A stretch of 64,000 nucleotides of DNA from a virus (Duplodnaviria; Caudoviricetes), in the IMG/VR virus record IMGVR_UViG_2933814219_000003, positions 17,103 through 81,102 of that record; one strand, given 5' to 3'. Position numbers and translations under genes: made by a program. The notes beneath the pieces were generated by a model. The model saw only the letters and a program-made list of their open reading frames with translations, had not been told where the DNA came from and ran no database searches. Each line of letters opens with the position of its first letter. Position 1 is the stretch's first letter. Below, piece after piece: positions 1 to 64,000 of the stretch.

Positions 1-32
1 GATGCCTACGCCTGGGCGCAAGGGGCGATCCG

Positions 33-363
33 ATGACCGTGGATGAGTTCCTTCGAGCGCGATACGCGGAAGGCGCTGAGGCGGTTCGGGCGCACTGGAA
101 TGCCGCCGGGATTACGTCGCGGAGGTTCCATGGAACACCAATGGATCCGCCGGCCCTCATCGCCGACCTTGAGATGAAGCTAGCCATCGTTGATGAGCAT
201 TCGCTTGTGCCCGCCAGCTACGGGCAGAGCCTGGGCTGTGAGATCTGCGTTGCAACGTTCTCCTGGGGGGGCTGAGGTCGTCAGCGGCCCGTGCGTCACA
301 TTGCGGCTGCTGGCGCAACGCTTCGCCGATCACCCGGACTGCGTACAGGAGTGGCTTCCGTGA
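33..363 (+). pseudogene. DUF6221-like protein, frameshifted at a G7 run (265-271)
   Basis: N-terminus MTVDEFLRARY; removing one G continues the frame as SWGAEVVSGPCVTLRLLAQRFADHPDCVQEWLP* with stop 361-363, matching the LRLLA..(Y/F)..H.D C-terminus of the paralog at 27172. Confidence 0.7.
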
Positions 364-980
364 AGATCACCGGCATCACCGTCGTCATCCCCACCCACCC
401 GTTCAGGGTCCGCAACGGGATGCTAGCCCGCGCGGTCAAGTCCGTGGAGCAGCAGCACCTTACCCCCGACGACCTCATCATCGAGATCGACAAGGAAGGG
501 CTCGGAGCAGCCACCACACGGCAACGCGGCCTGGAGAAGGTCAGCACTGAATGGGTCGCCTTCCTCGATAGCGACGACTGGATGTACCCCGAACACCTCA
601 AGGTGCTCGCCGCCGGAGCCCGCGCCCACAAGGCCGACTACCTGTTCAGCTACTACATGGTCCACCGGCGCGACGGCACCCCCTGGCCCGAGAACGACCC
701 CCTCGGCCACTTCGGCAAGCCCTGGAACCCGGCAGCCCCCCACCAGACCACCATCACCACCCTCGTCCGCACCGACATCGCCCAAGCCGTCGGCTTCATC
801 GACCCACCCGAGGGCAGCACCGTTGGCGGCCACCGCGGCGGCGAAGACTGGCACTTCACCATCGGCTGCCGTGACGCCGGCGCCCACATCGTCCACATCC
901 CCCGCCGCACCTGGGCCTGGGTCCACCACGGGCTCAACAGCAGCGGGCTCCCCGACCGCGGCGACGCCGCCATCCGATAG
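360..980 (+). CDS. Glycosyltransferase family 2 (GT-A fold)
   Basis: VVIPT N-terminal strand and WVAFLDSDD (DxD) motif; GTG at 360 overlaps the upstream TGA, with AGGAG RBS at 347-351. Confidence 0.85.
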   Translation: MKITGITVVIPTHPFRVRNGMLARAVKSVEQQHLTPDDLIIEIDKEGLGAATTRQRGLEKVSTEWVAFLDSDDWMYPEHLKVLAAGARAHKADYLFSYYMVHRRDGTPWPENDPLGHFGKPWNPAAPHQTTITTLVRTDIAQAVGFIDPPEGSTVGGHRGGEDWHFTIGCRDAGAHIVHIPRRTWAWVHHGLNSSGLPDRGDAAIR

Positions 981-989
981 GAGTGCCCG

Positions 990-1166
990 ATGACACGACA
1001 GATCAGCATGGAAGCCGCCCTCAACGCCTACCGGAAGAAGTGCGGGGAGCTCTTGGAGGCGAACATCCTCCTCGAAGCCCAAGCGGCGGAACTACAAGCC
1101 GAGAACGAGCAACTCAAGGGCGAAGCCGCCAGTCTTCAGGCCGAGGAGAGAACTACGTCGACATGA
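990..1166 (+). CDS. Small coiled-coil protein (58 aa, not in ORF track)
   Basis: MTRQISMEAALNAYRKKCGELLEANILLEAQAAELQAENEQLKGE...; AGGAG RBS upstream. Confidence 0.7.
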   Translation: MTRQISMEAALNAYRKKCGELLEANILLEAQAAELQAENEQLKGEAASLQAEERTTST

Positions 1167-1683
1167 CCCGGACCGCGGTCGCAATCGCGGTCGCTCCCGA
1201 CAAGGTAATCAGCCCCGTGTTCTGAACTGTCACGGTCAACACGGTTCCCGAGGTCCGGACGATCGACGTGATGGCCAGCGACGCGAGGATCGATGCGCTC
1301 GCAGTGAGCACCGCTGAGGCCATATACGCGGTATCCGGCATGGCCGGCGACAGCGGGACCGCGACGGCCACGGTTGCACTGGCCAGGAGCGACGGGACAA
1401 CAGCGGACCCCATGGACAGTAAGGCCGCCGTGGCGGTCATGACCGGTGCCCAGGACGAGGCATACTCGGCCGGCGAGCAGTAGGTGAGCAGCCGGGTGGC
1501 CCCGGAGTCCCGGACCACCCACCAGCCGTTCGGTACGGGGTAGCGGTCCTCGCCGGAACCGAGGGTGAGGAGGTTCCCGGTGTCGGAGATGAGCTGCATG
1601 TCCGTGAGCCACGTATTGGCGATATAGGTGCCATTGGTGCCGTTGTACTGCACGGACTCGAACTTGCGCGTAACGATGGCCAC
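1153..1683 (-). CDS. Putative virion/tail-associated protein
   Basis: Last gene of the tail operon; GGAGG RBS; beta-rich, Thr/Ala/Val-rich. Confidence 0.6.
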   Translation of the reverse strand: MAIVTRKFESVQYNGTNGTYIANTWLTDMQLISDTGNLLTLGSGEDRYPVPNGWWVVRDSGATRLLTYCSPAEYASSWAPVMTATAALLSMGSAVVPSLLASATVAVAVPLSPAMPDTAYMASAVLTASASILASLAITSIVRTSGTVLTVTVQNTGLITLSGATAIATAVRVMST

Positions 1684-1702
1684 AGGTGACGCCCCCTCCG
1701 GG

Positions 1703-2404
1703 TCAGAAGCCCTCTACGACGTAGCGAATCGGTGTAGCGGTGGTATTGGTGCGGGTGACCCAGACCGTGCAGCCGGTGGAGGACTCGCCCGTGATGCCGA
1801 CTCCGGTGACCTGGGAACCAGGGACGTTGACGGCGGCGGTGACCTGGCCGTAGAAGGTGCTGCCAGTAAGACTTGCCGGGAAGGTGACAACCGCCGACGT
1901 GGGGGTGTTGGCGCCGCTGGGGGTGATGGTCACGGTGCCGACGATGCGGTTCTTCGCGGTGAGCACTCCGTTGACGGAGACGTTGGCGCTGGCGGTGACT
2001 GCTCCGCTGAGCGTGGTCGCGCCGTCGACGATCAGCGCGTCGTTGGTCCTGAGGACGTTCGCGGCGTTCCGGAACAGGTTGACGTCGGCTCCGATGGCGA
2101 GCTGAGCGGACGCCGCGAGCTTGAGGGTCGACCCGAACGTGCCCGCGGCGTTGGGGACCTCTACCCAGGAGCCGGATGCGGGGCCGGTGCCGTTGGAGTA
2201 GTAGGAGCGACTCGTATCCGTCTCGAAGATCGCTTCGCCGGAGAACGGCGCACTGGGCCGGGTTGTCGAGGTAACCGGCTGGAACCCGGCCGCCAGATCG
2301 ACCTTGTCGGCGTTCTGGTTGAGGTCTGTCTGAACGTTGACGAGCTCGGAGCCGTCGTTCAGGGGGCGCCGCAGTCCGAGGCGGGGTGTCGGGGTCTCAG
2401 GCAC
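1703..2404 (-). CDS. Putative tail fibre/minor tail protein
   Basis: TPRLGL N-terminus typical of actinophage fibre proteins; C-terminal beta-rich VTFP domain; position in tail operon. Confidence 0.65.
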   Translation of the reverse strand: MPETPTPRLGLRRPLNDGSELVNVQTDLNQNADKVDLAAGFQPVTSTTRPSAPFSGEAIFETDTSRSYYSNGTGPASGSWVEVPNAAGTFGSTLKLAASAQLAIGADVNLFRNAANVLRTNDALIVDGATTLSGAVTASANVSVNGVLTAKNRIVGTVTITPSGANTPTSAVVTFPASLTGSTFYGQVTAAVNVPGSQVTGVGITGESSTGCTVWVTRTNTTATPIRYVVEGF

Positions 2405-2984
2405 TGTGGGCCTCCTCTGTGGCCATGCCGACGGGTGGCAGGGCTCTCGTGGTCAGCTGGGCTGTCTCGCCGCGGGCCTGTCGTTTCATGACGGCAACGC
2501 ATTCGGCGAGCTCAGCTACGCGCCCTGGGTCGACGCCCCTGGTCCTGATCTCGCCCCGGGGGTCCTTCTTCCCTTTGCCTTCCGGGATGCGGATGCGGGT
2601 GTGTCGCTTCACGTCGGCGATCCGGAGCTGATGGGCTTCGCGCGCAACGCTTGTGGACGGGGCGTTGTGCAGCTGGACGGGTGCTACGGCGGCGCTCCCC
2701 TTGGAGGCCAGGGTGCTGGCGTTGAGGCCGGCGCGTGCCGCAGGGTCCAATGCTGCCGCTGCGGGAACCGCGAGGTCCGGGAGGAACGGTTCGTGCAGGA
2801 TGATGTCGAGGAGGGTGTCGGTGTCGGCCGGGTCGATGCCGTACTCGGCGGCCCTCCAGGCCAGGGTTTCCTGGGGGAAGACGTGGACGTGCCCCCTTCC
2901 CTCCGCGTCAGTCATTCGCACCTGCCAGGTCAGGGTTTCCCCGATGACACCTTCGGTGATTTCCGTGATGGTTCGCTCATCCAT
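2397..2984 (-). CDS. Phage hypothetical protein (tail region)
   Basis: Overlap-coupled with neighbours; AAEYGIDPAD motif. Confidence 0.6.
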   Translation of the reverse strand: MDERTITEITEGVIGETLTWQVRMTDAEGRGHVHVFPQETLAWRAAEYGIDPADTDTLLDIILHEPFLPDLAVPAAAALDPAARAGLNASTLASKGSAAVAPVQLHNAPSTSVAREAHQLRIADVKRHTRIRIPEGKGKKDPRGEIRTRGVDPGRVAELAECVAVMKRQARGETAQLTTRALPPVGMATEEAHSA

Positions 2985-2993
2985 GAAGGTTCC

Positions 2994-5924
2994 CTATGCT
3001 CGGTAGCACCAGAAATTGACCCGCATCCCCTGCGAGTTGTTCCATGCGACAGTGAATCCCGTGGCACCTGACGAGGAGATCCCCCACACCGTTGGGGTGC
3101 TGGTGCCGAAGTTCCCGGCAACGCAGGTGGCTACAGGGATCATTTGTGATGACATCGTCGGGCCGTAGGAAAGGGTGATGGATGTTGAGGTACCCACGAC
3201 GACCGAGCCGGTGAATATGGCGTCGTCTGCGGCTGCGGCCGAGTAGTTTCGCCATTTCCCTGTCAGGTTGAAGTAGCCGCCGAACAGGGCGAGACGTGTC
3301 TCCGTGGACGCCCCGATGTCGTGCGCGAGGAATCCCTGGTTGCCGTCGAGGTAGATGTTCCCGCCGTTGCCGCCGGGTCCTCCGTACAGTCGTGCGGTGT
3401 TCTGGTCCCCGAAGAACCGCCCGCCGGTGACACCGTTCTTCTTGAAGCCGACGTCCACGTTGTTGGGGTAGGCGAGCGCGAAACCACCGAAAGAGTCCTG
3501 TGAAGAAGCGTCGACGACTTCGAGGCGTGCAGCATTCGTTGTCAGGTAGACCCTGCTGGTGACCTGGGTGCCGCCGCCCCCGTCATACTGGGAGCCGTTC
3601 ATGCCGAGGTTCACATCGCTGCCCGAGCTGACCGCATTGATGAATCCGTACTCTGTTCCGGAGTTCGGGTAGAAGCGGATTTCCGGCAGGTACGACGATG
3701 TCGGATTGATCTCCAGCCGGCGGCCTGTGGTTCCGGATTTGATCTGGCCGACGATGGAAACGTCACCAGTGGTCGCATCGGCGAAGAATGTGCGGGTACC
3801 CGCCGCGTTGTACAGCTCGTACCCGTCGATACTCATGCGGGCACGGGCACCGGTGTCCGCGGTCTTGATCTCGCCGCCCATCACCCACGAAGCGGTGATG
3901 GTCCCGGCCGTGACCTTGGAGACGGTCAGGTCGGAAATGTGCGCATCGTCGATGAGGAGCGCGGTCGCCGTGGCCGCATCCGACGGCCCCGACTTGTTGC
4001 CCGCAACGTCCACAGCGACGACCCGCACGTACCGGGCGGAGGTTTCCTCGACCTGCACCGTGGTGACCACAGGGATCTGAGCCTGGATCATTCCCGCGGT
4101 TGCCGAGACTTTCGCCTCCAGGGTGCTCGGAGACGGAGTGAAGTACGGCTCGTAGTCGACGTGGACTTCGAGGTGGTGGAGGTCGGCCTCCAGGTTGAAG
4201 GTGCCGCCTGACGACTTGCCGAGCTCATGGGTTACCTGCAAGGCGATCCTGGACCCGGCCACCGCCGGGGCGGCCGGCGTGGACGGTGGAATGTTGTCCG
4301 ACGTCGTCACGAACGTCGTCGTCCCCGACCACGCACCTCGGTTGCCGGTCTTGTCGACGGCCCGGATCTGGATGTCGTATCCGATCCCGGTCGACAGGTC
4401 TTGGAGCTGGTGGGTGCTGGTGCCCCATGGGGCGTAGGCGATCTGCCAGTCGCCGTCAGGGGCGGCGAACGGCTGCGCCCACGACTGGAGGTCCATCCAC
4501 CGCACCTGGGAGAGCTGCGCCCACGTGGCGGGGTACAGCATGTCGGTGTCGACGGCGTACCGGATCTCGTAGTGGTCGCCGTCGAGGATCGTGGACCCGT
4601 CGACGTTGTTCGGGGCGTTCCAGGCGAGGATGACGCGGGCCCGGGTGAAGCCGCGGGAGTCAAGGTAGGTGGCGCCGGAGAACGGTTCGACGAGGGTGGG
4701 GATGCCGGGGATCGTCGTGTCAGCGTTCGGGCGTGACCCGACCGGTTCGGCGCCGGAGTTCATCAGCTGCCGGGAGAAGTCTCCGACGGTGACGTAGGTT
4801 CCGGCCTCGGAGGTTTCGATGTGGTCGGTGAGGTCGTACCAGGTTCCGTCGGCGGCCCGGTAGGCGACGGTGTATTCGGCGGTGACACCCCAGCTGATCT
4901 CGGTGATCTGCAATTTGATGGGGTTGAGGCGCTGCCCCCGGAAGATGATCTCGTTGGTGGTGTCAACGAGGCCCTTGTCCGGGTCGTAGGCGTGGACGTA
5001 GTCGCCGAGGGAGAACTCTCCGTGGATGTCGTAGTCCTGGATCGCCAGACGGAGATCCTGCTTGGGTGCGATGAACTGGCTGAGGGCCAGCTGGGCGCGA
5101 GTGGCCGCGTTCGCGGTGACGGTGTCGGACTCGGAAACCAGCCGGGTGAGCTTGAGGCTGTTGCCGTGGATGTCCTTGTACGGGTTGGACCCGGGGTTGA
5201 TGTCTGCTGAGCCCGTGGCCGTGGAGTCGCCTTCCCCTTCGGCGAGGAGCACCACGCGAGTCGTGTAGTCCTCGACGTCGCCGACGAGATCCATGCTGCC
5301 CGGGACGGCGGTGAGCGCCATGTCCTCCCCCGCCCCACGGGCGATGACAACGCACCGCGGATCCGTGACGAACAGATTCGACTCGGGGCCGGCGTCGAGA
5401 GTGCCGTCGTTGTTGACCCGCCAGGAGACGGGGACGAGGGGGGTGGACATGGTCTGGCAGACGTACTGGATGGCCTGCCGTGGTGACTGCCACTGGTGGG
5501 TGCCTGAGTAGGTTTTCCCGGCGACCGGGTACAGGGTGCCTTCGGTGATGGCGCCGGAGGTGGGGAGGAGGCCGCGGATAACATCGGGGAAGAGGCTGCC
5601 GGAGGCGAAGGTGGTGGCGTTCTCCAGGACGTCGCCCTTGTTGTCCTCGTCGCCGAGCCACATGGCCATGCCGACACCGCCGATTTTGACGTTGTCGTTG
5701 GGGGTTTTGGTGCGGGCGTCGTCACCGAAGCTGTTGCTGCGCAGCACTCCGACATAGCGGGCGGCGTCGAGGAGGTTGTCGCCGTACCGGGCGGGGTCGA
5801 GTCGCCCCTGGATGATGGCGACGTGTCCGAAGTAGGCGAGGGCGTCGAGGACATCGCGGGGGATGGTGGGCTTGAGGTCGATGTCCCAGCGGCCGAGAGC
5901 GTTCAGAGTTTCCTGGATCGTCAC
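2994..5924 (-). CDS. Minor tail protein/central fibre with fibronectin type III-like domains
   Basis: 976 aa; FN3-like motifs (LAWNAP, YDIQIRAVDKTGN, VRVVAVDVAGNKS); second gene after tape measure. Confidence 0.8.
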   Translation of the reverse strand: MTIQETLNALGRWDIDLKPTIPRDVLDALAYFGHVAIIQGRLDPARYGDNLLDAARYVGVLRSNSFGDDARTKTPNDNVKIGGVGMAMWLGDEDNKGDVLENATTFASGSLFPDVIRGLLPTSGAITEGTLYPVAGKTYSGTHQWQSPRQAIQYVCQTMSTPLVPVSWRVNNDGTLDAGPESNLFVTDPRCVVIARGAGEDMALTAVPGSMDLVGDVEDYTTRVVLLAEGEGDSTATGSADINPGSNPYKDIHGNSLKLTRLVSESDTVTANAATRAQLALSQFIAPKQDLRLAIQDYDIHGEFSLGDYVHAYDPDKGLVDTTNEIIFRGQRLNPIKLQITEISWGVTAEYTVAYRAADGTWYDLTDHIETSEAGTYVTVGDFSRQLMNSGAEPVGSRPNADTTIPGIPTLVEPFSGATYLDSRGFTRARVILAWNAPNNVDGSTILDGDHYEIRYAVDTDMLYPATWAQLSQVRWMDLQSWAQPFAAPDGDWQIAYAPWGTSTHQLQDLSTGIGYDIQIRAVDKTGNRGAWSGTTTFVTTSDNIPPSTPAAPAVAGSRIALQVTHELGKSSGGTFNLEADLHHLEVHVDYEPYFTPSPSTLEAKVSATAGMIQAQIPVVTTVQVEETSARYVRVVAVDVAGNKSGPSDAATATALLIDDAHISDLTVSKVTAGTITASWVMGGEIKTADTGARARMSIDGYELYNAAGTRTFFADATTGDVSIVGQIKSGTTGRRLEINPTSSYLPEIRFYPNSGTEYGFINAVSSGSDVNLGMNGSQYDGGGGTQVTSRVYLTTNAARLEVVDASSQDSFGGFALAYPNNVDVGFKKNGVTGGRFFGDQNTARLYGGPGGNGGNIYLDGNQGFLAHDIGASTETRLALFGGYFNLTGKWRNYSAAAADDAIFTGSVVVGTSTSITLSYGPTMSSQMIPVATCVAGNFGTSTPTVWGISSSGATGFTVAWNNSQGMRVNFWCYRA

Positions 5925-5928
5925 TGGG

Positions 5929-7128
5929 TTATCGCCTCACCGCGTAGGTTGCCTCGGCCAGGGCCCCGATGTACTGGTTCCGCAGGTCAAGGACTGCGTC
6001 ACCGGCTGCGGGTGAGGCGCCGCCTGCTTGCACGCCGACCCAGAAGTCGAGGCCTGTGGCAGCGGCCTTGGACACTCCCCCGCTGGCATGCGCAGTGAAC
6101 GTCCGGGCTGATCCGGCGACCGCCCGGTTCCCGTCCGCGTCGTTTCCGGTGGCGATGACGTAGCCGGACGCCGCGGCAGAAGTGTTCGTCTCCAGGGTGC
6201 GGAGATACACGGCGAGCGTGGCGCTGGACCCGGACTGGAGGTAGCCCTCGACGGTGCGGGCGCCGCGGCGCAGCGCCAGGTCGAGGGTGGTCCGCCCCGG
6301 GGAGCGGGAGGCGGTGAGGCGCAGCACGACGTGCTCCAGGTCGTTACGGAGCAGGGTCGCCGCGTCCCAGGTGGCCACCGCGGAGCCTGCGACGGTGACG
6401 TTCCACAGTTTGCTGCGCCAGCCGCCCCCGGTGTACGCCTGCACATCCAGGACTCCGGCGCTCGCGGTGGGGGTGACGTTCACGAGGCCGTTGGACAGTG
6501 CCCACGCGGTGGCGGGCACGGGGCGCTGCGTCCCGTCGACCTCCAGGCCGGCCGCCGTGTCGGTGACCCGCACCCGGCCCTTCAGGTAGTCGGCAGGGGC
6601 GCACCCCCACCGAGGGGAGACGGCCGGGGGCATCGACCGGTACACGGTGATGGGGCCGTCGGATGTTGCGCGGGTCATGCTGGTGGGCGAGGAGCTGCCC
6701 GTGTAGTAGGCGTAGTGCCCGATGGGCGGGGCGTGCCACCGCTCCCCCGCGAGCCCGAAGTCGTTGAGGCGTACCGCTCCGGTGAGGCGGCTTTGGAGAT
6801 CGACTTCTCCGGCGGTGCCGAGGCGGTCGAGGCCGGCTTTCCAGTTGGCGATGACCCGGTCGCCACGCTCCTCTGTGATCGCTGACCCGCAGGTTTTCAC
6901 CTGGTAGTAGCCGTTGCGTTCGGGCTTGTCGGTGAAGGTGACGGCGATGGGGCTGTCGCTGTCGAGGGCGTTGATGTTGTCGTGGGTGGCGACCAGGACG
7001 GCTCGGGTGAGGGGTGGGGTGGACTCCTGGCCGTCCAGGTCGAGGGCCCGGTCGATGCCAGTTTCCGCTGCGGTGAACGTCTCCCTGAGGAGGGTGCGGT
7101 TGAGCTGGATACTGCCCCAGTCGGTCAT
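5929..7128 (-). CDS. Minor tail (distal tail-like) protein
   Basis: Immediately after tape measure, ATGA overlap. Confidence 0.7.
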   Translation of the reverse strand: MTDWGSIQLNRTLLRETFTAAETGIDRALDLDGQESTPPLTRAVLVATHDNINALDSDSPIAVTFTDKPERNGYYQVKTCGSAITEERGDRVIANWKAGLDRLGTAGEVDLQSRLTGAVRLNDFGLAGERWHAPPIGHYAYYTGSSSPTSMTRATSDGPITVYRSMPPAVSPRWGCAPADYLKGRVRVTDTAAGLEVDGTQRPVPATAWALSNGLVNVTPTASAGVLDVQAYTGGGWRSKLWNVTVAGSAVATWDAATLLRNDLEHVVLRLTASRSPGRTTLDLALRRGARTVEGYLQSGSSATLAVYLRTLETNTSAAASGYVIATGNDADGNRAVAGSARTFTAHASGGVSKAAATGLDFWVGVQAGGASPAAGDAVLDLRNQYIGALAEATYAVRR

Positions 7129-10100
7129 CGCTGACGGCTCCTGTTCCAGTTACGCAGTGCCTCGTTCATCTCCGACACCATGGCTTCTGCTGCGGCCTTG
7201 CGGCTGGTCGGACTGGACAGGTCGAAGGTGCCGTCGATGTGGATGCTGCCGATGGTGATTCCGGCGCCGTTGCGGACGATGTCCTCGAACGCGGCCCGCT
7301 CGGCGGGGGTGAGGACGGCTTCGGGCTTGCCGGTCTGGTTGTCGACGAGGGTGCGGCCGGGCTGGAGGAGGCCGCCGGTGTCGTACTTTGTGGCGGGCGC
7401 GTACCCGTACCGGTCGGTCCACATAGAGCTGTTCACACCGCGGGCGCCGGAGCCGATGACGACTCCGTCACCGCCGCGGGACTCCACGTTGACGCCTGCG
7501 ATCGTGCCTGCGGTGTGGCCGACGCCGGCGTTCGTGATGCCGATCTGGTAGGGCGAGTTCAGGTTGCGGACCCAGCCGCTGGGGGCGGTGTTGCCGCTGA
7601 ACGCACCGGTGGCCCACCTGCGGTGCGGGGACTCGCCGCGGATGACGGACTCGATCGCGGAGACCAGGCCGGAGCAGTCCCACGACGGGTTTCCGTTGCC
7701 GCCCCATTGATACTTTTTGCCGTGCTGGGTGCGGGCCCAGGCCAGGCCGCGCTGCACGGCGGGCCCGCCGACGGCTTTCTTGTCCTCGTTGCCGAGGAAG
7801 CCGAGCATCTTGTCGAGGAGGTTGTTCGGCACTCCCTTGGTGAGCCGCCCGTAGGAGGAGGAGCCGCCCGGGATCTGGTTGATGAGCGGCCGGACGAAGG
7901 TGCTGATGGCCTTCTGTGCGGCGGCTTTGAGGCCTCCGATGACGAGGTCTTTCGCCCAGTCGATGCCGCCGCTGATGGCCCCGCCGATGCTGGAGATGGT
8001 GCCGACGATGCCGCCCTTGTCGAAGTGCTGCATGCCCTGTGCGACACGGTTGTCGGGGTTGCCGCCGGTGCGCCCTTCGGAGCGGTCCTTGCCGAGCATG
8101 GCGTCGATGGCCCGGTGCCCGCCGAGCTGGGCGACTTGGGCGAGGGACAGGACGCGTTCGTTGGGGGTGAGCATGGCGGGGACGGTGTCACCGGTTCCCT
8201 GACCGGGGACGATGCCGCCCTTGGCGAACTTCAGGCCGATCGAGGGAAGCACAATCTTGCTGTTGATCTTCCCGGCGATGGTGTTCCACATTTTTCGGAC
8301 GCCGTCGTTGTAGACGTTCCCCACCACCCACTTGATGGGTGATCCGAGCTTCGACTTGATGCCGTCCCAGATCTTCCCGATACCGTCGCGGAGCAGGGTG
8401 AAGCTGGTCGTCATGCTGCTCTTGAAGTCGCTGATCTTCCCCCGGATCGAGCTGAAGATCGTGGTGACCTTGTCGCGGGCGTTGTTCCACATGGTGTTCC
8501 ACGTGGTCGAGACGCTCGTCTTGAGGTTGGTGAAGGAGGTCTTCAGGGTCGTCCATGCGGTGCTGACGGACGTCTTGAAGCCGCTGTAGAAGGTGTTCCA
8601 CTTCTCCCTGAGCTTCGCCCACAGGTCGTTCCAGATCTTGACGACCCCGTCCTTCAGGTCAGTGAAGATCTTCTTCGTGCTGGTCCACAAGCTCGTGAAC
8701 CACGTGACGATCGCGCGCACCAGATCCGGAATGATCGAGTGGCCGACCAGCACGTCAAAGAGCCACTCGAACTTCTCGACGATCCACTCCACGCCGGCGG
8801 TCATCGCGTCCACGAACAGCTGAATCCACTGGATGACCGTGGTCAGCACCGGGATCAGCGTGCCGAGCGCTTCGGTGAACTTCGTGGCCAGCAGCGTGGC
8901 AAGCCACGTGATCAGCGGAATCAGGGGGGTCAAGATTTCCATGGCCAGCGTCAGCAACGACACGGTCAGCTGGCCCAGCGGCGCCAGCAGCGGGAACAGG
9001 GCCAGGGTCATCTGAGCGAAGGTCGGCGCCAGAGTAGCCAGCAGGCCACCGATCATCGTGACCAGTGGAATCAGTGCCTGAACGACCGGGAGCAGCGCCT
9101 TCGCCAGAGAGTCAGCGAGGGACACGAACGTCGTCAGTACGACCTGGATGACCGGGGCGACTGCGGCGACGATCGCTGCGATCAGCGCACCGACCGGAGC
9201 GAGGAGCGGCATGACCGCCTTCACCACGCCAATCAGGGCGGTGCCGACGGACTCGACGATGGGCATCAGGGCCGTCATGATCGGCAGAAGTGCCTGGCCC
9301 AGGGCTGCGGCCAGCTGGGCCAGCACCGGACCCAGCGCTGTCGCGAGGAGACTGATGGTCGGAGCCAGGGCAGCCAGAAGGGGGAGCACCGCCTGGATGA
9401 CAGCTCCGAGAGTTGTAGCGATCAGCGAAGCAACGTCGTTCAGCGCGGTGAAGATCGTCGTCAGCATTGCCTGGACTTCCGGCATGGCTGTGATACGCCG
9501 CAGCTCCTCGAACACCGCCCCCAGGCCGCCCAGGACGTCTCCGGCCCCTGCCCCGGCTGCTTTGAGGATGTTCCCGACAGTGCCGAAAATGTCACCGAGC
9601 AGTGCACCGAACTGCTGGACAACCCCGACAGCTGTCTCGATCGACTCCTCCATCCGGCCCGAAGCGAAAGCCCCCGACATCCGCTCGGAGATACTCGTCG
9701 CAGCCTCACCCGCCGCGGTCGTCAGCCTGGTGAAGGCCGGTGACGCGGCGATGGACAGCTGAACGAAGGCCTGGGCTATCTGCCCCGGAACCTGCACCAA
9801 CGGCTGCACGCCGGCGGTCAGGCCGCTGAACATCTGCGACAGCGTCCCCGCCTTGCCGAGGGCGGTGAAGGTGTTCATGAGCCCTGTCGCCATGTTGTTC
9901 AGGACCGAGGCCATGCCGACAAGACCGGTCTGCACCGCAGGCAGGACGGCGCTCGACATGCGGGTCAGGGTGTCGCCCAGTCCTCGGAAAAGTGCGTCCT
10001 GTACGTCCGCGCGGACGGCTGACCATGCGGGGGCTATGCCCCGGACGGCGTTGACGAACTCGCGGGCGTTCGGGGACAGCTTCGACATGGCGTCGTTGAA

Positions 10101-11759
10101 CTTGGTGGCCTCGGTCGAGCCCTGCGCCATCGCGGCGGCAACAGCCCGCTGGGCGTCCGCGAGGGCGTCTTGTGCACCCTGCACCTGGCGTGCAGCTGTT
10201 ACCTGCGCATCGGCCACACCCTGCTGGGCCGCGGCCAGCGCTTCCTGCGCGTCCCGGACTGAATCGGCACCAGCCTTGGCGACCGCTGCGGCATTCGCCT
10301 GGGCCTCCCCCACACCCCGGGCCTTGTCGCCGACGTTCCGCTGTGCGTCCGCAAGCCGGTCCTGCGCTGCCTTGACCCCTTCGGAGCCCTCGATGCCTGC
10401 TTTCGCCGCAGCGGCGTTCTCCTCCTGGAGCCTCTTCGTCTCCAGTTGCTGCTCTTTGAGGCGCTGTACGGCTTTGTCGTAGGCGAGCTGGGCACGGGCC
10501 AGGTCGTCGGCGTTTGCCGCGGCCCCCTTCGCCTTGAGGAGGTTGAGGGCCTTCTCGGCGTCGGCTACGTCCATGACCGCGTCACGCTGGTCGAGTTCGG
10601 CGGACGTCAGGCGGTTCGCCAGGTCTTCGAGCTGGTCAGCGGCGGTCTTGCGGGCCTCGTTGAGGTCTTCCTGCGCCCGGGTTGCGTCTGCCTGTGCGTC
10701 GGCGAGGTCACGTTCGGCGTCGGCGACGCGCTGGAGCGCCGCACGCCGGTCCGCGGCGGCCCGCACTTCGGCGTCGCGCACATCCTCGGCGGCGTCCTGG
10801 ACCCGCTTTTGTGCGTCGGCGATCTGCCGGGCCGCGTCGACCTGAGCTTCCTTGAGTGCGCGGGCGGAGCGGGCGACGTTGATCTGCGCGGATTCCACAG
10901 CGCGGGCTGCGGATACTGCGGCGGGGGCGCTCGAAGCGCCGGACTCGAACGCCGACTTGAACGCGTCACCGACCCCGTGCAACCCCACCCCGAGGGCGGC
11001 ACCGATTGTGATCAGCGACCCGAGAGCAGGCGCGGCGACAGCGGCAGCCGGCCCCATCTGGGCGATCGACTGCCCCAGGGAGACCACGGCTGGCAGGGCC
11101 ATGAGTGCAGCGGACGCCAGTCTCACGAAACTGCTGCCCAGGGCCCCGGCCGAGGAGGCGGAGGCTCCCAGGCTGGAGCCCAGGCTCCCGAGGCCCCCCA
11201 GGCCCAGCATGTTTGTGCGGACGTTCACGGTTCGGTCGCGGGTCAGCAGGGCGATCTGTGCAGTTGCGGACGCGGTGTCGGCGCCGGCAGTGATCCGCGC
11301 TGTGCGAGGGCGGGTCAGGAGTGTGAGGTCATCGGCGGCGGTGCGGGTGTCGGCGTCGGCGGTGAGCCGTACTGTCCGCGGGCGGACGAGGGTGTCGAGC
11401 CGTGCGCGGGCGTCGGCGTCATCCAGTTCGACGAGGAGCTTGATGGTCCGGTCTGCGGTGAGTGTCGTCAGGGTGCCGCTGGTGGCACCTTGGTTGAGGC
11501 GCAGGTCTATGTCGACCCGTCGGCGGCGGGTCAGGTTGGCTATTTCGTCGGCGGCGACCCGGGTGTCCGCGTCGATCGTGACGGTCATGCGGCGGTTCTT
11601 GATCAGTGTGGCGATCCGCTGGTCGGCCGCGGTGGTGTCAAGGTCTGCTGTGACCTTGAGGCTGATCTCCTTCTTTTCCAGCTTGGCGATCTCGGCGTCG
11701 AGTCTGGTGCGGTCCATGCGCGCCTCGACGTAGGCGCCGGCCAGCCTGAACTCACCCAT
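7125..11759 (-). CDS. Tape measure protein with C-terminal NlpC/P60-like peptidase domain
   Basis: 1544 aa, Ala-rich coiled coil, hydrophobic repeats, Trp-periodic region; YQWGG..WDCSGLV...GHT motif. Confidence 0.92.
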   Translation of the reverse strand: MGEFRLAGAYVEARMDRTRLDAEIAKLEKKEISLKVTADLDTTAADQRIATLIKNRRMTVTIDADTRVAADEIANLTRRRRVDIDLRLNQGATSGTLTTLTADRTIKLLVELDDADARARLDTLVRPRTVRLTADADTRTAADDLTLLTRPRTARITAGADTASATAQIALLTRDRTVNVRTNMLGLGGLGSLGSSLGASASSAGALGSSFVRLASAALMALPAVVSLGQSIAQMGPAAAVAAPALGSLITIGAALGVGLHGVGDAFKSAFESGASSAPAAVSAARAVESAQINVARSARALKEAQVDAARQIADAQKRVQDAAEDVRDAEVRAAADRRAALQRVADAERDLADAQADATRAQEDLNEARKTAADQLEDLANRLTSAELDQRDAVMDVADAEKALNLLKAKGAAANADDLARAQLAYDKAVQRLKEQQLETKRLQEENAAAAKAGIEGSEGVKAAQDRLADAQRNVGDKARGVGEAQANAAAVAKAGADSVRDAQEALAAAQQGVADAQVTAARQVQGAQDALADAQRAVAAAMAQGSTEATKFNDAMSKLSPNAREFVNAVRGIAPAWSAVRADVQDALFRGLGDTLTRMSSAVLPAVQTGLVGMASVLNNMATGLMNTFTALGKAGTLSQMFSGLTAGVQPLVQVPGQIAQAFVQLSIAASPAFTRLTTAAGEAATSISERMSGAFASGRMEESIETAVGVVQQFGALLGDIFGTVGNILKAAGAGAGDVLGGLGAVFEELRRITAMPEVQAMLTTIFTALNDVASLIATTLGAVIQAVLPLLAALAPTISLLATALGPVLAQLAAALGQALLPIMTALMPIVESVGTALIGVVKAVMPLLAPVGALIAAIVAAVAPVIQVVLTTFVSLADSLAKALLPVVQALIPLVTMIGGLLATLAPTFAQMTLALFPLLAPLGQLTVSLLTLAMEILTPLIPLITWLATLLATKFTEALGTLIPVLTTVIQWIQLFVDAMTAGVEWIVEKFEWLFDVLVGHSIIPDLVRAIVTWFTSLWTSTKKIFTDLKDGVVKIWNDLWAKLREKWNTFYSGFKTSVSTAWTTLKTSFTNLKTSVSTTWNTMWNNARDKVTTIFSSIRGKISDFKSSMTTSFTLLRDGIGKIWDGIKSKLGSPIKWVVGNVYNDGVRKMWNTIAGKINSKIVLPSIGLKFAKGGIVPGQGTGDTVPAMLTPNERVLSLAQVAQLGGHRAIDAMLGKDRSEGRTGGNPDNRVAQGMQHFDKGGIVGTISSIGGAISGGIDWAKDLVIGGLKAAAQKAISTFVRPLINQIPGGSSSYGRLTKGVPNNLLDKMLGFLGNEDKKAVGGPAVQRGLAWARTQHGKKYQWGGNGNPSWDCSGLVSAIESVIRGESPHRRWATGAFSGNTAPSGWVRNLNSPYQIGITNAGVGHTAGTIAGVNVESRGGDGVVIGSGARGVNSSMWTDRYGYAPATKYDTGGLLQPGRTLVDNQTGKPEAVLTPAERAAFEDIVRNGAGITIGSIHIDGTFDLSSPTSRKAAAEAMVSEMNEALRNWNRSRQR

Positions 11760-12599
11760 CGGCCACCACTCTCACCAGTTCGATCTCCTCCGGGAACCGG
11801 GCTGCGAGGGCGGCCACGGACTGGACCTGTGCGGGTTCCGGTGCGGGGGGCGGCTCGGTACGCGGGGCTGTGGTGTTGCTGGTGTCGTCTTCCTGTTCGG
11901 CGGCGCGTGCGGCCATGACGCCGGAGAACGCGAACACGCGTTGAGCGAGAGCGAAGTACCGGGGTCCGGTCATGTCGTCCTCCTCCAGGTCGATGCCGTA
12001 GTGGGCCAGGAAGTCGGCGTCCAGGTCCCGCTCGTAGGCGAGGACCCAGCCGATCTGGTTGCTGCGTGTCCGCCACCCCTCGCCCCATGGGGGCGAGGTG
12101 GCCTGGTCGGTCAGGTCGGTGATCCAGGGGAGAGCGGCGGCTGCCCGGTGCCACCTGATCCACGACGCCCGGGTCAGTGCCCCTGCGGGGCCTTGCGCCG
12201 CGCGTGACCCTGTCGGCCCTCTTTTCCCTCCTCGTCCTCGACCTCGCCGAGGGCCATGTCGCGGAGCCGGTTCATGATCTGGTCGAGCTGTTCGTCGGTG
12301 AGGTCCTCGCAGTCCATGAGCGCGGTGTAGCCGTCCTCGCCGATGAGGACTTCGAGGAGCTCCTGGGCGGCGAGGGCTTCGCCTTGCCGGCGCATGGTCC
12401 GCAGGTAGCGCAGTCCGTGGTTGCGGCCGACGTGCTTGGGGATCGAGTACGCCTCGTCGTCGACGTAGAAGAGGACGATGCGGTCCACGTCGGCGGGCTT
12501 GGAGGTGAGGCGTACCGGCTCGAAGTCGTCGGCGACTGCGGGGGTCGGCTTGGGCTTGGTGGTGCGCTTCTTCGTGGCGGTTCGGGGGTTGGCGGCCAT
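11752..12599 (-). CDS. Tail assembly chaperone, long form (programmed -1 frameshift)
   Basis: Slippery G GGA AAA at 12228-12222; the -1 frame stays open to 11752 (..DLDADFLAHYGIDL..). Confidence 0.8.
12174..12599 (-). CDS. Tail assembly chaperone, short form
   Basis: Between major tail and tape measure; ends ..EEGKEG.. at the slippery site. Confidence 0.85.
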   Translation of the reverse strand: MAANPRTATKKRTTKPKPTPAVADDFEPVRLTSKPADVDRIVLFYVDDEAYSIPKHVGRNHGLRYLRTMRRQGEALAAQELLEVLIGEDGYTALMDCEDLTDEQLDQIMNRLRDMALGEVEDEEGKEGRQGHARRKAPQGH

Positions 12600-12684
12600 G
12601 GTGGGTTCCGTTTCTGTGGAGGGGTGGAGGGAGGTGGCCGGGCCCGCCTCCCTCCACAGGTTTCGGGCCCGGCCGCTTGAGGGG

Positions 12685-13248
12685 TTACGGAACGATGCCG
12701 TCGATGATCTTGTAGGTGCGGATCGACTGGCTCACGAAGTGCGCCTGGAGCTTGACCTTGAGGACGCTCATCTTGTCCTTCGTGTAGGCCAGCTCGATGG
12801 AGTCGACGGACAGCACCTTGCGGACGATGACCCGGCGGCGGGCCAGGTCAGGGGCCCACCCGTCGAACAGCACGGCCGAGTAGGCGGGCTGGGTTGCTGA
12901 CGATGCGTCGTTCGGCTCGTAGGTCTGGTAGCCCGAACCCGACGCCGTCGTGCCACCGTTCAGGGCGTAGGCGAGGTTCCCGAGGGTGACCTCCGCCATG
13001 TTCGTCTCGACGCTGGTGTTGCGCTTCGTCAGCCGGGAGCCGACACGGTCGACGATCTGGTCGACCTCCAGCTCCCCGTAGGTGTTCTCGATGACGAGCT
13101 TCACGCCGTCCGTCGTGCCGCCGACGTCGGACCACGCGGACGCGGCCGGCGTCGAGTTCAGCGCCGAGTCGGCCGGCTCCGCGGCACCGAAGGCGCCCCG
13201 GTACAGCGTCGCCGGGCCCTGGATCAAGTTGTCGGGGTCCACCGCCAT
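12685..13248 (-). CDS. Major tail (tube) protein
   Basis: MAVDPDNLIQGPATLY..WSDVGGTTDGV; AGGAGG RBS; position. Confidence 0.85.
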   Translation of the reverse strand: MAVDPDNLIQGPATLYRGAFGAAEPADSALNSTPAASAWSDVGGTTDGVKLVIENTYGELEVDQIVDRVGSRLTKRNTSVETNMAEVTLGNLAYALNGGTTASGSGYQTYEPNDASSATQPAYSAVLFDGWAPDLARRRVIVRKVLSVDSIELAYTKDKMSVLKVKLQAHFVSQSIRTYKIIDGIVP

Positions 13249-13309
13249 GGCGGTCCTCCTAGAGTCGTGACCCGGATGGGCCGCTGGGTGGGGACGTGGA
13301 GGGAGAAGT

Positions 13310-13540
13310 TCACGTGCGCCACTCCTCGCGGCGCAGCGGCCAGGTGACGCCCTCGAACTGGGGCAGCCACCTGAGGCCGATGGTCTGCTCGGGCGGGATG
13401 CTGCGGGGGCACGGCACGATCCGTGCGTCCGCGATGATCCACTCCAGTTCGTGGCGGTTGCCGTGGACGATGACCCGGCCGCCATGGGTGAGGAGGTCGC
13501 GGGAGCGCGGGCCTTCGATGGCCCAGCGGGTGGTGGTCAT
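13310..13540 (-). CDS. Phage hypothetical protein
   Basis: MTTTRWAIEGP..; ATGA overlap with upstream gene. Confidence 0.6.
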   Translation of the reverse strand: MTTTRWAIEGPRSRDLLTHGGRVIVHGNRHELEWIIADARIVPCPRSIPPEQTIGLRWLPQFEGVTWPLRREEWRT

Positions 13541-14022
13541 GGGCCGACCTCCACCCAGTGCAGTTGCAGCGCAAGTACGATCCGCGCCCACGACCCCAGG
13601 TCGGCGGAGGCTTCACCGCCGCCGGGAATGACGGGGCGGCGGGGTTCCTGGACCGTGTACGCGGACAGCACCCGGGCGTTCGGGTAGCCGGCCGGGAGCG
13701 TGAGGAGCCTGGGGTTGTTCTGGTGGTCGAGGCAGCCGGCGACGATGGCCTCTGCCAGGGCGGTCGCCTTGTTCCACGGCGGCTTGACGCTGTTGGGTGA
13801 GGCCGCCCAGCAGTCGACGAGAACGACGGGCATCCGCATGGGGACGTACATGTTGGCGCCGCCGCTCGACGTGTGGACGGTGACGAACCCGGTCTCGGCC
13901 CAGGTGGGGATGCCGGTCTCGGGAAGGCGGGGCACTGTGGTGGCGACGATGTCCCCGACCAGGTCTTTGATCCAGGCGATGGCGACCAGGTCGGTGGTGG
14001 CGCGCTTGAGGATGGTGGCCAT
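13537..14022 (-). CDS. Tail terminator-like protein
   Basis: Position; VLVDCWA motif; TGATG overlap. Confidence 0.65.
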   Translation of the reverse strand: MATILKRATTDLVAIAWIKDLVGDIVATTVPRLPETGIPTWAETGFVTVHTSSGGANMYVPMRMPVVLVDCWAASPNSVKPPWNKATALAEAIVAGCLDHQNNPRLLTLPAGYPNARVLSAYTVQEPRRPVIPGGGEASADLGSWARIVLALQLHWVEVGP

Positions 14023-14378
14023 CACGCCGCCTCCCGTCGGGTCCACAGGGCGGGACGGAGGAACGGCTGCGCCAGGGTGCCGGGGTGATTGACGAGCGCC
14101 CAGGGGTGCTCGGCTCCGGGCCAGAACAGGGCCTTGGCGTTCTTCGGGCGGATGACGTGAGGCTTCGTGCCCTCTTCCATCCAGATGGCCCGGTCCAAGT
14201 TCGAGCCGACACGCAGCACCTGGTCGTTGACCTCGTGGTTGATCGACGCGGCGAGCCCGCCGGTCTTCTTCGGTGCGAACTCGCGGGCATCCGCCTTGAT
14301 GAGTTCACCGAGGTGGTCAAGGAGCTCGTTCTCGGCGATGCCGAGGTGCGTCTCGATGGACGCGTGGTCGATCTGCAT
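14022..14378 (-). CDS. HK97 gp10-like neck protein
   Basis: APKKTGGLAASI..EEGT..HPGT.AQPFLRPAL motifs. Confidence 0.85.
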   Translation of the reverse strand: MQIDHASIETHLGIAENELLDHLGELIKADAREFAPKKTGGLAASINHEVNDQVLRVGSNLDRAIWMEEGTKPHVIRPKNAKALFWPGAEHPWALVNHPGTLAQPFLRPALWTRREAA

Positions 14379-14458
14379 GCCCGCTCCTCTCCGGCTCGGG
14401 TTGTTCGGTGGCCGTGCGGATCCCGGTCTCCCCGGGAGTGGCCCGCGCGGCCGGTCGT

Positions 14459-14788
14459 TCAGGTGACGCGTTTCAGGTCGAGTCGCAGGTCGGGCTGGTG
14501 GCCGACCCCACTGGGCGGGGTGACGGCGGTGATGGCGTAGATGACACCGGTGCGGTCGTCGCGGATCCTGTCCTCCGGACCCACCGCGGTGCGGCCGGGG
14601 AGCCGGCCGACGGTGTAGCGGATGACGCGGGGGGTCGGCTGCTCAGGTGTGGTGATCAGCCGGGACCGTTCCACAAGCGATGCGGGGATCCCGGACACGG
14701 CGGGGGTGTTGTTGTCGACGGTGTCCCCCCACTCATCGACGCTGGTGCCGGTGAGGACACTGACCCGGGTATTGGCGATGGCTCTCAT
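14459..14788 (-). CDS. Head-tail stopper/closure protein
   Basis: DEWGD and DRIRD motifs; position. Confidence 0.65.
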   Translation of the reverse strand: MRAIANTRVSVLTGTSVDEWGDTVDNNTPAVSGIPASLVERSRLITTPEQPTPRVIRYTVGRLPGRTAVGPEDRIRDDRTGVIYAITAVTPPSGVGHQPDLRLDLKRVT

Positions 14789-15216
14789 GGCATCGGCCTC
14801 CACACCTGGCTGTCGTCCGCCGACTCCAGCAGCTGGTTGGTGACGTACCGGCCGCCCTCGAACGGGGTGCCGACGTGCACGGTGCGGGACCGCATCCAGG
14901 AGCAGCGGCGCAGCGCTTTGCCCGCCATCGGCGCCAGGACCGCCCCGTCCGGAGTCAGTTTGTTACTGACCCCGTCCTGGGACGTCTCGGTGGCGTCGAG
15001 ACGGGTCGCCACGTCGTACTGCTCGGTCAGCCAAGCGGCCTGCCGGGCTACTGCTGCGCCCAGCCAGTGCACGTCCCTGGCCCGGATCCGGTCGGTGTCG
15101 GCATAGATCCGTCCGGAGAAGATCTCGATGTCGTCCTGCGCCTGGGCAAGCAGCTGCGCGGTCACGGCCACACCCGTGGCGTCGACCTGTTGCGGCGTTG
15201 CCCAGACCGTCGTCAT
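14785..15216 (-). CDS. Head-tail adaptor
   Basis: WATPQQV N-terminus; position after capsid. Confidence 0.65.
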   Translation of the reverse strand: MTTVWATPQQVDATGVAVTAQLLAQAQDDIEIFSGRIYADTDRIRARDVHWLGAAVARQAAWLTEQYDVATRLDATETSQDGVSNKLTPDGAVLAPMAGKALRRCSWMRSRTVHVGTPFEGGRYVTNQLLESADDSQVWRPMP

Positions 15217-15217
15217 C

Positions 15218-15640
15218 TCAGTCCTCGTCGCCGCGGGTCAGGACGTCGCGCGGCGTGGTGGTGTCCGGGGCGTTGTGATCGACGGACGACGGCACGACCT
15301 GCACCGAGTAGCGCAGGGTCAGTGACAGGCCGTCCGGGTGTTCCTCGGTGCCGTCGAAGCGGGCGACGCCGCGGGGGTGGAGGCCGCGCTGGATGGCCTC
15401 GTTGGCGACCGCCGCAGCGTTCGCCTCGTGGGCCTCGTCCTCGTCGCGGGACGGCCACGTGGAGCGCAGGACGACGAACTCCTTGATGTGCCGGAGTCCG
15501 TCGGAGCCGTCCGGGGACCGCTCGTCGACCTCAGTCTCCGGGGCGCCCGCGACGGCCGGGAACTCCTTGGCGCGGAGCCTCGCCTCGTCGGACTCGGGCG
15601 TCTTCGCCGCGGCCCTGGTGGTGGGCTTGCTGGTTGCCAT
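15218..15640 (-). CDS. Phage head-region hypothetical protein
   Basis: AGGAGG RBS; directly after capsid gene. Confidence 0.65.
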   Translation of the reverse strand: MATSKPTTRAAAKTPESDEARLRAKEFPAVAGAPETEVDERSPDGSDGLRHIKEFVVLRSTWPSRDEDEAHEANAAAVANEAIQRGLHPRGVARFDGTEEHPDGLSLTLRYSVQVVPSSVDHNAPDTTTPRDVLTRGDED

Positions 15641-15705
15641 GGCTCACCTCCTGTGGTGGCCCGTACCGCCCAGCCATGGGGGCGGTACGGGGATCGCACG
15701 GAAGG

Positions 15706-16611
15706 TCAGCCGACGAGGATGGAAGCGCCGGCGGGGTGGCCGTAGACGAAGCCGCGGCGGGCACGCATCTTGAGGAGCGACTCGTCGGTCAGGGCGCTGG
15801 TGCCGTCGCGTCCGTCGATGAACACGGACTCGGGGCCGGACCGGATGCCGAGGTGCATGAGGTCGGTGGAGACGAACGCCATGATCGGGCGGCCGGTCGG
15901 GGCCGACGTGGCGGTCGCGGAGGTGCGGGCGCCGAGGGACCACTTGATCGGAACACCGAAGATGGTGTCCGGGGTTCCGGCGAGGCCCTCGATGAAGATG
16001 GGGCGCTGCTGGGTGTCGAGGATGCCGCGGAGGGACTTCTTGAACGTCGGGTGCGCGATGGCCAGCATGGTGCCGGGGTCGTAGTAGTCGCCCGCTTCGA
16101 CGAGGCCGATCGTGTCGGAGAAGTTCGCGTAGGTCGCGCCGCCGGTGCCCGCGACGGTGATGTTGCTGTTGCCGGTGTAGCCGAGGTTGTTGTCGGTCTG
16201 GCTGAGCAGGTAGTATAGGGACTGGAACGGGACACCCGTGCCCGGGGCCGCGGTGACGGCCAGGGACGCGTTGTCGAGGATCTTCGCGTAGGAGATCCCC
16301 CAGTCCTTCATCTTGACGTTGAGGATGTTGACGAGGGAGTCGTCGACGTCCTCTTCGGCGATGCGGAGCACCTTGCCGAACTTCTTGGCATAGAGCAGGA
16401 CGTCGTCGTTGTTGGAGACGTCCTCGCCGTAGGCCCCGCCCTTGTCGACGACCTCGACGCCCATCCCGGCGGAGCGGGGGACGTGGCGGGTGTCGGACGA
16501 CATGGGGACCCGGTTGGCGACGGCCTCGACGACGGACGTCTGGGTGATCCGCTGGATAACCTCGGAGCCGTACTCCTCGGGGATCCACGCTTCGACGGTG
16601 TTACGTGCCAT
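15706..16611 (-). CDS. Major capsid protein (HK97 fold)
   Basis: WIPEEYGSEVIQ, LRGILDTQQRPIF, TIFGVPI motifs. Confidence 0.92.
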   Translation of the reverse strand: MARNTVEAWIPEEYGSEVIQRITQTSVVEAVANRVPMSSDTRHVPRSAGMGVEVVDKGGAYGEDVSNNDDVLLYAKKFGKVLRIAEEDVDDSLVNILNVKMKDWGISYAKILDNASLAVTAAPGTGVPFQSLYYLLSQTDNNLGYTGNSNITVAGTGGATYANFSDTIGLVEAGDYYDPGTMLAIAHPTFKKSLRGILDTQQRPIFIEGLAGTPDTIFGVPIKWSLGARTSATATSAPTGRPIMAFVSTDLMHLGIRSGPESVFIDGRDGTSALTDESLLKMRARRGFVYGHPAGASILVG

Positions 16612-16692
16612 GAGAGCCCTCCTGCGGGCGGCGTGATGGGGAAGCTGGTGGGCTCGGGCCCCATCACGGGCGCCTTCGCATACAAGGGCGAC

Positions 16693-16750
16693 ACTTCGAT
16701 TCGATCACCGAATCAATTCATCTGATGATGAATATACCTTCGATTGTCAA
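16693..16750 (-). promoter_or_regulatory. AT-rich putative late promoter upstream of capsid gene
   Basis: TTGACA on minus strand (16750-16745); inverted repeat ATTCATC-TGAT-GATGAAT 16716-16733; two CTTCGATT boxes. Confidence 0.5.
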
Positions 16751-17424
16751 GCCTTGCCCAGTACCTTCGCCGCGTGCCGCTCCGCCGCCGACTTCGGTGT
16801 CTCGTCCGCCGCCGGCTTCGGGGCGATGCTCGGCCGGGCCGCCCTCTTCCTCGGCGTCGTGTCGAAGAGTTCGGGGTAGTCCGCGCGCAGCGCATCGATC
16901 TGCTCCTCGACGCCGAGGACTTCACCGTCGTCGTCGATGCTGAGCTCGCCGATGTCCACGAACTTCATCAGCCGGGCAAGGCGTGCCTCGGTCTTTGCCT
17001 TGTCGCCCTCGACGGATGCGATGGCACCGGCCTGGATGAGGGAGGCGCGGACGGCCTTGTTCACGGCGATCGGCTTGTAGCGGGCTTCGGCCCGCTCCTC
17101 CGCCTCACGGACCGCCCTCTCCGTCTCGGTCTCCTGCTCCTTGTACTTGTCGCGCAGCGAGTTCAGGTCGCGCTGGACGGCGAGCTTCTCCTCCTTGCGC
17201 TTGGCCAGGGTGCGCCGGACCCTCTCCCACTCCTCGCGGGACGGCGGCACGTAGTCGTCGTCCTCGGTGCCCACAGGGTCGTCCTTCTTGGCGGGCGACT
17301 TGGGCTTGGGGGCGTCCTCGACGAGGTCGTCGACTTCGGTGTCGACGGCGTCGGGCTCCTCTTCGACGATGCCGTCGACTTCGATGTCGGTGTCGTCGTG
17401 GTCGGCCATGGTGTCCTCCATCAC
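16747..17424 (-). CDS. Capsid scaffolding protein
   Basis: Acidic N-terminus, coiled coil, DYPELF motif; directly upstream of capsid. Confidence 0.85.
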   Translation of the reverse strand: MMEDTMADHDDTDIEVDGIVEEEPDAVDTEVDDLVEDAPKPKSPAKKDDPVGTEDDDYVPPSREEWERVRRTLAKRKEEKLAVQRDLNSLRDKYKEQETETERAVREAEERAEARYKPIAVNKAVRASLIQAGAIASVEGDKAKTEARLARLMKFVDIGELSIDDDGEVLGVEEQIDALRADYPELFDTTPRKRAARPSIAPKPAADETPKSAAERHAAKVLGKA

Positions 17425-17458
17425 GGGGGCGGGGTCGGGTGCCCGTCACGGGCACGGG

Positions 17459-18466
17459 TCATGCGGCGGCGAACCGCCTGCTGCGCACCGCACGCTGGGC
17501 GGCGGCACGCACGTCTGGGGGCAGGTCAACACCGGAGCGCAGCAACTCGGCGGCTGCGCGCACCCGGGCGGCCCTGGATTCGCTGGGCCTGGCGTGACCG
17601 CGGGCAATGTTGCTGCGGGCCTGCCTCTGAAGATGCAGCGGCAGGGGAACTTCACCGGCGGACCAGCGAGGCAGCCACGGCAGGACACGGCAACGGCACC
17701 GCGGGTGCACCGGCGGCAAGTCGATGCGGTCCGCACCATCGTTCCGCCGGCTGGGGTCCCACGAGAGGCCACCGGGAAAGGACGCGCCGGCATCGGCCAG
17801 GAGTCCGGAGTAGGCGGAACAGGTCACGCAGGCGTCCGCTTCCGCGATCCACAGGCGCATCCCCCCGACCATGCGCACCGTCATCTGCAAGGTGTCGTTG
17901 ACGACCTCGGTAACCGCGGTGGCCACATGCCGCTCCACGGCCGATGTCGCGCTGCGGGCGATGCCGATGCCAGTAAGGACGTCGGACCAGCGGCGCACCG
18001 TGCGGGTCTTCAAAGCGGCAAGCGACCGGGATACCTGCTCGTCCACGGCGTCAGCCATAGCGGCGGCACTGGTCGGCACACTGGAGGGGACTCTTGCGGG
18101 CGGTTGCCGAAACGGGCGCCCGGACGCGGCCACCACGAACTGCGCCCCTTGCCGGGCGGCGGCTTGGGCGATCGACGGCAGCACTTCGGTCAGGGCTGCT
18201 ACGGCACGCTTCCCGAGGTCGCCGACGATGCGGCGGACCGCCGAGCGCACCGACGCCATCAGCCGGTTCAGCGCCGCCCCCGAAGCAGCCAGGGCGTCCG
18301 GGCTGCCGAACGCCACGGTCCAGGCGGTGAGCGTCCTGCGGATCAGCCGCTCGAACTGCACGCCCGTGCCCGCCAACAGCGCCGCAATGGCCGCCTCTTC
18401 GAGGGCGCTGATTTCGCCGGTGTGTTCCTGCTGCACGAGCTGGGCGAGTTCCTCCGGGGTGGCCAT
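17459..18466 (-). CDS. Minor head/MuF-like morphogenesis protein
   Basis: ACVTC..PPVHPRCRC motif; follows portal. Confidence 0.75.
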   Translation of the reverse strand: MATPEELAQLVQQEHTGEISALEEAAIAALLAGTGVQFERLIRRTLTAWTVAFGSPDALAASGAALNRLMASVRSAVRRIVGDLGKRAVAALTEVLPSIAQAAARQGAQFVVAASGRPFRQPPARVPSSVPTSAAAMADAVDEQVSRSLAALKTRTVRRWSDVLTGIGIARSATSAVERHVATAVTEVVNDTLQMTVRMVGGMRLWIAEADACVTCSAYSGLLADAGASFPGGLSWDPSRRNDGADRIDLPPVHPRCRCRVLPWLPRWSAGEVPLPLHLQRQARSNIARGHARPSESRAARVRAAAELLRSGVDLPPDVRAAAQRAVRSRRFAAA

Positions 18467-20013
18467 CAGGTTGCCTCCTGCACCCCGGCGAGGAGCTCGA
18501 CCTCGGAGAGGGCGCCGTTGAGGAGCGCGGTGACCTGCTCCTTGCTGACAACTTCCAGGGCAGCGGCGGCGCCGAGCTTCTGGGCGGAGTCCGCGAGGCT
18601 GGCGAGGATATCGACGCGGCGCTGAAGTTCGGCGTCGTCGACACCATCGAGCCACTCGTCGACCTGCTCCTGCCGGTAGCCGGTCTCCATCAGCGCCTGC
18701 TTACGGGGCACACCGTTGGCGATCTTCTCGCTGACGGTCTTCCAGCCCTCACTGTCCTCGACCATCGCGGCCGGCTTCCATCGGACGTCCACGACAGGGT
18801 CACTGAAACCCAGCAGGCGCAGGGCGAAGGCGTGCGCTTCGCCCCAGGTGGCCCCGAAGAGTTTCTGCCGGTCTTCGACCTTGTCGACGAGGGGCGCGTC
18901 CTTGCGGCGCCGGGATTCACCGGAGGGCTCGTCGCCGCTGATGTCGAAGTGGTGCGACGGGGTGTCGCTGACGTGGGCCATGGCCCGGACGTACCAGTCG
19001 GCGGGGTCGAGGAACGCCTTGGGGTCGGCGGCCTTGAACTCGCCGACGCCCTTGAAGCCGCGGAGCAGCCACATGCCACCGGGGTCGGCCTTGAGTGCGG
19101 AGTCGTCGCCGCTGTCGCGCGGACCGCTGTTCGGTTCGTTGGGCGGCCAGTCGTCGTCATCCCAGTCGCCGGGCTCCAGGTCCGACGTGTCGGTGGTGGC
19201 AGCTTCGGTGAGTGCGTACCGCTGGGGTGCGCCCTGGTAGTCGACGGTGCCCATATGGGTGGTGGTGAGCTTGGTGACGGCGTTCTGTGCCCCGTAGGCG
19301 TCAGCGTGCTCGGGCCGGCCGTAGGGGCGTGCGTTGCGGAAGTGGAAGACGGGGTGCTGCTCCCAGTTCCAGGTGTGCGGGATGAGCCAGGAGTCGGGGT
19401 CGGGGCTTTCGTCGCCGTCCGGGGTGACGAGCCACGGCTCCCAGTCGCCGGGTTCGGTGCCTTTGCTGTCCTTCTTGGTGGTCCAGCGCTCGACCCGGTC
19501 GTTGTAGAACAGTTCGGCTCGGCCGCAGCCGCGTTCGGTCCATCGCTTGATGTAGAAGTCGACTTCGCGGGGGCGGTCCTCGCGGTAGATGGCCCGCACG
19601 GTGGTGGGCGAGTTGTAGTACATCTCAACCCCGGTGACGGTGCCTTTGTCGTCCTCGATGGGGAGGACCATGAGGTAGCCGTCGCCGTACATGCAGGTCT
19701 TGGAGTGCAGGTCGGGGGCTTCGAGGGCGAGCTGGTTGTCGCGCCAGATGGCGGCGAGGGCTTCGCTCTGCGCGTCGTCGGGGCTGGTGATCGCCGCGAT
19801 CTTGAGTCGTTTCACGACGGCGGTGACGGGGGTCTTGGCGAAGTTGAGGCGGAAGTCGATGCCCTTCGCGGCGAGCGCGCGGCGGATCCTGCTCGACGAG
19901 AAGACTTCTTCCACGTCGCCGTCGTAGTACGCCTGGGCCTTGGCGTAGCCGGGGCGGGAGCTGTTGAGCTCCTCAATGCCCAGCATCAGATCGTCTCTCG
20001 ACCTGTCATCCAA
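18466..20013 (-). CDS. Portal protein (SPP1 gp6-like)
   Basis: YYDG, NFAKTPV, PSGES motifs; TTG start with GGAGG RBS. Confidence 0.9.
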   Translation of the reverse strand: MDDRSRDDLMLGIEELNSSRPGYAKAQAYYDGDVEEVFSSSRIRRALAAKGIDFRLNFAKTPVTAVVKRLKIAAITSPDDAQSEALAAIWRDNQLALEAPDLHSKTCMYGDGYLMVLPIEDDKGTVTGVEMYYNSPTTVRAIYREDRPREVDFYIKRWTERGCGRAELFYNDRVERWTTKKDSKGTEPGDWEPWLVTPDGDESPDPDSWLIPHTWNWEQHPVFHFRNARPYGRPEHADAYGAQNAVTKLTTTHMGTVDYQGAPQRYALTEAATTDTSDLEPGDWDDDDWPPNEPNSGPRDSGDDSALKADPGGMWLLRGFKGVGEFKAADPKAFLDPADWYVRAMAHVSDTPSHHFDISGDEPSGESRRRKDAPLVDKVEDRQKLFGATWGEAHAFALRLLGFSDPVVDVRWKPAAMVEDSEGWKTVSEKIANGVPRKQALMETGYRQEQVDEWLDGVDDAELQRRVDILASLADSAQKLGAAAALEVVSKEQVTALLNGALSEVELLAGVQEAT

Positions 20014-20112
20014 GGCAACCTCCAGCCCTTGACCTTCGATTCAAAGGATAACCGAGCCCTGTGAGATTAGAAGCTTCACCCGCACGCCGGATTATCCGAC
20101 GATTCTTCGGCA

Positions 20113-21657
20113 TCACATGTAGGTGGACTGCGTCGCCGACGCCGCCTTCTTCGCCGGCGGGATGAACCGACGGACCGCGGACCCGACGGCGTCGACCATG
20201 TCGTCGTGCGGCGCTTTCGGGAACGCGCACATCTGCTGCTCCAGATCGACCAGTCGACGGGCGTGGATCACCCGGCCCCGCTGGTAGTGATTCAGGACGC
20301 CTTCGGCCCGGGTGAACTTGTTCTCCACCTGCTGCACGGTCTTCACCTTCACCGGCATGTCATGCAAGATCGCCTTCCAGGTGTCCCCGCCCTGGTTGAT
20401 CTCCACGAGGATCAGGCCGATCTCCGGGTACTCGTCCAGGATCGCCAAGACCCGATTCCGGAGCAGCGGGCCAGGCTGGATCTTCAGCGACCACGCGTCG
20501 TGCACGGTGCAACGCCGGTGGCGCGCCGACCACGAGACGACACCCAAGGCCGTGAAGTCAGACTTCTTCTTCGTAGTCACCGCAGGATCGATACTCAGCA
20601 TCATGTGCGTGACCGGGTCGGGCCCCTCCTCTCCGGGGTAGCGGAAGTCGTCGGGGGTCCACAGGTCACCATCAGCACCCATGGGGTCGTTTGACATGTT
20701 CTTCGCGAACGACCGGGTGTGCTCGATCGATTCGAGGTAGGCGAGCGGCCATTTCGCCGGCCAGACGCTGCGCCTGGTCCCATCGCCGCGCTGGACGATC
20801 GGTGGGGTGTAGTGGGCCCGGAACTTCTCCTCGGTGACCCAGTCGGCGGTCTCGACGCCGCGGGCGTGCTTGACCAGCTGGTGAACGATGCTGCCGGGCA
20901 TGGTGACGGTCCCGGAGATCACGACCCGGGCGTACACGTTGAGGGGCAGGATCGAGTCGATGAGGGTGGTGCGGCGTTTGGATGCCTGGTCGGCGCTGTA
21001 GCTGGACTCGTCGGGCTCGATGTCGTCGCAGAGCAGGAGGTCGGGTCGCTGCTCCCCCACCTTCATGCCGAGGTTGGAGCTGTCGATGCCGCGGCCGGCA
21101 AACACGAACCCGGCCTTGGAGACGAACATGCTCTGGGTGTCGGCGACGTTCGTTCCGGATGGGCGGCGGGCCGGTGTGCACAGGTCGGCGAAGTCCTGGC
21201 GGAGGAGTTCGTTGGTGTCGATCTCCCGCTTGAAGCTCGCGAGATGAGTTTCGGCCTGGCCTGCGGAGGAGGCGAAAGCGGCGGCGAACTTGATGTGCCC
21301 GTGGGCTGCCGCCCAGAGCGGCAGGATGAGGAACCACCAGGTCGACTTCCCCATGTTCCTGGGGGCGATGTAGGCGTCACGTTCCTCGGACGGGCCGGTG
21401 ACGGGCCGGACCCAGCGGCGTGCGGCCCGGCACCAGTCGAGGTGGGCGTCCCCGAAGGTGATCTGCCCTTCGCTGTCGCGGAGGTGGTGGCGGACGTAGA
21501 CGAGGGCGAACAGCAGCGGGTCGAGCCGGGTGAGGGTGCGGCGCCCTTCGGGGTCGGCGAGGATGCGGGCGTCGAACTGGGCGAGGTAGGTATCCAGGTC
21601 GAACGTCTCGGCGTCGAGGCCGGCCAAATAGCCGCGGGTGAACGTCGCGGGCGTCAC
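20113..21657 (-). CDS. terL: Terminase large subunit
   Basis: Walker A APRNMGKST, LLLCDD, nuclease IDPA and HDDMVDA motifs. Confidence 0.93.
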   Translation of the reverse strand: MTPATFTRGYLAGLDAETFDLDTYLAQFDARILADPEGRRTLTRLDPLLFALVYVRHHLRDSEGQITFGDAHLDWCRAARRWVRPVTGPSEERDAYIAPRNMGKSTWWFLILPLWAAAHGHIKFAAAFASSAGQAETHLASFKREIDTNELLRQDFADLCTPARRPSGTNVADTQSMFVSKAGFVFAGRGIDSSNLGMKVGEQRPDLLLCDDIEPDESSYSADQASKRRTTLIDSILPLNVYARVVISGTVTMPGSIVHQLVKHARGVETADWVTEEKFRAHYTPPIVQRGDGTRRSVWPAKWPLAYLESIEHTRSFAKNMSNDPMGADGDLWTPDDFRYPGEEGPDPVTHMMLSIDPAVTTKKKSDFTALGVVSWSARHRRCTVHDAWSLKIQPGPLLRNRVLAILDEYPEIGLILVEINQGGDTWKAILHDMPVKVKTVQQVENKFTRAEGVLNHYQRGRVIHARRLVDLEQQMCAFPKAPHDDMVDAVGSAVRRFIPPAKKAASATQSTYM

Positions 21658-21659
21658 GC

Positions 21660-21899
21660 TCAGCCCTCGCCAACCTCGATGTCGAACTCCTCAACCTCCG
21701 TGTCGACGCGCAGCAGGACCATGCCGACCGGGGCGGGAACGCCGTCGGTGACCTGCCGGATGCGGATGGGGGCGACGATCTCGAACCCCTGGAGTGCCAT
21801 GCGGTCACGCATGTGCTGGGTGAGGGCTGCCCGGTAGCCACTGTCGTGGTGCAGCCACGTCGGGGCGAGGGACTCGTAGTAGTAGCCGGTGCGGGTCAT
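21660..21899 (-). CDS. Small protein between terS and terL
   Basis: MTRTGYYYESL..; ATGA overlap with terS stop. Confidence 0.6.
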   Translation of the reverse strand: MTRTGYYYESLAPTWLHHDSGYRAALTQHMRDRMALQGFEIVAPIRIRQVTDGVPAPVGMVLLRVDTEVEEFDIEVGEG

Positions 21900-22432
21900 T
21901 CGCCGGCCCCGCCCTCTTCGATGATGGCGGCCTCTTCGAGGGCGGCTTTGGCCTTGGCGGTGCGGATCATTTCCTGGAGCTCGACGTCCTGCTGGGTGAC
22001 CTCGACGACTTGGGCTTCGATCTTTGTGGTGGCGAGGCCGAGAAGCTTGTTCTGCGCTTCGACGGTCTTGGTGACGCCATTTAGGGCGCGGTCGACGGCG
22101 AGGGCGGGGCGCTCCTCGCCGTCCATCGCCTTGTCCCAGTTGGCGTTGCGGAGGGCGAGGTGGTCGCGCAGTACCCCGTCGAGGCGGTCGAGTTGGAGAG
22201 TTCGCCAGGCGTCGACTTTGGGGTCGACGCGCCGTTCGACTTCCTCGTAGAGGAGTTCTTTGGCGCTGGTGGCGCTGATGCGGTGTCCGCCGGTGGGGCC
22301 GTCGGGCGCTTGGGTGAGGATGTCGATCTGCCGATAGCTGAGGCCTTGGAGGCGGAGGTCGAAGACGATGGCGGCCCGTTCGGCCCGGAGGGCGGGGTCG
22401 AGCTTTCGGTAGGGTGCGGCTCCTGCTGCCAT
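21896..22432 (-). CDS. Terminase small subunit (putative)
   Basis: HTH LRLQGLSYRQI, KLLGL motif; first gene of packaging operon. Confidence 0.75.
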   Translation of the reverse strand: MAAGAAPYRKLDPALRAERAAIVFDLRLQGLSYRQIDILTQAPDGPTGGHRISATSAKELLYEEVERRVDPKVDAWRTLQLDRLDGVLRDHLALRNANWDKAMDGEERPALAVDRALNGVTKTVEAQNKLLGLATTKIEAQVVEVTQQDVELQEMIRTAKAKAALEEAAIIEEGGAGE

Positions 22433-22559
22433 CTCGACTCCTAGCCAACGATCCTTCGGGAAACTATCGACTTCACCATAGAATCGTAGGCTAAGAGCGT
22501 TCCTGTCACACGAAACCCCTCCCAGAAGTCTCGGAAGGGGTGTGTACCTGCCAGCGGCC

Positions 22560-22940
22560 TTAGTTCCCAGCCGTCGCGCACTCGTTGCACGTGAACCCCT
22601 TCGGCGGGACCCCTCGGCAGGTGGCGCAAGCTTCCCGTAGCAGGTCCAGCGGGCTGCACCCGAAGAAGTCGGCGAAGGCCATGAGCTGGTCTACGGACAG
22701 GTTGCGGTACTGGTTCTCTGGCCGTTTGCCGGCTCGTCCGATCTCCGAGAAGTGCACGACGGTCTCGGAGATCGGGAAGCCCGCCTCTGTGATTTTGGCT
22801 GCGAGTTGTACTTGGCTTAGGCCTAGGTGTTGGCGCCGGATCGCAACGTTGCGGCCGACCATGCGCGCGAACTGGGTGGTCGCTTCCGTGAGCGGGGATC
22901 TGCCGGGGCGTCGCCGCGGCGACTCATCTGCTGTGCTCAT
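22560..22940 (-). CDS. XRE-family HTH regulator with C-terminal CxxC-CxxC
   Basis: RRQHLGLSQVQLA HTH; CATC..CNEC. Confidence 0.75.
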   Translation of the reverse strand: MSTADESPRRRPGRSPLTEATTQFARMVGRNVAIRRQHLGLSQVQLAAKITEAGFPISETVVHFSEIGRAGKRPENQYRNLSVDQLMAFADFFGCSPLDLLREACATCRGVPPKGFTCNECATAGN

Positions 22941-23002
22941 ATCTACTCCGGGTTGCAGGGCCCGCCTGGTGGTTCAGGACGGGCCCAGGGTGGGGGTGGT
23001 GC

Positions 23003-23209
23003 TCATTCGCCGCAGTCGGCGCATTCGTCGTCTTCGAGGTCGAGGCAGACAACACAGTCGGCGTCGTCGATGCCGACGATGGGGTGGGTGGATACGTCGG
23101 TTCCGCAGAGGGCGAGGTCGGGGTTGCAGCAGTAGATGTGGTTGAGGTCGGGTGGGGCCGCACTGTCAGCTTCGGCGAGGGCCGTCCCGGTCTGTCCGGG
23201 CTGGGTCAT
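23003..23209 (-). CDS. Small Cys-rich protein
   Basis: HIYCC..ALCG..CVVC motifs; ATGA coupling. Confidence 0.6.
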   Translation of the reverse strand: MTQPGQTGTALAEADSAAPPDLNHIYCCNPDLALCGTDVSTHPIVGIDDADCVVCLDLEDDECADCGE

Positions 23210-23499
23210 CGCGGGGGCTCCTGGGTGGTGGTGTCGTCGGTGAGGCGGCGGAGCGAGGTGAGCGCTGCCCGGTCCTTGTCGGGGATCTCCAGGCCCCGGG
23301 CGTGGATCTCCTCTTCGGCTAGTTCCAGCGCGAAGCCGAGGAGCTGCCGCTCGATCTCGGTCAGCATGGCTCGGTCGGCAGGAGCGGGTCCCTCAGCGGC
23401 GAGGGCGCGCAGCCGGGCGGCGACCTGATGGCCGTAGAACTGGGTCACGTACTGGCCTTCGAAGTGCTCCACCGCGGCTTGCAGGGGGGAATCGGGCAT
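23206..23499 (-). CDS. Hypothetical protein (FALELA domain)
   Basis: AAGGAG RBS; C-terminus similar to 59393 ORF. Confidence 0.65.
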   Translation of the reverse strand: MPDSPLQAAVEHFEGQYVTQFYGHQVAARLRALAAEGPAPADRAMLTEIERQLLGFALELAEEEIHARGLEIPDKDRAALTSLRRLTDDTTTQEPPR

Positions 23500-23555
23500 C
23501 TGGGCTCTCCTTCGGGTTGTGGGCTGCCGTGCCGTACACAGCAGCCCAGGGGCGG

Positions 23556-23897
23556 TCAGAAGAATTCGCGGCGGTCGAAGGCGTATCCGCCGGAGGTGAC
23601 GTAGCGGTGGTCGTCGTCGCTGCGAAGCCGGGCCCGAAGCGGGTAGCCCTCCCGGCCGGTGGTCGCCTTCATCGTCTCGACCATTTCATTGACGGAGAGA
23701 TCGATGCCGCACTCGTCCCGGATGGTGACGTCGGGGGCGCGGAGGAAGTGCTCCCAGTCGGGGAGCGTCGTGATGCCCAGGGAGTTGTGGGCGCGGAAGA
23801 GGAACCGCCACCCGGCAGCGGTCTGCCCGATGTGGAGCCCTTCTCCGTCGGGGTTGCCGCCAGGGAAGGGGCCGAACGCGTAGTAGTTGGTGGACAT
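23556..23897 (-). CDS. Phage hypothetical protein
   Basis: MSTNYY..LHIG..AGWRFLF..DECG..REFF, a pattern typical of phage proteins. Confidence 0.7.
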   Translation of the reverse strand: MSTNYYAFGPFPGGNPDGEGLHIGQTAAGWRFLFRAHNSLGITTLPDWEHFLRAPDVTIRDECGIDLSVNEMVETMKATTGREGYPLRARLRSDDDHRYVTSGGYAFDRREFF

Positions 23898-23900
23898 GGG

Positions 23901-24014
23901 TCACTCCTCGTCTCGGTCGTATCGAGCGTCCCAGTACCGGTCGTCAGCCTGGGCGGTTTCGCGTGCGGTGTCCTCCCACGGCGGCAACGGGGCCGGGGCC
24001 GGCGGCGGGGTCAC
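23901..24014 (-). CDS. Small 37-aa ORF
   Basis: MTPPPAPAPLPPWEDTARETAQADDRYWDARYDRDEE; GTGA coupling; fills the gap. Confidence 0.45.
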   Translation of the reverse strand: MTPPPAPAPLPPWEDTARETAQADDRYWDARYDRDEE

Positions 24015-24421
24015 GAGGTGCCGTCCGGCGTGAAGCCGAAGCCGGCGGCGAACGCGGACACCTTCGGCTCCCCGAAGGGCGAGTACCGGGCAGCATCCAT
24101 GGTGGCGATCACGTCATCCCGGCCCATCAGCCAGGCGTACTCCCGCAGCTTGACCACGGACCGTTCGGCGGAGAGGCCCCGCCGATCCTCGATCTTCCCG
24201 AGGGCGAAGAGGTAGTACTCGCGGGCCTTGCCCTGTACTGCGGCCGGGTCGTTTGCGTACTTGGCCCACTGGTCGGCGTCGACACCGTCGTTGAGCAGGG
24301 GCTTGGCGTGCTCGAAGTCCAGGTAGGGCAGGAGGACTTCCTGCGCGAAGCCGAACATGTCGTCGGCGGCCTGGGCGCGGGCGAGGATGTCGTCTTGGCT
24401 GCGGGTCACGGCGGCGGTCAT
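24011..24421 (-). CDS. Phage hypothetical protein
   Basis: DMFGF..RRGLSAERSV; TGATG coupling. Confidence 0.7.
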   Translation of the reverse strand: MTAAVTRSQDDILARAQAADDMFGFAQEVLLPYLDFEHAKPLLNDGVDADQWAKYANDPAAVQGKAREYYLFALGKIEDRRGLSAERSVVKLREYAWLMGRDDVIATMDAARYSPFGEPKVSAFAAGFGFTPDGTS

Positions 24422-24786
24422 CAGTTCTCCATTCCGAGCGCGTCGAGGAGCAGGTCGGTGTCGACGGTGACGTTGCACTTGTCGCGGGCTTCCTCGACCA
24501 GCAGCTCAACGGCGGTCAGACGAGACTCGGCGGTCTCCGCACGCTTCCGCCACCGGGCCTTGCCGTCCTTGTGGTGCTCGATCAGGCGGTGTAGGTCGGG
24601 CAGGGTGTTCCGCTCCAGGAAGTCCACCTGGCCGGTCGCGTCGGACAGCTCCCCACGGAGCCGGTCGACCTCGGCCAGCAGCGGGCGAACGGCTGTGTAC
24701 CCATTGGCCATCAACTCAGCTACGGGGCCTTCGAGCAGAGACCGGGTCCGCTGCTCGTAGTCCGGGGTCATCGGGGTGTCGATCAT
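24421..24786 (-). CDS. Phage hypothetical protein (LLAEVDRLR coiled coil)
   Basis: AAGGA RBS; coupled to the next gene. Confidence 0.65.
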   Translation of the reverse strand: MIDTPMTPDYEQRTRSLLEGPVAELMANGYTAVRPLLAEVDRLRGELSDATGQVDFLERNTLPDLHRLIEHHKDGKARWRKRAETAESRLTAVELLVEEARDKCNVTVDTDLLLDALGMEN

Positions 24787-24843
24787 CGGGGGTCCTTCCG
24801 GTAACGGGGCGGGGGAAGTCCGCCGCAGGATGGGCAGTGGTGG

Positions 24844-25341
24844 TCAGTACGCGGTGACCTGGGTGCGGTAGGCGTGGATCGTCCGACCCCAGATCCAGGC
24901 GTGCCCGCCCGGGGCCGCCACCGCGGTCCGCAGCTCCCGCTCCACCGCGGCAACCTGGTCGGCCGGTACACGGCGTCGGACGGTCCCGGGGACGGTGTAG
25001 CCGCCGTCGCGCTCGACAACGCGGACCTCGTGGAGCGGCGGGACGGGCAGCACGGCCGGCCCGTACACGACGTAGGCGATGACCCCGAGGACGGCGTCGC
25101 CGACGGCGTTGACCGCGGCAAGGAGCCGGTCGGTGTCGGCGTCAGCCTCGGCTACCCGGGCGGCGAGCTTGGGGCGGGCCCCCAGAAGACTGGCATGGTA
25201 GGCGCGGGCGTTCCGGCCGGCTTCGAGGCTGTGGAAGCAGCCGTCGTCGATCTGGGCGGCGAGATTACTGATGCGCCGGTCGAGGTCGGCGAGCTCGGCG
25301 TGGAGGTCGTCGTCGGTGTGGAAGCCGAGGGTGTCGATCAT
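24844..25341 (-). CDS. Hypothetical protein
   Basis: GGAG RBS; GC3-biased frame. Confidence 0.6.
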   Translation of the reverse strand: MIDTLGFHTDDDLHAELADLDRRISNLAAQIDDGCFHSLEAGRNARAYHASLLGARPKLAARVAEADADTDRLLAAVNAVGDAVLGVIAYVVYGPAVLPVPPLHEVRVVERDGGYTVPGTVRRRVPADQVAAVERELRTAVAAPGGHAWIWGRTIHAYRTQVTAY

Positions 25342-25356
25342 CGAGTGCTCCGAGAG

Positions 25357-25695
25357 TCAGGCGGCGAGTGCGAGCCGCGCGGCCACGGTCTTGTAGGCGG
25401 GCTTGCGGGCCTTGTAGTTGGCGGCGATGACCGCGACCTGGGTGCGGGTGTAGCGGAGGCAGTTCCGCATGTGGCGGCCGGCGTGGGCGCGGCCTGCGGT
25501 TCCGAGGATGCCGAGCTTGGTGGCGACCTTGCGGAGGGTTCCGGCGACGGATGTGGCGTCGCGGTGGGAGAGCCCCTGGGCCATGGCGTGTGCGGCGAGG
25601 GTGCCGGTGCCGCGCCGGCGGATGCGTGCGGCGGCCCGGCTGGCGAGCTGGCGGGCGCGGAGTGTGGCGCGGCGGGTGCGGTTGCTGGCGATCAC
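25357..25695 (-). CDS. Basic Arg/Ala-rich putative DNA-binding protein
   Basis: First gene after the operator-containing promoter; GAGGGGG RBS. Confidence 0.65.
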   Translation of the reverse strand: MIASNRTRRATLRARQLASRAAARIRRRGTGTLAAHAMAQGLSHRDATSVAGTLRKVATKLGILGTAGRAHAGRHMRNCLRYTRTQVAVIAANYKARKPAYKTVAARLALAA

Positions 25696-25730
25696 GGGTC
25701 CCCCTCGGGTGGTTCGGCCCCTTGCTCGGG

Positions 25731-25834
25731 GTGTAGCTACACCTTAGACTTGGGTGTAGCTACACCGCAAGCCGTTCAGCTCAAGAATCTGTAGCTACAC
25801 CCGAGAGGACAGAAGATGACGCAGGTAGCTACAC
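25731..25834. promoter_or_regulatory. Divergent promoters with four GTAGCTAC palindromic operators
   Basis: GTGTAGCTACAC at 25731 and 25754; TGTAGCTACAC 25790; GTAGCTACAC 25825; leftward TTGCGG-18-TAAGGT; rightward TACGGT just before ATG 25852. Confidence 0.85.
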
Positions 25835-25851
25835 CTGGATACGGTCAGGGC

Positions 25852-26079
25852 ATGTCGCCGAACATGCCCAAGACCCCGCCGCGCCAGATCCGCATCGGCG
25901 ACGCCTGGTACGACTTCGACGCCGCCGCCAAAGCCATGGGCACCGAGCGCGCCGCCGTGATTCGCGAGCTCATCGACTGGTACATCCGGGAACCCGGAGC
26001 CAAACTCCCGGCACGACCCGACCGGCAGGTCGTCGACGCGGCGCGCGAGGCACGGGAGAGCCGGGGCGGCACCGCATGA
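25852..26079 (+). CDS. Ribbon-helix-helix repressor (putative, leaderless)
   Basis: PKTPPRQIRI..W..F.......ERAAVIRELIDWY RHH pattern. Confidence 0.75.
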   Translation: MSPNMPKTPPRQIRIGDAWYDFDAAAKAMGTERAAVIRELIDWYIREPGAKLPARPDRQVVDAAREARESRGGTA

Positions 26080-26651
26080 CCGGCTCGATCGACCCCCGTC
26101 GGCTCACAAACCTGTATCGGCTGTTCGACAAGGACGGGCGGCTCTTGTATGTCGGCACCTCCGTTGCCCCGCAGAACCGATGGGAGCAGCACGCCCGGGA
26201 GAAGCTCTGGTGGTCCTCCGTCAGCCGCGCCACAGTCGAATGGCACCCCGGGCGGACAGAGGCCATGGCTGCCGAGCGCGCGGCCATCAAGACTGAGAGC
26301 CCGCTCTACAACGACAAGGCAACACCAGATGAGGCCGTGTTTCCCTACCAGGGGAATCGCGGCCCGCGCCTGGAGACGCAGCTTCGCCGGGCAACAACCG
26401 AGCACCACACCGCTCTGGACCGCTTGGCTGTCATGGTGAACCGTGCCGCGCTTGCTGGCCTGTCGGTTGCCGAGATCGCCGGGGCGTCCGGCCTGGAAGA
26501 GTCGGATGTCGAATACCTGGCTCGGCGACTGGACCGTGGAGGCGGCGTTAGCGCCATCTCCACGCCGTACAGTCGCGAGTGGGCACGCAAGATTGCCGAC
26601 CGCATCGACAAGGAGCGAGCCACCAAGCAGGTCGAGGGGGAACAGGCGTGA
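26076..26651 (+). CDS. GIY-YIG-like domain + HTH protein
   Basis: LYRLFD..G.LLYVG.S....RW.QH...K.WW...E..AI..E.PLYN; C-terminal GLSVAEIA HTH. Confidence 0.75.
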   Translation: MTGSIDPRRLTNLYRLFDKDGRLLYVGTSVAPQNRWEQHAREKLWWSSVSRATVEWHPGRTEAMAAERAAIKTESPLYNDKATPDEAVFPYQGNRGPRLETQLRRATTEHHTALDRLAVMVNRAALAGLSVAEIAGASGLEESDVEYLARRLDRGGGVSAISTPYSREWARKIADRIDKERATKQVEGEQA

Positions 26652-27175
26652 AGACCGTCGCCGAGGTAGATGCGTTCGCGTTCGGCGCCCACGCCGACCA
26701 GTTCGACAAGATCGGCGTCCCGTACATCGAGCACGTGCGGGCCGTGGCCGCCGGCCTGGTCCCGTTCGGTGACGACCTGGTGATGGCCGGGCTGCTGCAC
26801 GACGTCATCGAGGACACCGACTGGACCGCCGAGCAGCTGCGCAAGGCGGGCGTGCCGTATTACGTGGTCGCTCTCGTCGTGGCCGTCACGAACGAGCGGG
26901 GCATCCCCTATCAAGAGAAGGTCGCCCGCATCACCAGGCGCGGGCGGGACGCGGTCCGCCTGAAGATCGCGGACAACGCACACAACAGCCACCCCGACCG
27001 GTCGGTCATGCTGCCCGAGGAGCAGCGAACCCGGCTGGCTGCGAAGTACCGGGCGGCCCGGGACATCCTGTGGCCTGCCGCTGAGGGCCGTGACATCGAG
27101 ACCATCGTCCGGATCGTCAACCCGTCGCTGCTCGACGAACTCCGCGAGCGGCAGAGCGCTGGGAGCTCCTCATGA
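26648..27175 (+). CDS. HD-domain protein, RelA/SpoT hydrolase (small alarmone hydrolase)-like
   Basis: AH..Q..K.G.PYIEH, LLHDVIEDT, KIADNAHN motifs. Confidence 0.85.
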   Translation: MKTVAEVDAFAFGAHADQFDKIGVPYIEHVRAVAAGLVPFGDDLVMAGLLHDVIEDTDWTAEQLRKAGVPYYVVALVVAVTNERGIPYQEKVARITRRGRDAVRLKIADNAHNSHPDRSVMLPEEQRTRLAAKYRAARDILWPAAEGRDIETIVRIVNPSLLDELRERQSAGSSS

Positions 27176-27471
27176 CCGACGCCTTGGCGGCCTTCCTCAC
27201 GGCCCGGTTCGCCGAGGAACTGGAGAAGGCCCGGTTCGCGAGCAGCACGGTCACCCAGGATCCCGAGCGGTTCGGTGTCGCCCCCGAGGACGCCGCCCGG
27301 CACGCCAGGTTCTCCGTTGCCGCGGCGGAGGTGCATCTCACGCTGCTGGAGGACACCGTGATCCCGTACCTGGGCTCGGGCGGGGAGGCCGGCCAGACCG
27401 CCGAGTACCAGCTGCGGCTCCTCGCCGCCCCTTACGTCGAGCACAGGGACTACCCGCACGACCAGGGCTAG
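27172..27471 (+). CDS. DUF6221-like protein
   Basis: AFLTARFAEE..LRLLAAPYVEHRDY. Confidence 0.65.
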   Translation: MTDALAAFLTARFAEELEKARFASSTVTQDPERFGVAPEDAARHARFSVAAAEVHLTLLEDTVIPYLGSGGEAGQTAEYQLRLLAAPYVEHRDYPHDQG

Positions 27472-27519
27472 TTCCGCAGATCACCCCCGCCGCCCCTACT
27501 CCCCCGGCAGAATGCCCTC

Positions 27520-27702
27520 ATGGCGAGGTTCACGGTCCACGGTGCGACGCAGCGCGAATGCCAGGACGCCCTGGACGAGCTCGGCCGGCTCCTGGACGTG
27601 ACCGTGACGCTGCGCCCCACGCACTCCCTCGGCGGCAGCTGGATCGCCCGTGCGACACAGAAGGCCCCGGACCAGACGGTCCGGGGCCTTGCCGTGCGGT
27701 GA
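27520..27702 (+). CDS. Small hypothetical protein
   Basis: 60 aa; CAGAAT -10-like hexamer 6 nt upstream (leaderless). Confidence 0.5.
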   Translation: MARFTVHGATQRECQDALDELGRLLDVTVTLRPTHSLGGSWIARATQKAPDQTVRGLAVR

Positions 27703-27703
27703 G

Positions 27704-28288
27704 CTACGTGCAGCGGCGGAACGGGTCGAGCCTGCCGCCGTCGATGTCGATCCAGAAGTGGGTGCGGCACACCGCGGAACAGGGCGCCTCAGGCAGGAGG
27801 TAGGGGTCGAAGGTCTCCCCCGTTTCCTGGGCGCCGGCCCGGATGTGGCTCATCAAGAACAACGCGTGGTTGAGGTCGTGTCCGTGGATCCGTGCGTGGT
27901 GGGCGAGGTGGTCATTGAGCCACATTTCCATCCGCCCGTCGACCGCGGCTTCTCGGTGAAGTACAGCCTGCCGCTCCCGAATCTGGTCGATGGTGATCGT
28001 TTGGTGGTCGTCGTACTTCTGGTGGCACCCAGGCGCGGTAACGCTCTTGTTGGAGCAGAGGTAGAGAACGTTGCCGGGGTGGTGGAACTCTCCCCGAAGC
28101 CATTCCTCGGTGATGCCCCCGTATTCGGCCACGTTCGTGGGCCAGTTACGGATGTGGGCTACGTCGCGTGGCTGCCGAATGGTTCCGCACATGGCGCAGC
28201 GGCCCCCGCTCAGCTCTCTCGCGAATCGGGCGAGGGAGGCTGGCAGCGGGGGCCGCGTTCTGCGTGCGGGCTGGATGGTGGCGGTCAT
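27704..28288 (-). CDS. HNH endonuclease-like protein
   Basis: CAMCG..DVAHI..GNVLYLC..CHQKYD; TACGGT 6 nt upstream of ATG. Confidence 0.7.
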   Translation of the reverse strand: MTATIQPARRTRPPLPASLARFARELSGGRCAMCGTIRQPRDVAHIRNWPTNVAEYGGITEEWLRGEFHHPGNVLYLCSNKSVTAPGCHQKYDDHQTITIDQIRERQAVLHREAAVDGRMEMWLNDHLAHHARIHGHDLNHALFLMSHIRAGAQETGETFDPYLLPEAPCSAVCRTHFWIDIDGGRLDPFRRCT

Positions 28289-28332
28289 GGGCTGACCGTA
28301 GAGGCGACCCCTGACAATCCCCGCCGGGCACG

Positions 28333-28818
28333 CTACTTCGGCAGCTGGTTGCGGGTGTTGGCGATGACGCCGCGGGTGGTGCTGGTGACGGTGCGCTCGT
28401 CGTGGTGGACGGTGCCGTGGAAGTGCTGCACCAGGGGCTGGGCGGTCTGGTTGGCGTCCTTGACCTTCGCAACGAGCCGGGCCACTGCGAGGGCTGCGAC
28501 GGCCGGCGAGCCGAAGATGATGCCGAGGGCCCACGGCTCGATCTGGCCGACGATCCACAGGGCGCCGCCGATCGGCAGGGACGCCACGGACACGGCCTTC
28601 AGGACCCCGCTCGCGTCGATCGCCCACTGCGACATCGGGGGCGGGCCGGGCTGCTGAACGGGCGGGGTGGGGCCGACCGCGGGGAGCGGGGTGGTGTCGC
28701 GGTACGAGGTGACCCGGCCGGCGAGGAGGGCTTCGTCGACCGCAGCCACCAACTGGTCGGCGTTGCGGCGGATGGTGGGGTCGGGCTGCCCGGCGACGGG
28801 CTGCTCGGGCAGCTGCAT
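28333..28818 (-). CDS. Two-TM membrane protein, Spd-like (plasmid spread)
   Basis: Pro-rich N-terminus, two hydrophobic segments; directly downstream of traB-like gene; AAGGAG RBS. Confidence 0.6.
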   Translation of the reverse strand: MQLPEQPVAGQPDPTIRRNADQLVAAVDEALLAGRVTSYRDTTPLPAVGPTPPVQQPGPPPMSQWAIDASGVLKAVSVASLPIGGALWIVGQIEPWALGIIFGSPAVAALAVARLVAKVKDANQTAQPLVQHFHGTVHHDERTVTSTTRGVIANTRNQLPK

Positions 28819-28864
28819 GAGAGGGCTCCTTCGGGACGGGGAGTTACGTAAAGTGACGAATCCG

Positions 28865-29050
28865 GGAAGCGATCAGTTTGTGATGGTTTAGGACGATACG
28901 GGAAGCCGGGCGGACCCCTGGCCGACAAAGAAACGTGCAGGTCAGTGCCAGGCAGAAGCCGGGCGCCTACTCTCCTGAGCTGGACGGGAGTGTCCGGCTC
29001 AGAAGCTCGATGCCCGACTTTGGAGCCGAACCGCCAGGGCCCTGACCTGC
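28865..29050. repeat. Candidate clt (cis-acting locus of transfer): imperfect 8-bp direct repeats
   Basis: GGAAGCGA 28865, GGAAGCCG 28901, AGAAGCCG 28954, AGAAGCTC 29001, TGGAGCCG 29021; non-coding gap immediately downstream of traB. Confidence 0.4.
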
Positions 29051-29083
29051 GAAAGGGCAGGGCCCGCCTGGGGTTTGGCTGGG

Positions 29084-31240
29084 CTATTCACCCATCCCGA
29101 ACCGGTCACGCACCGTTATCAGCACTCGGGATCGGGGGTAGCCGACCACCCTGCTCCCCAGCCACGGGCGCTTCGCCTTCTCGTCATCCGTGCGAACGAC
29201 CAGCCGGCCCAGGCTGTCAGCGGACAGAGCCGTACCGGCGTCAGCCAGGGCGTCCACGAGGACCGATCCCGGAAGCCACTCCGCGGGCTCCCCCTCGCCG
29301 TCCAGGTGCGCATCAAAGGTGTCCAGCAGGACGGCCAGCACTCGGGCGTCGTCATCGTCGACCGCACGCAGCTGGTCGGCCAGCGGCACCGAACCAGCGG
29401 GCAGCGTGCCCGCCTTGGCCCGCAGCTCGAAAGCCCGGCCAAGGATCAGGTCAACTTCGTCGTCGTCGTAGTAGTAGCCGCGGGTCAGCTCCGGTTCGGC
29501 ACCCTCGCCGTCCATGTAGATGCCGACACCGCGCTGCGACTTGAGGATGTCCTGGGCGTTGTGGCCAGCCGCCGCGTATCCCTGGCCGAGGATCGTGTCC
29601 GAGGCCTGCGGGGTCAGGCAGCGCATCGCCCACCGGATGGAGAGGATGTCACGGATCCCGGACGGCACCGAGTCCGCGTCCGGCTTCTGCGTGGCGCAGA
29701 GGGTGATGATGCCGAGCGCCCGGCCCTGCTGCACGATCAGCCGCAGCAGCCGTTCCATCTCCTCGCGAACCCTACGGTCGGCGGCGGCGCCGTAGGACGA
29801 CCACTCGTCGACGAGGAGCACTGCCAGGTTGACCCGCGGGTCCTTGGCCGCCATGGCCGCGGTCAGCTTCCGTGACCCGTGCTCCTTCGCGAGGGCGCGG
29901 CGCCGCGGGATCTCCACAGTCCAGATGTGCTCCAGGATCTCCAGCAGCCGCTCCGGTTCGCCGTCGGTGTCGTGCATGGCGGCGATCGGCTCGAACGGGG
30001 TGAGGTCCGCGCCGGCTTTCCCGTCGCACAGGTACAGAGCGACCGTCGGGTCGAGGGCTGCGGCGAGCAGTAGGTCGTTCGCGGCGGCGGACTTGCCCGC
30101 GCCAGGCTCTCCGCCGAACAGGCCGGACCGCTCGACCCAGGACGTGGACACTTCCTGGCCTCGCAGGTTGACGCCCATGGGGATGGCCCGCCACAGGTTG
30201 ATGCAGTTCAGGTCGAGAAGCGGGCCCGGATCGGGCTTGCCGGTGAACGGCAGGTGCAGTGAGACCCGCAGCTGCAGGCGGCCCTCGCGGTCGCCGGGCG
30301 CCTGGTGCAGCTGCTGCACCTTCACGCCGAGGGCGCTGGCCACACCGGTCTTTGCCGTCAGGGCCTTCTTCAGCGGGGTTCCGGACGGCAGGTCGAGCGT
30401 GACCTCCCACGCCTTGCCGTCGGCGGTCAGCGTGCACGGGGTTAGCAGCTCAACGACCTCGTCAGCGCCGATGACCTTCGCGTCCCGGTAGATCTTGTTC
30501 AGCATGCTGTCGGTCAGCTTGAGGGTGTCCCCGAACTTCACGTCGTGGTCGTGGTAGAGCTCGCCGCCGGCCGTGCGCCGGCCGATCAGGGCGAACGCAA
30601 GGAGCGCGGATCCGGTGGCGATGACACCGCCGGTGCCACCGATCAGGTAGATCCCAGCGCCCTCGGGCACTGCGACGGCTGCGGCGGCGAGCGCGCCGCG
30701 GGCCGCACGCCTCGTCCGGGCGTCCCGCTGGGCCGCCTTGTACCTGCTCATTGCGGTGACGGATCCAGCGAACGCCTTATCCATCTCGGCGCGCCGCTTG
30801 TACTTCTCCTTGCCGGGGATGAGCCTCCTTCCGTGGTGCCCCTTCGCCGTCTTGTAGTCGCCTTGGGCCTGCTGGACTTCACGCCGCGCGGTGGCGACCT
30901 GGACGCCTTCGGTGCCCTGGATCCAGAGGAACGTGCGGTGCATCCCGCGGAAGACCTGGGCGCCGTGCCCGTGCTCGGTGGACTGCCGGCGCACCCACCG
31001 GCGGAACGCCCGGACGGAGTTGACCTTCCCGACCTCAGCGCGGGTTCGCCATCCGGCGGGGGTACGCACCCACTCCGGCGTGAGGGGCATGTCGCCGAGG
31101 AGGTCCGGGCGGTTGACGGGAACGTCGGCCGTCTTCTGGAGGACGGGGCCGACGGGCTTCTCGGCCGGGGCCGCGGTGAGGTCGGCGACGAGCCGATCCC
31201 AGTTCGGGTCGGGAGTTGCGGGGGTGCGCTCGATGCTCAC
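29084..31240 (-). CDS. traB: FtsK/SpoIIIE-family DNA translocase, TraB-like conjugal transfer protein
   Basis: TM hairpin; Walker A GGEPGAGKS; LCDGKAG; Walker B LLVDE; GRALGI..ATQKP; C-terminal wHTH-like domain. Confidence 0.85.
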   Translation of the reverse strand: MSIERTPATPDPNWDRLVADLTAAPAEKPVGPVLQKTADVPVNRPDLLGDMPLTPEWVRTPAGWRTRAEVGKVNSVRAFRRWVRRQSTEHGHGAQVFRGMHRTFLWIQGTEGVQVATARREVQQAQGDYKTAKGHHGRRLIPGKEKYKRRAEMDKAFAGSVTAMSRYKAAQRDARTRRAARGALAAAAVAVPEGAGIYLIGGTGGVIATGSALLAFALIGRRTAGGELYHDHDVKFGDTLKLTDSMLNKIYRDAKVIGADEVVELLTPCTLTADGKAWEVTLDLPSGTPLKKALTAKTGVASALGVKVQQLHQAPGDREGRLQLRVSLHLPFTGKPDPGPLLDLNCINLWRAIPMGVNLRGQEVSTSWVERSGLFGGEPGAGKSAAANDLLLAAALDPTVALYLCDGKAGADLTPFEPIAAMHDTDGEPERLLEILEHIWTVEIPRRRALAKEHGSRKLTAAMAAKDPRVNLAVLLVDEWSSYGAAADRRVREEMERLLRLIVQQGRALGIITLCATQKPDADSVPSGIRDILSIRWAMRCLTPQASDTILGQGYAAAGHNAQDILKSQRGVGIYMDGEGAEPELTRGYYYDDDEVDLILGRAFELRAKAGTLPAGSVPLADQLRAVDDDDARVLAVLLDTFDAHLDGEGEPAEWLPGSVLVDALADAGTALSADSLGRLVVRTDDEKAKRPWLGSRVVGYPRSRVLITVRDRFGMGE

Positions 31241-32535
31241 TTCTGCTCCTCGGAGGGGGTCCGTTCGATGCGCGCCTGGTTACGTGCAAGGGGGCTGGGG
31301 GGCGGCGTGTCACCGGCCCGGCGACGGGGCGGGATGCCCCCGTTTCCGCGGCGCCCGTCGGGGGCCTTCGGGTCCTTCTTCGGCTTAGGGGGTCGATGGG
31401 AATTGATCAGCGAAAACTCTCCGAAAACCGGGGTCTTCGTAGCGGCCTGCATCCGAGCCTCTGCACCCCGTGACTGCGCCTCGATTTCGGGGGTAATCCC
31501 GACGGTCTTCGAGCCCGTGACACGGCCCCACGCCTCGGTCCAGATCTGCTCGGTGACGTACTGCGAACCGCGGGCGGACCGGATCGCTTCGGCGACCTCC
31601 CACACCTTCGGATGGCCGTCCTTTCGGTCGGCGTCGCGCCGCTTCTGTTCCTCCTTCGCGCGGGCCTCCGTGATCTGCCGGTCCGCTTCCGCGGCGAGCT
31701 CCGCGTCGCGCTGTACCTGCTGCTCCTTCTTGAGCGCGGCAGCCGCCTCGGACTGGGCCCGCGCTACGGCCCGGCGTTCCCTCCAGGAAGGGATGCCGTC
31801 GGCCTTCTGCGCCATGCCGTGCTCGTAGGCCATGAGGACGAGCGGCCCACCAAGGGATGCGATGGCGCCGATGAGGCCGGCGTTCAGGCCGATGCGATCA
31901 TCGGAGATCCCGCCGTGAAGGTTGACGACGGCGGCAACGACGGCGCCGACCATGATCCCGATGCGGTAGGGGGCGACGTCTCGCCGGTTGGCGACCGCCC
32001 ATGCGGCACCGAACGCGAGGACGAGAGCGAACCCTTCGAGGAGGGCGGGGGCTGCAACGAGGAAGGGTCGCTTGGGGTCCCAGAAGTGCATGAACTGAAC
32101 CGGCCCGGCGATGATCATGCCGACGGCGTAGATGGCGCGGGCGCCCCACTTCCACCAGTGCTCCGACCGCTGCTGCTCGACCTCCCGCTTGGCCTCGGCG
32201 GCTTCACGGTCGGCTTCGGCCTTCTCCGCTTTCTGCTTCTCGGCGTTTGCCCTGGCGGTCTCGGCGGCCTTCTTCGCGACGTAGGCGTCGTGGTCGACCT
32301 GTTTGCGTTCCTGCGTGAGTCGGGCCCGCTCGTTGGCGAGGCGCAGCTTTTCGGCTTCCTCAGCTGCAAGGGTGCGGGCCGCGTCGGCTTCGCCCTTGGC
32401 CTTGAGCTTGAGGGCTTCGGCTTCGGCTTCGGCTCTGGCGCGAACGGCGTCCGCCTCGGCAAGCGCAACCGGGTCGAACCGGGGCTCGGAGGTGGGGCGC
32501 TTGTGGCCGTTCACCTGGGGCGGGCTGGTCGTCAC
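31237..32535 (-). CDS. SpdB2/DUF2637-like multi-TM coiled-coil protein
   Basis: Coiled coil, four TM segments, coiled coil; GTGA-coupled to traB. Confidence 0.65.
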   Translation of the reverse strand: MTTSPPQVNGHKRPTSEPRFDPVALAEADAVRARAEAEAEALKLKAKGEADAARTLAAEEAEKLRLANERARLTQERKQVDHDAYVAKKAAETARANAEKQKAEKAEADREAAEAKREVEQQRSEHWWKWGARAIYAVGMIIAGPVQFMHFWDPKRPFLVAAPALLEGFALVLAFGAAWAVANRRDVAPYRIGIMVGAVVAAVVNLHGGISDDRIGLNAGLIGAIASLGGPLVLMAYEHGMAQKADGIPSWRERRAVARAQSEAAAALKKEQQVQRDAELAAEADRQITEARAKEEQKRRDADRKDGHPKVWEVAEAIRSARGSQYVTEQIWTEAWGRVTGSKTVGITPEIEAQSRGAEARMQAATKTPVFGEFSLINSHRPPKPKKDPKAPDGRRGNGGIPPRRRAGDTPPPSPLARNQARIERTPSEEQK

Positions 32536-32563
32536 GGCGAGAGTTCCTTTCAGGTGGGGGCGG

Positions 32564-32758
32564 TCAGATGCGGGCGGTGGCGGGGTTCTTGCCGCGCAGG
32601 TGGGCAATGGTGGCGACACCGAGCCCGAAACCGATGAGGACCGGCTGGGCGGCAACGAACTGCACGGTCGCGGCGACGGTGGTGGCGACCGTCTGGGCCA
32701 GTCCCGGGAACAGGACCAGCAGTGCGAGGGTGAGCAGGATCCAAAGCAGGATTTTCAC
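32564..32758 (-). CDS. Small hydrophobic Spd-like membrane protein
   Basis: MKILLWILLTLALLVLFPG..; 64 aa, two TM segments. Confidence 0.7.
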   Translation of the reverse strand: MKILLWILLTLALLVLFPGLAQTVATTVAATVQFVAAQPVLIGFGLGVATIAHLRGKNPATARI

Positions 32759-32802
32759 GGTTCGGCCCTTCCTGGGCTCGGTGGTGAGTGAGGGTCGGTC
32801 GG

Positions 32803-32862
32803 TGGCGCCCCGGGCCGGAGTCGAACCGGTCTCCCACCCCCTCGGTCCTCGGGTGGCGGGGC
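32803..32862 (-). ncRNA. Mini tRNA-like element 1 (acceptor stem + one hairpin + T-arm + GCCA)
   Basis: Minus strand GCCCCG-CCACCC-GAGGACCGAGG-GGGTGG-GAGA-CCGG-TTCGACT-CCGG-CC-CGGGGC-G-CCA. Confidence 0.55.
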
Positions 32863-32870
32863 TGTGGCGG

Positions 32871-33047
32871 TCAGTTGCAGCAGTCGCACTTCGGGTCGGT
32901 GCACTTCTCGACGCGGCCGAGGCCAAGGGCCCCGGTCACCTTGTTGGCGACCTCCCCGCCCCGGTCTCCGGCAACGGTCCTGCCGACGACTTGGGCACTG
33001 CGGGTGGCGACCTCGGCGGCACTGGTCTTGCGGTTGAACAGACCCAT
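32871..33047 (-). CDS. Small protein MGLFNR paralog B (58 aa, Cys-rich tail)
   Basis: MGLFNRKTSAAEVA...CTDPKCDCCN; AAGGAGG RBS; not in ORF track. Confidence 0.7.
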   Translation of the reverse strand: MGLFNRKTSAAEVATRSAQVVGRTVAGDRGGEVANKVTGALGLGRVEKCTDPKCDCCN

Positions 33048-33076
33048 GGGGCCCTCCTTGTGGTGGTTGATGCGGG

Positions 33077-33127
33077 GAGCGCCCCGGGCCGGAGTCGATC
33101 CGGCAGCCTCACGCCGTGATCCGGGGC
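33077..33127 (-). ncRNA. Mini tRNA-like element 2
   Basis: Minus strand GCCCCGG-A-TCAC-GGC-GTGA-GGCT-GCCGG-ATCGACT-CCGGC-CCGGGGC-G-CTC: perfect 7-bp acceptor and 5-bp T stem. Confidence 0.55.
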
Positions 33128-33133
33128 GGTGGC

Positions 33134-33382
33134 TCAGCGGTTCAGCCAGCCGGCGCGGCGACTGTCGCCGTCCGCGGCAACGACCCGCTCGACGTAGTCC
33201 GCGACCTCCTGGCCGCGGGCGTTGCAGCCCTTGCTGGTCAGCGCCGCCGCGAGGGTCCCGGTCCGGAACGTGGCCGCGGCCTCCTCGTCACCGCCCCTGA
33301 CGGCGGTGCGGATGTCCTTGGTGAGTGCGGCGTGACCGGTGACCTCGGCCGCGGTGTCGGTGATCCGGTTGAACAAGCCCAT
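33134..33382 (-). CDS. Small protein MGLFNR paralog A
   Basis: MGLFNRITDTAAEVT..; AAGGAG RBS. Confidence 0.7.
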   Translation of the reverse strand: MGLFNRITDTAAEVTGHAALTKDIRTAVRGGDEEAAATFRTGTLAAALTSKGCNARGQEVADYVERVVAADGDSRRAGWLNR

Positions 33383-33413
33383 GACGCTCTCCTTCGGGTT
33401 GGGGGGTTGGTGG

Positions 33414-33632
33414 CTACCGGGCGGTCTCGGCGGCGACGACGGCGGCGGCCTTGGCGATCTCGGCGTAGACGGTGGCGAGGCCGCTGTAAGCGGTGATCGC
33501 CGGGCCGTTGTCCCGGAGGCTGCACGCGGTGTCGTGGGCGGCGAGCCGGCCAGCCCTGTCGGCGTACACCACGGCCTTGGCCAGGGCCTCGGCGGCGATC
33601 TCCTGCGGACGGGCCTCGGTCTGCGTGGCCAT
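33414..33632 (-). CDS. Small Ala-rich protein
   Basis: MATQTEARPQ..; GAGGAG RBS. Confidence 0.65.
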   Translation of the reverse strand: MATQTEARPQEIAAEALAKAVVYADRAGRLAAHDTACSLRDNGPAITAYSGLATVYAEIAKAAAVVAAETAR

Positions 33633-33726
33633 GGGGTTCTCCTCGGTGGGTGTTGGGTCCGGGTGGTTCCCGGGCCACTCCGCCGCCACCAGCCGTGGGG
33701 CTGGGGACGACAGGGCAGCCCGGGGG

Positions 33727-34020
33727 TCAGGCCGCGGCCGGGGTCGACAGGCCGTCCAGCTCGTCGAGCAGGCGGGGCCCGAACGGCTGCCCGGCGTCGT
33801 GCTCGGCGGCCAGGGTCCGCAGCCAGTGCTGGATGCCGTAGTCGCCGCGGGCCGCGACGTACCGGGTGACGATCTCCCCCGGCGACAGGCCCTCCGCCTC
33901 CTCCCACGTCACCACCACGTCGGAGGTCAGGAGCGCGGCCCGCAAGTTGTGGATCTCAGCGGACACAGCGGCGAGGTCGCCGGAGAACAGATCGGTCACG
34001 GACGAAACGAACGGAGACAT
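33727..34020 (-). CDS. Hypothetical protein
   Basis: MSPFVSSV..; GAAGGG RBS. Confidence 0.6.
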   Translation of the reverse strand: MSPFVSSVTDLFSGDLAAVSAEIHNLRAALLTSDVVVTWEEAEGLSPGEIVTRYVAARGDYGIQHWLRTLAAEHDAGQPFGPRLLDELDGLSTPAAA

Positions 34021-34082
34021 GGGGGTGCCCTTCGAGTGGGTGGTGGGGTGGTTCGGTGGCGTTGCGGACGGTGCGATGGGGG

Positions 34083-34400
34083 CTATGCGCTCGTGCGGGC
34101 GGCCAGGATCGGGTCGAGGGTTTGCCGCATCCACATGCGGTACCGCTCGCCCGTCAAATCGCTCCGGGTGGCCTTGGTGACGTTGCCCGCCTCGTGCACG
34201 AGGTTCTCGCTGTCGCGGTCGTCCTCGTCGAGGGTCTCGGCCGCTTCCTCCAGGACCCGCTCAAAGGCCTCGGCGGGCGGCATGTCCTCGTAGCTGTCGG
34301 CGAAGAGGCCGAACGCGTCAATCACCCGGGGCATGTACGTGGCGACCAAGGTGTCGAAGGAAGCCTCGGGATTGTTCAGGGGCTTCTCGGGGACGTTCAT
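34083..34400 (-). CDS. Acidic hypothetical protein
   Basis: MNVPEKPL..; GGGAG RBS. Confidence 0.6.
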   Translation of the reverse strand: MNVPEKPLNNPEASFDTLVATYMPRVIDAFGLFADSYEDMPPAEAFERVLEEAAETLDEDDRDSENLVHEAGNVTKATRSDLTGERYRMWMRQTLDPILAARTSA

Positions 34401-34474
34401 CAGGGCTCCCATCAGGTCGAGTGGAAGGCCGCTCCCGCCCGGGACGGGGGTCGGACACCGGGCAGAAGCGGCGG

Positions 34475-34615
34475 TCAGTGGGTGGTGCGCTTCGCCTTCT
34501 CGGCGGCCTCACGGCGGGCCCTCACGGACTCGATGTCCTCCGCGTCCCGCCGGATACGGTCCAAACGGAGGCGGAGGTCACGGTCAGCGGGACACAGGTC
34601 AGCAGACCCGAACAC
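34475..34615 (-). CDS. Small 46-aa ORF
   Basis: MFGSADLCPADRDLRLRLDRIRRDAEDIES..; fills the gap in the operon. Confidence 0.4.
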   Translation of the reverse strand: MFGSADLCPADRDLRLRLDRIRRDAEDIESVRARREAAEKAKRTTH

Positions 34616-34621
34616 GGCCGG

Positions 34622-34858
34622 TCACCAGCCGCGCTTGGCGCGTTCGACCTGGCGGGCCTTCCCGACCATCACGTCGAGACAACCACCCGGAAGGTCAATC
34701 ACACCGTCGAAGTCGGCCAGGGTCACGCCGTGGTCGGCGGCAGCGGCGAGAAGCGCTTCAAGCAGAGAAACCGCCTCCGCAATAACCACCGGGCCGGCCG
34801 GGGTGCCGTACCGGTGGACGGCGGCCACACGCTCAGCCGACGTACCGGGGATCGACAT
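34622..34858 (-). CDS. Hypothetical protein
   Basis: MSIPGTSAERV..DFDGVIDLPGGCLD.. Confidence 0.6.
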   Translation of the reverse strand: MSIPGTSAERVAAVHRYGTPAGPVVIAEAVSLLEALLAAAADHGVTLADFDGVIDLPGGCLDVMVGKARQVERAKRGW

Positions 34859-34860
34859 GG

Positions 34861-35028
34861 TCACCACCCCCGCTGCGCAATGAACCGGCGGCGAGCAGCC
34901 GGATCCGCGGGCGGCGTCGGAGAGTCCTGGGAGACCTGCGCCGGGCGGCGAACGTAAGACGCCTTCTCGTGGGCCAGGTCGTCCGCAGCAGACATCGGGG
35001 CGGACGGCGGGGTGATCGACGGGGTCAT
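34861..35028 (-). CDS. Small 55-aa ORF
   Basis: MTPSITPPSAP..RGW*; ATGA-coupled to upstream HTH gene. Confidence 0.5.
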   Translation of the reverse strand: MTPSITPPSAPMSAADDLAHEKASYVRRPAQVSQDSPTPPADPAARRRFIAQRGW

Positions 35029-35276
35029 GCCGCCACCTCGCTCGGGGAGGTCGGGTCGCTGGGCGTCGCGAGGAACTCGACGACAGCCGTGCGGGGAATG
35101 GTGGTGAGGGTGCGGCGAATCTGCCCGCTCCCCCGACTGGTCGAGCGAATGCGGCCGGTCTTGACCGCTCGGTAGACCGTCGCCGGGTGGACGCCGATGA
35201 GAGCGGCCACCTCAGGGACGGTGAGGGAGTCCTGAAGGTCGTCGAGCACTGCATCGAGTGCGTCGCGGGGAGACAT
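35025..35276 (-). CDS. Excisionase-like HTH (HTH_17) protein
   Basis: LTVPEVAALIGVHPATVYRAVKTGRI..IPRTAV; first gene of the transfer operon. Confidence 0.8.
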   Translation of the reverse strand: MSPRDALDAVLDDLQDSLTVPEVAALIGVHPATVYRAVKTGRIRSTSRGSGQIRRTLTTIPRTAVVEFLATPSDPTSPSEVAA

Positions 35277-35318
35277 GTGCGGTCCTCCGGATTCGGGCAG
35301 GGGCGGGGAAGGTCATTT

Positions 35319-35382
35319 CCACTTGGCTATGCAAGTGGCGACACCCCTGACGATAGGCCGAATCCACTTGGCTATGCAAGTG
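35319..35382 (-). promoter_or_regulatory. Transfer-operon promoter with two GntR-type operators
   Basis: CCACTTGGCTATGCAAGTG at 35319 and 35364; minus-strand TTGCAT-18-TATCGT overlaps the upstream copy. Confidence 0.85.
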
Positions 35383-35419
35383 CCGCGACTGTTTTACCTT
35401 CGAGCGAGTCGCCGGGCAC

Positions 35420-35453
35420 AAAAGAACGCCCCCACCGGGAAGGTGGGGGCGTT
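35420..35453 (-). terminator. Intrinsic terminator of the GntR gene
   Basis: 12-bp stem AACGCCCCCACC/GGTGGGGGCGTT followed by CTTTT on the minus strand. Confidence 0.8.
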
Positions 35454-35474
35454 GGCGGTGCGGGCGATGCGGGG

Positions 35475-36251
35475 CTACACATCGATCACGTAGCGGAAGG
35501 CATGCCGGTCGCAGGGGACGATGGAATCGAGCACCTCGATGGCGTCGCCGGCCGAGTCGTAAGCCGTGCGCAGCACCCTGGCCACCGGCACACCGTCGGG
35601 GATGTCGAGCTGATCCACCTCGTGCGGATATGGCATCCGAACGTCGAGATCCTCGATGAACTGAACGATGCGGCGGCCGATCGGCCCGTCTGGATCTTCG
35701 ACGTAGGCGTTGGCGCCGCCCTTGATCAGTCGGGCTTCCGCAAGTCGCGTGCCGCCAGCGACCTTTGCGTCGTAGTAGCAGTCGACCAGCTGCATCGGGG
35801 TGTCGTCCGTGACGAACAGGAACCGCCGCGCCACGACCGGGGCCCCGGCTTCGATCCCCAGCAGTTGAGCGACGCGCTCGGGGGCGGCCGTCTCGACTAC
35901 TTCCCGGATGACCTGCTTCGGCTTCTGCCCCTGGGCTTCAGCTTCCGCGTTGAAGTTCGACTTCCCTGTGCCTCGGCGGGCGCGGTAGATGCTGCCCGTC
36001 TGCCTCAGATTGACGTGCGGGCGCTCACGAACGAACGCCCCCTTGCCTTGCTTCGAGGTGATGAGCCCTTCGGCCCGCAGCAGAGCGATGCCCTTGCGGA
36101 CCGTGGTCCGGGTCACGCCAAAGCGATCCTTCAGCTCGTTCTCGGACGAGAGCTGGTCGCCGGGCGCGAGGTCGCCTCGGAGGATCTCGGTGCGCAGTTC
36201 GTTGGCCACCCTCTTGAAGGGGTGCTCGTGTGCGGGGTTTGGTGACATCAC
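35475..36251 (-). CDS. GntR/HutC-family (wHTH + UTRA) repressor, KorSA/TraR-like
   Basis: PGDQLSSENEL..FGVTRTTVR..GKGAFV plus UTRA domain; next to the transfer operon. Confidence 0.9.
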   Translation of the reverse strand: MMSPNPAHEHPFKRVANELRTEILRGDLAPGDQLSSENELKDRFGVTRTTVRKGIALLRAEGLITSKQGKGAFVRERPHVNLRQTGSIYRARRGTGKSNFNAEAEAQGQKPKQVIREVVETAAPERVAQLLGIEAGAPVVARRFLFVTDDTPMQLVDCYYDAKVAGGTRLAEARLIKGGANAYVEDPDGPIGRRIVQFIEDLDVRMPYPHEVDQLDIPDGVPVARVLRTAYDSAGDAIEVLDSIVPCDRHAFRYVIDV

Positions 36252-36305
36252 GCTCCTGTCGAGTGGGTACTCAAGTCAGCGTAAGGCCACAGGTCGCAAA
36301 CGCGC

Positions 36306-36725
36306 CTAATCCTGACGCGCCACCCATCCTGACCAGCGGTTTACTCGAATCTTGATCACGGGCCCTGCTGGCCGTTGGGCTCGATACTGCGCGTACTTGT
36401 CTACCAATGGCTCCACAAGTTCCTGTGCATGTTCGTTCTCAAGTACCTCGGCTTCCCCGTCGGCTCGGACCCACCAGAGCTGATCCCAGTCGTCGTCGTA
36501 GTGATCGACAAGCAGGGTGACCGCCGGGTTCTCGGCGATGTTCCGAAGGCGCTTCAGGTTGGAGGTGGACTTCGGCTTGTGGTCCACGGCGATCACGACA
36601 GCGTCGCCAGCGAGGGCGTAGGTAGCCGGCACCAGGTGGGGTTGTCCCTCGGAATCAACGGTGCCAAGCCTGAGCACCCGGCCGCACCCGAAGGTCTCCT
36701 GACACTGCCTCTCCGTCATCTTCAT
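36306..36725 (-). CDS. PPOX-class F420-dependent oxidoreductase (Rv0121-like)
   Basis: LGTV...G.PHLVP..AVDHKPK...LKRLRNIAENP.V.LLVDHY.DDW..LWWVRADG. Confidence 0.85.
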   Translation of the reverse strand: MKMTERQCQETFGCGRVLRLGTVDSEGQPHLVPATYALAGDAVVIAVDHKPKSTSNLKRLRNIAENPAVTLLVDHYDDDWDQLWWVRADGEAEVLENEHAQELVEPLVDKYAQYRAQRPAGPVIKIRVNRWSGWVARQD

Positions 36726-36762
36726 GGGGCGCAAACTACGCCCGCATCGCCCCAGTCGCACT

Positions 36763-36823
36763 ACTTGCATACCCAAGGCGAGCAAGCTAGCGTTCCCACT
36801 GACGCCACTTGCATATACAAGCT
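36763..36823. promoter_or_regulatory. Divergent promoter with two more GntR-type operators
   Basis: ACTTGCATACCCAAG 36763-36777 and CCACTTGCATATACAAG 36805-36821, matching the reverse complement of the 35319 box. Confidence 0.75.
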
Positions 36824-36832
36824 GGAGGACTC

Positions 36833-37474
36833 ATGGCGGACCCCCCTTCCACATCCGAACGCACCGCGCTCTACCGCCTCTACAACGCCACCAGTGTGCT
36901 GCTGTACGTCGGCATCAGCACCTACCCGAAGACCCGGTTCATCGAGCACGCCGGCGACAAGAACTGGTGGCACCACGTCACGCGGAAGGACATCGAGTGG
37001 CTGGACAACCGGGAAGCCGCACTCAAGGCCGAGAGTGAGGCCATCGCCAACGAGCGCCCGCTCTACAACGGGTACCACCACCTCGGGCGAGGCTGGCCCG
37101 ACAAGGCCCGCAAGTACGACGACGCCGAAGACCAGCGCCGGGTGCGCTCCGGAATCGAAGCTGCACTTGAGCGTGGAGAGTACGCACCCGACACCCCCCT
37201 GTACGGGTCTCACGTCGGCCGCGAGTTCAACGCATCACCGTCCACCTCCCGGACGGTCCTGGCGAAGCTGGCCGACGAAGGGCGACTCGCCAAGTGGGGA
37301 CACCACTTCAAGGTCCCGCCGTCGGAAGAGATCTCACCGCCCCCCGAGGTGCACGCCGACCCGGCAGTGCGCACCGACCCTTGGTTCACGAGGGTCCTGC
37401 GGGTTGAGTACTACCCGGAGCGGCTACGCAGCCACCGTGATCGCTTTCAGGACAGATTCGGTAACGGCACATAG
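36833..37474 (+). CDS. GIY-YIG-like domain + GntR-like wHTH fusion
   Basis: ALYRLY....LLYVGIS..P..RF.EH...K.WW..ERPLYN; C-terminal GEYAPDTPL..REFNASPSTSR..LADEG. Confidence 0.75.
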   Translation: MADPPSTSERTALYRLYNATSVLLYVGISTYPKTRFIEHAGDKNWWHHVTRKDIEWLDNREAALKAESEAIANERPLYNGYHHLGRGWPDKARKYDDAEDQRRVRSGIEAALERGEYAPDTPLYGSHVGREFNASPSTSRTVLAKLADEGRLAKWGHHFKVPPSEEISPPPEVHADPAVRTDPWFTRVLRVEYYPERLRSHRDRFQDRFGNGT

Positions 37475-37784
37475 TCGGCATCGGCCTGCACCTCAGGTAC
37501 ATGTCCCAGCTCAGCGACCTACGGATTGCCCGAATTGAGAATATGTCACCGCTGGTCAGGGCCCTGATCGCCGTTTCCGGGTGCCTGATCTCGACGGCCA
37601 TCATGGTGGCCTGATCTAGCGTTCATCCCACGTCGTCGACCTCACCAGCCGGCGCTGCATCACCCCTGGGGTTCACCACCCCGGGACGTTAAAAGGCCGG
37701 GCGGTCATCATCCGCCCGGCCTGTGACCAGCGGCACCACCCGTCTGGTCATGAGTCCAGTCCCGATCAAAAGAGAGGTCTCGCC

Positions 37785-38201
37785 ATGAGCTTAACAACAA
37801 ACAAGTCGGCGCCGTCTGCCGCAGCGTCCCTCGTCTCCCCGGTCCTGTCGGCCCCCATCCCTCCGCAGCCGCCGGCTCCGTCCGCCCCGACGGCGCATCC
37901 GACGGCGTGCCCGTCGTGGTGCAAGGACCGGAACTTCCCGGCGGGTCACAACTCGTCGCCGCGGGATACGGCGCACCGGTCGCGCGCCTTGGAGCTGAAG
38001 CTGTCGGGTGAGACGGGCACGGTGACCCTGGTCCGCGCAGAACTGTTCCGCCTGGATGAGCTGGACGACATCGGCGAGACGGTGTTGTACGTGCAGGGCG
38101 AGGACGAGCAGGGCTCGTCGGGTCCTGAGGTGGAGATGTTCGTGGCGAATCTGATCGCGTTCACGGACAGCGTGCGGGTGTTGCACCGCCAGATGGACTG
38201 A
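37785..38201 (+). CDS. DUF6907-like protein
   Basis: CPSWC...H......H.S motif; GAGG RBS. Confidence 0.6.
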   Translation: MSLTTNKSAPSAAASLVSPVLSAPIPPQPPAPSAPTAHPTACPSWCKDRNFPAGHNSSPRDTAHRSRALELKLSGETGTVTLVRAELFRLDELDDIGETVLYVQGEDEQGSSGPEVEMFVANLIAFTDSVRVLHRQMD

Positions 38202-38288
38202 TCGGTCTCTGCGGCTTCTTACGGCCGGGCAGCTGGTGCTGCCCGGCCGTTTCCAGATCGGCGGGCGGGGCCGCGGTGCGGTCTGCCC

Positions 38289-39080
38289 ATGCATGGCGGC
38301 GGGGTGCAGGTGAAGGTCATACGGTCGATGCCTCCGGAGGGCTGGGTGCCGGTGGGGAATGCGACGGCGCAGCAGCGGCGGCTGTCGTGGCGGGCGAAGG
38401 GGCTGCTGCTGGATCTGCTGAGTTTCCCGGACGGTTACCACGTGACGTTCGACGGGTTGATGCAGCAGGCGAAGCGGGCCGGCGACCCGGATGTTGAGGG
38501 TCGGGACGCGATGCGGCGGGCGATGCAGGAGCTTGAGCGGAAGGGCTACTTGGCTCACCGTCGGGTGCCTGTGGAGGATCCGGCGCCTGGTGCGCAGCGG
38601 TGGCGGACGGAGACGGCGGTGTGTGATCTGCCGGTGTTCGCCGCGGATCCTGGAGGTACGGGTTTTCAGGAGGTCCAGAGTTCAGTACCTCCAGACTTCA
38701 GTAGTCCCGGAGACCCGGAGGTCTTTAACAACACGGGTTCTTACAAGAAGAATCAGCAGCAAGAAGAAGCGGAACAATCCTCCTCCGCACTCGCTGGCGC
38801 TCGCGCGGGCCAGCCGGCGAGCCGGCTTGATGCGTTGTACGACGCGGCGAATCAGCTGGACGACGGCAGGCTGCGGCGACTGCTGTTGCAGTTCGAGCGG
38901 AAGCGACCGCGGATCTACCGGGAGCAGCGGCAGAAGACGCTCTCGCAGCTTGGGAGCGAGGCGCCGGAGGATCTGCACTCGGTGCGCGAGGTGGACCTTC
39001 TGAGCTACAAGTACGCGCTTCTGCACTACGCCCGGGAGGGGAAGCCGTTGCCGGACTGGCTGACCCGGTTCCCGCGGTGA
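38289..39080 (+). CDS. HTH replication-initiator-like protein (start uncertain)
   Basis: LSWRAKGLL..LLS.PDG, AMQELERKGYL; central low-complexity linker over repeated DNA. Confidence 0.65.
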   Translation: MHGGGVQVKVIRSMPPEGWVPVGNATAQQRRLSWRAKGLLLDLLSFPDGYHVTFDGLMQQAKRAGDPDVEGRDAMRRAMQELERKGYLAHRRVPVEDPAPGAQRWRTETAVCDLPVFAADPGGTGFQEVQSSVPPDFSSPGDPEVFNNTGSYKKNQQQEEAEQSSSALAGARAGQPASRLDALYDAANQLDDGRLRRLLLQFERKRPRIYREQRQKTLSQLGSEAPEDLHSVREVDLLSYKYALLHYAREGKPLPDWLTRFPR

Positions 39081-39093
39081 GCTCCAGTTCATG

Positions 39094-39127
39094 CCGAAGC
39101 CCCCACCTTGATCGGTGGGGGCTTCGG
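39094..39127. terminator. Hairpin between convergent genes
   Basis: 14-bp stem CCGAAGCCCCCACC/GGTGGGGGCTTCGG. Confidence 0.75.
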
Positions 39128-39141
39128 TGCTCCGTCGCGCT

Positions 39142-39990
39142 CTACGCCCCTTGTTGCCCGGGTACGGAGGCGACAACAACGGACTGGGGTGCCGGCGGCG
39201 GTTGCGGCCCGGCGACCATGGCCTGCACGAGCGCGGACAGGATCTCCCCGCGCTGCTCCTGCGACAGGTCTCCGTCAGCGACAAGCCGTTCCGCGGCGAG
39301 GTAGCGGGACAACTCCAGCGGCTGGTCGAAGTAGGACCGGAGGTGGGTGGCGGCGGACTCCTGCGACCGCACGAACGTCTTGGCGATGTAGCCGGCGAGT
39401 GCGGCTGAGACGGCTCCGAGCCCGCCGGCGACGATGGCGACCGCGGTGGTGCTGGCCCAGAGGGCGATCCACGCGAAGAGGATCAAGAGGAAGAACCCAG
39501 CGACCATGGCCACCTGCGCATTCCGGAAAGAGGTCTTTGCCTGCCCTGTGGCGATCTGGTGATAGAGGTCGAGGCGGGCGTGGGTGGCTTCCCAAAGTTC
39601 GGGGAGCCCCAGGAGACTCCGTCGGCGGGATGCGTCGTCGGCGGAGACGTCGACTCGCTCGCCCGATTGCGGGTGTGGGATCGGGCTGCCTGTCGCAAAG
39701 TCGTGGGTTCCGCGAAGGGCGTCGGCGAGAGCGAACTCTGCTTGCGTCAGACGTTGACGGCTTTCCCCGACGGCTGCGGCCTGGCTGCCGCTGACAGACA
39801 TCACCTTTGAGATGACAGTTACGAGTCCGGCGACGCCGGCCGCTACCGGGACGGCCACTTTGGCGACGTCGGGCCAGAGGACAAGGAGTACGAGCGAGCC
39901 AGCGAACACGCCAAGGACGAACGTGAAAGCGACTTTGAACGCGAAGCGAGACGTTGGATTGGTGTCGTCGGGGGATTGACTTTGCGGCAT
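39142..39990 (-). CDS. Membrane protein with TRADD-N-associated 2-TM-like domain
   Basis: Four TM segments; YH.IA..QAK.SF..A motif before the second TM pair. Confidence 0.55.
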   Translation of the reverse strand: MPQSQSPDDTNPTSRFAFKVAFTFVLGVFAGSLVLLVLWPDVAKVAVPVAAGVAGLVTVISKVMSVSGSQAAAVGESRQRLTQAEFALADALRGTHDFATGSPIPHPQSGERVDVSADDASRRRSLLGLPELWEATHARLDLYHQIATGQAKTSFRNAQVAMVAGFFLLILFAWIALWASTTAVAIVAGGLGAVSAALAGYIAKTFVRSQESAATHLRSYFDQPLELSRYLAAERLVADGDLSQEQRGEILSALVQAMVAGPQPPPAPQSVVVASVPGQQGA

Positions 39991-40195
39991 GGATCAAGAG
40001 GATGCCGGGCCCGCGCCGCGGCGTCCACCGGTTCCGGTGAACCCGGCCGGGGCGGCTCGCTGACGATGAGGCCTACCAGCGGTGTCACCCGGGGGTGCGG
40101 TTCTGACGGCCAGACGAGGCTAGGCCCCATCCGGTGACGTGGCACGCCTGATCCGCCACACTGACGTGATGGGGAGACAGGGACAGCAGGTACCG

Positions 40196-40453
40196 ATGAC
40201 TACTACCGATTCGCCGTTGACGGGGCTTGCTATTGGGCAGAGTTGGTTGATCTGGGGGGCGGAGGCCCCGAATTTGAGCGAGGCGCATTCCAGTCTGGAG
40301 TCGACGGCCGCGAGTCATGGGGCTGACGCGGTCATTGGGGTGCGTTTCGTCACCGTGTCGGACACGAGCACGAGGGTGGGCTTCATGTCGGGCGAGAGGA
40401 TCGAGACCCGGACGGTTTGCCAGGGCTATGGCACAGCCATCCGCTATGCGTGA
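40196..40453 (+). CDS. YbjQ-like (heavy-metal-binding fold) protein
   Basis: A...GADAVIGVRF...YGTAI motif. Confidence 0.7.
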   Translation: MTTTDSPLTGLAIGQSWLIWGAEAPNLSEAHSSLESTAASHGADAVIGVRFVTVSDTSTRVGFMSGERIETRTVCQGYGTAIRYA

Positions 40454-40554
40454 GGTGCGGAGCATGACGAGGACACGCTGCACTCGGTGATGCACTGACG
40501 GCGCTCCTGCGGCACGCAACGTGTCCTGCCCCCGCCTCGGCCCGTTAGACCACC

Positions 40555-40725
40555 ATGGACTCCCCCACCGACTCGTACCCGACGGCACCGCGCCTCTCTC
40601 TGATCACGCTGGACGAGGCGCGGGAGGCGGTCCGTCTGCTCCAGCACTTCGCCGATGACAGTCCGGAGGGCCGGGACGCGGGGGTGTGGGCTGCGGACAT
40701 GGCACTGCGCTTGCCGTCAGATTGA
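40555..40725 (+). CDS. Small hypothetical protein (56 aa)
   Basis: MDSPTD..LITLDEAREAVRLL..A.RLPS. Confidence 0.45.
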   Translation: MDSPTDSYPTAPRLSLITLDEAREAVRLLQHFADDSPEGRDAGVWAADMALRLPSD

Positions 40726-40822
40726 ACGTGAAAGGCCCCGCCAAGCTGGCGGGAGCCGCCGTGCGTGGGCTTCGGCGTGCCAGCGGCGTCATCCGGCGGG
40801 CCGGTTCCGAGGCGGGTTTGGT

Positions 40823-41353
40823 CTACGAGAAGCGGCGGAACGGGGGTGCCCCGGAGTAGCCGCGGACTCGCTTGTGGCCATCGTCGAACGGGGCGGCTGC
40901 CTTGGGGCCGGCGGCTCGGATCGCCTGCTTCCGGATCGGGTCAATCGGGGTCTCGCTCTTTGCGTACTCGGTGAGGCGTTCGATGCGGAGGTCTTCTAGG
41001 CGCCGTTTCTGCTGTGGTGTCAGGCGCTTGGTGCGCTGGACTGGTGCAGCTTCACGGCGGTCCGCTAGAAGGGCGCTAGAGCTCAGGCCCTTCTTGGGTC
41101 GACTCTTGAGGCGTCTGTTGGCGTGGACGGCCCAGGGCTGGTTCTCTCCGTACCCGACCGCGCGGAGAGGCTTCCACCCCTTGGCATAGGACACCCGTTG
41201 CTCGACGACGACCTTCCGGCCCTCGCGGGCCAGTTCGTTGGCGCGCTGGTTTGCGTCGGCCAGCGTGGAGAATCGTTCGTACTTGTGGTTGCCTTTCGGC
41301 CGTTTGATGCTGACAGTTCTGTACTGGCGTCGTCCCGATGAGTCCTGCGTCAT
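40823..41353 (-). CDS. Basic hypothetical protein (lower GC)
   Basis: 176-aa Lys/Arg-rich ORF. Confidence 0.55.
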   Translation of the reverse strand: MTQDSSGRRQYRTVSIKRPKGNHKYERFSTLADANQRANELAREGRKVVVEQRVSYAKGWKPLRAVGYGENQPWAVHANRRLKSRPKKGLSSSALLADRREAAPVQRTKRLTPQQKRRLEDLRIERLTEYAKSETPIDPIRKQAIRAAGPKAAAPFDDGHKRVRGYSGAPPFRRFS

Positions 41354-41395
41354 CTGCCCCCCAGCAGTCTTCTGCGTTGCCCTGCGGATTCGTAG

Positions 41396-41569
41396 TCAGT
41401 CGCCGTCTGGCAGGTGTCCGTGCCCGTCGCACGTCGTGCACTCGATGACAGCTGGGTCCTGGCACAGCGGGCTGTCGCAGTCGTGGGCGTAAGGGTTCTC
41501 GATTCGCCCGGTTGTGTGGCATTCCCAGCATGCGACGTGCCCGGTGGGGATGGCGGCGGTCTGCGGCAT
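41396..41569 (-). CDS. Small zinc-finger protein
   Basis: CWECHTTG..CTTCDGHG (DnaJ-like CxxCxGxG). Confidence 0.55.
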   Translation of the reverse strand: MPQTAAIPTGHVACWECHTTGRIENPYAHDCDSPLCQDPAVIECTTCDGHGHLPDGD

Positions 41570-41661
41570 GGGCCAATTCTGCCGGGCAGAAGCGCCTGTT
41601 GGGCCCGAACGCACCAAAGCGGCCCCTACCCGTTTGGGTGGGGGCCGCGGCGCGTCTGGGG

Positions 41662-43159
41662 TCAACTGGCGAATGGTTCGTCCGGTGCGCCTCCGAGGAT
41701 CTTCGGGGCGTGTGTTCGGTTCTTCTTCCGTGCTGCTCGTCTGGTGGCCCGGTTGGGCTTCGGCTCGGGCTCGTTGTCGGTTATGAGCAGTTCGCCAGTG
41801 GTGCGGAGCACGGTTTCCCACCGGGCCCCGGGGCGGCCGGCGTGCTCGCCCCGGGGTGTGGTCGATGGCTGGGCCATGAGGCCTCCTTGGGTCAGAGGTA
41901 GTCGCCGACGGGGATGGTCACGGTCTCCCGCTCGACGACCGGCGGGGGCGGTGGCGGGTCGTCGCAGGGGCAGGCCCCTGCCTCGTCGTCGTAGTGGCAG
42001 GGGTGCCCGTAGGCGCACGGGGGTGGCCCAGTCACGGGGTGGCCTTCACGGTCGCGTCGCAGACGCAGGCGCAGTGGAGGCTGGTGCTCCGGTGGGGGCA
42101 GGGGGTGCAGGGCCCGGGGTCGGGGCGCCCGCACCCGCACAGGCCGGCGGGCGGGGTGAGGGCGGCGCGGATGATGTGGGCGCAACAGGCGCCGACCGGG
42201 CCGGTGTCGACGGCCCGGCGAACACGGGCGACGATGCCCTCCAGCCCGCGGACACGGGCCTCGGCGCGGTCGCGTTCGTCGTACAACGCAGCGAGAGCGT
42301 CCTCGGTGAGGTCGTCGAGTTGGACACGCTCGGGCTGGGTGGTCACTGCCCCTCCTCCGGGATGCGCTTGGCGCAGGCGTGCGGGTCACCGCACTGGGGG
42401 CGCCCGTCCCACGAGGTGATGGGCGGCAGGGCGGGCTGCTGGCACCACTGGCAGACAGGCGCGGGCTGGGTGGTCACCGGGCCCCCTCGGTGGTGGTGGC
42501 TCGCGGCGTCGGGCAGCCGCAGCTCCCGAACTGGTCGGTCGGCGGCGGTGTCGGCGGCTTGCCCTCCATCTGCAACAGCACCTCGTCGGCCAGGGCGCGC
42601 TGCTGTTCCTCGGTGAGGCAGGCGGGCCACCGGCAGGCGGTGTTGGGCCAGGTGATGTGGCGTCGCCATCCGGGGCCGACCTGAGCGAGGGCTTTGTGTT
42701 CGCCTTCGTGGCCTGCGGGTTGGTCGCAGAGCTGTCCGACGTGGTGTTCGTCGCCGGGGAACTCGGCGGTGCAGAGGTCTTCGTCGCTGAGCACGGGGTG
42801 GTCCTTCCGGGTTGGGTGTGGCCGCTTGTGGTGGGGCGGCCACACAGCAGGGGTGGTCAGGAGGCCGGGTGCGTCCGGTGGTAGGCGTCGGTCGCGGTGT
42901 GCCCGTTGACGGTCAGGGTCGGGGCGATGCGTCGGGCGACGGTGAGTGCGTCGTCGTAGTCGGCGAAGGGGTGGTGGCGGCCCTCGCCGTGGTGGCCGAT
43001 CCCGTCGGCGTCGTAGCCCCGGTGCCCGTCGGTGACGATCCATCCGCGCGGGGTCAGCTCGACGTACAGGGCGAAGTACCGGTGGTTGATGTCGTCGGCG
43101 GGGAGGACGGACACGGTGTAGCGGGTGATGGTGGTGAGCACCTTCGGCGGCGTGGTCAT
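41662..43159 (-). other. Cluster of six coupled small phage ORFs (41662-41877, 41892-42035, 42032-42346, 42343-42477, 42474-42794, 42857-43159)
   Basis: GTGA overlaps, RBS motifs, Cys/His-rich modules. Confidence 0.6.
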
Positions 43160-43184
43160 GTGGGTCTCCGTGGTTGGGCCGGGA

Positions 43185-43583
43185 TCACCCGGCAGCAGGG
43201 GCGGGGGTGGTGGTGCGGGCGCGTTCGTAGCGGGCACGGGCGGCGATGAACTCGGCGTCGGTGCCGCCGCGGTCGGGGTGAGCGTCCGCCATGGCGGCCT
43301 TCAGCTCGGCCAGGGACGGCGGCTTGAGCTGGCCAGGGATCTCCGGCGGGTTCAGGTGAAGCCGGCGCAGGGTGTAGCCGTGGTAGATCTCGCCGTCCGC
43401 CTCGATGCGCTGGCGGTCTACGAACCCGCCTCGGTGAGCCCCGGTGGAGTACGTGAAGTAGATCCGCTTGGCGGTCTTCTTCGTGATCGGGTGCTGGAGG
43501 ACCTGGTAGTTACCGAAGGGGCCGTCGTCCCAGTTGGCGTCCCACAGCTCGTACAGGTACTCGGTGCGCGCGGGCGTGGTCAT
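43185..43583 (-). CDS. Protein with C-terminal J-domain-like motif
   Basis: AHPDRGGTDAEFI..RARYE. Confidence 0.7.
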   Translation of the reverse strand: MTTPARTEYLYELWDANWDDGPFGNYQVLQHPITKKTAKRIYFTYSTGAHRGGFVDRQRIEADGEIYHGYTLRRLHLNPPEIPGQLKPPSLAELKAAMADAHPDRGGTDAEFIAARARYERARTTTPAPAAG

Positions 43584-44530
43584 CGTGTGGTCTCCTCGCA
43601 CTCGTGGTCTTCGTCGAGGCGCAGCCCGTCCTCTTCGTCCCACCAGCCGTCTCCGGATGCGCCGCAGGTGCCGCATTCCCAGCGCCCGGCGAGGCTGATC
43701 CCGGTGTATCCGTGGTCGGTCATCGGGCCTGCTCCTCGGGCGCGGCAGGCCTTGGCGGGCGGCTCGTCCAGTGCGTCCGTGACCCGGATCGCGGTCCCGG
43801 CGAACAGGCCCTGGGACGCCGCCCGGATCTGCTGGACGGCGGTGTTGTGGCTGTGCTGCCGGTACTCGGTGGGGGTCATGCCGAGCGCGGCGGCCTTGTC
43901 GGCGGTGGTGGTGGTCTGGTGTGCCCCGGCGGCAGCCTCACCGGCCAGCACGGCGAGGACCGCGTCGGCGTGCTCCCCGTACTCGTCGGGCTCCATCAGC
44001 TCGTCGGGGAGCCAGTCGAACCCGGACGCTTCGCAGATCGCCCGGCGGATCCGGTCCCGGGTCGCGGCCCGGTCGGCCGGCGCGGGCGGTGCGGCGGCCA
44101 GCTCGGCTCGCAGTCGGGCCACGGCCTTCTCGGACGCCGAGATCGCCCCCCGCAGCGCATCGTCCAGCCCCTCGGCCTCAGCGCGGAGGGAGGCCTGCTC
44201 GGCGTCGGCGACTGCCATGACGGCGTCGATCATGTGCTGGCCGTCGTCGAGGACCCAGCCGTCGGTCTCACGGATCGCTGCGGCGTATCGGGCGCGGCGG
44301 TCGGCGGACGGCTCGTCGGCGGCGGTGTCCTGGGCCGTGCTGGTGCCGAGGATCCGCCGGGCCACCGCCAGGGCCGGGTGCACCACGGTCGCGACCGCGC
44401 CGCCTTCCCCGAGAGCGTGGTGGTCGGACGCGTCGGCCAGCGTCTCCAGCAGCCGGGCGAGTTCGGGGCTCGGGGCGTGGCCAGCCGCGGCGCGCAGCTG
44501 GTCAGCGGGGGTGGGTGAGGTGTCGGTCAT
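43580..44530 (-). CDS. Mosaic Ala-rich phage protein
   Basis: MTDTSPTP..; GGAG RBS; C-terminal CxxC. Confidence 0.65.
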   Translation of the reverse strand: MTDTSPTPADQLRAAAGHAPSPELARLLETLADASDHHALGEGGAVATVVHPALAVARRILGTSTAQDTAADEPSADRRARYAAAIRETDGWVLDDGQHMIDAVMAVADAEQASLRAEAEGLDDALRGAISASEKAVARLRAELAAAPPAPADRAATRDRIRRAICEASGFDWLPDELMEPDEYGEHADAVLAVLAGEAAAGAHQTTTTADKAAALGMTPTEYRQHSHNTAVQQIRAASQGLFAGTAIRVTDALDEPPAKACRARGAGPMTDHGYTGISLAGRWECGTCGASGDGWWDEEDGLRLDEDHECEETTR

Positions 44531-44604
44531 CAACGGCTCCAGGTGGTCGGTACGGTGTGGTGGGCGCCCGCCCCGGATACGCGCCGGGGCGGGCGTCTTG
44601 CTGG

Positions 44605-45060
44605 TCACGGGGTGGTGCAGCGGTTGAGCCAGAACCCGTCGCCGTGCTCGTCGACATGGCGGCGGCCGATCTCCCACCCGTCCAGGCGGGCCAAGTCCTG
44701 CCACGTCCACCGGAGCGCCAGCGACGCCCACCCGTCGTCCGGGCGGTTCATCAGGTACGGGCGGCGGTCTACGGGATGCACACGGACGAGAACGCGGTCG
44801 TCGAGGGAGGACAGGGTGCGAGGGGCCGCCCGGAAGATGGGGCACGCCTCGCAGTTCCCGGCGGTGACGCACGGCCCGTAGCCGCCGTAGCGGGCACGCC
44901 GGGTGTCCTGCGACTCCCGCAGGTGGCTGTAGTCCCGGGGCCGCAGCGCGCACTCGTCACCCGCCAGGCCGCCCATGGACGCGACGGACAACCGGTTCCA
45001 CCCCTGCCCGTCGGAGCCGCCGTTGCGGTGCGCCGGAGCCGGGAGGTAGATCGGCATCAC
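44605..45060 (-). CDS. Phage hypothetical protein
   Basis: Coupled ORF with Cys motifs. Confidence 0.6.
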   Translation of the reverse strand: MMPIYLPAPAHRNGGSDGQGWNRLSVASMGGLAGDECALRPRDYSHLRESQDTRRARYGGYGPCVTAGNCEACPIFRAAPRTLSSLDDRVLVRVHPVDRRPYLMNRPDDGWASLALRWTWQDLARLDGWEIGRRHVDEHGDGFWLNRCTTP

Positions 45061-45224
45061 TCGGCCCTCGCTTCGGCGATCAGCCGGTCGACGAGGAGGC
45101 GGGCGGTGTCGGCGCTGTAGCCGTAGTCGGTCAGGGCGTGCTCGATGACGGTTCGCGACATGTCGAGTTCGGACGGGGCGACCGAGGCGGGGCGGTCAGG
45201 GGTGGTGGGTGAGGTGTCGGGCAT
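45057..45224 (-). CDS. Small protein MPDTSPTT..
   Basis: Shares RBS and 5' end with the 44530 gene. Confidence 0.55.
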   Translation of the reverse strand: MPDTSPTTPDRPASVAPSELDMSRTVIEHALTDYGYSADTARLLVDRLIAEARAE

Positions 45225-45304
45225 CAACGGCTCCAGGTGGGTGCAGGTACGGTGGGCGGGCCGGCTGCCCCCGGGTCGAACGGGGGCAGCCGGTACTGCG
45301 TGGG

Positions 45305-45418
45305 TCACAGGTCGTCGAGGTCGGTGAGCGCATCCGGCGGGAGACGCCGCGGAAGCAGGTCATCGAGATCAGCCAGGGCGTCCGGCGGGATCCGCGGAGG
45401 CCGGTCGTCGGCGGTCAC
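45305..45418 (-). CDS. 37-aa peptide with tandem PPDAL.DLDDL repeat
   Basis: MTADDRPPRIPPDALADLDDLLPRRLPPDALTDLDDL; GTGA-coupled to the PAPS reductase stop. Confidence 0.5.
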   Translation of the reverse strand: MTADDRPPRIPPDALADLDDLLPRRLPPDALTDLDDL

Positions 45419-46506
45419 GCGGCGGGCCTGGTGAACGCGGCATGCTGCTCCGGGGTGATCAGCCCGGTGTCACGCCACTGGTCGATCAGATCGTCCTGGC
45501 CCGGGATCTCCACGCACGAGGAGCAGAGGCGACCAGCGGGCGCCGCGGCATCAGGGCCGCCGTTCTTCTGGCCCCACCGGCAGTACTTCACCCCAGCCTG
45601 CTCCGCCTCAGCCTCCAGCGCCTTCAAGCGGGCGGCGACCTCCGGGTAGAAGAACTCGATCTCGTCGAGCTCACCCGGCTTCGCGTAAGCCCCGCACAGG
45701 CACTCACCGGACATGTGGATGTGCTCGGTGACCTCGTTCAGCGGCAACGCCCCGTCGAAGCACAGGCGGTGCTCGGCGTGCTCGTGATCCTGCTGGCAGC
45801 GATGCCTGGCCCGGTACTCCCGCATGTGAGCGTCGGTCCAGTGGACCAGCGGCGACACCCACACGATGCTGCCGTCCGGGTCGATCGCCTCGGCGTTCCG
45901 GAACCGCTTCTCCGACTCACCCCACCGCATTCCGCCCAGGTAGACGATCTTCTTCCGGTCGGCGCGCGGCAGCCGCGTCTGGTCACCCAGGGTTTCCCGG
46001 CGGAACCGCATCAGCGGCTCGTTCTTCAACTGCCGGTACATCACCTTGTGGCCAGCCGGCCCGGGGAACCCCTTCCAGATCGGGCGCCACCCGGCGTTCG
46101 GCCCCGAACCGGCGATGACCTTCCCGAGGACGAGATCCTCGTACCGGTTCTTCGGGTGCAGCTCGTGCAGGGTGTCGCCCCAAGCGGCAGCAACATCCGT
46201 CACGTACTGGGTGGTTGCGGGGATGCCGGTGCCCGTGTTCACGTGCAGCACCGCGTCGTACCGGTCACGCAGCAGGTGCCCGACGATCGCCGAATCGTTC
46301 CCCCCGGACGAGAGCCAGTACGTGCCGACGATGGGGTGGGTGGCGAGCGCCTCGGTGAGGATCTCGTGCGAGCGGGCGATCGCCTCATCAAGGGTCCGAG
46401 CCACGTGCTCGCCCTCCTCAGCCTTTGGCGGGGCCTTCGGGAGCAGGTCCGGCATTCCGGGGAACATGTCCTCGGCGTTGGCGGTCCGGCGGTTACGGGA
46501 ACTCAT
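45415..46506 (-). CDS. PAPS reductase (PP-loop) family protein
   Basis: SSGGNDS PP-loop, VNTG, GMRWGES..R, SPLVHW, SGECLC. Confidence 0.85.
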   Translation of the reverse strand: MSSRNRRTANAEDMFPGMPDLLPKAPPKAEEGEHVARTLDEAIARSHEILTEALATHPIVGTYWLSSGGNDSAIVGHLLRDRYDAVLHVNTGTGIPATTQYVTDVAAAWGDTLHELHPKNRYEDLVLGKVIAGSGPNAGWRPIWKGFPGPAGHKVMYRQLKNEPLMRFRRETLGDQTRLPRADRKKIVYLGGMRWGESEKRFRNAEAIDPDGSIVWVSPLVHWTDAHMREYRARHRCQQDHEHAEHRLCFDGALPLNEVTEHIHMSGECLCGAYAKPGELDEIEFFYPEVAARLKALEAEAEQAGVKYCRWGQKNGGPDAAAPAGRLCSSCVEIPGQDDLIDQWRDTGLITPEQHAAFTRPAA

Positions 46507-46743
46507 CGGGGTCACTCCTTTCGGGTCGATGGGTGATGAGATTTGAGCGGTTTGGTCGGCTTTCTGGGCTTCTTTACGGTCGGGCGGCCCACTGGGCGCC
46601 TCGCTGGCGTTCTCCGCCCCGGCGGGGCTCCGGGGCACTGGACGACTGTTCGGCCGCGAGAGGCCCCGTTCTGTCCCGCGACGGGGCCTCGCGCCCGCAC
46701 CCCACCCCAAGACCGGTCCCCCTGTCGGGGTTCAACGTGCGCA

Positions 46744-47124
46744 TCAGGCGGCCTCCCCGTAGGCCCGCAGGTCCCGGTTCGTCGACCACGTCACACCGCA
46801 GGAGGGGCAGCAGTACAGGTGGCTGACCTGGGTCTCACCGCGGTACTCGGCGGCCTGCTGGACGTGCTGCCGCGGGCAGTTGGGGCAGTTGTCGACCAGT
46901 GCCCGGTACTGGGCGGGGAAGTCGGTGTCGCAGTAGAAGCTGATCGTCTGGATCAGCCCCTGTTCCTCGACGACCTTCCAGACGACGGTGCCGGTGCAGG
47001 CCGGCTCGCCGTTGAGGCCGCGGTGGTAGTTGGGGGTGCAGTCCGCAAGGTCGCTGTAGTCGGGTGCCACCCAGCCGTCGGCGCGGTAGTGGACGTTGAC
47101 GGTGGGCTTGCGGCGGGGGCTCAT
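46744..47124 (-). CDS. Hypothetical zinc-binding protein
   Basis: CPNC..CPSC. Confidence 0.6.
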   Translation of the reverse strand: MSPRRKPTVNVHYRADGWVAPDYSDLADCTPNYHRGLNGEPACTGTVVWKVVEEQGLIQTISFYCDTDFPAQYRALVDNCPNCPRQHVQQAAEYRGETQVSHLYCCPSCGVTWSTNRDLRAYGEAA

Positions 47125-47360
47125 GTGCTGGTCCTTTCTGGCGGCTGGCAGTCGGTGCAGGGCTTCGGGGTGGGGCCGGTTGGGGCGGTGCCGCAGGGCC
47201 AGGCGCCGGGGCGGCGGATGTGGAAGCAGGGCTGTTCGGGTTCGGCTTGGCGCTGCTTGGGTGCGGTGGGGGTGATGCCTGCGGCGAGGAGTAACAGGGC
47301 TTTGAGGTCGCCTTGTTCGCGGGCGGCGACGATGTCGTCGACGGTCGGCTCCCACGTCAC
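47121..47360 (-). CDS. Small phage protein after dnaB
   Basis: DI.A.REQGDLK..RPGAWP motif; coupled at both ends. Confidence 0.65.
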   Translation of the reverse strand: MTWEPTVDDIVAAREQGDLKALLLLAAGITPTAPKQRQAEPEQPCFHIRRPGAWPCGTAPTGPTPKPCTDCQPPERTST

Positions 47361-48730
47361 GTCTGGGCCATGTCTACGAAGCGGGCGTAGTGGCCCTGGA
47401 ACGCGGTGGTGATCGTCGCGGTGGGTCCCCCGCGGTGCTTCCCGACGATCAGGTCGGCTTCGCCGGCCCGCGGGGATTCCTTCTCGTAGGCGTCTTCGCG
47501 GTGGAGGAGGATCACGATGTCGGCGTCCTGCTCGATCGCCCCGGACTCCCGCAGGTCCGACACCATGGGCTTCTTCTCGTTGCGCTGCTCCGGCCCGCGG
47601 TTGAGCTGGGCGAGGACGACAACGGTGACCTGGAATTCCTTCGCGAGGAGCTTCAGTTGCCGGGACATCTCGGAGACGGCGACCTGACGGGACTCGGCCC
47701 GGGGTGCCTGCATCAGCTGGAGGTAGTCGACGACGACGAGCCGGAGCCCTTCGGTGCGAACGAGGTTGCGGACCCGGCCGCGGAGGGTGGCCATGGACAG
47801 GTTCGCTTCGTCGCTGATGTGGAGCGGGGCGGCTTTGATAGCGGGGGCCCGGGTGGCCATGCGGCGGGTGCCGTTAGTGTCGTCGCCGACGATGCCCTGC
47901 TTGATGTGGTGGAGGGCGACTCGGGCTTCGGCGGAGACGATGCTGATGCCGAGCTCTTTGTTGCCCATTTCGAGGGATTCGAACAGGGTCGGGATGTTGT
48001 GGGTGATCGCGGCGGCCCTGGCGATGCCGAGGCCGAACGTGGTTTTGCCCATGGCGGGGCGGGCGCCGACGACGACCATCTGGCCGGGAGCCCATCCGCC
48101 GCAGAGGAGTTCGTCGAGGTCGATGAACCCGGTGGGGATCTTGTCGTCGTTGGTGGGCGGTGTGGTGGCCCGTTCGAAGACGCCGGCGAGGAGGTCGCCG
48201 ACGAGGGTCGTTTCGGTGCCGGTGGTGGCGCGGATGACGCCGTCGAGTTCTGCCTGTGCGGCGGCGACGTCCTGGTCGGGGTCGAAGGCCGGGGAGTTGC
48301 CGCGGAGGATGGAGGCGTGGCCGTGGGCGACCATGCGGGCGGCTACGGCCTGCTTGGTGATGCGGTCGGCAAAGTAGCCCTCGGATCCGGGCTGGGCGTG
48401 GTTGTACAGGTCGCGAAGCTGGTCTTCGGTGAACGGAATGCCGAGGATGCGGCCGTCGGCGCGCCACGCTTGGAGCTGGCGGGCGACGGGGATGTAGCGG
48501 ATCTCGCCGGCCTGGAAGGTGGTGGCGAGTTCTTCGACGGCGAACCACACCCACCGGTAGCGGTCGTCGACGATGTCGGCGGGGTCGAAGCCGGTGGCGG
48601 CGAGTTCGTCGACGGTGGTGGGCCGTGCCATGGCAGTGGCGACGAGGATCTTCTCGGCTTCGAAGTCGGCGGGGGTGCTGGGCAGGGTGGTCGGGTCGTC
48701 GACGGAGGCGTCCCAGATGTCGGTGGTCAT
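47357..48730 (-). CDS. dnaB: Replicative DNA helicase DnaB
   Basis: GARPAMGKT, VVVDYLQL, AQLNR, SDLRESGAIEQDAD, KHRGGP. Confidence 0.95.
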   Translation of the reverse strand: MTTDIWDASVDDPTTLPSTPADFEAEKILVATAMARPTTVDELAATGFDPADIVDDRYRWVWFAVEELATTFQAGEIRYIPVARQLQAWRADGRILGIPFTEDQLRDLYNHAQPGSEGYFADRITKQAVAARMVAHGHASILRGNSPAFDPDQDVAAAQAELDGVIRATTGTETTLVGDLLAGVFERATTPPTNDDKIPTGFIDLDELLCGGWAPGQMVVVGARPAMGKTTFGLGIARAAAITHNIPTLFESLEMGNKELGISIVSAEARVALHHIKQGIVGDDTNGTRRMATRAPAIKAAPLHISDEANLSMATLRGRVRNLVRTEGLRLVVVDYLQLMQAPRAESRQVAVSEMSRQLKLLAKEFQVTVVVLAQLNRGPEQRNEKKPMVSDLRESGAIEQDADIVILLHREDAYEKESPRAGEADLIVGKHRGGPTATITTAFQGHYARFVDMAQT

Positions 48731-48921
48731 GCGCTGGTCTCCTTGGTGGTGCAGGTGCGGCAGACGTCCTGGACGCCGCCGTCTACGGGGGTGAGCTGGT
48801 CGCGGGTGCAGTACTCGAAGCACAGGCAGCACATGACGCGGCCGTCAGTGAGGCGGTCGAGGCGAACCCAGACGCCGCCGTCGGCGAGGGGAACGGTCAG
48901 GAAGTCGGTGGGCTCGCTCAT
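48727..48921 (-). CDS. Small zinc-finger protein
   Basis: CCLC..CRTC; ATGA couplings. Confidence 0.6.
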   Translation of the reverse strand: MSEPTDFLTVPLADGGVWVRLDRLTDGRVMCCLCFEYCTRDQLTPVDGGVQDVCRTCTTKETSA

Positions 48922-49544
48922 GCGGCTTCACCGCCCTGCCGCCGGTCGGCGCCGGCAAGGCGCACCACGCCGCCCCGGAAAATCTCGGCTGCCCGGGAGG
49001 TGACCCGCTCCCCCACGATGTGGCTGATCTGGCTGGGCTTCACATCGCTGGTGATCAGGATCGGAAGCCGGTTGATGTACCGCTCGTCGAAAATTTCGTA
49101 GAGCCGTTCCTGGGTCCACCCGGTCGGGGAGACCCGGGCGGCGGCCACGTCGTCGATGTACAGCAGGTCCGCGGTCTGGAGCTGCTTCATGAGCCGCTTG
49201 GGGCTGCCCCCGTTGTCGTCGGGCCGCAGGGCGTCGAACAGGGCGGTGGACCGCCACGTCTGGACGACGGGGGTGCCGCGGTAGTTGCCGGCGAACCGCT
49301 GGCCGACCCAGCGGCGGGTGGCCTGCCACGCGTTGTGGGTCTTCCCGACACCCAACGGCCCCCACAGGAACAGGCTGGTGGGTGCCTCCTCGTCCTGGTC
49401 GGCCCACTGGGCGACTTGGTCGTTGAGGTAGATGCGGCGGCGGTACAGGAGCGGGATCTGGTCGTCGAACGCGGCGAGGGCCTGGGTGCGGCGTTCGTTG
49501 AGCCAGGAGCCCATGGAGGTCTCGTCACCCGAACTTGCTGTCAT
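48918..49544 (-). CDS. DnaC/IstB-like AAA+ helicase loader
   Basis: GPLGVGKT, LLYIDD, RY....P.LITS, GER..SR. Confidence 0.88.
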   Translation of the reverse strand: MTASSGDETSMGSWLNERRTQALAAFDDQIPLLYRRRIYLNDQVAQWADQDEEAPTSLFLWGPLGVGKTHNAWQATRRWVGQRFAGNYRGTPVVQTWRSTALFDALRPDDNGGSPKRLMKQLQTADLLYIDDVAAARVSPTGWTQERLYEIFDERYINRLPILITSDVKPSQISHIVGERVTSRAAEIFRGGVVRLAGADRRQGGEAA

Positions 49545-50610
49545 TGGCGATCTCTTCCTCGGTGGAGTTGCGGGGGGCGGTCTGCGGCCCGGACTGGGCT
49601 CGGCCGCGCTGGGCCTGAAGGCGCAAGGTGTCGTACTGCTTGCGGAGCTTCGGCATGGACTGGATGTTCGCCATCCAGAAGTCGTTGGCCTGAGACCAGC
49701 GGATCGCGCCGAGAACGTCATCGAGGGCGATGCCGTCCTTGTCGATCAGGAGGCGGGCGGCGTCACGCCACTCCTTGGTGACGGTCGGACGGCGGCAGCC
49801 GTTGGCTTCCATGAGCTCGGCGAGCAGCGAGCAGGCCTGCTCGACGTCGGGCCGAATCTGGGTGATCGTCGCCCCGGCCGGCTCTGCCGTGCCGGAGACC
49901 TCGGCCTCGTTCTCCGAGTCGTCTTCGGGGGCGGCCTCGGCCGGGAACGTGTTTCTTTTCCCTTCCCTGTTCCTTTCCTTTCCTTTCCTTTCCTGGCGTG
50001 AGTCCTCAGTGAGTTGTGCGTGAGCGCTCAGGGAGGGGGTGCCCTCGTCCACGTCGTCCCAGCTCAGACCCCCTTCGTCGCTGTCCGGCGCACCCTTGGT
50101 GGAGGCGTTTCCGGCGTCGTGCTCGGCGGCGGCTTCGGAGGGTCCGGAATCGCTGGGATCTGAGCCTTCGCACGCTGCCGGACGAGATCCGTTGGAGCCC
50201 TCACTGCTTCCTCCGTGAGAACTCCGCGAGTCCCTGGAATCCCTGCTCGGAGCAGGGCTGGGGGGCGTCGGATCTCCGTCCTCGGGGGCGGGCAGCTTGC
50301 TCGCAGTCGGCCGGTTGATCCGCTGGTGCTCGAACCAGTTGGTGATGGCCAGGTACCGCTTGCGATTGAGGGTGTAGCGAAGGATCAGTGAGGACTCACT
50401 GAGCGCCTTCAGGTCGATCTCGATGTCGACCGAGTTGCGGTCGTCGAGCGGCCAGACCGCGGCCTTGATGAGCCGCGGGTCGTCAACGCAGCGGCCCTCG
50501 TCGTCGACGTGCGTCCACAGCCCGATGAACGTCAGCCGCTGTTCCGGCGTCAGGTCAGCGATCGTCAGCGACGTGAAGAAGTCGGGTTTGATCGTGCGGA
50601 TCCGGGCCAT
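49525..50610 (-). CDS. Phage replication initiator protein
   Basis: MARIRTIKPDFF..DDEGR..HQRINRP; C-terminal FWMANIQSMPKLRKQYD. Confidence 0.88.
   Translation of the reverse strand: MARIRTIKPDFFTSLTIADLTPEQRLTFIGLWTHVDDEGRCVDDPRLIKAAVWPLDDRNSVDIEIDLKALSESSLILRYTLNRKRYLAITNWFEHQRINRPTASKLPAPEDGDPTPPSPAPSRDSRDSRSSHGGSSEGSNGSRPAACEGSDPSDSGPSEAAAEHDAGNASTKGAPDSDEGGLSWDDVDEGTPSLSAHAQLTEDSRQERKGKERNREGKRNTFPAEAAPEDDSENEAEVSGTAEPAGATITQIRPDVEQACSLLAELMEANGCRRPTVTKEWRDAARLLIDKDGIALDDVLGAIRWSQANDFWMANIQSMPKLRKQYDTLRLQAQRGRAQSGPQTAPRNSTEEEIANDSKFG
49950..50401. repeat. Putative phage origin inside the initiator gene
   Basis: (TTTCC)n tract 49970-49994; TGAGNNCTCA palindromes at 49999, 50021 and 50389. 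Confidence 0.55.
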
Positions 50611-50702
50611 GGAAATCTTCTTTCGAGCAGAGCGGATAGGTCGGGCGGCTGCGGTGTGGGGCCCGCGGTCGGGTCAGGTGGGGGCGGGGTCCGGGCGGGC
50701 GG

Positions 50703-51368
50703 TCACGCGGCGTCGCCGGGCGTCACGACGTGCCGGTTGGCGGGCTTGTGGCCGGCGGGGAGGATGCAGCCGGCGCCGTGGCCCTGGTCTTCGCCGTAGG
50801 GGCAGACACCGTTGGCGAAGGCGTTGGGCTTGCCGGCGGCCCGAGTTCGGCCGGCGTCGGTGATGGTGATGCGCTGCCCGCCGGCGAAGCTGTGGGTGAT
50901 TTCGGCGTAGCCGGCGTCCACGATGGCCAGGTAGGTGTTTGCGCGGGCGCTGAATCCGTCGTGGGATCCGAGGCGCCACACGCCGCGCGGCCGGCCGGAG
51001 TGGATGAGGACCGGGTCGGTGTGCTCGGCGAGGGCGCGCAGCAGCTTGAGTGCCGCCGGAGACTCGGGGTTGGCCGGCTTCTTCTTGCGCTTGGGCTTGG
51101 CTGCAGCGTCGAGGTGGGCGAGGAGTCGCCGGCCGGCTTCGGTGATGCGCACCGGGGCGGTGTCGTTGCCGTCGTCCGTGACGAGGTCGCGGGCGGTGAG
51201 CGGGTAGAAGGTGCGGGCGTTGTAGGCGGAGAGAGTGTTGGGGTGGGTGTAGCGGGCTCGGGCGGCGTACTGGAACTGGACGCCGGCGCCGGTGTCGTAC
51301 TTCGCGATTTCGCGGAGCAGCTTTTCGGAGGCCGGCGGGAGGGGCTGCGGGCGTGTGGGCTGTGCCAT
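50703..51368 (-). CDS. Hypothetical protein with two wHTH-like repeats
   Basis: KLLR...ITEAGR repeated twice; C-terminal C..PAGH..H module; GAGGA RBS. Confidence 0.65.
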   Translation of the reverse strand: MAQPTRPQPLPPASEKLLREIAKYDTGAGVQFQYAARARYTHPNTLSAYNARTFYPLTARDLVTDDGNDTAPVRITEAGRRLLAHLDAAAKPKRKKKPANPESPAALKLLRALAEHTDPVLIHSGRPRGVWRLGSHDGFSARANTYLAIVDAGYAEITHSFAGGQRITITDAGRTRAAGKPNAFANGVCPYGEDQGHGAGCILPAGHKPANRHVVTPGDAA

Positions 51369-51466
51369 CGGAGTCCTCGTCTCGACGAAGGCGGTCATGG
51401 GGGCCGAGTGGGCGCACGGAACCAGGCCCATGAGGGCCGGGTGGTTCTCGGCGTGAGCCCCTTCGG

Positions 51467-51509
51467 CTTCATGTACATAATAGCGCTCAACGCGCTGATG
51501 TACATGAAG
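51467..51509. promoter_or_regulatory. Divergent promoter with 12-bp inverted repeat (ATGTACAT palindromes)
   Basis: CTTCATGTACAT...ATGTACATGAAG; leftward TATTAT; rightward TACAGT 6 nt before ATG 51531. Confidence 0.8.
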
Positions 51510-51530
51510 TCCGTGAGGTACAGTACAGAC

Positions 51531-51806
51531 ATGACCGCGCCCAAGAAGGAGCACCAGGAGAAGATCGCCGACGTGCGCAACGCGCTCGCCGACGCCATCG
51601 AGAAGGCCCGCTACTACGACGAGACGACCGTGCTCACCTCCCGCGGGAAGCGCGTCGCCGTCCTCGTCGGCATGGACTTCTACGAACGCGCCCTGGAAGC
51701 CCTCGGTGAGACGCGGGAACTGGTCGAACCCGAGCCGGAGAAGAAGCGCACCGTGAAGGTCCCGAAGGGCACGCTCGACCGGGCCCGCGGCACCGACTCC
51801 GACTGA
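51531..51806 (+). CDS. Phd/YefM-family antitoxin-like regulator (orphan)
   Basis: IADVRNALADAIEKA....TVLTSRGKRVAVLV..DFYE. Confidence 0.85.
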   Translation: MTAPKKEHQEKIADVRNALADAIEKARYYDETTVLTSRGKRVAVLVGMDFYERALEALGETRELVEPEPEKKRTVKVPKGTLDRARGTDSD

Positions 51807-51826
51807 CGTCACGTCTCCTCCTCCCT

Positions 51827-51847
51827 CCCCCGCCCCGGCGGGGTTTT
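51827..51847 (+). terminator. Intrinsic terminator after the Phd-like gene
   Basis: CCCCGCC-CC-GGCGGGG-TTTT. Confidence 0.7.
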
Positions 51848-51889
51848 GTCGTGCGTGTGGGCGGGCCACGTGTGGTAGCCCGCCCGTTG

Positions 51890-52126
51890 TCATGCGGCGC
51901 GGTTGAGTCGTGCGGTGGCCTGGCGGAGTTCTCGTTCGCCGAGTCCGCCCCACACCCCGTGGCGCTGCCCGGTGGTGAGGGCGTAGGCCAGGCATTCGGG
52001 CTGGACTTCGCAGGCCCGGCAGGTCTTCTTCGCGTCGCGGGCGCTGCCGCCGGCCTCGGGGAAGTGGGCGTCGGGGTAGGTCTGGGCGCAAAGCGCGGCT
52101 TCCTGCCACGACGTGTCGTCGCTCAT
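51890..52126 (-). CDS. WhiB-family Fe-S transcription factor
   Basis: WQ.AALC..FPE.G....AK..C..C.V..EC...GVWGGL..RE. Confidence 0.93.
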   Translation of the reverse strand: MSDDTSWQEAALCAQTYPDAHFPEAGGSARDAKKTCRACEVQPECLAYALTTGQRHGVWGGLGERELRQATARLNRAA

Positions 52127-52839
52127 GCCGCCACCTGCCCGTTGAGGAGGGAAGGCGCCCTGCGCATGGCCTTTGCCTGCTCCCGCTCCTGCTTCCGGTC
52201 GAACGCGGTCTGGCAGGCTCCACACATCGGGATGTCCTGCTCGCGGTGGGCCCTCCAGCCGCGGATCGTGCCGCAGTGCCCCGTCCATTCAGGAGCGGCC
52301 TGCGGGTCATCGATCAGGTCGTCGTCCCATGCGGCCGGAGGTGGCCAGCCCCTCGCGCGGGCGTAGTTCCGGGACCGGGTAGCAGCTTGGGCGGATACGC
52401 CGTGGCGTTCGGGCTGCTTGTTCCATAGCCGGTTGTAGGCGACAGCCATGGCGTGCGCGGTCGTGCTGTAGACCCGGGGGCGCCTCTGGAGTTCGCGCAC
52501 GTATACGGGGTGGAGGTCGAGGATGTTGCCCAGGCGGAGGGCCGGCCACCCGACGGCCATGAGCGCTTGGAGGCGCCGCTGGGTGCCGGTGGCGTCGACG
52601 ACGCCGGTGGTGACCTGGGAGACGTCGACGGCGAGGATGCGTTGGGCGTTCTGGGTGGTGATGCGTTGCGCCTTAGGGCGGTGCACTCGGCCGTAGAGCA
52701 GGTGGTTGACGGTTGAGGTGTTGACGTCGGCTGCTGCTGCGATGCGGGCGTAGCCGACTCCTGCGGCCATAAGTTCGCGAACGTGGCGGGCGACTGGTTC
52801 GGCGTCGGTCAAGGGGCCCTGGGTGCGGGTGGTGGTCAT
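52123..52839 (-). CDS. Phage HTH DNA-binding protein
   Basis: RHVRELMAAG, GTQRRLQAL.A.GW, WPPPAAWDDD motifs. Confidence 0.75.
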   Translation of the reverse strand: MTTTRTQGPLTDAEPVARHVRELMAAGVGYARIAAAADVNTSTVNHLLYGRVHRPKAQRITTQNAQRILAVDVSQVTTGVVDATGTQRRLQALMAVGWPALRLGNILDLHPVYVRELQRRPRVYSTTAHAMAVAYNRLWNKQPERHGVSAQAATRSRNYARARGWPPPAAWDDDLIDDPQAAPEWTGHCGTIRGWRAHREQDIPMCGACQTAFDRKQEREQAKAMRRAPSLLNGQVAA

Positions 52840-53033
52840 CGGCCCTCCTTGCGGGCTCCGTTGGCGGGTGCGTCCCAGATGCGTTCGCAGCGTCTGGCGG
52901 TGCCCAGGTCGGTGCCGGCCCAGTTGTCGGGGGCGGCGGGGATGTTGCGGATGGCGGCGAGCCATTGGTCGGCGGCGGTTTCGCGTGGTGTGCAGAGCTC
53001 GCCGCGCTGACGGTGTTCGCGTCGGGGTTTCAC
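52836..53033 (-). CDS. Small hypothetical protein
   Basis: Coupled at both ends. Confidence 0.5.
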   Translation of the reverse strand: MKPRREHRQRGELCTPRETAADQWLAAIRNIPAAPDNWAGTDLGTARRCERIWDAPANGARKEGR

Positions 53034-53479
53034 GCCGCCCACCGCCTCGTGGGGATCCCGGCCTTAGCGAGCCGGCGAAGGCAGTCCGCGGTGCCGGTGG
53101 ACTCTCCGATCTGGAAGGCGAGGGCGATGAGCGGGCGGCGGTCGACCATGTTCTGGTTGCGGCGGTGTCCGGCGGTCGGGCAGAACTCGGTGCCATCGCG
53201 CCGGGTCTTCCGGTGGCCGGGCGGGCAGGTGTCGGCGCAGGGGCCTTCCCAGTCGGCTTCGACGGGCAGGTGGCCGACACCGTCCTCGAAGTGGGCCTTG
53301 GCCCACTCACCGCACAGGGTGTCGGCGCCGGGTGCGGTGCCTTCCATGACTTCGATGCCGCTGTAGCCGTTCTGCCGGGCGTCGTGCCACACCTCGGTGA
53401 GGGCGGTGTCGATGGTGGTGCGGTCGGTCCAGGCGCGGGAGCCGAGGCCGAGAACAAGGGCCAGGTAGGGGCCGTTCAC
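53030..53479 (-). CDS. SLOG/DUF2493 (YspA-like) protein
   Basis: GSRAW..EG.APGAD..AG.RRNQ.MVD..STGT. Confidence 0.8.
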   Translation of the reverse strand: MNGPYLALVLGLGSRAWTDRTTIDTALTEVWHDARQNGYSGIEVMEGTAPGADTLCGEWAKAHFEDGVGHLPVEADWEGPCADTCPPGHRKTRRDGTEFCPTAGHRRNQNMVDRRPLIALAFQIGESTGTADCLRRLAKAGIPTRRWAA

Positions 53480-53814
53480 GTCGCCGCCTCCCGTCGCGCC
53501 GCCGCGGTGCCCTTCCAGGTGCGGACGCCGCTGTGGTGGGTGGTGGGCCGGTCGGAGCACGCCCAGTTAGCGGTCCGGATGTAGCCCTCGTCGCGAAGCA
53601 GGGTCATGAGCCGACCCCAGTGCGCCTTCCGATTCGGCGGGTCAGGCAGCCTGTTGGCGTGGGCCACCTCGTAGCAGGTGAACGTGCGGCCGGTTGCGGC
53701 GGCGGCTATGAAGGCGGGCCACACCGCGGCCAGCCACGTCTCGTAGTCGGCGGACTGCTGCTGTACCGGGTCGGGGAACGTGCCGTCGAGGAGGGGCTGC
53801 ACGGTGGCGCTCAT
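53476..53814 (-). CDS. Phage hypothetical (wHTH-like) protein
   Basis: LPDPP....HWG.L...EGYI; coupled. Confidence 0.65.
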   Translation of the reverse strand: MSATVQPLLDGTFPDPVQQQSADYETWLAAVWPAFIAAAATGRTFTCYEVAHANRLPDPPNRKAHWGRLMTLLRDEGYIRTANWACSDRPTTHHSGVRTWKGTAAARREAAT

Positions 53815-54731
53815 GCCGCACCACCGAGCGGCCGGCGCGGGAGCTGAGTCACCTGGGAGCCGGGGAGTGCAGGGCGGTTCCGGGAAGGCAGGCCGTCACG
53901 TTCCAGCGCGGCCACCAGGTCGTGCTCAGCGTCGCCGGGGACGACGAGGGTCTGTTGGCGTCGCACACCGCGCCGGTCGATCTTCGGGGCGAGGTAGAAG
54001 TACCGCTTGCCCTTGGCCGTGGGGTGGCGGTGTTCCGGCCCGTCCTTCCACTCACCATTGCGTTCGTCCCAGCGGGAGTTCCGCTGGTCGATCAGGTAGT
54101 CCTTGCGGTACAGGTGCTCGAAGAAGTCCCGCTCCGGCACGGCGGTGAAGTGCGTCTTGTGGAAGACCGTCGGGTTGACCCCGGGGTTAGCCTCGTACTT
54201 GTCTGCCACCCTTGCCCGCGGCGAAAGCTTGGCGTTCGTCGCGACCAGCTCAGCAACCTCGGTGCGGGTCTCCTCCAGTTCCGCCGCCTGCTGTGCCGCG
54301 AGAGCGAGAGCGCCAGCGAAGGTCGTCGGGATCGAGAACTGCGAAGCGTGGCCCAGTTCAGCTTCGCGAGTGCGGTTCGCGAAGTAGATGAGTGCAGCCC
54401 TGATCTCCGGCTTGCGAGAGTCGCCGCGCATCGCGGTCAGGTAGGACGCTCTACGAGACAGCCAGTAGTTGTCGCCGATTTGACGTGTGCGGCCGAAAGC
54501 TTCCCGCTGCAGGGAAGCTTCCTGCTCAGCTGCAAGAGATCCATTCTCGGCCTCGATGACACTTCGAGCCTGTTCGACTGCGTCAGCGAAGCGCTCCCAC
54601 TTCTTGTAGCCGAGCAGGGGCATCAGCTCTCGCGCACTCCAGTACTCCACGCCGTCCTCCCGGAGGCGCCGTATGGAGTCGAAGGGTGATCCGGTCGGCT
54701 CGGGGTCGGGGGCGTCGATGAGAGTCTTCAC
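53811..54731 (-). CDS. Phage antirepressor (DinD/Bro-like N-terminus + KilA-C-like)
   Basis: SPFDSIR....EYWSARELMPLLGY.KW..F; YFA.RTREAE; IP.TFA.AL.LAA. Confidence 0.85.
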   Translation of the reverse strand: MKTLIDAPDPEPTGSPFDSIRRLREDGVEYWSARELMPLLGYKKWERFADAVEQARSVIEAENGSLAAEQEASLQREAFGRTRQIGDNYWLSRRASYLTAMRGDSRKPEIRAALIYFANRTREAELGHASQFSIPTTFAGALALAAQQAAELEETRTEVAELVATNAKLSPRARVADKYEANPGVNPTVFHKTHFTAVPERDFFEHLYRKDYLIDQRNSRWDERNGEWKDGPEHRHPTAKGKRYFYLAPKIDRRGVRRQQTLVVPGDAEHDLVAALERDGLPSRNRPALPGSQVTQLPRRPLGGAA

Positions 54732-54814
54732 GGGTTCCTCCTGGCGTGTGGTGTGCTGGAAGGTGGGGCCGTCCCGCCTGTTTGCGGCGGGCGGGACGGC
54801 CCCGAGGTTGTGAG

Positions 54815-55771
54815 TTAGGCGGCGGATGCCGCCTTGAGGGCGGTGCCGCGTTCCTTGATGAGTTCGCCGAGGCTGATCGGCGCCCCCGTGTCCGGGTGCA
54901 GCAGCGGGGTGGCGAGGGCCCTGGCCGCTTCGACCTCCCGGTACAGGGCGAGCAGCCCGTCCGGTGTGGCGTCAGGTGCGTTCGCGGCGTCGATCCAGGC
55001 GCTCGGGTCGGTCTCCTTGCCGCCGTCGCGCAGCCAGTCGAGATACGGCTTGGCGATGTCCTTCGCACCGTGCGGCTGGTTGAGGACGAGGCCGCGGAAG
55101 GAGGGGCAGCGGGACTTGATGAACCGCAGCCGGTTGTTCTCGTCCATCTCGGCGGCGACGCCGAACTCGAACTCGATGCCCTTGCGCTGCTCGGCGCGCA
55201 TGCCCTTGTTGACGGGCGACCCGTTCTCCAGGACCCAGTGCACGTAGGACCGCATGGTGACGACGACGTGCCCCGGGTACGACATGAGCGCTTCGATCAT
55301 TTCGTTCTGGAGCGGGGTGCCGTCCTTCCAGCCGGCGAACTTGTTGCCGCCGTACTTCGACTTGGCCTTCTCGACCTGGTCGAGGGTTCCGTCGGTGCCC
55401 TTCCAGAAGTGGGACAGGGAGTCGACCATCACGACTCGGTAGCCGGCTTGGGCTGCTGCGGCGAGGGCCTTCTGGAGGTCCCGCGGGTCGTACCGGTGCA
55501 TGGGCAGGGTGTCGAAGGCGACACCCAGGTCGTTGACGTAGAGGGCTGCGGCCCCGCGCTCGGTGTCGATGACCGCGAAGCGCTCCCCTTCGGCGAGGCC
55601 GCTGGCGATGGACAACCCGGTCCACGTCTTCCCGGAGCCAGACGGGCCCTGGATGGCGACGGTGGCGTTGAAGCCGTCCTTCGTGGCGGGCCGGAAGGTG
55701 AACGGGCCGTCGTCGTATTCGTCGGAGGTGGCCTGCTGGCGGCCGATGCGGGTGGGTGCGGGAAGGGTCAT
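54815..55771 (-). CDS. AAA_24/Sak4-like recombination ATPase
   Basis: GPSGSGKT, IDTERG, VDSLSHFW, EQRKGIEFEF. Confidence 0.85.
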   Translation of the reverse strand: MTLPAPTRIGRQQATSDEYDDGPFTFRPATKDGFNATVAIQGPSGSGKTWTGLSIASGLAEGERFAVIDTERGAAALYVNDLGVAFDTLPMHRYDPRDLQKALAAAAQAGYRVVMVDSLSHFWKGTDGTLDQVEKAKSKYGGNKFAGWKDGTPLQNEMIEALMSYPGHVVVTMRSYVHWVLENGSPVNKGMRAEQRKGIEFEFGVAAEMDENNRLRFIKSRCPSFRGLVLNQPHGAKDIAKPYLDWLRDGGKETDPSAWIDAANAPDATPDGLLALYREVEAARALATPLLHPDTGAPISLGELIKERGTALKAASAA

Positions 55772-55780
55772 GGTGTGCTC

Positions 55781-56608
55781 CTAGGCGTACTGGCGGTCGA
55801 GCCAGGCGGGCGGCGAGATGTACGCGACGTCGGTGGTGTAGCCGGGCCATTGGCCGGTCGTGCGGCAGTGGTCGTAGAGGAAAAGGGCCTGCTCGCTGAC
55901 CTGGTGGCCGATGTGCCGCCACAGGTCGAGGCGGGCCACCGTGACGAGGTACGGCGGTTCCTTCTCCTGGAAGATGAAGTGGAACGGGGTATCCCGCGGG
56001 AGGACCCCAAGGGCAGCGGCACCACGCCGGTACCAGTCGTCCTGGACGTGATAGCCGTGCTCCGCGACCGCCTTCTCGATGGCGTCGGGGTGGGCGGAGC
56101 GGGCCGTCTTGTAGTCGACGATTCCGTCCTCGCGGAGCCAGTCGATGCGGCTGCGGCACCACACGTTGCCGGCCTGCCAGAACATGGACTGCTCTGCGAT
56201 CCCGCTGTCGGGGTGCAGCAGGTCCGCGGCGTGCGAGTCGTTGGTGAGCTCGGTGGCCATGTCGTGGACGCGTTGCAGATCGGGCTTCTTGAGCGGGATG
56301 TTCCCGGCCTCGCGGATCTTGACGATGCGGGCCTTGATCTCGTTGGTGTCCCACCGGGCCGCGTCGACGAGGACCAGTTCAGGGCCGTCGCCGAGAACCA
56401 GCTTGTGGGCGGCGGTACCGAAGTCGAAGGCCTGCTTGTACGGCTCCGGGTGGTCCAGGCTGTAGCGGAACTTCGCCGGCGCCTTCACGAGCGTGCGGGC
56501 GCCTGTGGACGAGAGGCTGCCGCCGGGGATCGGGTCGCCGTGGTACATCTCGGCGGGGATGTTGTAGACCCCGGGGATGACCTCGGCCTCCTCGACGGTG
56601 ACGGTCAC
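55781..56608 (-). CDS. RecE/exonuclease VIII-like PD-(D/E)XK nuclease
   Basis: YH....LSST, GTAAH, R.RIDW...IVDYKT, YHVQ..WY, EKEPPY. Confidence 0.88.
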   Translation of the reverse strand: MTVTVEEAEVIPGVYNIPAEMYHGDPIPGGSLSSTGARTLVKAPAKFRYSLDHPEPYKQAFDFGTAAHKLVLGDGPELVLVDAARWDTNEIKARIVKIREAGNIPLKKPDLQRVHDMATELTNDSHAADLLHPDSGIAEQSMFWQAGNVWCRSRIDWLREDGIVDYKTARSAHPDAIEKAVAEHGYHVQDDWYRRGAAALGVLPRDTPFHFIFQEKEPPYLVTVARLDLWRHIGHQVSEQALFLYDHCRTTGQWPGYTTDVAYISPPAWLDRQYA

Positions 56609-59600
56609 CGGGCGCCGTCCTGGTCTTTGAGGCAGTCTTCGCAGACGGGGCCTTCGGGTTCGCGGCTGAAGGGGCCGTTGGTGTCGTCGCAGCGGACGCA
56701 GGCGATCGGGGACATCAGGCGCCGCTCGCGATCTGCTGGAGCTTGGCGATGCCACCGATGTCGTTCTTCGCGGTGAGCATCGCGGCGACGAGCTCGGGGA
56801 AGCCCAGGCGGAGCTTCTCAACGTTCGCCATGTCGGCGGCGTCGATGGCTTCCATGAGGCTCTGTGTGCCGCGGCCGGGCCGGATGCCTCCGTCGCGGCT
56901 GTAGTGCCACAGGACGTGGCGGGCGGTGTCGTCGGTGATGACGGGGGTCTGGGTACTCATGTGCTTCTCCGGTTCGGTTCGGGGTTGCTGCGGGCCGCCG
57001 GTGGGGTTGGCGGCCCGCAGCGGGCAGACGGAGCCGGGCTCGGACGCCTGCCGGAAGGTGGGTCAGGTGGTGCTGGCGGCGGCCCGGTCGAAGCTGCAGG
57101 GACCGCAGTTCTTCACGTGGCAGTCCTGCTTGGCGGCGTGCGCCGCGTCCATGGCGGCGGACTGCAGGTCGTTGATGAACTCGTGCAGGCGGGCGACGGG
57201 GATGTAGCAGCCGTCGGGGGTCGTCTGCACCCAGACCGTGGGTTCGTCTCGCTGGATCGGCTGGGCGGCGGCAACGTCGCCGTCGTTGTCCGTGTAGCCG
57301 TAGGTGTTGTCCATGGGGTCCTCCTGGGATGATGGGGTTGGGTGCCCCCGCCGCTTGCCTCGGCGGGGGCGTCCGTATGAGGCGAGTCAGGTGACGTCGG
57401 GGTGGGCGTTGAGGAAGATCCCAGGCGACTGGACCAAGGCGTCCCGGACGACCCCGCCATCGGTGTCGGCCCTGATGTCGTCGACGGGGCGGGTCCAGTC
57501 GGTGATGTCGCGGATCGCCCACGCGGCGTCGTCGGCGTCGCCGAGGTACTCGAACTTCGCGATCTGGTAGCCGGAGTGGTGGCCGAGCCGCCACACGTAC
57601 CGGTCACCCTTCTTGAGGAGCTCGTCGGGCTGCCGGTAGACGAACAGGCCGGGCTGGGGCTCGATGGCCTGGACGAGGACGGGTGTTGCGTGCTGGCGGG
57701 CGATGACCTCGTGGGTCACGACCTCCTGCGCGGTGGTGGATTCCATGGCGTCCTTCTCTGGGTGTTGGGCGCCGGGCCGGGGGCCGGTGGCATCCGCCGG
57801 CCCGGCGGGTCTCAGGCGGCGGGCAGGTGCGCCGGGTCGGTACTGCCCTCGGTGTGGACCACGGGGCCGATACCGAAGGCCTCCCGCAGGGTGGTGACTT
57901 TGATCGGGGCGGTCGCTTGGTCCTCGACCGCCGTGGTGTCGCGCTCGGCCGGCGGGACAGTGATCGCGTTCGCGTTCGCCTCCGCAGCGAGGTACGGGGC
58001 GAGGAGAGAGCACGCAGTGGTCAGTTCACGCTGCGCCCCGTCTCGCTCGGATCGCGCCGCGTTCCGCTGCTCCGTCACCTTCAGAGCCGTGTCCGCGAGG
58101 CAGTCGTTGACCAGTTCGAGCTGGGCGATGTACTCCATGGCACCGGCTACCTGGCGGAGGAGCAGCTGGTTCTCGGTCGGCCCGTGGACCTTCTTGCGGC
58201 CAAAGGCCCGGTGCTTCGGCTTGCTGCGGGATATACCGGGGATGAGGCTCATGACTTGCCCTTCCAGGTGAGGTTGGGGGCCACCGCCATCAGGCCGAAG
58301 ATGACGCCGATGGCGGTGGCGGTGACGTTCACGAGGCGGTGTCGCGGAGGAGCCGGCTGAACCCGTCGAGCGGGCTGGGTGCGAGTGCGGCCCAGATGCT
58401 GTTCAGCTCGTGGGCGGTCGGCTCCGGCCCGGGGATGGAGCACCCGGCGGGGAGGGTGACGTACCCGGAGCTGACGCTGTCCGCGTAGTCCCGCTCCGCC
58501 TTCAAGTCCCGCGGCCGGTTGAGGTGCAACGACCGGACGAGGGTGTCGGCGACGGCACCAGTGATGACGGGCGGGGCGTCGTTGCACAGGAGGTGGGAGA
58601 CGGCCACCGTCTCCGTGCGGGGAGTCATGCCGCAGTCCGCTGGAACGGGACGCCGACGAACCGGTGACCGTCCTCCGCGGCAACCTCGTCGGCCACCTCG
58701 GCCGCCCGGTAGCGGTCCCGCTGCTGGTCCGCCAGATCGGTGGCCACGTCGGCGAGCCGGTCGAGCTGGTCGAGGGACGCGTCGGTGACGTCGACCCGCA
58801 GGTTCTGGCCGAGCCGGAGGAACGTCCGGCCGTCCGCGGTCTCCAGGTCGATCGGGCGGTCGCCCCACGACAGCGTGATGGTGGTCATCGGGTCCTCCGG
58901 GTGTTCTCACTGCGGGCGATGAGCACTGCGACCTGCGCAGGCCACTCGGGGTAGTCGTCGTCCGTGGCGCACGCCTCGGGGTGGGTCAGGAGGAACAGGT
59001 CGTTCGCGTAGGCGATCCGGTCCGACGGGGAGTTCGTCCTCGCCAGGGCCCTACGCGTCGTCTCGCACGCGGTCTGGAGCTCCACGTCGGCGAGCGGCAC
59101 GTCCACGCGGGACAGGTCGGCGGCAGTCACGACGCCACCTGCTTCACGTCGACGTGGGAAAGGTGGATGCCGCCCGCGTAGCCCTCGACCGACACCACAG
59201 GCGAGCCATCGCCGAGGATCCAAGCCGGGGTACGGGTGACCGTGTCGAGTTCCTTGAAGAAGTGCTCGTTCACGCCCGGCCGCGTCAGCGGGTACGCCAT
59301 GACCGGCGTGGAGATCGGGTAGCGGGCGTTGAACTCGTCGGCCTGCTTCTGGCCCTTACGCTTCGCCGCTTCGAGGCGGGCCTGATAGCGAGTCACGACG
59401 CCACCTCGCCGGTGAGCGTGCGCAGCCTCTCCAGCGCGGCCTCGTCGGCGTCGTCGAACTCGTCGCCCCGCGAAGCCATCTGGTCGGCGGCCAGCTCCAA
59501 AGCAAAGGCGAGGAACTGCTGCTCGGCCTTGCTGAGCTCGATGACCGGGGCCGACCCCTTCGACAGCGCGAGGTTTGCCCCAGTCAGGTCGCCGGACAGG

Positions 59601-60627
59601 CGGTCGCTCTCGGCCGGCAGCCGGTCCGCCTCGGTTGCCTCGGGCAGCACGGACGCAACAGCCCGGGCCTGCCAGGCGTGGAGCGGCTCCCGGTAGTCAT
59701 CGCCGCGCGGGGTGATCGCACCCGGATCCGAGATCGCGAACCCGACCCGGCGGTTCAACGGCAGGCTCATCAGCGGACCGCCGGAGAGGGTCACGTTGCG
59801 GGCAGCCATGCGGGCACGGAGGTCCGCGAGACGCTGCGTGCGCTGCTCTCGCGTCATCGGGGTGCTCATGCCGCCACCGCCTTACCGGCCGCGTCGTACT
59901 GGTCGATCGCCCACGACGCCGCGTGGCACTGGTAGACGAAGTGGTACGAGACCTTGTCGACGTCCCACTCGGCCAGGTCATCGAAGTCGAACCCGGCCGT
60001 CTGCAGGATCTCCACCACGTGCTCGTCACCCAGGACGTTCAGGTTGTGGTCAAGGGACCGCCACGTCAGGGCCGCCCCGTAGGAGTCACGCTCCACCGAC
60101 TTGCCGCACGCGCACCTGGCCTCGTACCGCACGCCGTGCTCGAACCCGCTGAGAAGCTGGAACGCGGTGTCCTTGAACTCCAGCAAGGAGCTTTCGAGGA
60201 CCCCCTTACGGACCGCGTCCTTCAAGCCCTCCGGGGCCCAGTCGTCCTCGATCGCCTCGGCGACCCGCTCGTTGATCTGGGCGACCATGCGGTCCCGGTC
60301 GTACTCCTCGACCGAGGACCGGCCGTTGACCAGCTTCGACGCCCAACGGTCCGGCTCGACCCGGATACCGCGCAGCCAAGCGAACATGTCCTCGGTGTCC
60401 GGGCCGAACCGCTCGAAGTGGAACGACCCGTGCGACCCTGCAACCAGCAGGTTGTACGGCCACGTCACCAGGATCAGGTGACTCATCGACTTCGGGGCCG
60501 CGAACTCGACGTGCCGGTACAGCCCGTCCTCGCGCAACGTCTTCAACGTCGCCTCGGCGAAGTCGCTCTTGAAGTGATCGGAAGCCTTCGTGTCACCCGC
60601 AGCAGCAGGTGTGGGATTCTGGGGCAC
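56605..60627 (-). other. Early-operon cluster of small phage ORFs (56605-56715, 56715-56960, 57063-57314, 57387-57746, 57812-58252, 58329-58628, 58625-58888, 58885-59130, 59127-59396, 59393-59869, 59866-60627)
   Basis: Overlapping start/stop codons, RBS motifs, intergenic hairpins. Confidence 0.7.
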
Positions 60628-60714
60628 AGGGCCCGCCTTTCGTCATGAACGGTGAGGGTGGGTCTCAGAGGTCGTCCCCGGGCTTGGTCGTTACGGGGGC
60701 GGCCTCACAGCTGC

Positions 60715-61023
60715 TCAGCCCGTAGGAGCGAGCGCGCTCTCGGAATGCAGTCGGGGCCGGCGGGGCAGCTTGCGGGGCTCCGGCGGCCGGCTGTCACGCT
60801 CGGCGGTCGCGTCGGGGGCGGGGTTGCGCTGCGCGGCGACCCAGGCATTGACGTCGTCGATGTCGTAGGCGATCTTCCGGCCGATCGGGAACGACTTCGG
60901 ACCCTTGTCCTGGTGCCGGTAGTTGTAGAGCGTCTTCACGCTCAGCCCGGTAAGCCGGGACGCTTCCGCGATCCAGACGCATCCGGGCGGCGCGTCCTGT
61001 GGCTTGTGGCTGGACCTCGGCAT
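60715..61023 (-). CDS. AlpA/excisionase-like HTH protein
   Basis: EASRLTGLSVKTLYNYR...GP....GRKIAY..DDV.AW. Confidence 0.85.
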   Translation of the reverse strand: MPRSSHKPQDAPPGCVWIAEASRLTGLSVKTLYNYRHQDKGPKSFPIGRKIAYDIDDVNAWVAAQRNPAPDATAERDSRPPEPRKLPRRPRLHSESALAPTG

Positions 61024-61056
61024 TCGATGACTCCTTCCAGTTAGGCTTGCCTTATT

Positions 61057-61455
61057 GACGATTCGTCCCTAGATCGGGGACGACGGGGGCATGAAGAGAA
61101 CCAGGACGGCGACCCCGAGGGCCTCCGATATGCGGTGCGCTTCATGGACGGGCAGGTCAGGCAGGTCGCCGCTCACGAGGCGACCAATTTGGGACCGGGA
61201 TACGCCACTAGCTTCGGCGAGGGTTCGCACGGAGTACGGAGCCCCGCGACCTGGGTGTTCCATGACCCATTTGAGGATTGCGAGGTCTCTGAGTTCATAG
61301 CGCACGCTCAATGGATCTCCAGTGTTGCGGCGGTGCCCTTCACTGCCCTTGAGTTAAGTGCATCAGGGACGATTCGTCAACAGACTGGGGACGATTGGGC
61401 CCCGACTATCGGCCGGACGCGTGGCTGGATAACATTGATCTATGGACGATCCGTC
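61057..61455. promoter_or_regulatory. Immunity-region operators GACGATTCGTC
   Basis: Perfect copies at 61057 and 61368; variants GACGATTGGGC 61390 and GACGATCCGTC 61445. Confidence 0.75.
61069..61311 (-). CDS. Cro-like XRE HTH protein
   Basis: SVRTLAEASGVSRSQIGRL..A.RI.EALGV; divergent from the repressor. Confidence 0.85.
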   Translation of the reverse strand: MSVRYELRDLAILKWVMEHPGRGAPYSVRTLAEASGVSRSQIGRLVSGDLPDLPVHEAHRISEALGVAVLVLFMPPSSPI

Positions 61456-61557
61456 CCAGATCCAGGATGGTTGTGCTGACTGACCTGCATTTTTCTCAGA
61501 GCCCCACGCCACCTAGAGAGACAGTCGGTGCCTGACGTGACACGAAAGGAAGACGAC

Positions 61558-61989
61558 ATGACGGCCGCAGCAACCGCCGAGGAGCCCCGCCCCACCGAGG
61601 CCCCACCCGCAGGCGCACTGTCGCGGCTCATCCAGGAAGTCCAGGAAGGAGGCATCTCCTACGGAGAAATGGCCACCAAAGCCATCGACCCGGAGACCGG
61701 CACCAGCCTGGCCAAGCAAGCGATCCAGAAGCTCGTCAAGACCCCGCCCGTCAACCCGCCGCTCCCTCCCGCACTGCGGGCCCTCGCCAACGGCACAGGC
61801 CTACCCCTGCGCCGCATCGCCGAGGCCGCGGCCGAGCAGTGGCTCGGATACCAAGCCACCGAACTGGCCGGCTACGGCGACGAAGTGCGCATCATCCTGA
61901 GCCACCTGGGCGGCATGTCCCCACAGGAACAACGCCGCTGGCGCGCCATGATCGAGGCAGACGAGCGAGCCAAGCGCGAGGGCCCCTGA
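61558..61989 (+). CDS. Putative immunity repressor (XRE-like)
   Basis: Divergent from Cro-like gene; SYGEMA..LRALANG.GLP. Confidence 0.7.
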   Translation: MTAAATAEEPRPTEAPPAGALSRLIQEVQEGGISYGEMATKAIDPETGTSLAKQAIQKLVKTPPVNPPLPPALRALANGTGLPLRRIAEAAAEQWLGYQATELAGYGDEVRIILSHLGGMSPQEQRRWRAMIEADERAKREGP

Positions 61990-62141
61990 CGGCCTCACCG
62001 CCTGCCCGTCTGGCGGTCAGAAAGACGCGGCAAGCAGACAGTTTCTGAACTTATTGTCGACCACCCGTAACTAGTCGTACCCTTCCACAACGTGCGCATT
62101 CGGCTAACCCGCCACATGCGCACCGGCCAACGGGAGAGCCC

Positions 62142-62585
62142 ATGCTGCGCGCTGTATATCAAGCTGCCGACCTCGAACCAGGGGTCATCTCCAACTGGCG
62201 CGAAGACCGCGGTCTCCTACAGATCGACGTCGCACGCAACGCCACACCCCAGCAGTACACACGATCACTCAACCGCACCCTCGTGGACGTCCTGGACCAG
62301 GCGCACTGGTACCAGGTCTGGAGAGGCGAAGTCATTTCCGTCGCGTCCCCCGCCAACCCGCTGCGCGTACAGTTCCAGATCTCCGACTTCAACCCCGCCC
62401 CCCTGGTGGAGATACGCGAGCGCAAGGGCCTCGTCACCGTTCACGTATCCCCCACGGCCACCGCCGACGAGTTCGCCCAAGCCCTCAACCCCGCACTGGA
62501 GGAGCTCCTCGCCGGCGGGCAGTGGTTCCAGCTCTGGCAGGGGGAGATCATCACCGCGACCACCGGCGAAGTCGCGTTCGCCTAG
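62142..62585 (+). CDS. Hypothetical protein with duplicated domain
   Basis: ERG/RKG..LN..L...W(Y/F)Q.W.GE.I occurs twice; GGGAG RBS. Confidence 0.7.
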   Translation: MLRAVYQAADLEPGVISNWREDRGLLQIDVARNATPQQYTRSLNRTLVDVLDQAHWYQVWRGEVISVASPANPLRVQFQISDFNPAPLVEIRERKGLVTVHVSPTATADEFAQALNPALEELLAGGQWFQLWQGEIITATTGEVAFA

Positions 62586-62605
62586 ACGGCCCAGGAAGGC
62601 ACAGG

Positions 62606-64000
62606 ATGCCGGGATACATCGAGGACCGCTGGTACACGAAGCGGCCCGACCCTGCGACCGGCAAACGGCGCGAGACGGCCCGGCACGGGCAGGGCAAGCG
62701 CTGGCGTGTCGCAGGGGTACCCGGCGTCCGCGACAGGTCGTTCAAGAACCTGGAAGGGCCCGGCGGGGCCAAAGCCTGGCTGAAGGAAGCCGCCACCGAC
62801 ACCACCCGCGGTGCCTTCTACGACCCGCGCGACGGGGCGATGCCCCTGGACGAGTACGTGCGTGAGCACTGGTGGCCCACCCTGCGCCGGTCTCCTACGA
62901 CCAAGCAGTCCATGCGGTCCAGGATCTTCAACCACGTTCTGCCGCACATGGGCGCCATGCCCCTGAACAGGATCGGCCACGACGAGATCAAGCAGTGGGT
63001 CACACTGCTTGAACTGAAGAAGCTCGACCCCACCACGATCCGGGCGACGTGGTCCCACTTCTCATCGATCCTCCAGGCCGCCCACAAAGCCAAGCGGATC
63101 CCCGAGAACCCCTTCAGGGACCCGGACTTGAAGGCGCCCACCCAGCCGAAGTCGCGAGCCAAGGCATGGCCCATCGAAACTGTCGCAGCCGTTCGCCGTC
63201 ACCTTGATGTCCGATACCAGATCCTGCTGGACGTGGGGTTCTGCGCCGGCCTGCGCCAGGGTGAGGCGTTCGCGCTGTCTCCCGACGACGCAGAGATCAC
63301 CGGGGGCGAGGACGACGTTATTCAGGTGCAGCGGCAGATTGTGCGCGTCAGCGGCAAGCTCGCATTTTCGCCTCCCAAGGGAAACAAGACCCGTGAAGCC
63401 CCCTGCCCGCCGGAGTTGGGGCGTGCCCTGCTGAGGCACGAGAAGCGCTTCCCTGCCGTGGCGGTCACGCTGCCCTGGATCGACCCGGACAGGCCCGGCC
63501 TCGCCTGGGAGGATCGGCCTCTGAAGACGGTCCGGCTGTACGTGGTATCGCCAGCCTCGAAGAGTGCCCTGTACCGCGACGCCTTCAATGAGTTCTTCTG
63601 GAAGCCGGCCCTGGCCGATGCCGGTCTCATCCCGCAGCCGGTGGTGGAGCGCGTCACAGGCAAGGGGAAGCGCCCGTGGCGCCGGAAGGTCTGGGTGATG
63701 CGGCGGGAGGACGGCTTCCATGTGCTGCGCCATACATTCGCGAGTGTGGTGCTCCACGAGGGGGAGACGGTAGGCCGCCTTGCGGAGTGGCTTGGGCATG
63801 CCGACCCGGCGTTCACGTTGCGGACCTACGTGCACTTCATGCCGCGGTCAGGGAAGCGGGCTGTGGCGACTCTGGGGCGCCTCCTGCATACTGCGATGGA
63901 GGGCGAGGTACCTGTGACCGCGGCTCGTGGCGAGTCCGCCACCGATCCTGTGCCGCTCTCCCCAGATTCTCCCCAGAGCCCCGACGAGCACGCGGCCTGA
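62606..64000 (+). CDS. int: Tyrosine integrase
   Basis: GLRQGE (R), FHVLRH (HxxR), LGH, TY catalytic residues. Confidence 0.95.
   Translation: MPGYIEDRWYTKRPDPATGKRRETARHGQGKRWRVAGVPGVRDRSFKNLEGPGGAKAWLKEAATDTTRGAFYDPRDGAMPLDEYVREHWWPTLRRSPTTKQSMRSRIFNHVLPHMGAMPLNRIGHDEIKQWVTLLELKKLDPTTIRATWSHFSSILQAAHKAKRIPENPFRDPDLKAPTQPKSRAKAWPIETVAAVRRHLDVRYQILLDVGFCAGLRQGEAFALSPDDAEITGGEDDVIQVQRQIVRVSGKLAFSPPKGNKTREAPCPPELGRALLRHEKRFPAVAVTLPWIDPDRPGLAWEDRPLKTVRLYVVSPASKSALYRDAFNEFFWKPALADAGLIPQPVVERVTGKGKRPWRRKVWVMRREDGFHVLRHTFASVVLHEGETVGRLAEWLGHADPAFTLRTYVHFMPRSGKRAVATLGRLLHTAMEGEVPVTAARGESATDPVPLSPDSPQSPDEHAA
63957..63977 (+). repeat. Tandem TCTCCCCAGA repeats, candidate integrase arm-type sites
   Basis: Two exact 10-mers (63957, 63968) at the 3' end of int. 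Confidence 0.5.

What the first reader, a model, noticed from the sequence alone, without database searches (positions are those of the whole stretch)
32803..33127. Two miniature tRNA-like elements punctuating the transfer operon
Seen on the coding strand, 7-9 nt after two consecutive stop codons: GCCCCG(G) acceptor strand, one variable hairpin, T-arm CCGG-(T/A)TCGACT-CCGG, CCGGGGC acceptor strand, G discriminator, then CCA (copy 1) or CTC (copy 2). They are 60 and 51 nt with no D-arm. The acceptor and T-arm are conserved between copies, while the middle hairpin differs entirely in sequence but still pairs (CCACCC/GGGTGG versus TCAC/GTGA), which points to selection on RNA structure. Known: acceptor plus T-arm with RCCA is the minimal RNase P substrate. 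Inference: these could be processing or stabilising signals that set Spd/TraB stoichiometry, or released tRNA mimics or decoys for anticodon-nuclease defences.
Basis: partly seen in the sequence, partly recalled or inferred. Interest (0 to 1): 0.85.

Follow-up and report, generated by a model that had tools for sequence, protein, structure and literature searches.

The report
Mini tRNA mimics punctuating Streptomyces transfer operons
Two short tRNA-like elements that follow consecutive small genes here belong to a large, apparently undescribed family in the DNA-transfer operons of Streptomyces plasmids and integrated elements, and they probably make host tRNA-processing enzymes act on the operon's messenger RNA.

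Summary
Both elements sit on the minus strand: 33127-33077, and 32862-32803. They share a 24-25 nt T-arm/acceptor core (2 matches, 0.01 expected).

They belong to a family. One degenerate pattern found 130 mini-elements among 203 hits in viral contigs, genomes and plasmids, and ARAGORN called none of them a tRNA. A covariance model hit 24 of 150 Streptomyces species genomes, with 1-5 copies each.

- **Position:** copies lie 6-12 nt after a stop codon, point the same way as the flanking genes, and precede the next start by 30-49 nt.
- **Context:** a TraB-like gene lies in 59 of 107 fetched loci.
- **Structure:** 99% of cells pair, 9 of 15 pairs show compensatory changes, and G·U far outnumbers A·C. 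This points to a fold of the sense strand.
- **Host mimicry:** a purine discriminator plus an invariant C74, the same 3' signature as host tRNA genes (C74 in 48 of 48).
- **Not att scars:** no host or flanking tRNA matches.

Cleavage by RNase P or RNase Z is inferred, not shown; no RNA run was listed. The elements also mark the borders of swapped small-ORF modules. No description turned up in six literature searches or Rfam.

The parts
33077..33127 (-). Copy 2, class A mini tRNA-like element. It has a 7-bp acceptor (GCCCCGG/CCGGGGC), a 3-bp hairpin with loop GUGAG, a T arm GCCGG-AUCGACU-CCGGC, discriminator G (33080) and tail CUC.
   Evidence: Covariance-model score 74.1 bits, E 6e-11.
32803..32862 (-). 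Copy 1, class C element. It has a 6-bp acceptor plus a C·C mismatch, a long hairpin CCACCC/GGGUGG with an 11-nt loop, a T arm CCGG-UUCGACU-CCGG, discriminator G (32806) and CCA.
   Evidence: Covariance-model score 29.1 bits, E 0.027. Relatives of the same class are in L086, L125, L187, L121 and L011.
33079..33103 (-). Shared T-arm/acceptor core, copy 2 side of the 25-nt direct repeat.
32805..32829 (-). Shared T-arm/acceptor core, copy 1 side. The junction of the 274-bp unit that L034 and L009 lack falls inside this repeat.
33134..33382 (-). Small ORF of 82 aa (MGLFNR...). Its stop lies 6 nt before copy 2.
   Evidence: No Pfam family.
32871..33047 (-). Small ORF of 58 aa (MGLFNR..., Cys-rich C-terminus). 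Its stop lies 8 nt before copy 1.
   Evidence: Matches phrog_29738.
32564..32758 (-). Small hydrophobic ORF of 64 aa downstream of copy 1.
31237..32535 (-). 432-aa ORF between the small ORFs and traB. No family found.
29084..31240 (-). TraB-type FtsK/SpoIIIE DNA translocase.
   Evidence: PF01580 at 3.4e-07. phrog_1358 at 6e-151.
35475..36251 (-). GntR/UTRA regulator upstream of the operon.

Best explanation
The two elements are members of a family of 45-70 nt cis-acting RNA structures that are transcribed as part of the tra/spd (conjugative transfer and spread) operon mRNA of Streptomyces plasmids, integrated conjugative elements (AICEs) and related proviral records.

Each copy folds into the 'top half' of a tRNA. 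This is a 7-bp acceptor stem stacked on a 5-bp T-arm-like hairpin, followed by a purine discriminator and C74. The D and anticodon arms are replaced by a spacer and a small variable hairpin.

The element copies the features that host pre-tRNAs present to the maturation machinery, including the host-specific 'N73-C74, CCA usually not encoded' 3' signature. The most likely mechanism is therefore recruitment of host tRNA-processing enzymes. RNase P would cut immediately 5' of G1, which is 6-12 nt after the upstream stop codon. RNase Z, exonucleases and the CCA-adding enzyme may then act at the 3' side. The polycistronic transcript would thus be cut between cistrons, and the stability of individual small-ORF messages would be set separately.

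What is shown: the family, its position and orientation, the strand-specific conserved fold, and the host pre-tRNA-like 3' signature. What is inferred: transcription through the element, cleavage, and any effect on expression.

As a side effect, or a second role, the near-identical cores act as joints at which small-ORF modules are gained, lost or exchanged.
For: - **Family size.** Of 203 pattern hits, 130 are mini-elements, 32 are ARAGORN tRNAs and 41 are other or unclear. In plasmids the element is conserved at 80-98% while the flanks show no DNA similarity.
- **Prevalence.** Model R1 hits 24 of 150 Streptomyces species genomes at E<=0.001, with 1-5 copies each.
- **Position and orientation.**
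  - Flanks run the same way as the element in 77 cases against 11 upstream, and 73 against 13 downstream (127 contexts; the rest undetermined).
  - Of the 119 contexts with an upstream ORF ending within 60 nt, the stop codon lies 6-12 nt before G1 in 72.
  - The next start codon lies 30-49 nt downstream in 73 of 124.
- **Structure, pattern-collected set.** Alignment A1 holds 98 sequences. 99.1% of cells pair, with swaps at three pairs (CG 61/GC 36; GC 48/GU 42; GC 78/CG 18), and 0 of 500 shuffles reach the observed score.
- **Structure, model-collected set.** Alignment A2 holds 57 sequences. 99.2% of cells pair and 9 of 15 pairs change on both sides. These include the acceptor (GCUCUGG/CCAGAGC) and at least six different T-stem sequences. 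Again 0 of 500 shuffles reach the score, and slid controls pair at 20-63%.
- **Strand specificity.** G·U/U·G against A·C/C·A is 43 to 8 in A1 and 32 to 3 in A2.
- **Host pre-tRNA signature.** The discriminator is A in 75, G in 48 and C in 1 of 124 copies. Position 74 is C in 124 of 124, and CCA is present in 14 of 124. Host Streptomyces tRNA genes have C74 in 48 of 48 and CCA in 7 of 48. Passages of PMC5143459 say that actinobacterial elongator tRNA genes mostly do not template CCA.
- **Low copy number and context.** A TraB-like ORF lies in 59 of 107 fetched mini-element loci, and all 65 loci with such an ORF hold an element (6 had been dropped from the list of 107 as duplicate sequences or class C variants), so no locus without an element has one.
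- **Precedent.** Plant-mitochondrial t-elements are tRNA-like structures at mRNA ends that are cut by RNase P and RNase Z (PMC1920247, passages).
Against: - There are no RNA data, so neither transcription through the element nor any processed end is shown (one search listed no run).
- Class A, which is most copies, has A54 (116 of 124). The canonical U54·A58 T-loop pair therefore cannot form, and A54 can instead pair with U60 (fold). Only classes C, D and E carry a canonical UUCGAMU loop.
- There is no D loop to build a tRNA elbow.
- Rfam's tRNA model does not match, even at E<=10.
- CCA is not enriched.
- Position -1 is A or C rather than U, although host leaders are not U-rich either.
- The primary sequence of the acceptor is far more conserved than a fold alone would require. 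This could mean recognition by a sequence-specific factor, or frequent recombination or gene conversion.
- Sequences in the alignments are related, so the shuffle controls overstate significance. A2 was also fitted to the model.
- The operon can exist without the element: homologues of the 82-aa ORF in plasmid CP108026 and in pSCL2 have none.
Confidence: 0.5

Rival explanations
1. The elements act at the DNA level as recombination joints. Like integron attC sites, or simply as homologous hot spots, they sit at the end of each small-ORF module. Their main role would be to let modules be inserted, deleted or exchanged between transfer operons.
For: - The window has a 274-bp unit (58-aa ORF plus class C element) that L034 and L009 lack, and the junction falls inside the shared 24-25 nt core.
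- L094 and L006 carry a different 61-aa ORF between two elements, and L121 carries a different ORF upstream.
- The element is conserved while its flanks are unrelated.
- Each copy follows an ORF and points the same way.
Against: - The excess of G·U over A·C, the invariant C74 and the purine discriminator that match host pre-tRNAs are not expected for a double-stranded DNA site.
- Sequence is highly conserved and 99% paired, unlike attC sites, which conserve structure more than sequence (a recalled feature).
- No link to an integrase was tested.
- Homology that breaks off at the edges of a conserved element is expected under any model.
Confidence: 0.15
2. The elements are generic intercistronic stem-loops. 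They would protect upstream message from 3' exonucleases, or act as U-tract-less terminators or attenuators, with no involvement of tRNA enzymes.
For: They are GC-rich stable folds (-28 kcal/mol) placed just after stop codons. Other simple hairpins occupy similar gaps in pFP11.
Against: - A generic hairpin would not keep the same acceptor sequence, T-arm geometry, discriminator and C74 across unrelated operons.
- The fold is a three- or four-way junction, not a single hairpin.
- The terminator scan does not flag them, while it does flag a real hairpin-plus-T-run site at 35425-35453.
Confidence: 0.15
3. After cutting on both sides the mini-tRNA is released and acts in trans. It might be CCA-tailed or even aminoacylated, and serve for example as a decoy or competitor for a tRNA-binding host or defence factor that recognises the acceptor/T-arm half.
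For: It has the same features as the main model. The acceptor stem plus A73 is identical to host tRNA-Leu(CAA) in some Streptomyces. Released, stable t-element RNAs are reported in plant mitochondria (PMC1920247 passages).
Against: There are no RNA data. There is no anticodon arm, so anticodon nucleases are excluded as targets. No candidate partner was identified.
Confidence: 0.1
4. The elements are binding sites on double-stranded DNA for a plasmid protein, such as TraB at a clt locus, SpdA-type proteins or the GntR repressor.
For: They are linked to TraB modules. They contain palindromic arms. A conserved palindrome bound by SpdA2 is known in these plasmids (PMC4170104; abstract and passages).
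Against: - The known sps site is a 12-bp palindrome inside spdA, not a 45-70 nt intergenic element.
- The TraB recognition sites I recall are 8-bp direct repeats.
- Strand-specific wobble pairs, fixed orientation and fixed spacing to stop codons are not needed for a duplex binding site.
- Stem sequences change by compensation.
Confidence: 0.06
5. The elements are decaying remnants of tRNA genes or att sites, with no function.
For: The T arm plus acceptor resemble a tRNA 3' half. The nearest host tRNA, Leu-CAA, shares the acceptor stem and 22 of 25 positions of that half.
Against: - No host tRNA is identical, and the tRNAs flanking six chromosomal copies (Tyr, Thr, Met, Trp, Arg, Ser) do not match.
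- The 5' acceptor strand is present.
- There are more than 130 copies with compensatory changes.
- There are up to 3 copies per operon.
Confidence: 0.03

Closest known systems
t-elements of plant mitochondria (tRNA-like structures at mRNA ends, cut by RNase P and RNase Z). Source: PMC1920247, passages read.
   Same: An incomplete tRNA-like fold built around a GGTTCRANYCC-type T arm and an acceptor stem. It is embedded in mRNA next to ORF ends and proposed as a cis signal for tRNA-processing nucleases.
   Different: Those are organellar and few per genome, and their transcript ends have been mapped experimentally. This family is bacterial, sits on mobile elements, follows stop codons in a polycistronic operon, and has no end mapping yet.
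Canonical tRNA / pre-tRNA (Rfam RF00005)
   Same: A 7-bp acceptor stem, a 5-bp T stem with a 7-nt loop directly adjoining it, a purine discriminator, and C74 as in host tRNA genes.
   Different: There is no D arm, no anticodon arm and no anticodon. ARAGORN and Rfam do not call it. Most copies have A54.
mascRNA / MEN-beta tRNA-like 3'-end signals of mammalian long non-coding RNAs (recalled, not read here)
   Same: A tRNA mimic inside a long transcript that directs RNase P cleavage and is then released and CCA-tailed.
   Different: Those are eukaryotic, present as a single copy at a 3' end, and cloverleaf-like with four arms.
tRNA-like domain of tmRNA
   Same: Acceptor stem plus T arm without an anticodon arm.
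   Different: tmRNA has G3·U70, a tag reading frame and pseudoknots. Here position 3-70 is C-G in 98 of 98 sequences, and ARAGORN finds no tmRNA.
Integron attC sites (features recalled)
   Same: A structured repeat following each short, promoterless ORF in the same orientation, with modules gained or lost at the repeat.
   Different: Sequence is highly conserved and fully paired. No integron integrase was looked for. The wobble bias and tRNA-like 3' signature point to RNA.
sps palindrome bound by SpdA2 in Streptomyces plasmids (PMC4170104; abstract and passages)
   Same: An unexpectedly conserved short motif in the otherwise variable spd region of Streptomyces plasmids.
   Different: sps is a 12-bp palindrome inside or next to spdA and is a DNA-binding site. 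It is unrelated in sequence, size and position.

Membership tests
canonical tRNA | 7-bp acceptor stem directly stacked on a 5-bp T stem with a 7-nt loop | tested here: met
   A1 and A2 pair at 99.1% and 99.2% with compensatory changes. Window copy 1 has two junction mismatches.
canonical tRNA | D arm and anticodon arm with a 7-nt anticodon loop | tested here: not met
   ARAGORN finds 0 tRNAs in the window and of 130 mini-elements. Rfam gives no RF00005 match at E<=10.
canonical tRNA | T-loop U54-U55-C56-R57-A58 | tested here: inconclusive
   U55, C56 and R57 were required by the collecting pattern, so they are not an independent result. Position 54 is A in 116 of 124 and U in 8 of 124, the latter including window copy 1.
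canonical tRNA | Host-type 3' end (discriminator, then C74; CCA encoded only sometimes in actinobacteria) | tested here: met
   Elements have a purine discriminator in 123 of 124, C74 in 124 of 124 and CCA in 14 of 124. Host tRNA genes have C74 in 48 of 48 and CCA in 7 of 48.
tRNA-like mRNA processing signal (t-element / mascRNA type) | tRNA-like fold embedded in a longer coding transcript next to ORF ends | tested here: met
   Position and orientation relative to ORFs. Transcription itself was not observed.
tRNA-like mRNA processing signal (t-element / mascRNA type) | Transcript ends coincide with element ends (RNase P / RNase Z cleavage) | not testable with these tools
   No RNA run was listed for the locus.
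tmRNA tRNA-like domain | G3·U70 alanine identity pair and a tag reading frame | tested here: not met
   Pair 3-70 is C-G in 98 of 98 sequences (columns 6-51). ARAGORN reports no tmRNA.
integron attC | Follows each cassette ORF; cassettes gained or lost at the site | tested here: met
   There is one clear insertion/deletion and two module replacements among close relatives.
integron attC | Adjacent IntI-type integrase with attI; structure conserved but sequence poorly conserved, with extrahelical bases | tested here: inconclusive
   The integrase was not searched for. Sequence conservation is high and pairing is near-perfect, which does not fit attC as I recall it.
REP-type repeat / intrinsic terminator | Many dispersed copies per genome; simple hairpin followed by a U tract | tested here: not met
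   There are 1-5 copies per genome. The terminator scan does not flag them. The fold is multi-branched.
att-site scar of a host tRNA | Near-identity to the 3' half of the tRNA at the integration site | tested here: not met
   The closest host tRNA, Leu-CAA, differs in the T arm. Flanking tRNAs at 3 of 6 chromosomal copies are Tyr, Thr, Met, Trp, Arg and Ser and are unlike the element. The other 3 have no tRNA within 20 kb.
clt / TraB recognition site | Clustered 8-bp direct repeats bound by TraB (recalled) | not tested
   Only co-occurrence with TraB-like genes was measured.

The most novel reading that the evidence does not exclude
Streptomyces conjugative elements use a bacterial version of organellar 'tRNA punctuation'. 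In this reading, armless tRNA mimics after each small ORF recruit host RNase P, 3'-processing enzymes and the CCA-adding enzyme. These cut the transfer-operon mRNA into separately tuned messages and release CCA-tailed mini-tRNAs. The same elements serve as the joints at which small-ORF cassettes are shuffled between plasmids, integrated conjugative elements and prophages.
Probability: 0.25. Interest if true: 0.85.

Novelty: new variant of a known kind. Interest (0 to 1): 0.72.

Why it matters
How the many tiny, fast-evolving spd genes of Streptomyces conjugation operons are expressed in the right proportions is unknown.

A conserved RNA element after individual cistrons gives a concrete, testable handle on that question. 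It needs only acceptor-stem mutants, RACE and an RNase P assay, and could be done on a tractable plasmid such as pFP11.

If it is processed, it would be a bacterial, mobile-element example of mRNA punctuation by tRNA mimics. It would also add mRNA targets to actinobacterial RNase P.

The element is also a compact marker for TraB-type transfer modules in genomes and 'provirus' calls, and a candidate new RNA family for Rfam.

Tried and rejected
- **RNA evidence.** The look-up of sequencing runs on window 29000-36500 (kind rna) listed no RNA holder.
- **Rfam.** An E<=10 search of 32400-33600 gave only chance-level microRNA/sRNA matches far below their gathering scores.
- **Phages.** The collection gave only two partial E=0.1 hits inside a kinase gene, so nothing.
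- **Literature.** Six searches found no paper describing a tRNA-like element in Streptomyces transfer operons. The sps palindrome (PMC4170104) turned out to be a different thing. Supplementary files were not consulted.
- **Earlier notes.** These held only first-reader notes on this same stretch.
- **Genome-wide repeat.** Rejected, because there are 1-5 copies per genome. Only 38-150 of about 25,000-33,000 first-look candidates were scored per genome, so these counts are lower bounds.
- **att scar.** Rejected.
- **5' leader comparison.** The element has C at -2 in 116 of 124. Host tRNAs have C at -3 in 33 of 45. There is no shared register, so this is not used as evidence.
- **Rows dropped before counts.**
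  - A1 used 98 of the 105 class A sequences. Seven were left out because an extra base in or beside the GYGA hairpin would have disturbed the columns: L183, L095, L104, L157, L173, L175 and L182.
  - One search used 124 of the 134 unique sequences. Ten were dropped as true tRNAs or doubtful: L007, L159, L161, L018, L026, L176, L069, L056, L060 and L115.
  - One search used 127 distinct contexts.
- **Not done.** A statistical test of homology breakpoints against element positions was considered but not run, because conserved elements attract alignment ends under every model.
Full report
**1. What is in the window**

On the minus strand, two consecutive small ORFs each begin MGLFNR: 33382-33134 (82 aa) and 33047-32871 (58 aa). 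Each is followed by a short element, after 6 nt and 8 nt respectively.

Copy 2 (33127-33077) reads as follows:
- acceptor strand GCCCCGG;
- spacer;
- a 3-bp hairpin with loop GUGAG;
- T arm GCCGG-AUCGACU-CCGGC;
- acceptor strand CCGGGGC;
- discriminator G, then CUC.

Copy 1 (32862-32803) reads as follows:
- acceptor strand GCCCCG(C);
- a 6-bp hairpin CCACCC/GGGUGG;
- T arm CCGG-UUCGACU-CCGG;
- acceptor strand CCGGGGC;
- discriminator G, then CCA.

The shared 24-mer occurs twice in the window against 0.01 expected by chance. The repeat finder reports it as a 25-nt direct repeat with a spacing of 274.

ARAGORN finds no tRNA in the 64 kb, and Rfam finds nothing credible. Cut from G1 to the tail, both elements take the tRNA-like fold as their minimum-energy structure. 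With flanks added, copy 1 prefers an alternative fold and neither is unusually stable (z-scores +0.5 to -1.7). Thermodynamics alone would therefore not have flagged them.

The surrounding genes form a TraB-type transfer and spread module. In order along the minus strand it contains:
- a GntR/UTRA regulator;
- a terminator-like site;
- two operator-like repeats;
- several small ORFs, then the two ORF-plus-element units;
- a 64-aa hydrophobic ORF and a 432-aa ORF;
- an FtsK/SpoIIIE protein of 718 aa.

The record is an IMG/VR 'provirus'. It also carries portal, terminase and DnaB genes.

**2. It is a family**

blastn against plasmids matched the elements alone, at 80-98% identity, in intergenic gaps of tra/spd operons of about 15 Streptomyces plasmids. 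The flanking genes gave no DNA match. The annotated regions show up to three copies in one operon, all pointing the same way as the genes.

A degenerate pattern of the T arm plus acceptor 3' strand found 62 stretches in viral contigs. The 203 instances break down as follows:
- 130 are mini-elements, and ARAGORN calls none of them a tRNA;
- 32 are genuine tRNAs (Arg, Leu, Thr and others);
- 41 are other or unclear.

Among the record titles shown (L068-L147), every mini-element locus is titled Streptomyces, except one Actinacidiphila. The genuine tRNAs there come from other taxa.

Several sub-types recur:
- **Class A:** spacer plus the GYGAN hairpin, with T loop AUCGAMU. Window copy 2 belongs here.
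- **Class B:** class A with an extra 5-6 bp hairpin, giving a four-way junction.
- **Class C:** a long CCACCC/GGGUGG hairpin with T loop UUCGACU. Window copy 1 belongs here.
- **Class D:** a longer form with a GC-rich middle hairpin and a canonical UUCGACU T loop (L022, L049, L054, L064).
- **Class E:** a 45-nt form with only about 9 nt between the acceptor and the T arm.

**3. Structure is under selection on the sense strand**

On 98 class A sequences (A1) the three-helix model pairs 99.1% of cells, against 20-63% when the partners are slid. Swaps appear in the small hairpin (CG 61/GC 36; GC 48/GU 42) and in the T stem (GC 78/CG 18). That set was collected with a fixed pattern, which hides variation in the T arm and the acceptor.

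I therefore built a covariance model and searched loci and genomes with it. The 57 hits of A2 pair at 99.2%. Nine of 15 pairs change on both sides, and 0 of 500 shuffles reach the observed values. Examples are:
- acceptor GCUCUGG/CCAGAGC;
- T stems GCGGG/CCCGC, GCCCG/CGGGC, GUCGG/CCGAC, GCCGC/GCGGC, GCGAG/CUCGC and GCGGA/UCCGC.

Wobble pairs outnumber A·C/C·A by 43 to 8 in A1 and 32 to 3 in A2. This is expected if the coding strand folds, and not if the duplex or the antisense strand is what matters.

Two caveats apply. The sequences are related, and A2 was fitted to the model.

**4. Position**

In 127 distinct contexts, codon-position GC periodicity puts the upstream flank on the element's strand in 77 cases against 11. 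For the downstream flank it is 73 against 13; the rest were undetermined. Of the 119 contexts with an upstream ORF ending within 60 nt, the stop codon lies 6-12 nt before G1 in 72. A Shine-Dalgarno-like sequence plus start codon follows 30-49 nt after the discriminator in 73 of 124.

Copy number is low: 1-3 model hits in each of four complete genomes, and 24 of 150 Streptomyces species genomes with 1-5 hits. Both are lower bounds, because few candidates were scored. A looser pattern matched 48 of 301 genomes. About 31 of those matches, by my reading of the list, are true elements, and the reversed-pattern control gave 19.

An iterated profile of the window's TraB finds a TraB-like ORF in 59 of 107 mini-element loci, many of which are short. 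All 65 loci with such an ORF hold an element.

**5. tRNA-likeness beyond the fold**

The discriminator is A in 75, G in 48 and C in 1 of 124 copies. The next base is C in 124 of 124, followed by UC (46), GC (39), CA (14) or others.

I then examined host tRNA genes. In 48 distinct Streptomyces tRNA genes the base after the discriminator is C in 48 of 48, and full CCA is encoded in only 7 (first seen). Passages of PMC5143459 state that in Actinobacteria mainly initiator tRNA genes template CCA.

The element therefore reproduces the host's own pre-tRNA 3' signature. A DNA-binding site or a generic hairpin has no reason to keep that signature.

Against perfect mimicry, class A has A54 (116 of 124), which can pair with U60 (fold) instead of forming the T-loop U54·A58 pair. 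No D loop exists either.

**6. Not att scars**

The closest host tRNA is tRNA-Leu(CAA). It has an identical acceptor stem and A73 in some species but a different T arm.

Around six chromosomal copies I checked 20 kb on each side. Three have no tRNA there. The other three are flanked by Tyr, Thr, Met, Trp, Arg or Ser tRNAs that do not resemble the element. An att scar would also lack the 5' acceptor strand.

**7. Module borders**

Relative to the window, L034 and L009 lack exactly the 274-bp unit made of the 58-aa ORF and the class C element. The junction falls inside the shared core.

L094 and L006 keep both flanks but have a different 61-aa ORF between two elements. L121 has the 58-aa unit but a different MGLFNR ORF upstream.

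Homologues of the 82-aa ORF in a Kitasatospora plasmid and in pSCL2 have no element at all. The elements thus coincide with the borders of exchangeable small-ORF modules. I treat this as a consequence of their near-identical cores or as a second role. It does not by itself separate the models.

**8. Mechanism**

The best-supported reading is a cis-acting RNA that presents the acceptor/T-arm half of a pre-tRNA to host maturation enzymes. I recall that this half is the minimal RNase P substrate; I saw only the search listing of PMC11221534 on minimal substrates.

RNase P cleavage at G1 would separate the upstream cistron 6-12 nt after its stop codon. The downstream message would then begin with a base-paired 5' structure, unless 3' processing releases the mini-tRNA.

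The closest precedent I could read is the t-elements of plant mitochondria (PMC1920247, passages). mascRNA and RNase P cuts in E. coli operon mRNAs are recalled only.

A further inference concerns spacing. With the stop codon only 6-12 nt upstream, a terminating ribosome would cover the start of the acceptor stem, so folding could be coupled to translation of the upstream ORF.

None of the RNA-level steps is shown. I put the whole statement at 0.5, and the narrower claim that this is a conserved, strand-specific structured element of transfer operons at about 0.85.

**9. Novelty**

Six full-text searches found no description of this element. Rfam 15 has no matching family. The only earlier notes of this scan are first-reader notes on this same stretch.

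tRNA-like processing signals are a known kind. A bacterial family tied to conjugative transfer operons, with armless architecture and a host-matched C74, appears to be a new variant.

Noticed in passing
window 18466-21657, 47357-48844 and 29084-36251: The same record holds phage portal and terminase genes and a DnaB helicase, alongside a complete TraB/GntR/spd-type conjugative module. It is either a prophage with an inserted conjugative element or a hybrid element. No integrase or att site was looked for.
   Followed up: partly
window 35318-35385: Two 23-nt direct repeats 45 nt apart, each with an internal CACTTG...CAAGTG palindrome. They lie between the GntR gene and the first ORF of the operon and are probably the repressor's operators.
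   Followed up: no
window 35425-35453 (minus strand): A 12-bp GC-rich hairpin followed by a T run, just after the GntR gene. It is the only convincing intrinsic-terminator-like site in 31000-36500.
   Followed up: no
L224 about 2010-2100 and 2350-2440 (plasmid CP108026, Kitasatospora): A different repeated intergenic element of about 90 nt follows two stop codons in the same kind of operon. It has a conserved 5' box, a GC hairpin and a GGTGTTCGA-containing 3' box. R1 does not detect it. It may be a second family with the same role.
   Followed up: no
window 32871-33047 and 33134-33382; L094 5300-6200; L121 600-1500: A family of very small proteins shares the N-terminus MGLF(N/S)R but has otherwise different bodies. 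Some have Cys-rich C-termini. They occupy the slots between elements.
   Followed up: partly
Streptomyces tRNA loci L188-L193 and L226-L267: All 48 distinct host tRNA genes examined have C directly after the discriminator, but only 7 encode CCA. This is a strict 'C74-only' templating pattern. I found no mention of it in the passages of PMC5143459 that I read.
   Followed up: partly
L026 3629-3703: A 75-nt tRNA-like sequence with the same acceptor and T arm. It has a D-arm-like hairpin but only a 4-5 nt loop on the 'anticodon' stem. It may be an intermediate between a tRNA and the mini-elements.
   Followed up: no
L015, L032, L043, L056/L057, L059/L066, L060 and L115: In viral-contig stretches and one non-Streptomyces MAG (L115, Anaerolineales), very short forms occur: the acceptor strand, then about 12 nt, then a canonical GGTTCGACTCC T arm and the acceptor 3' strand. 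Armless tRNA mimics may therefore exist beyond Streptomyces.
   Followed up: no
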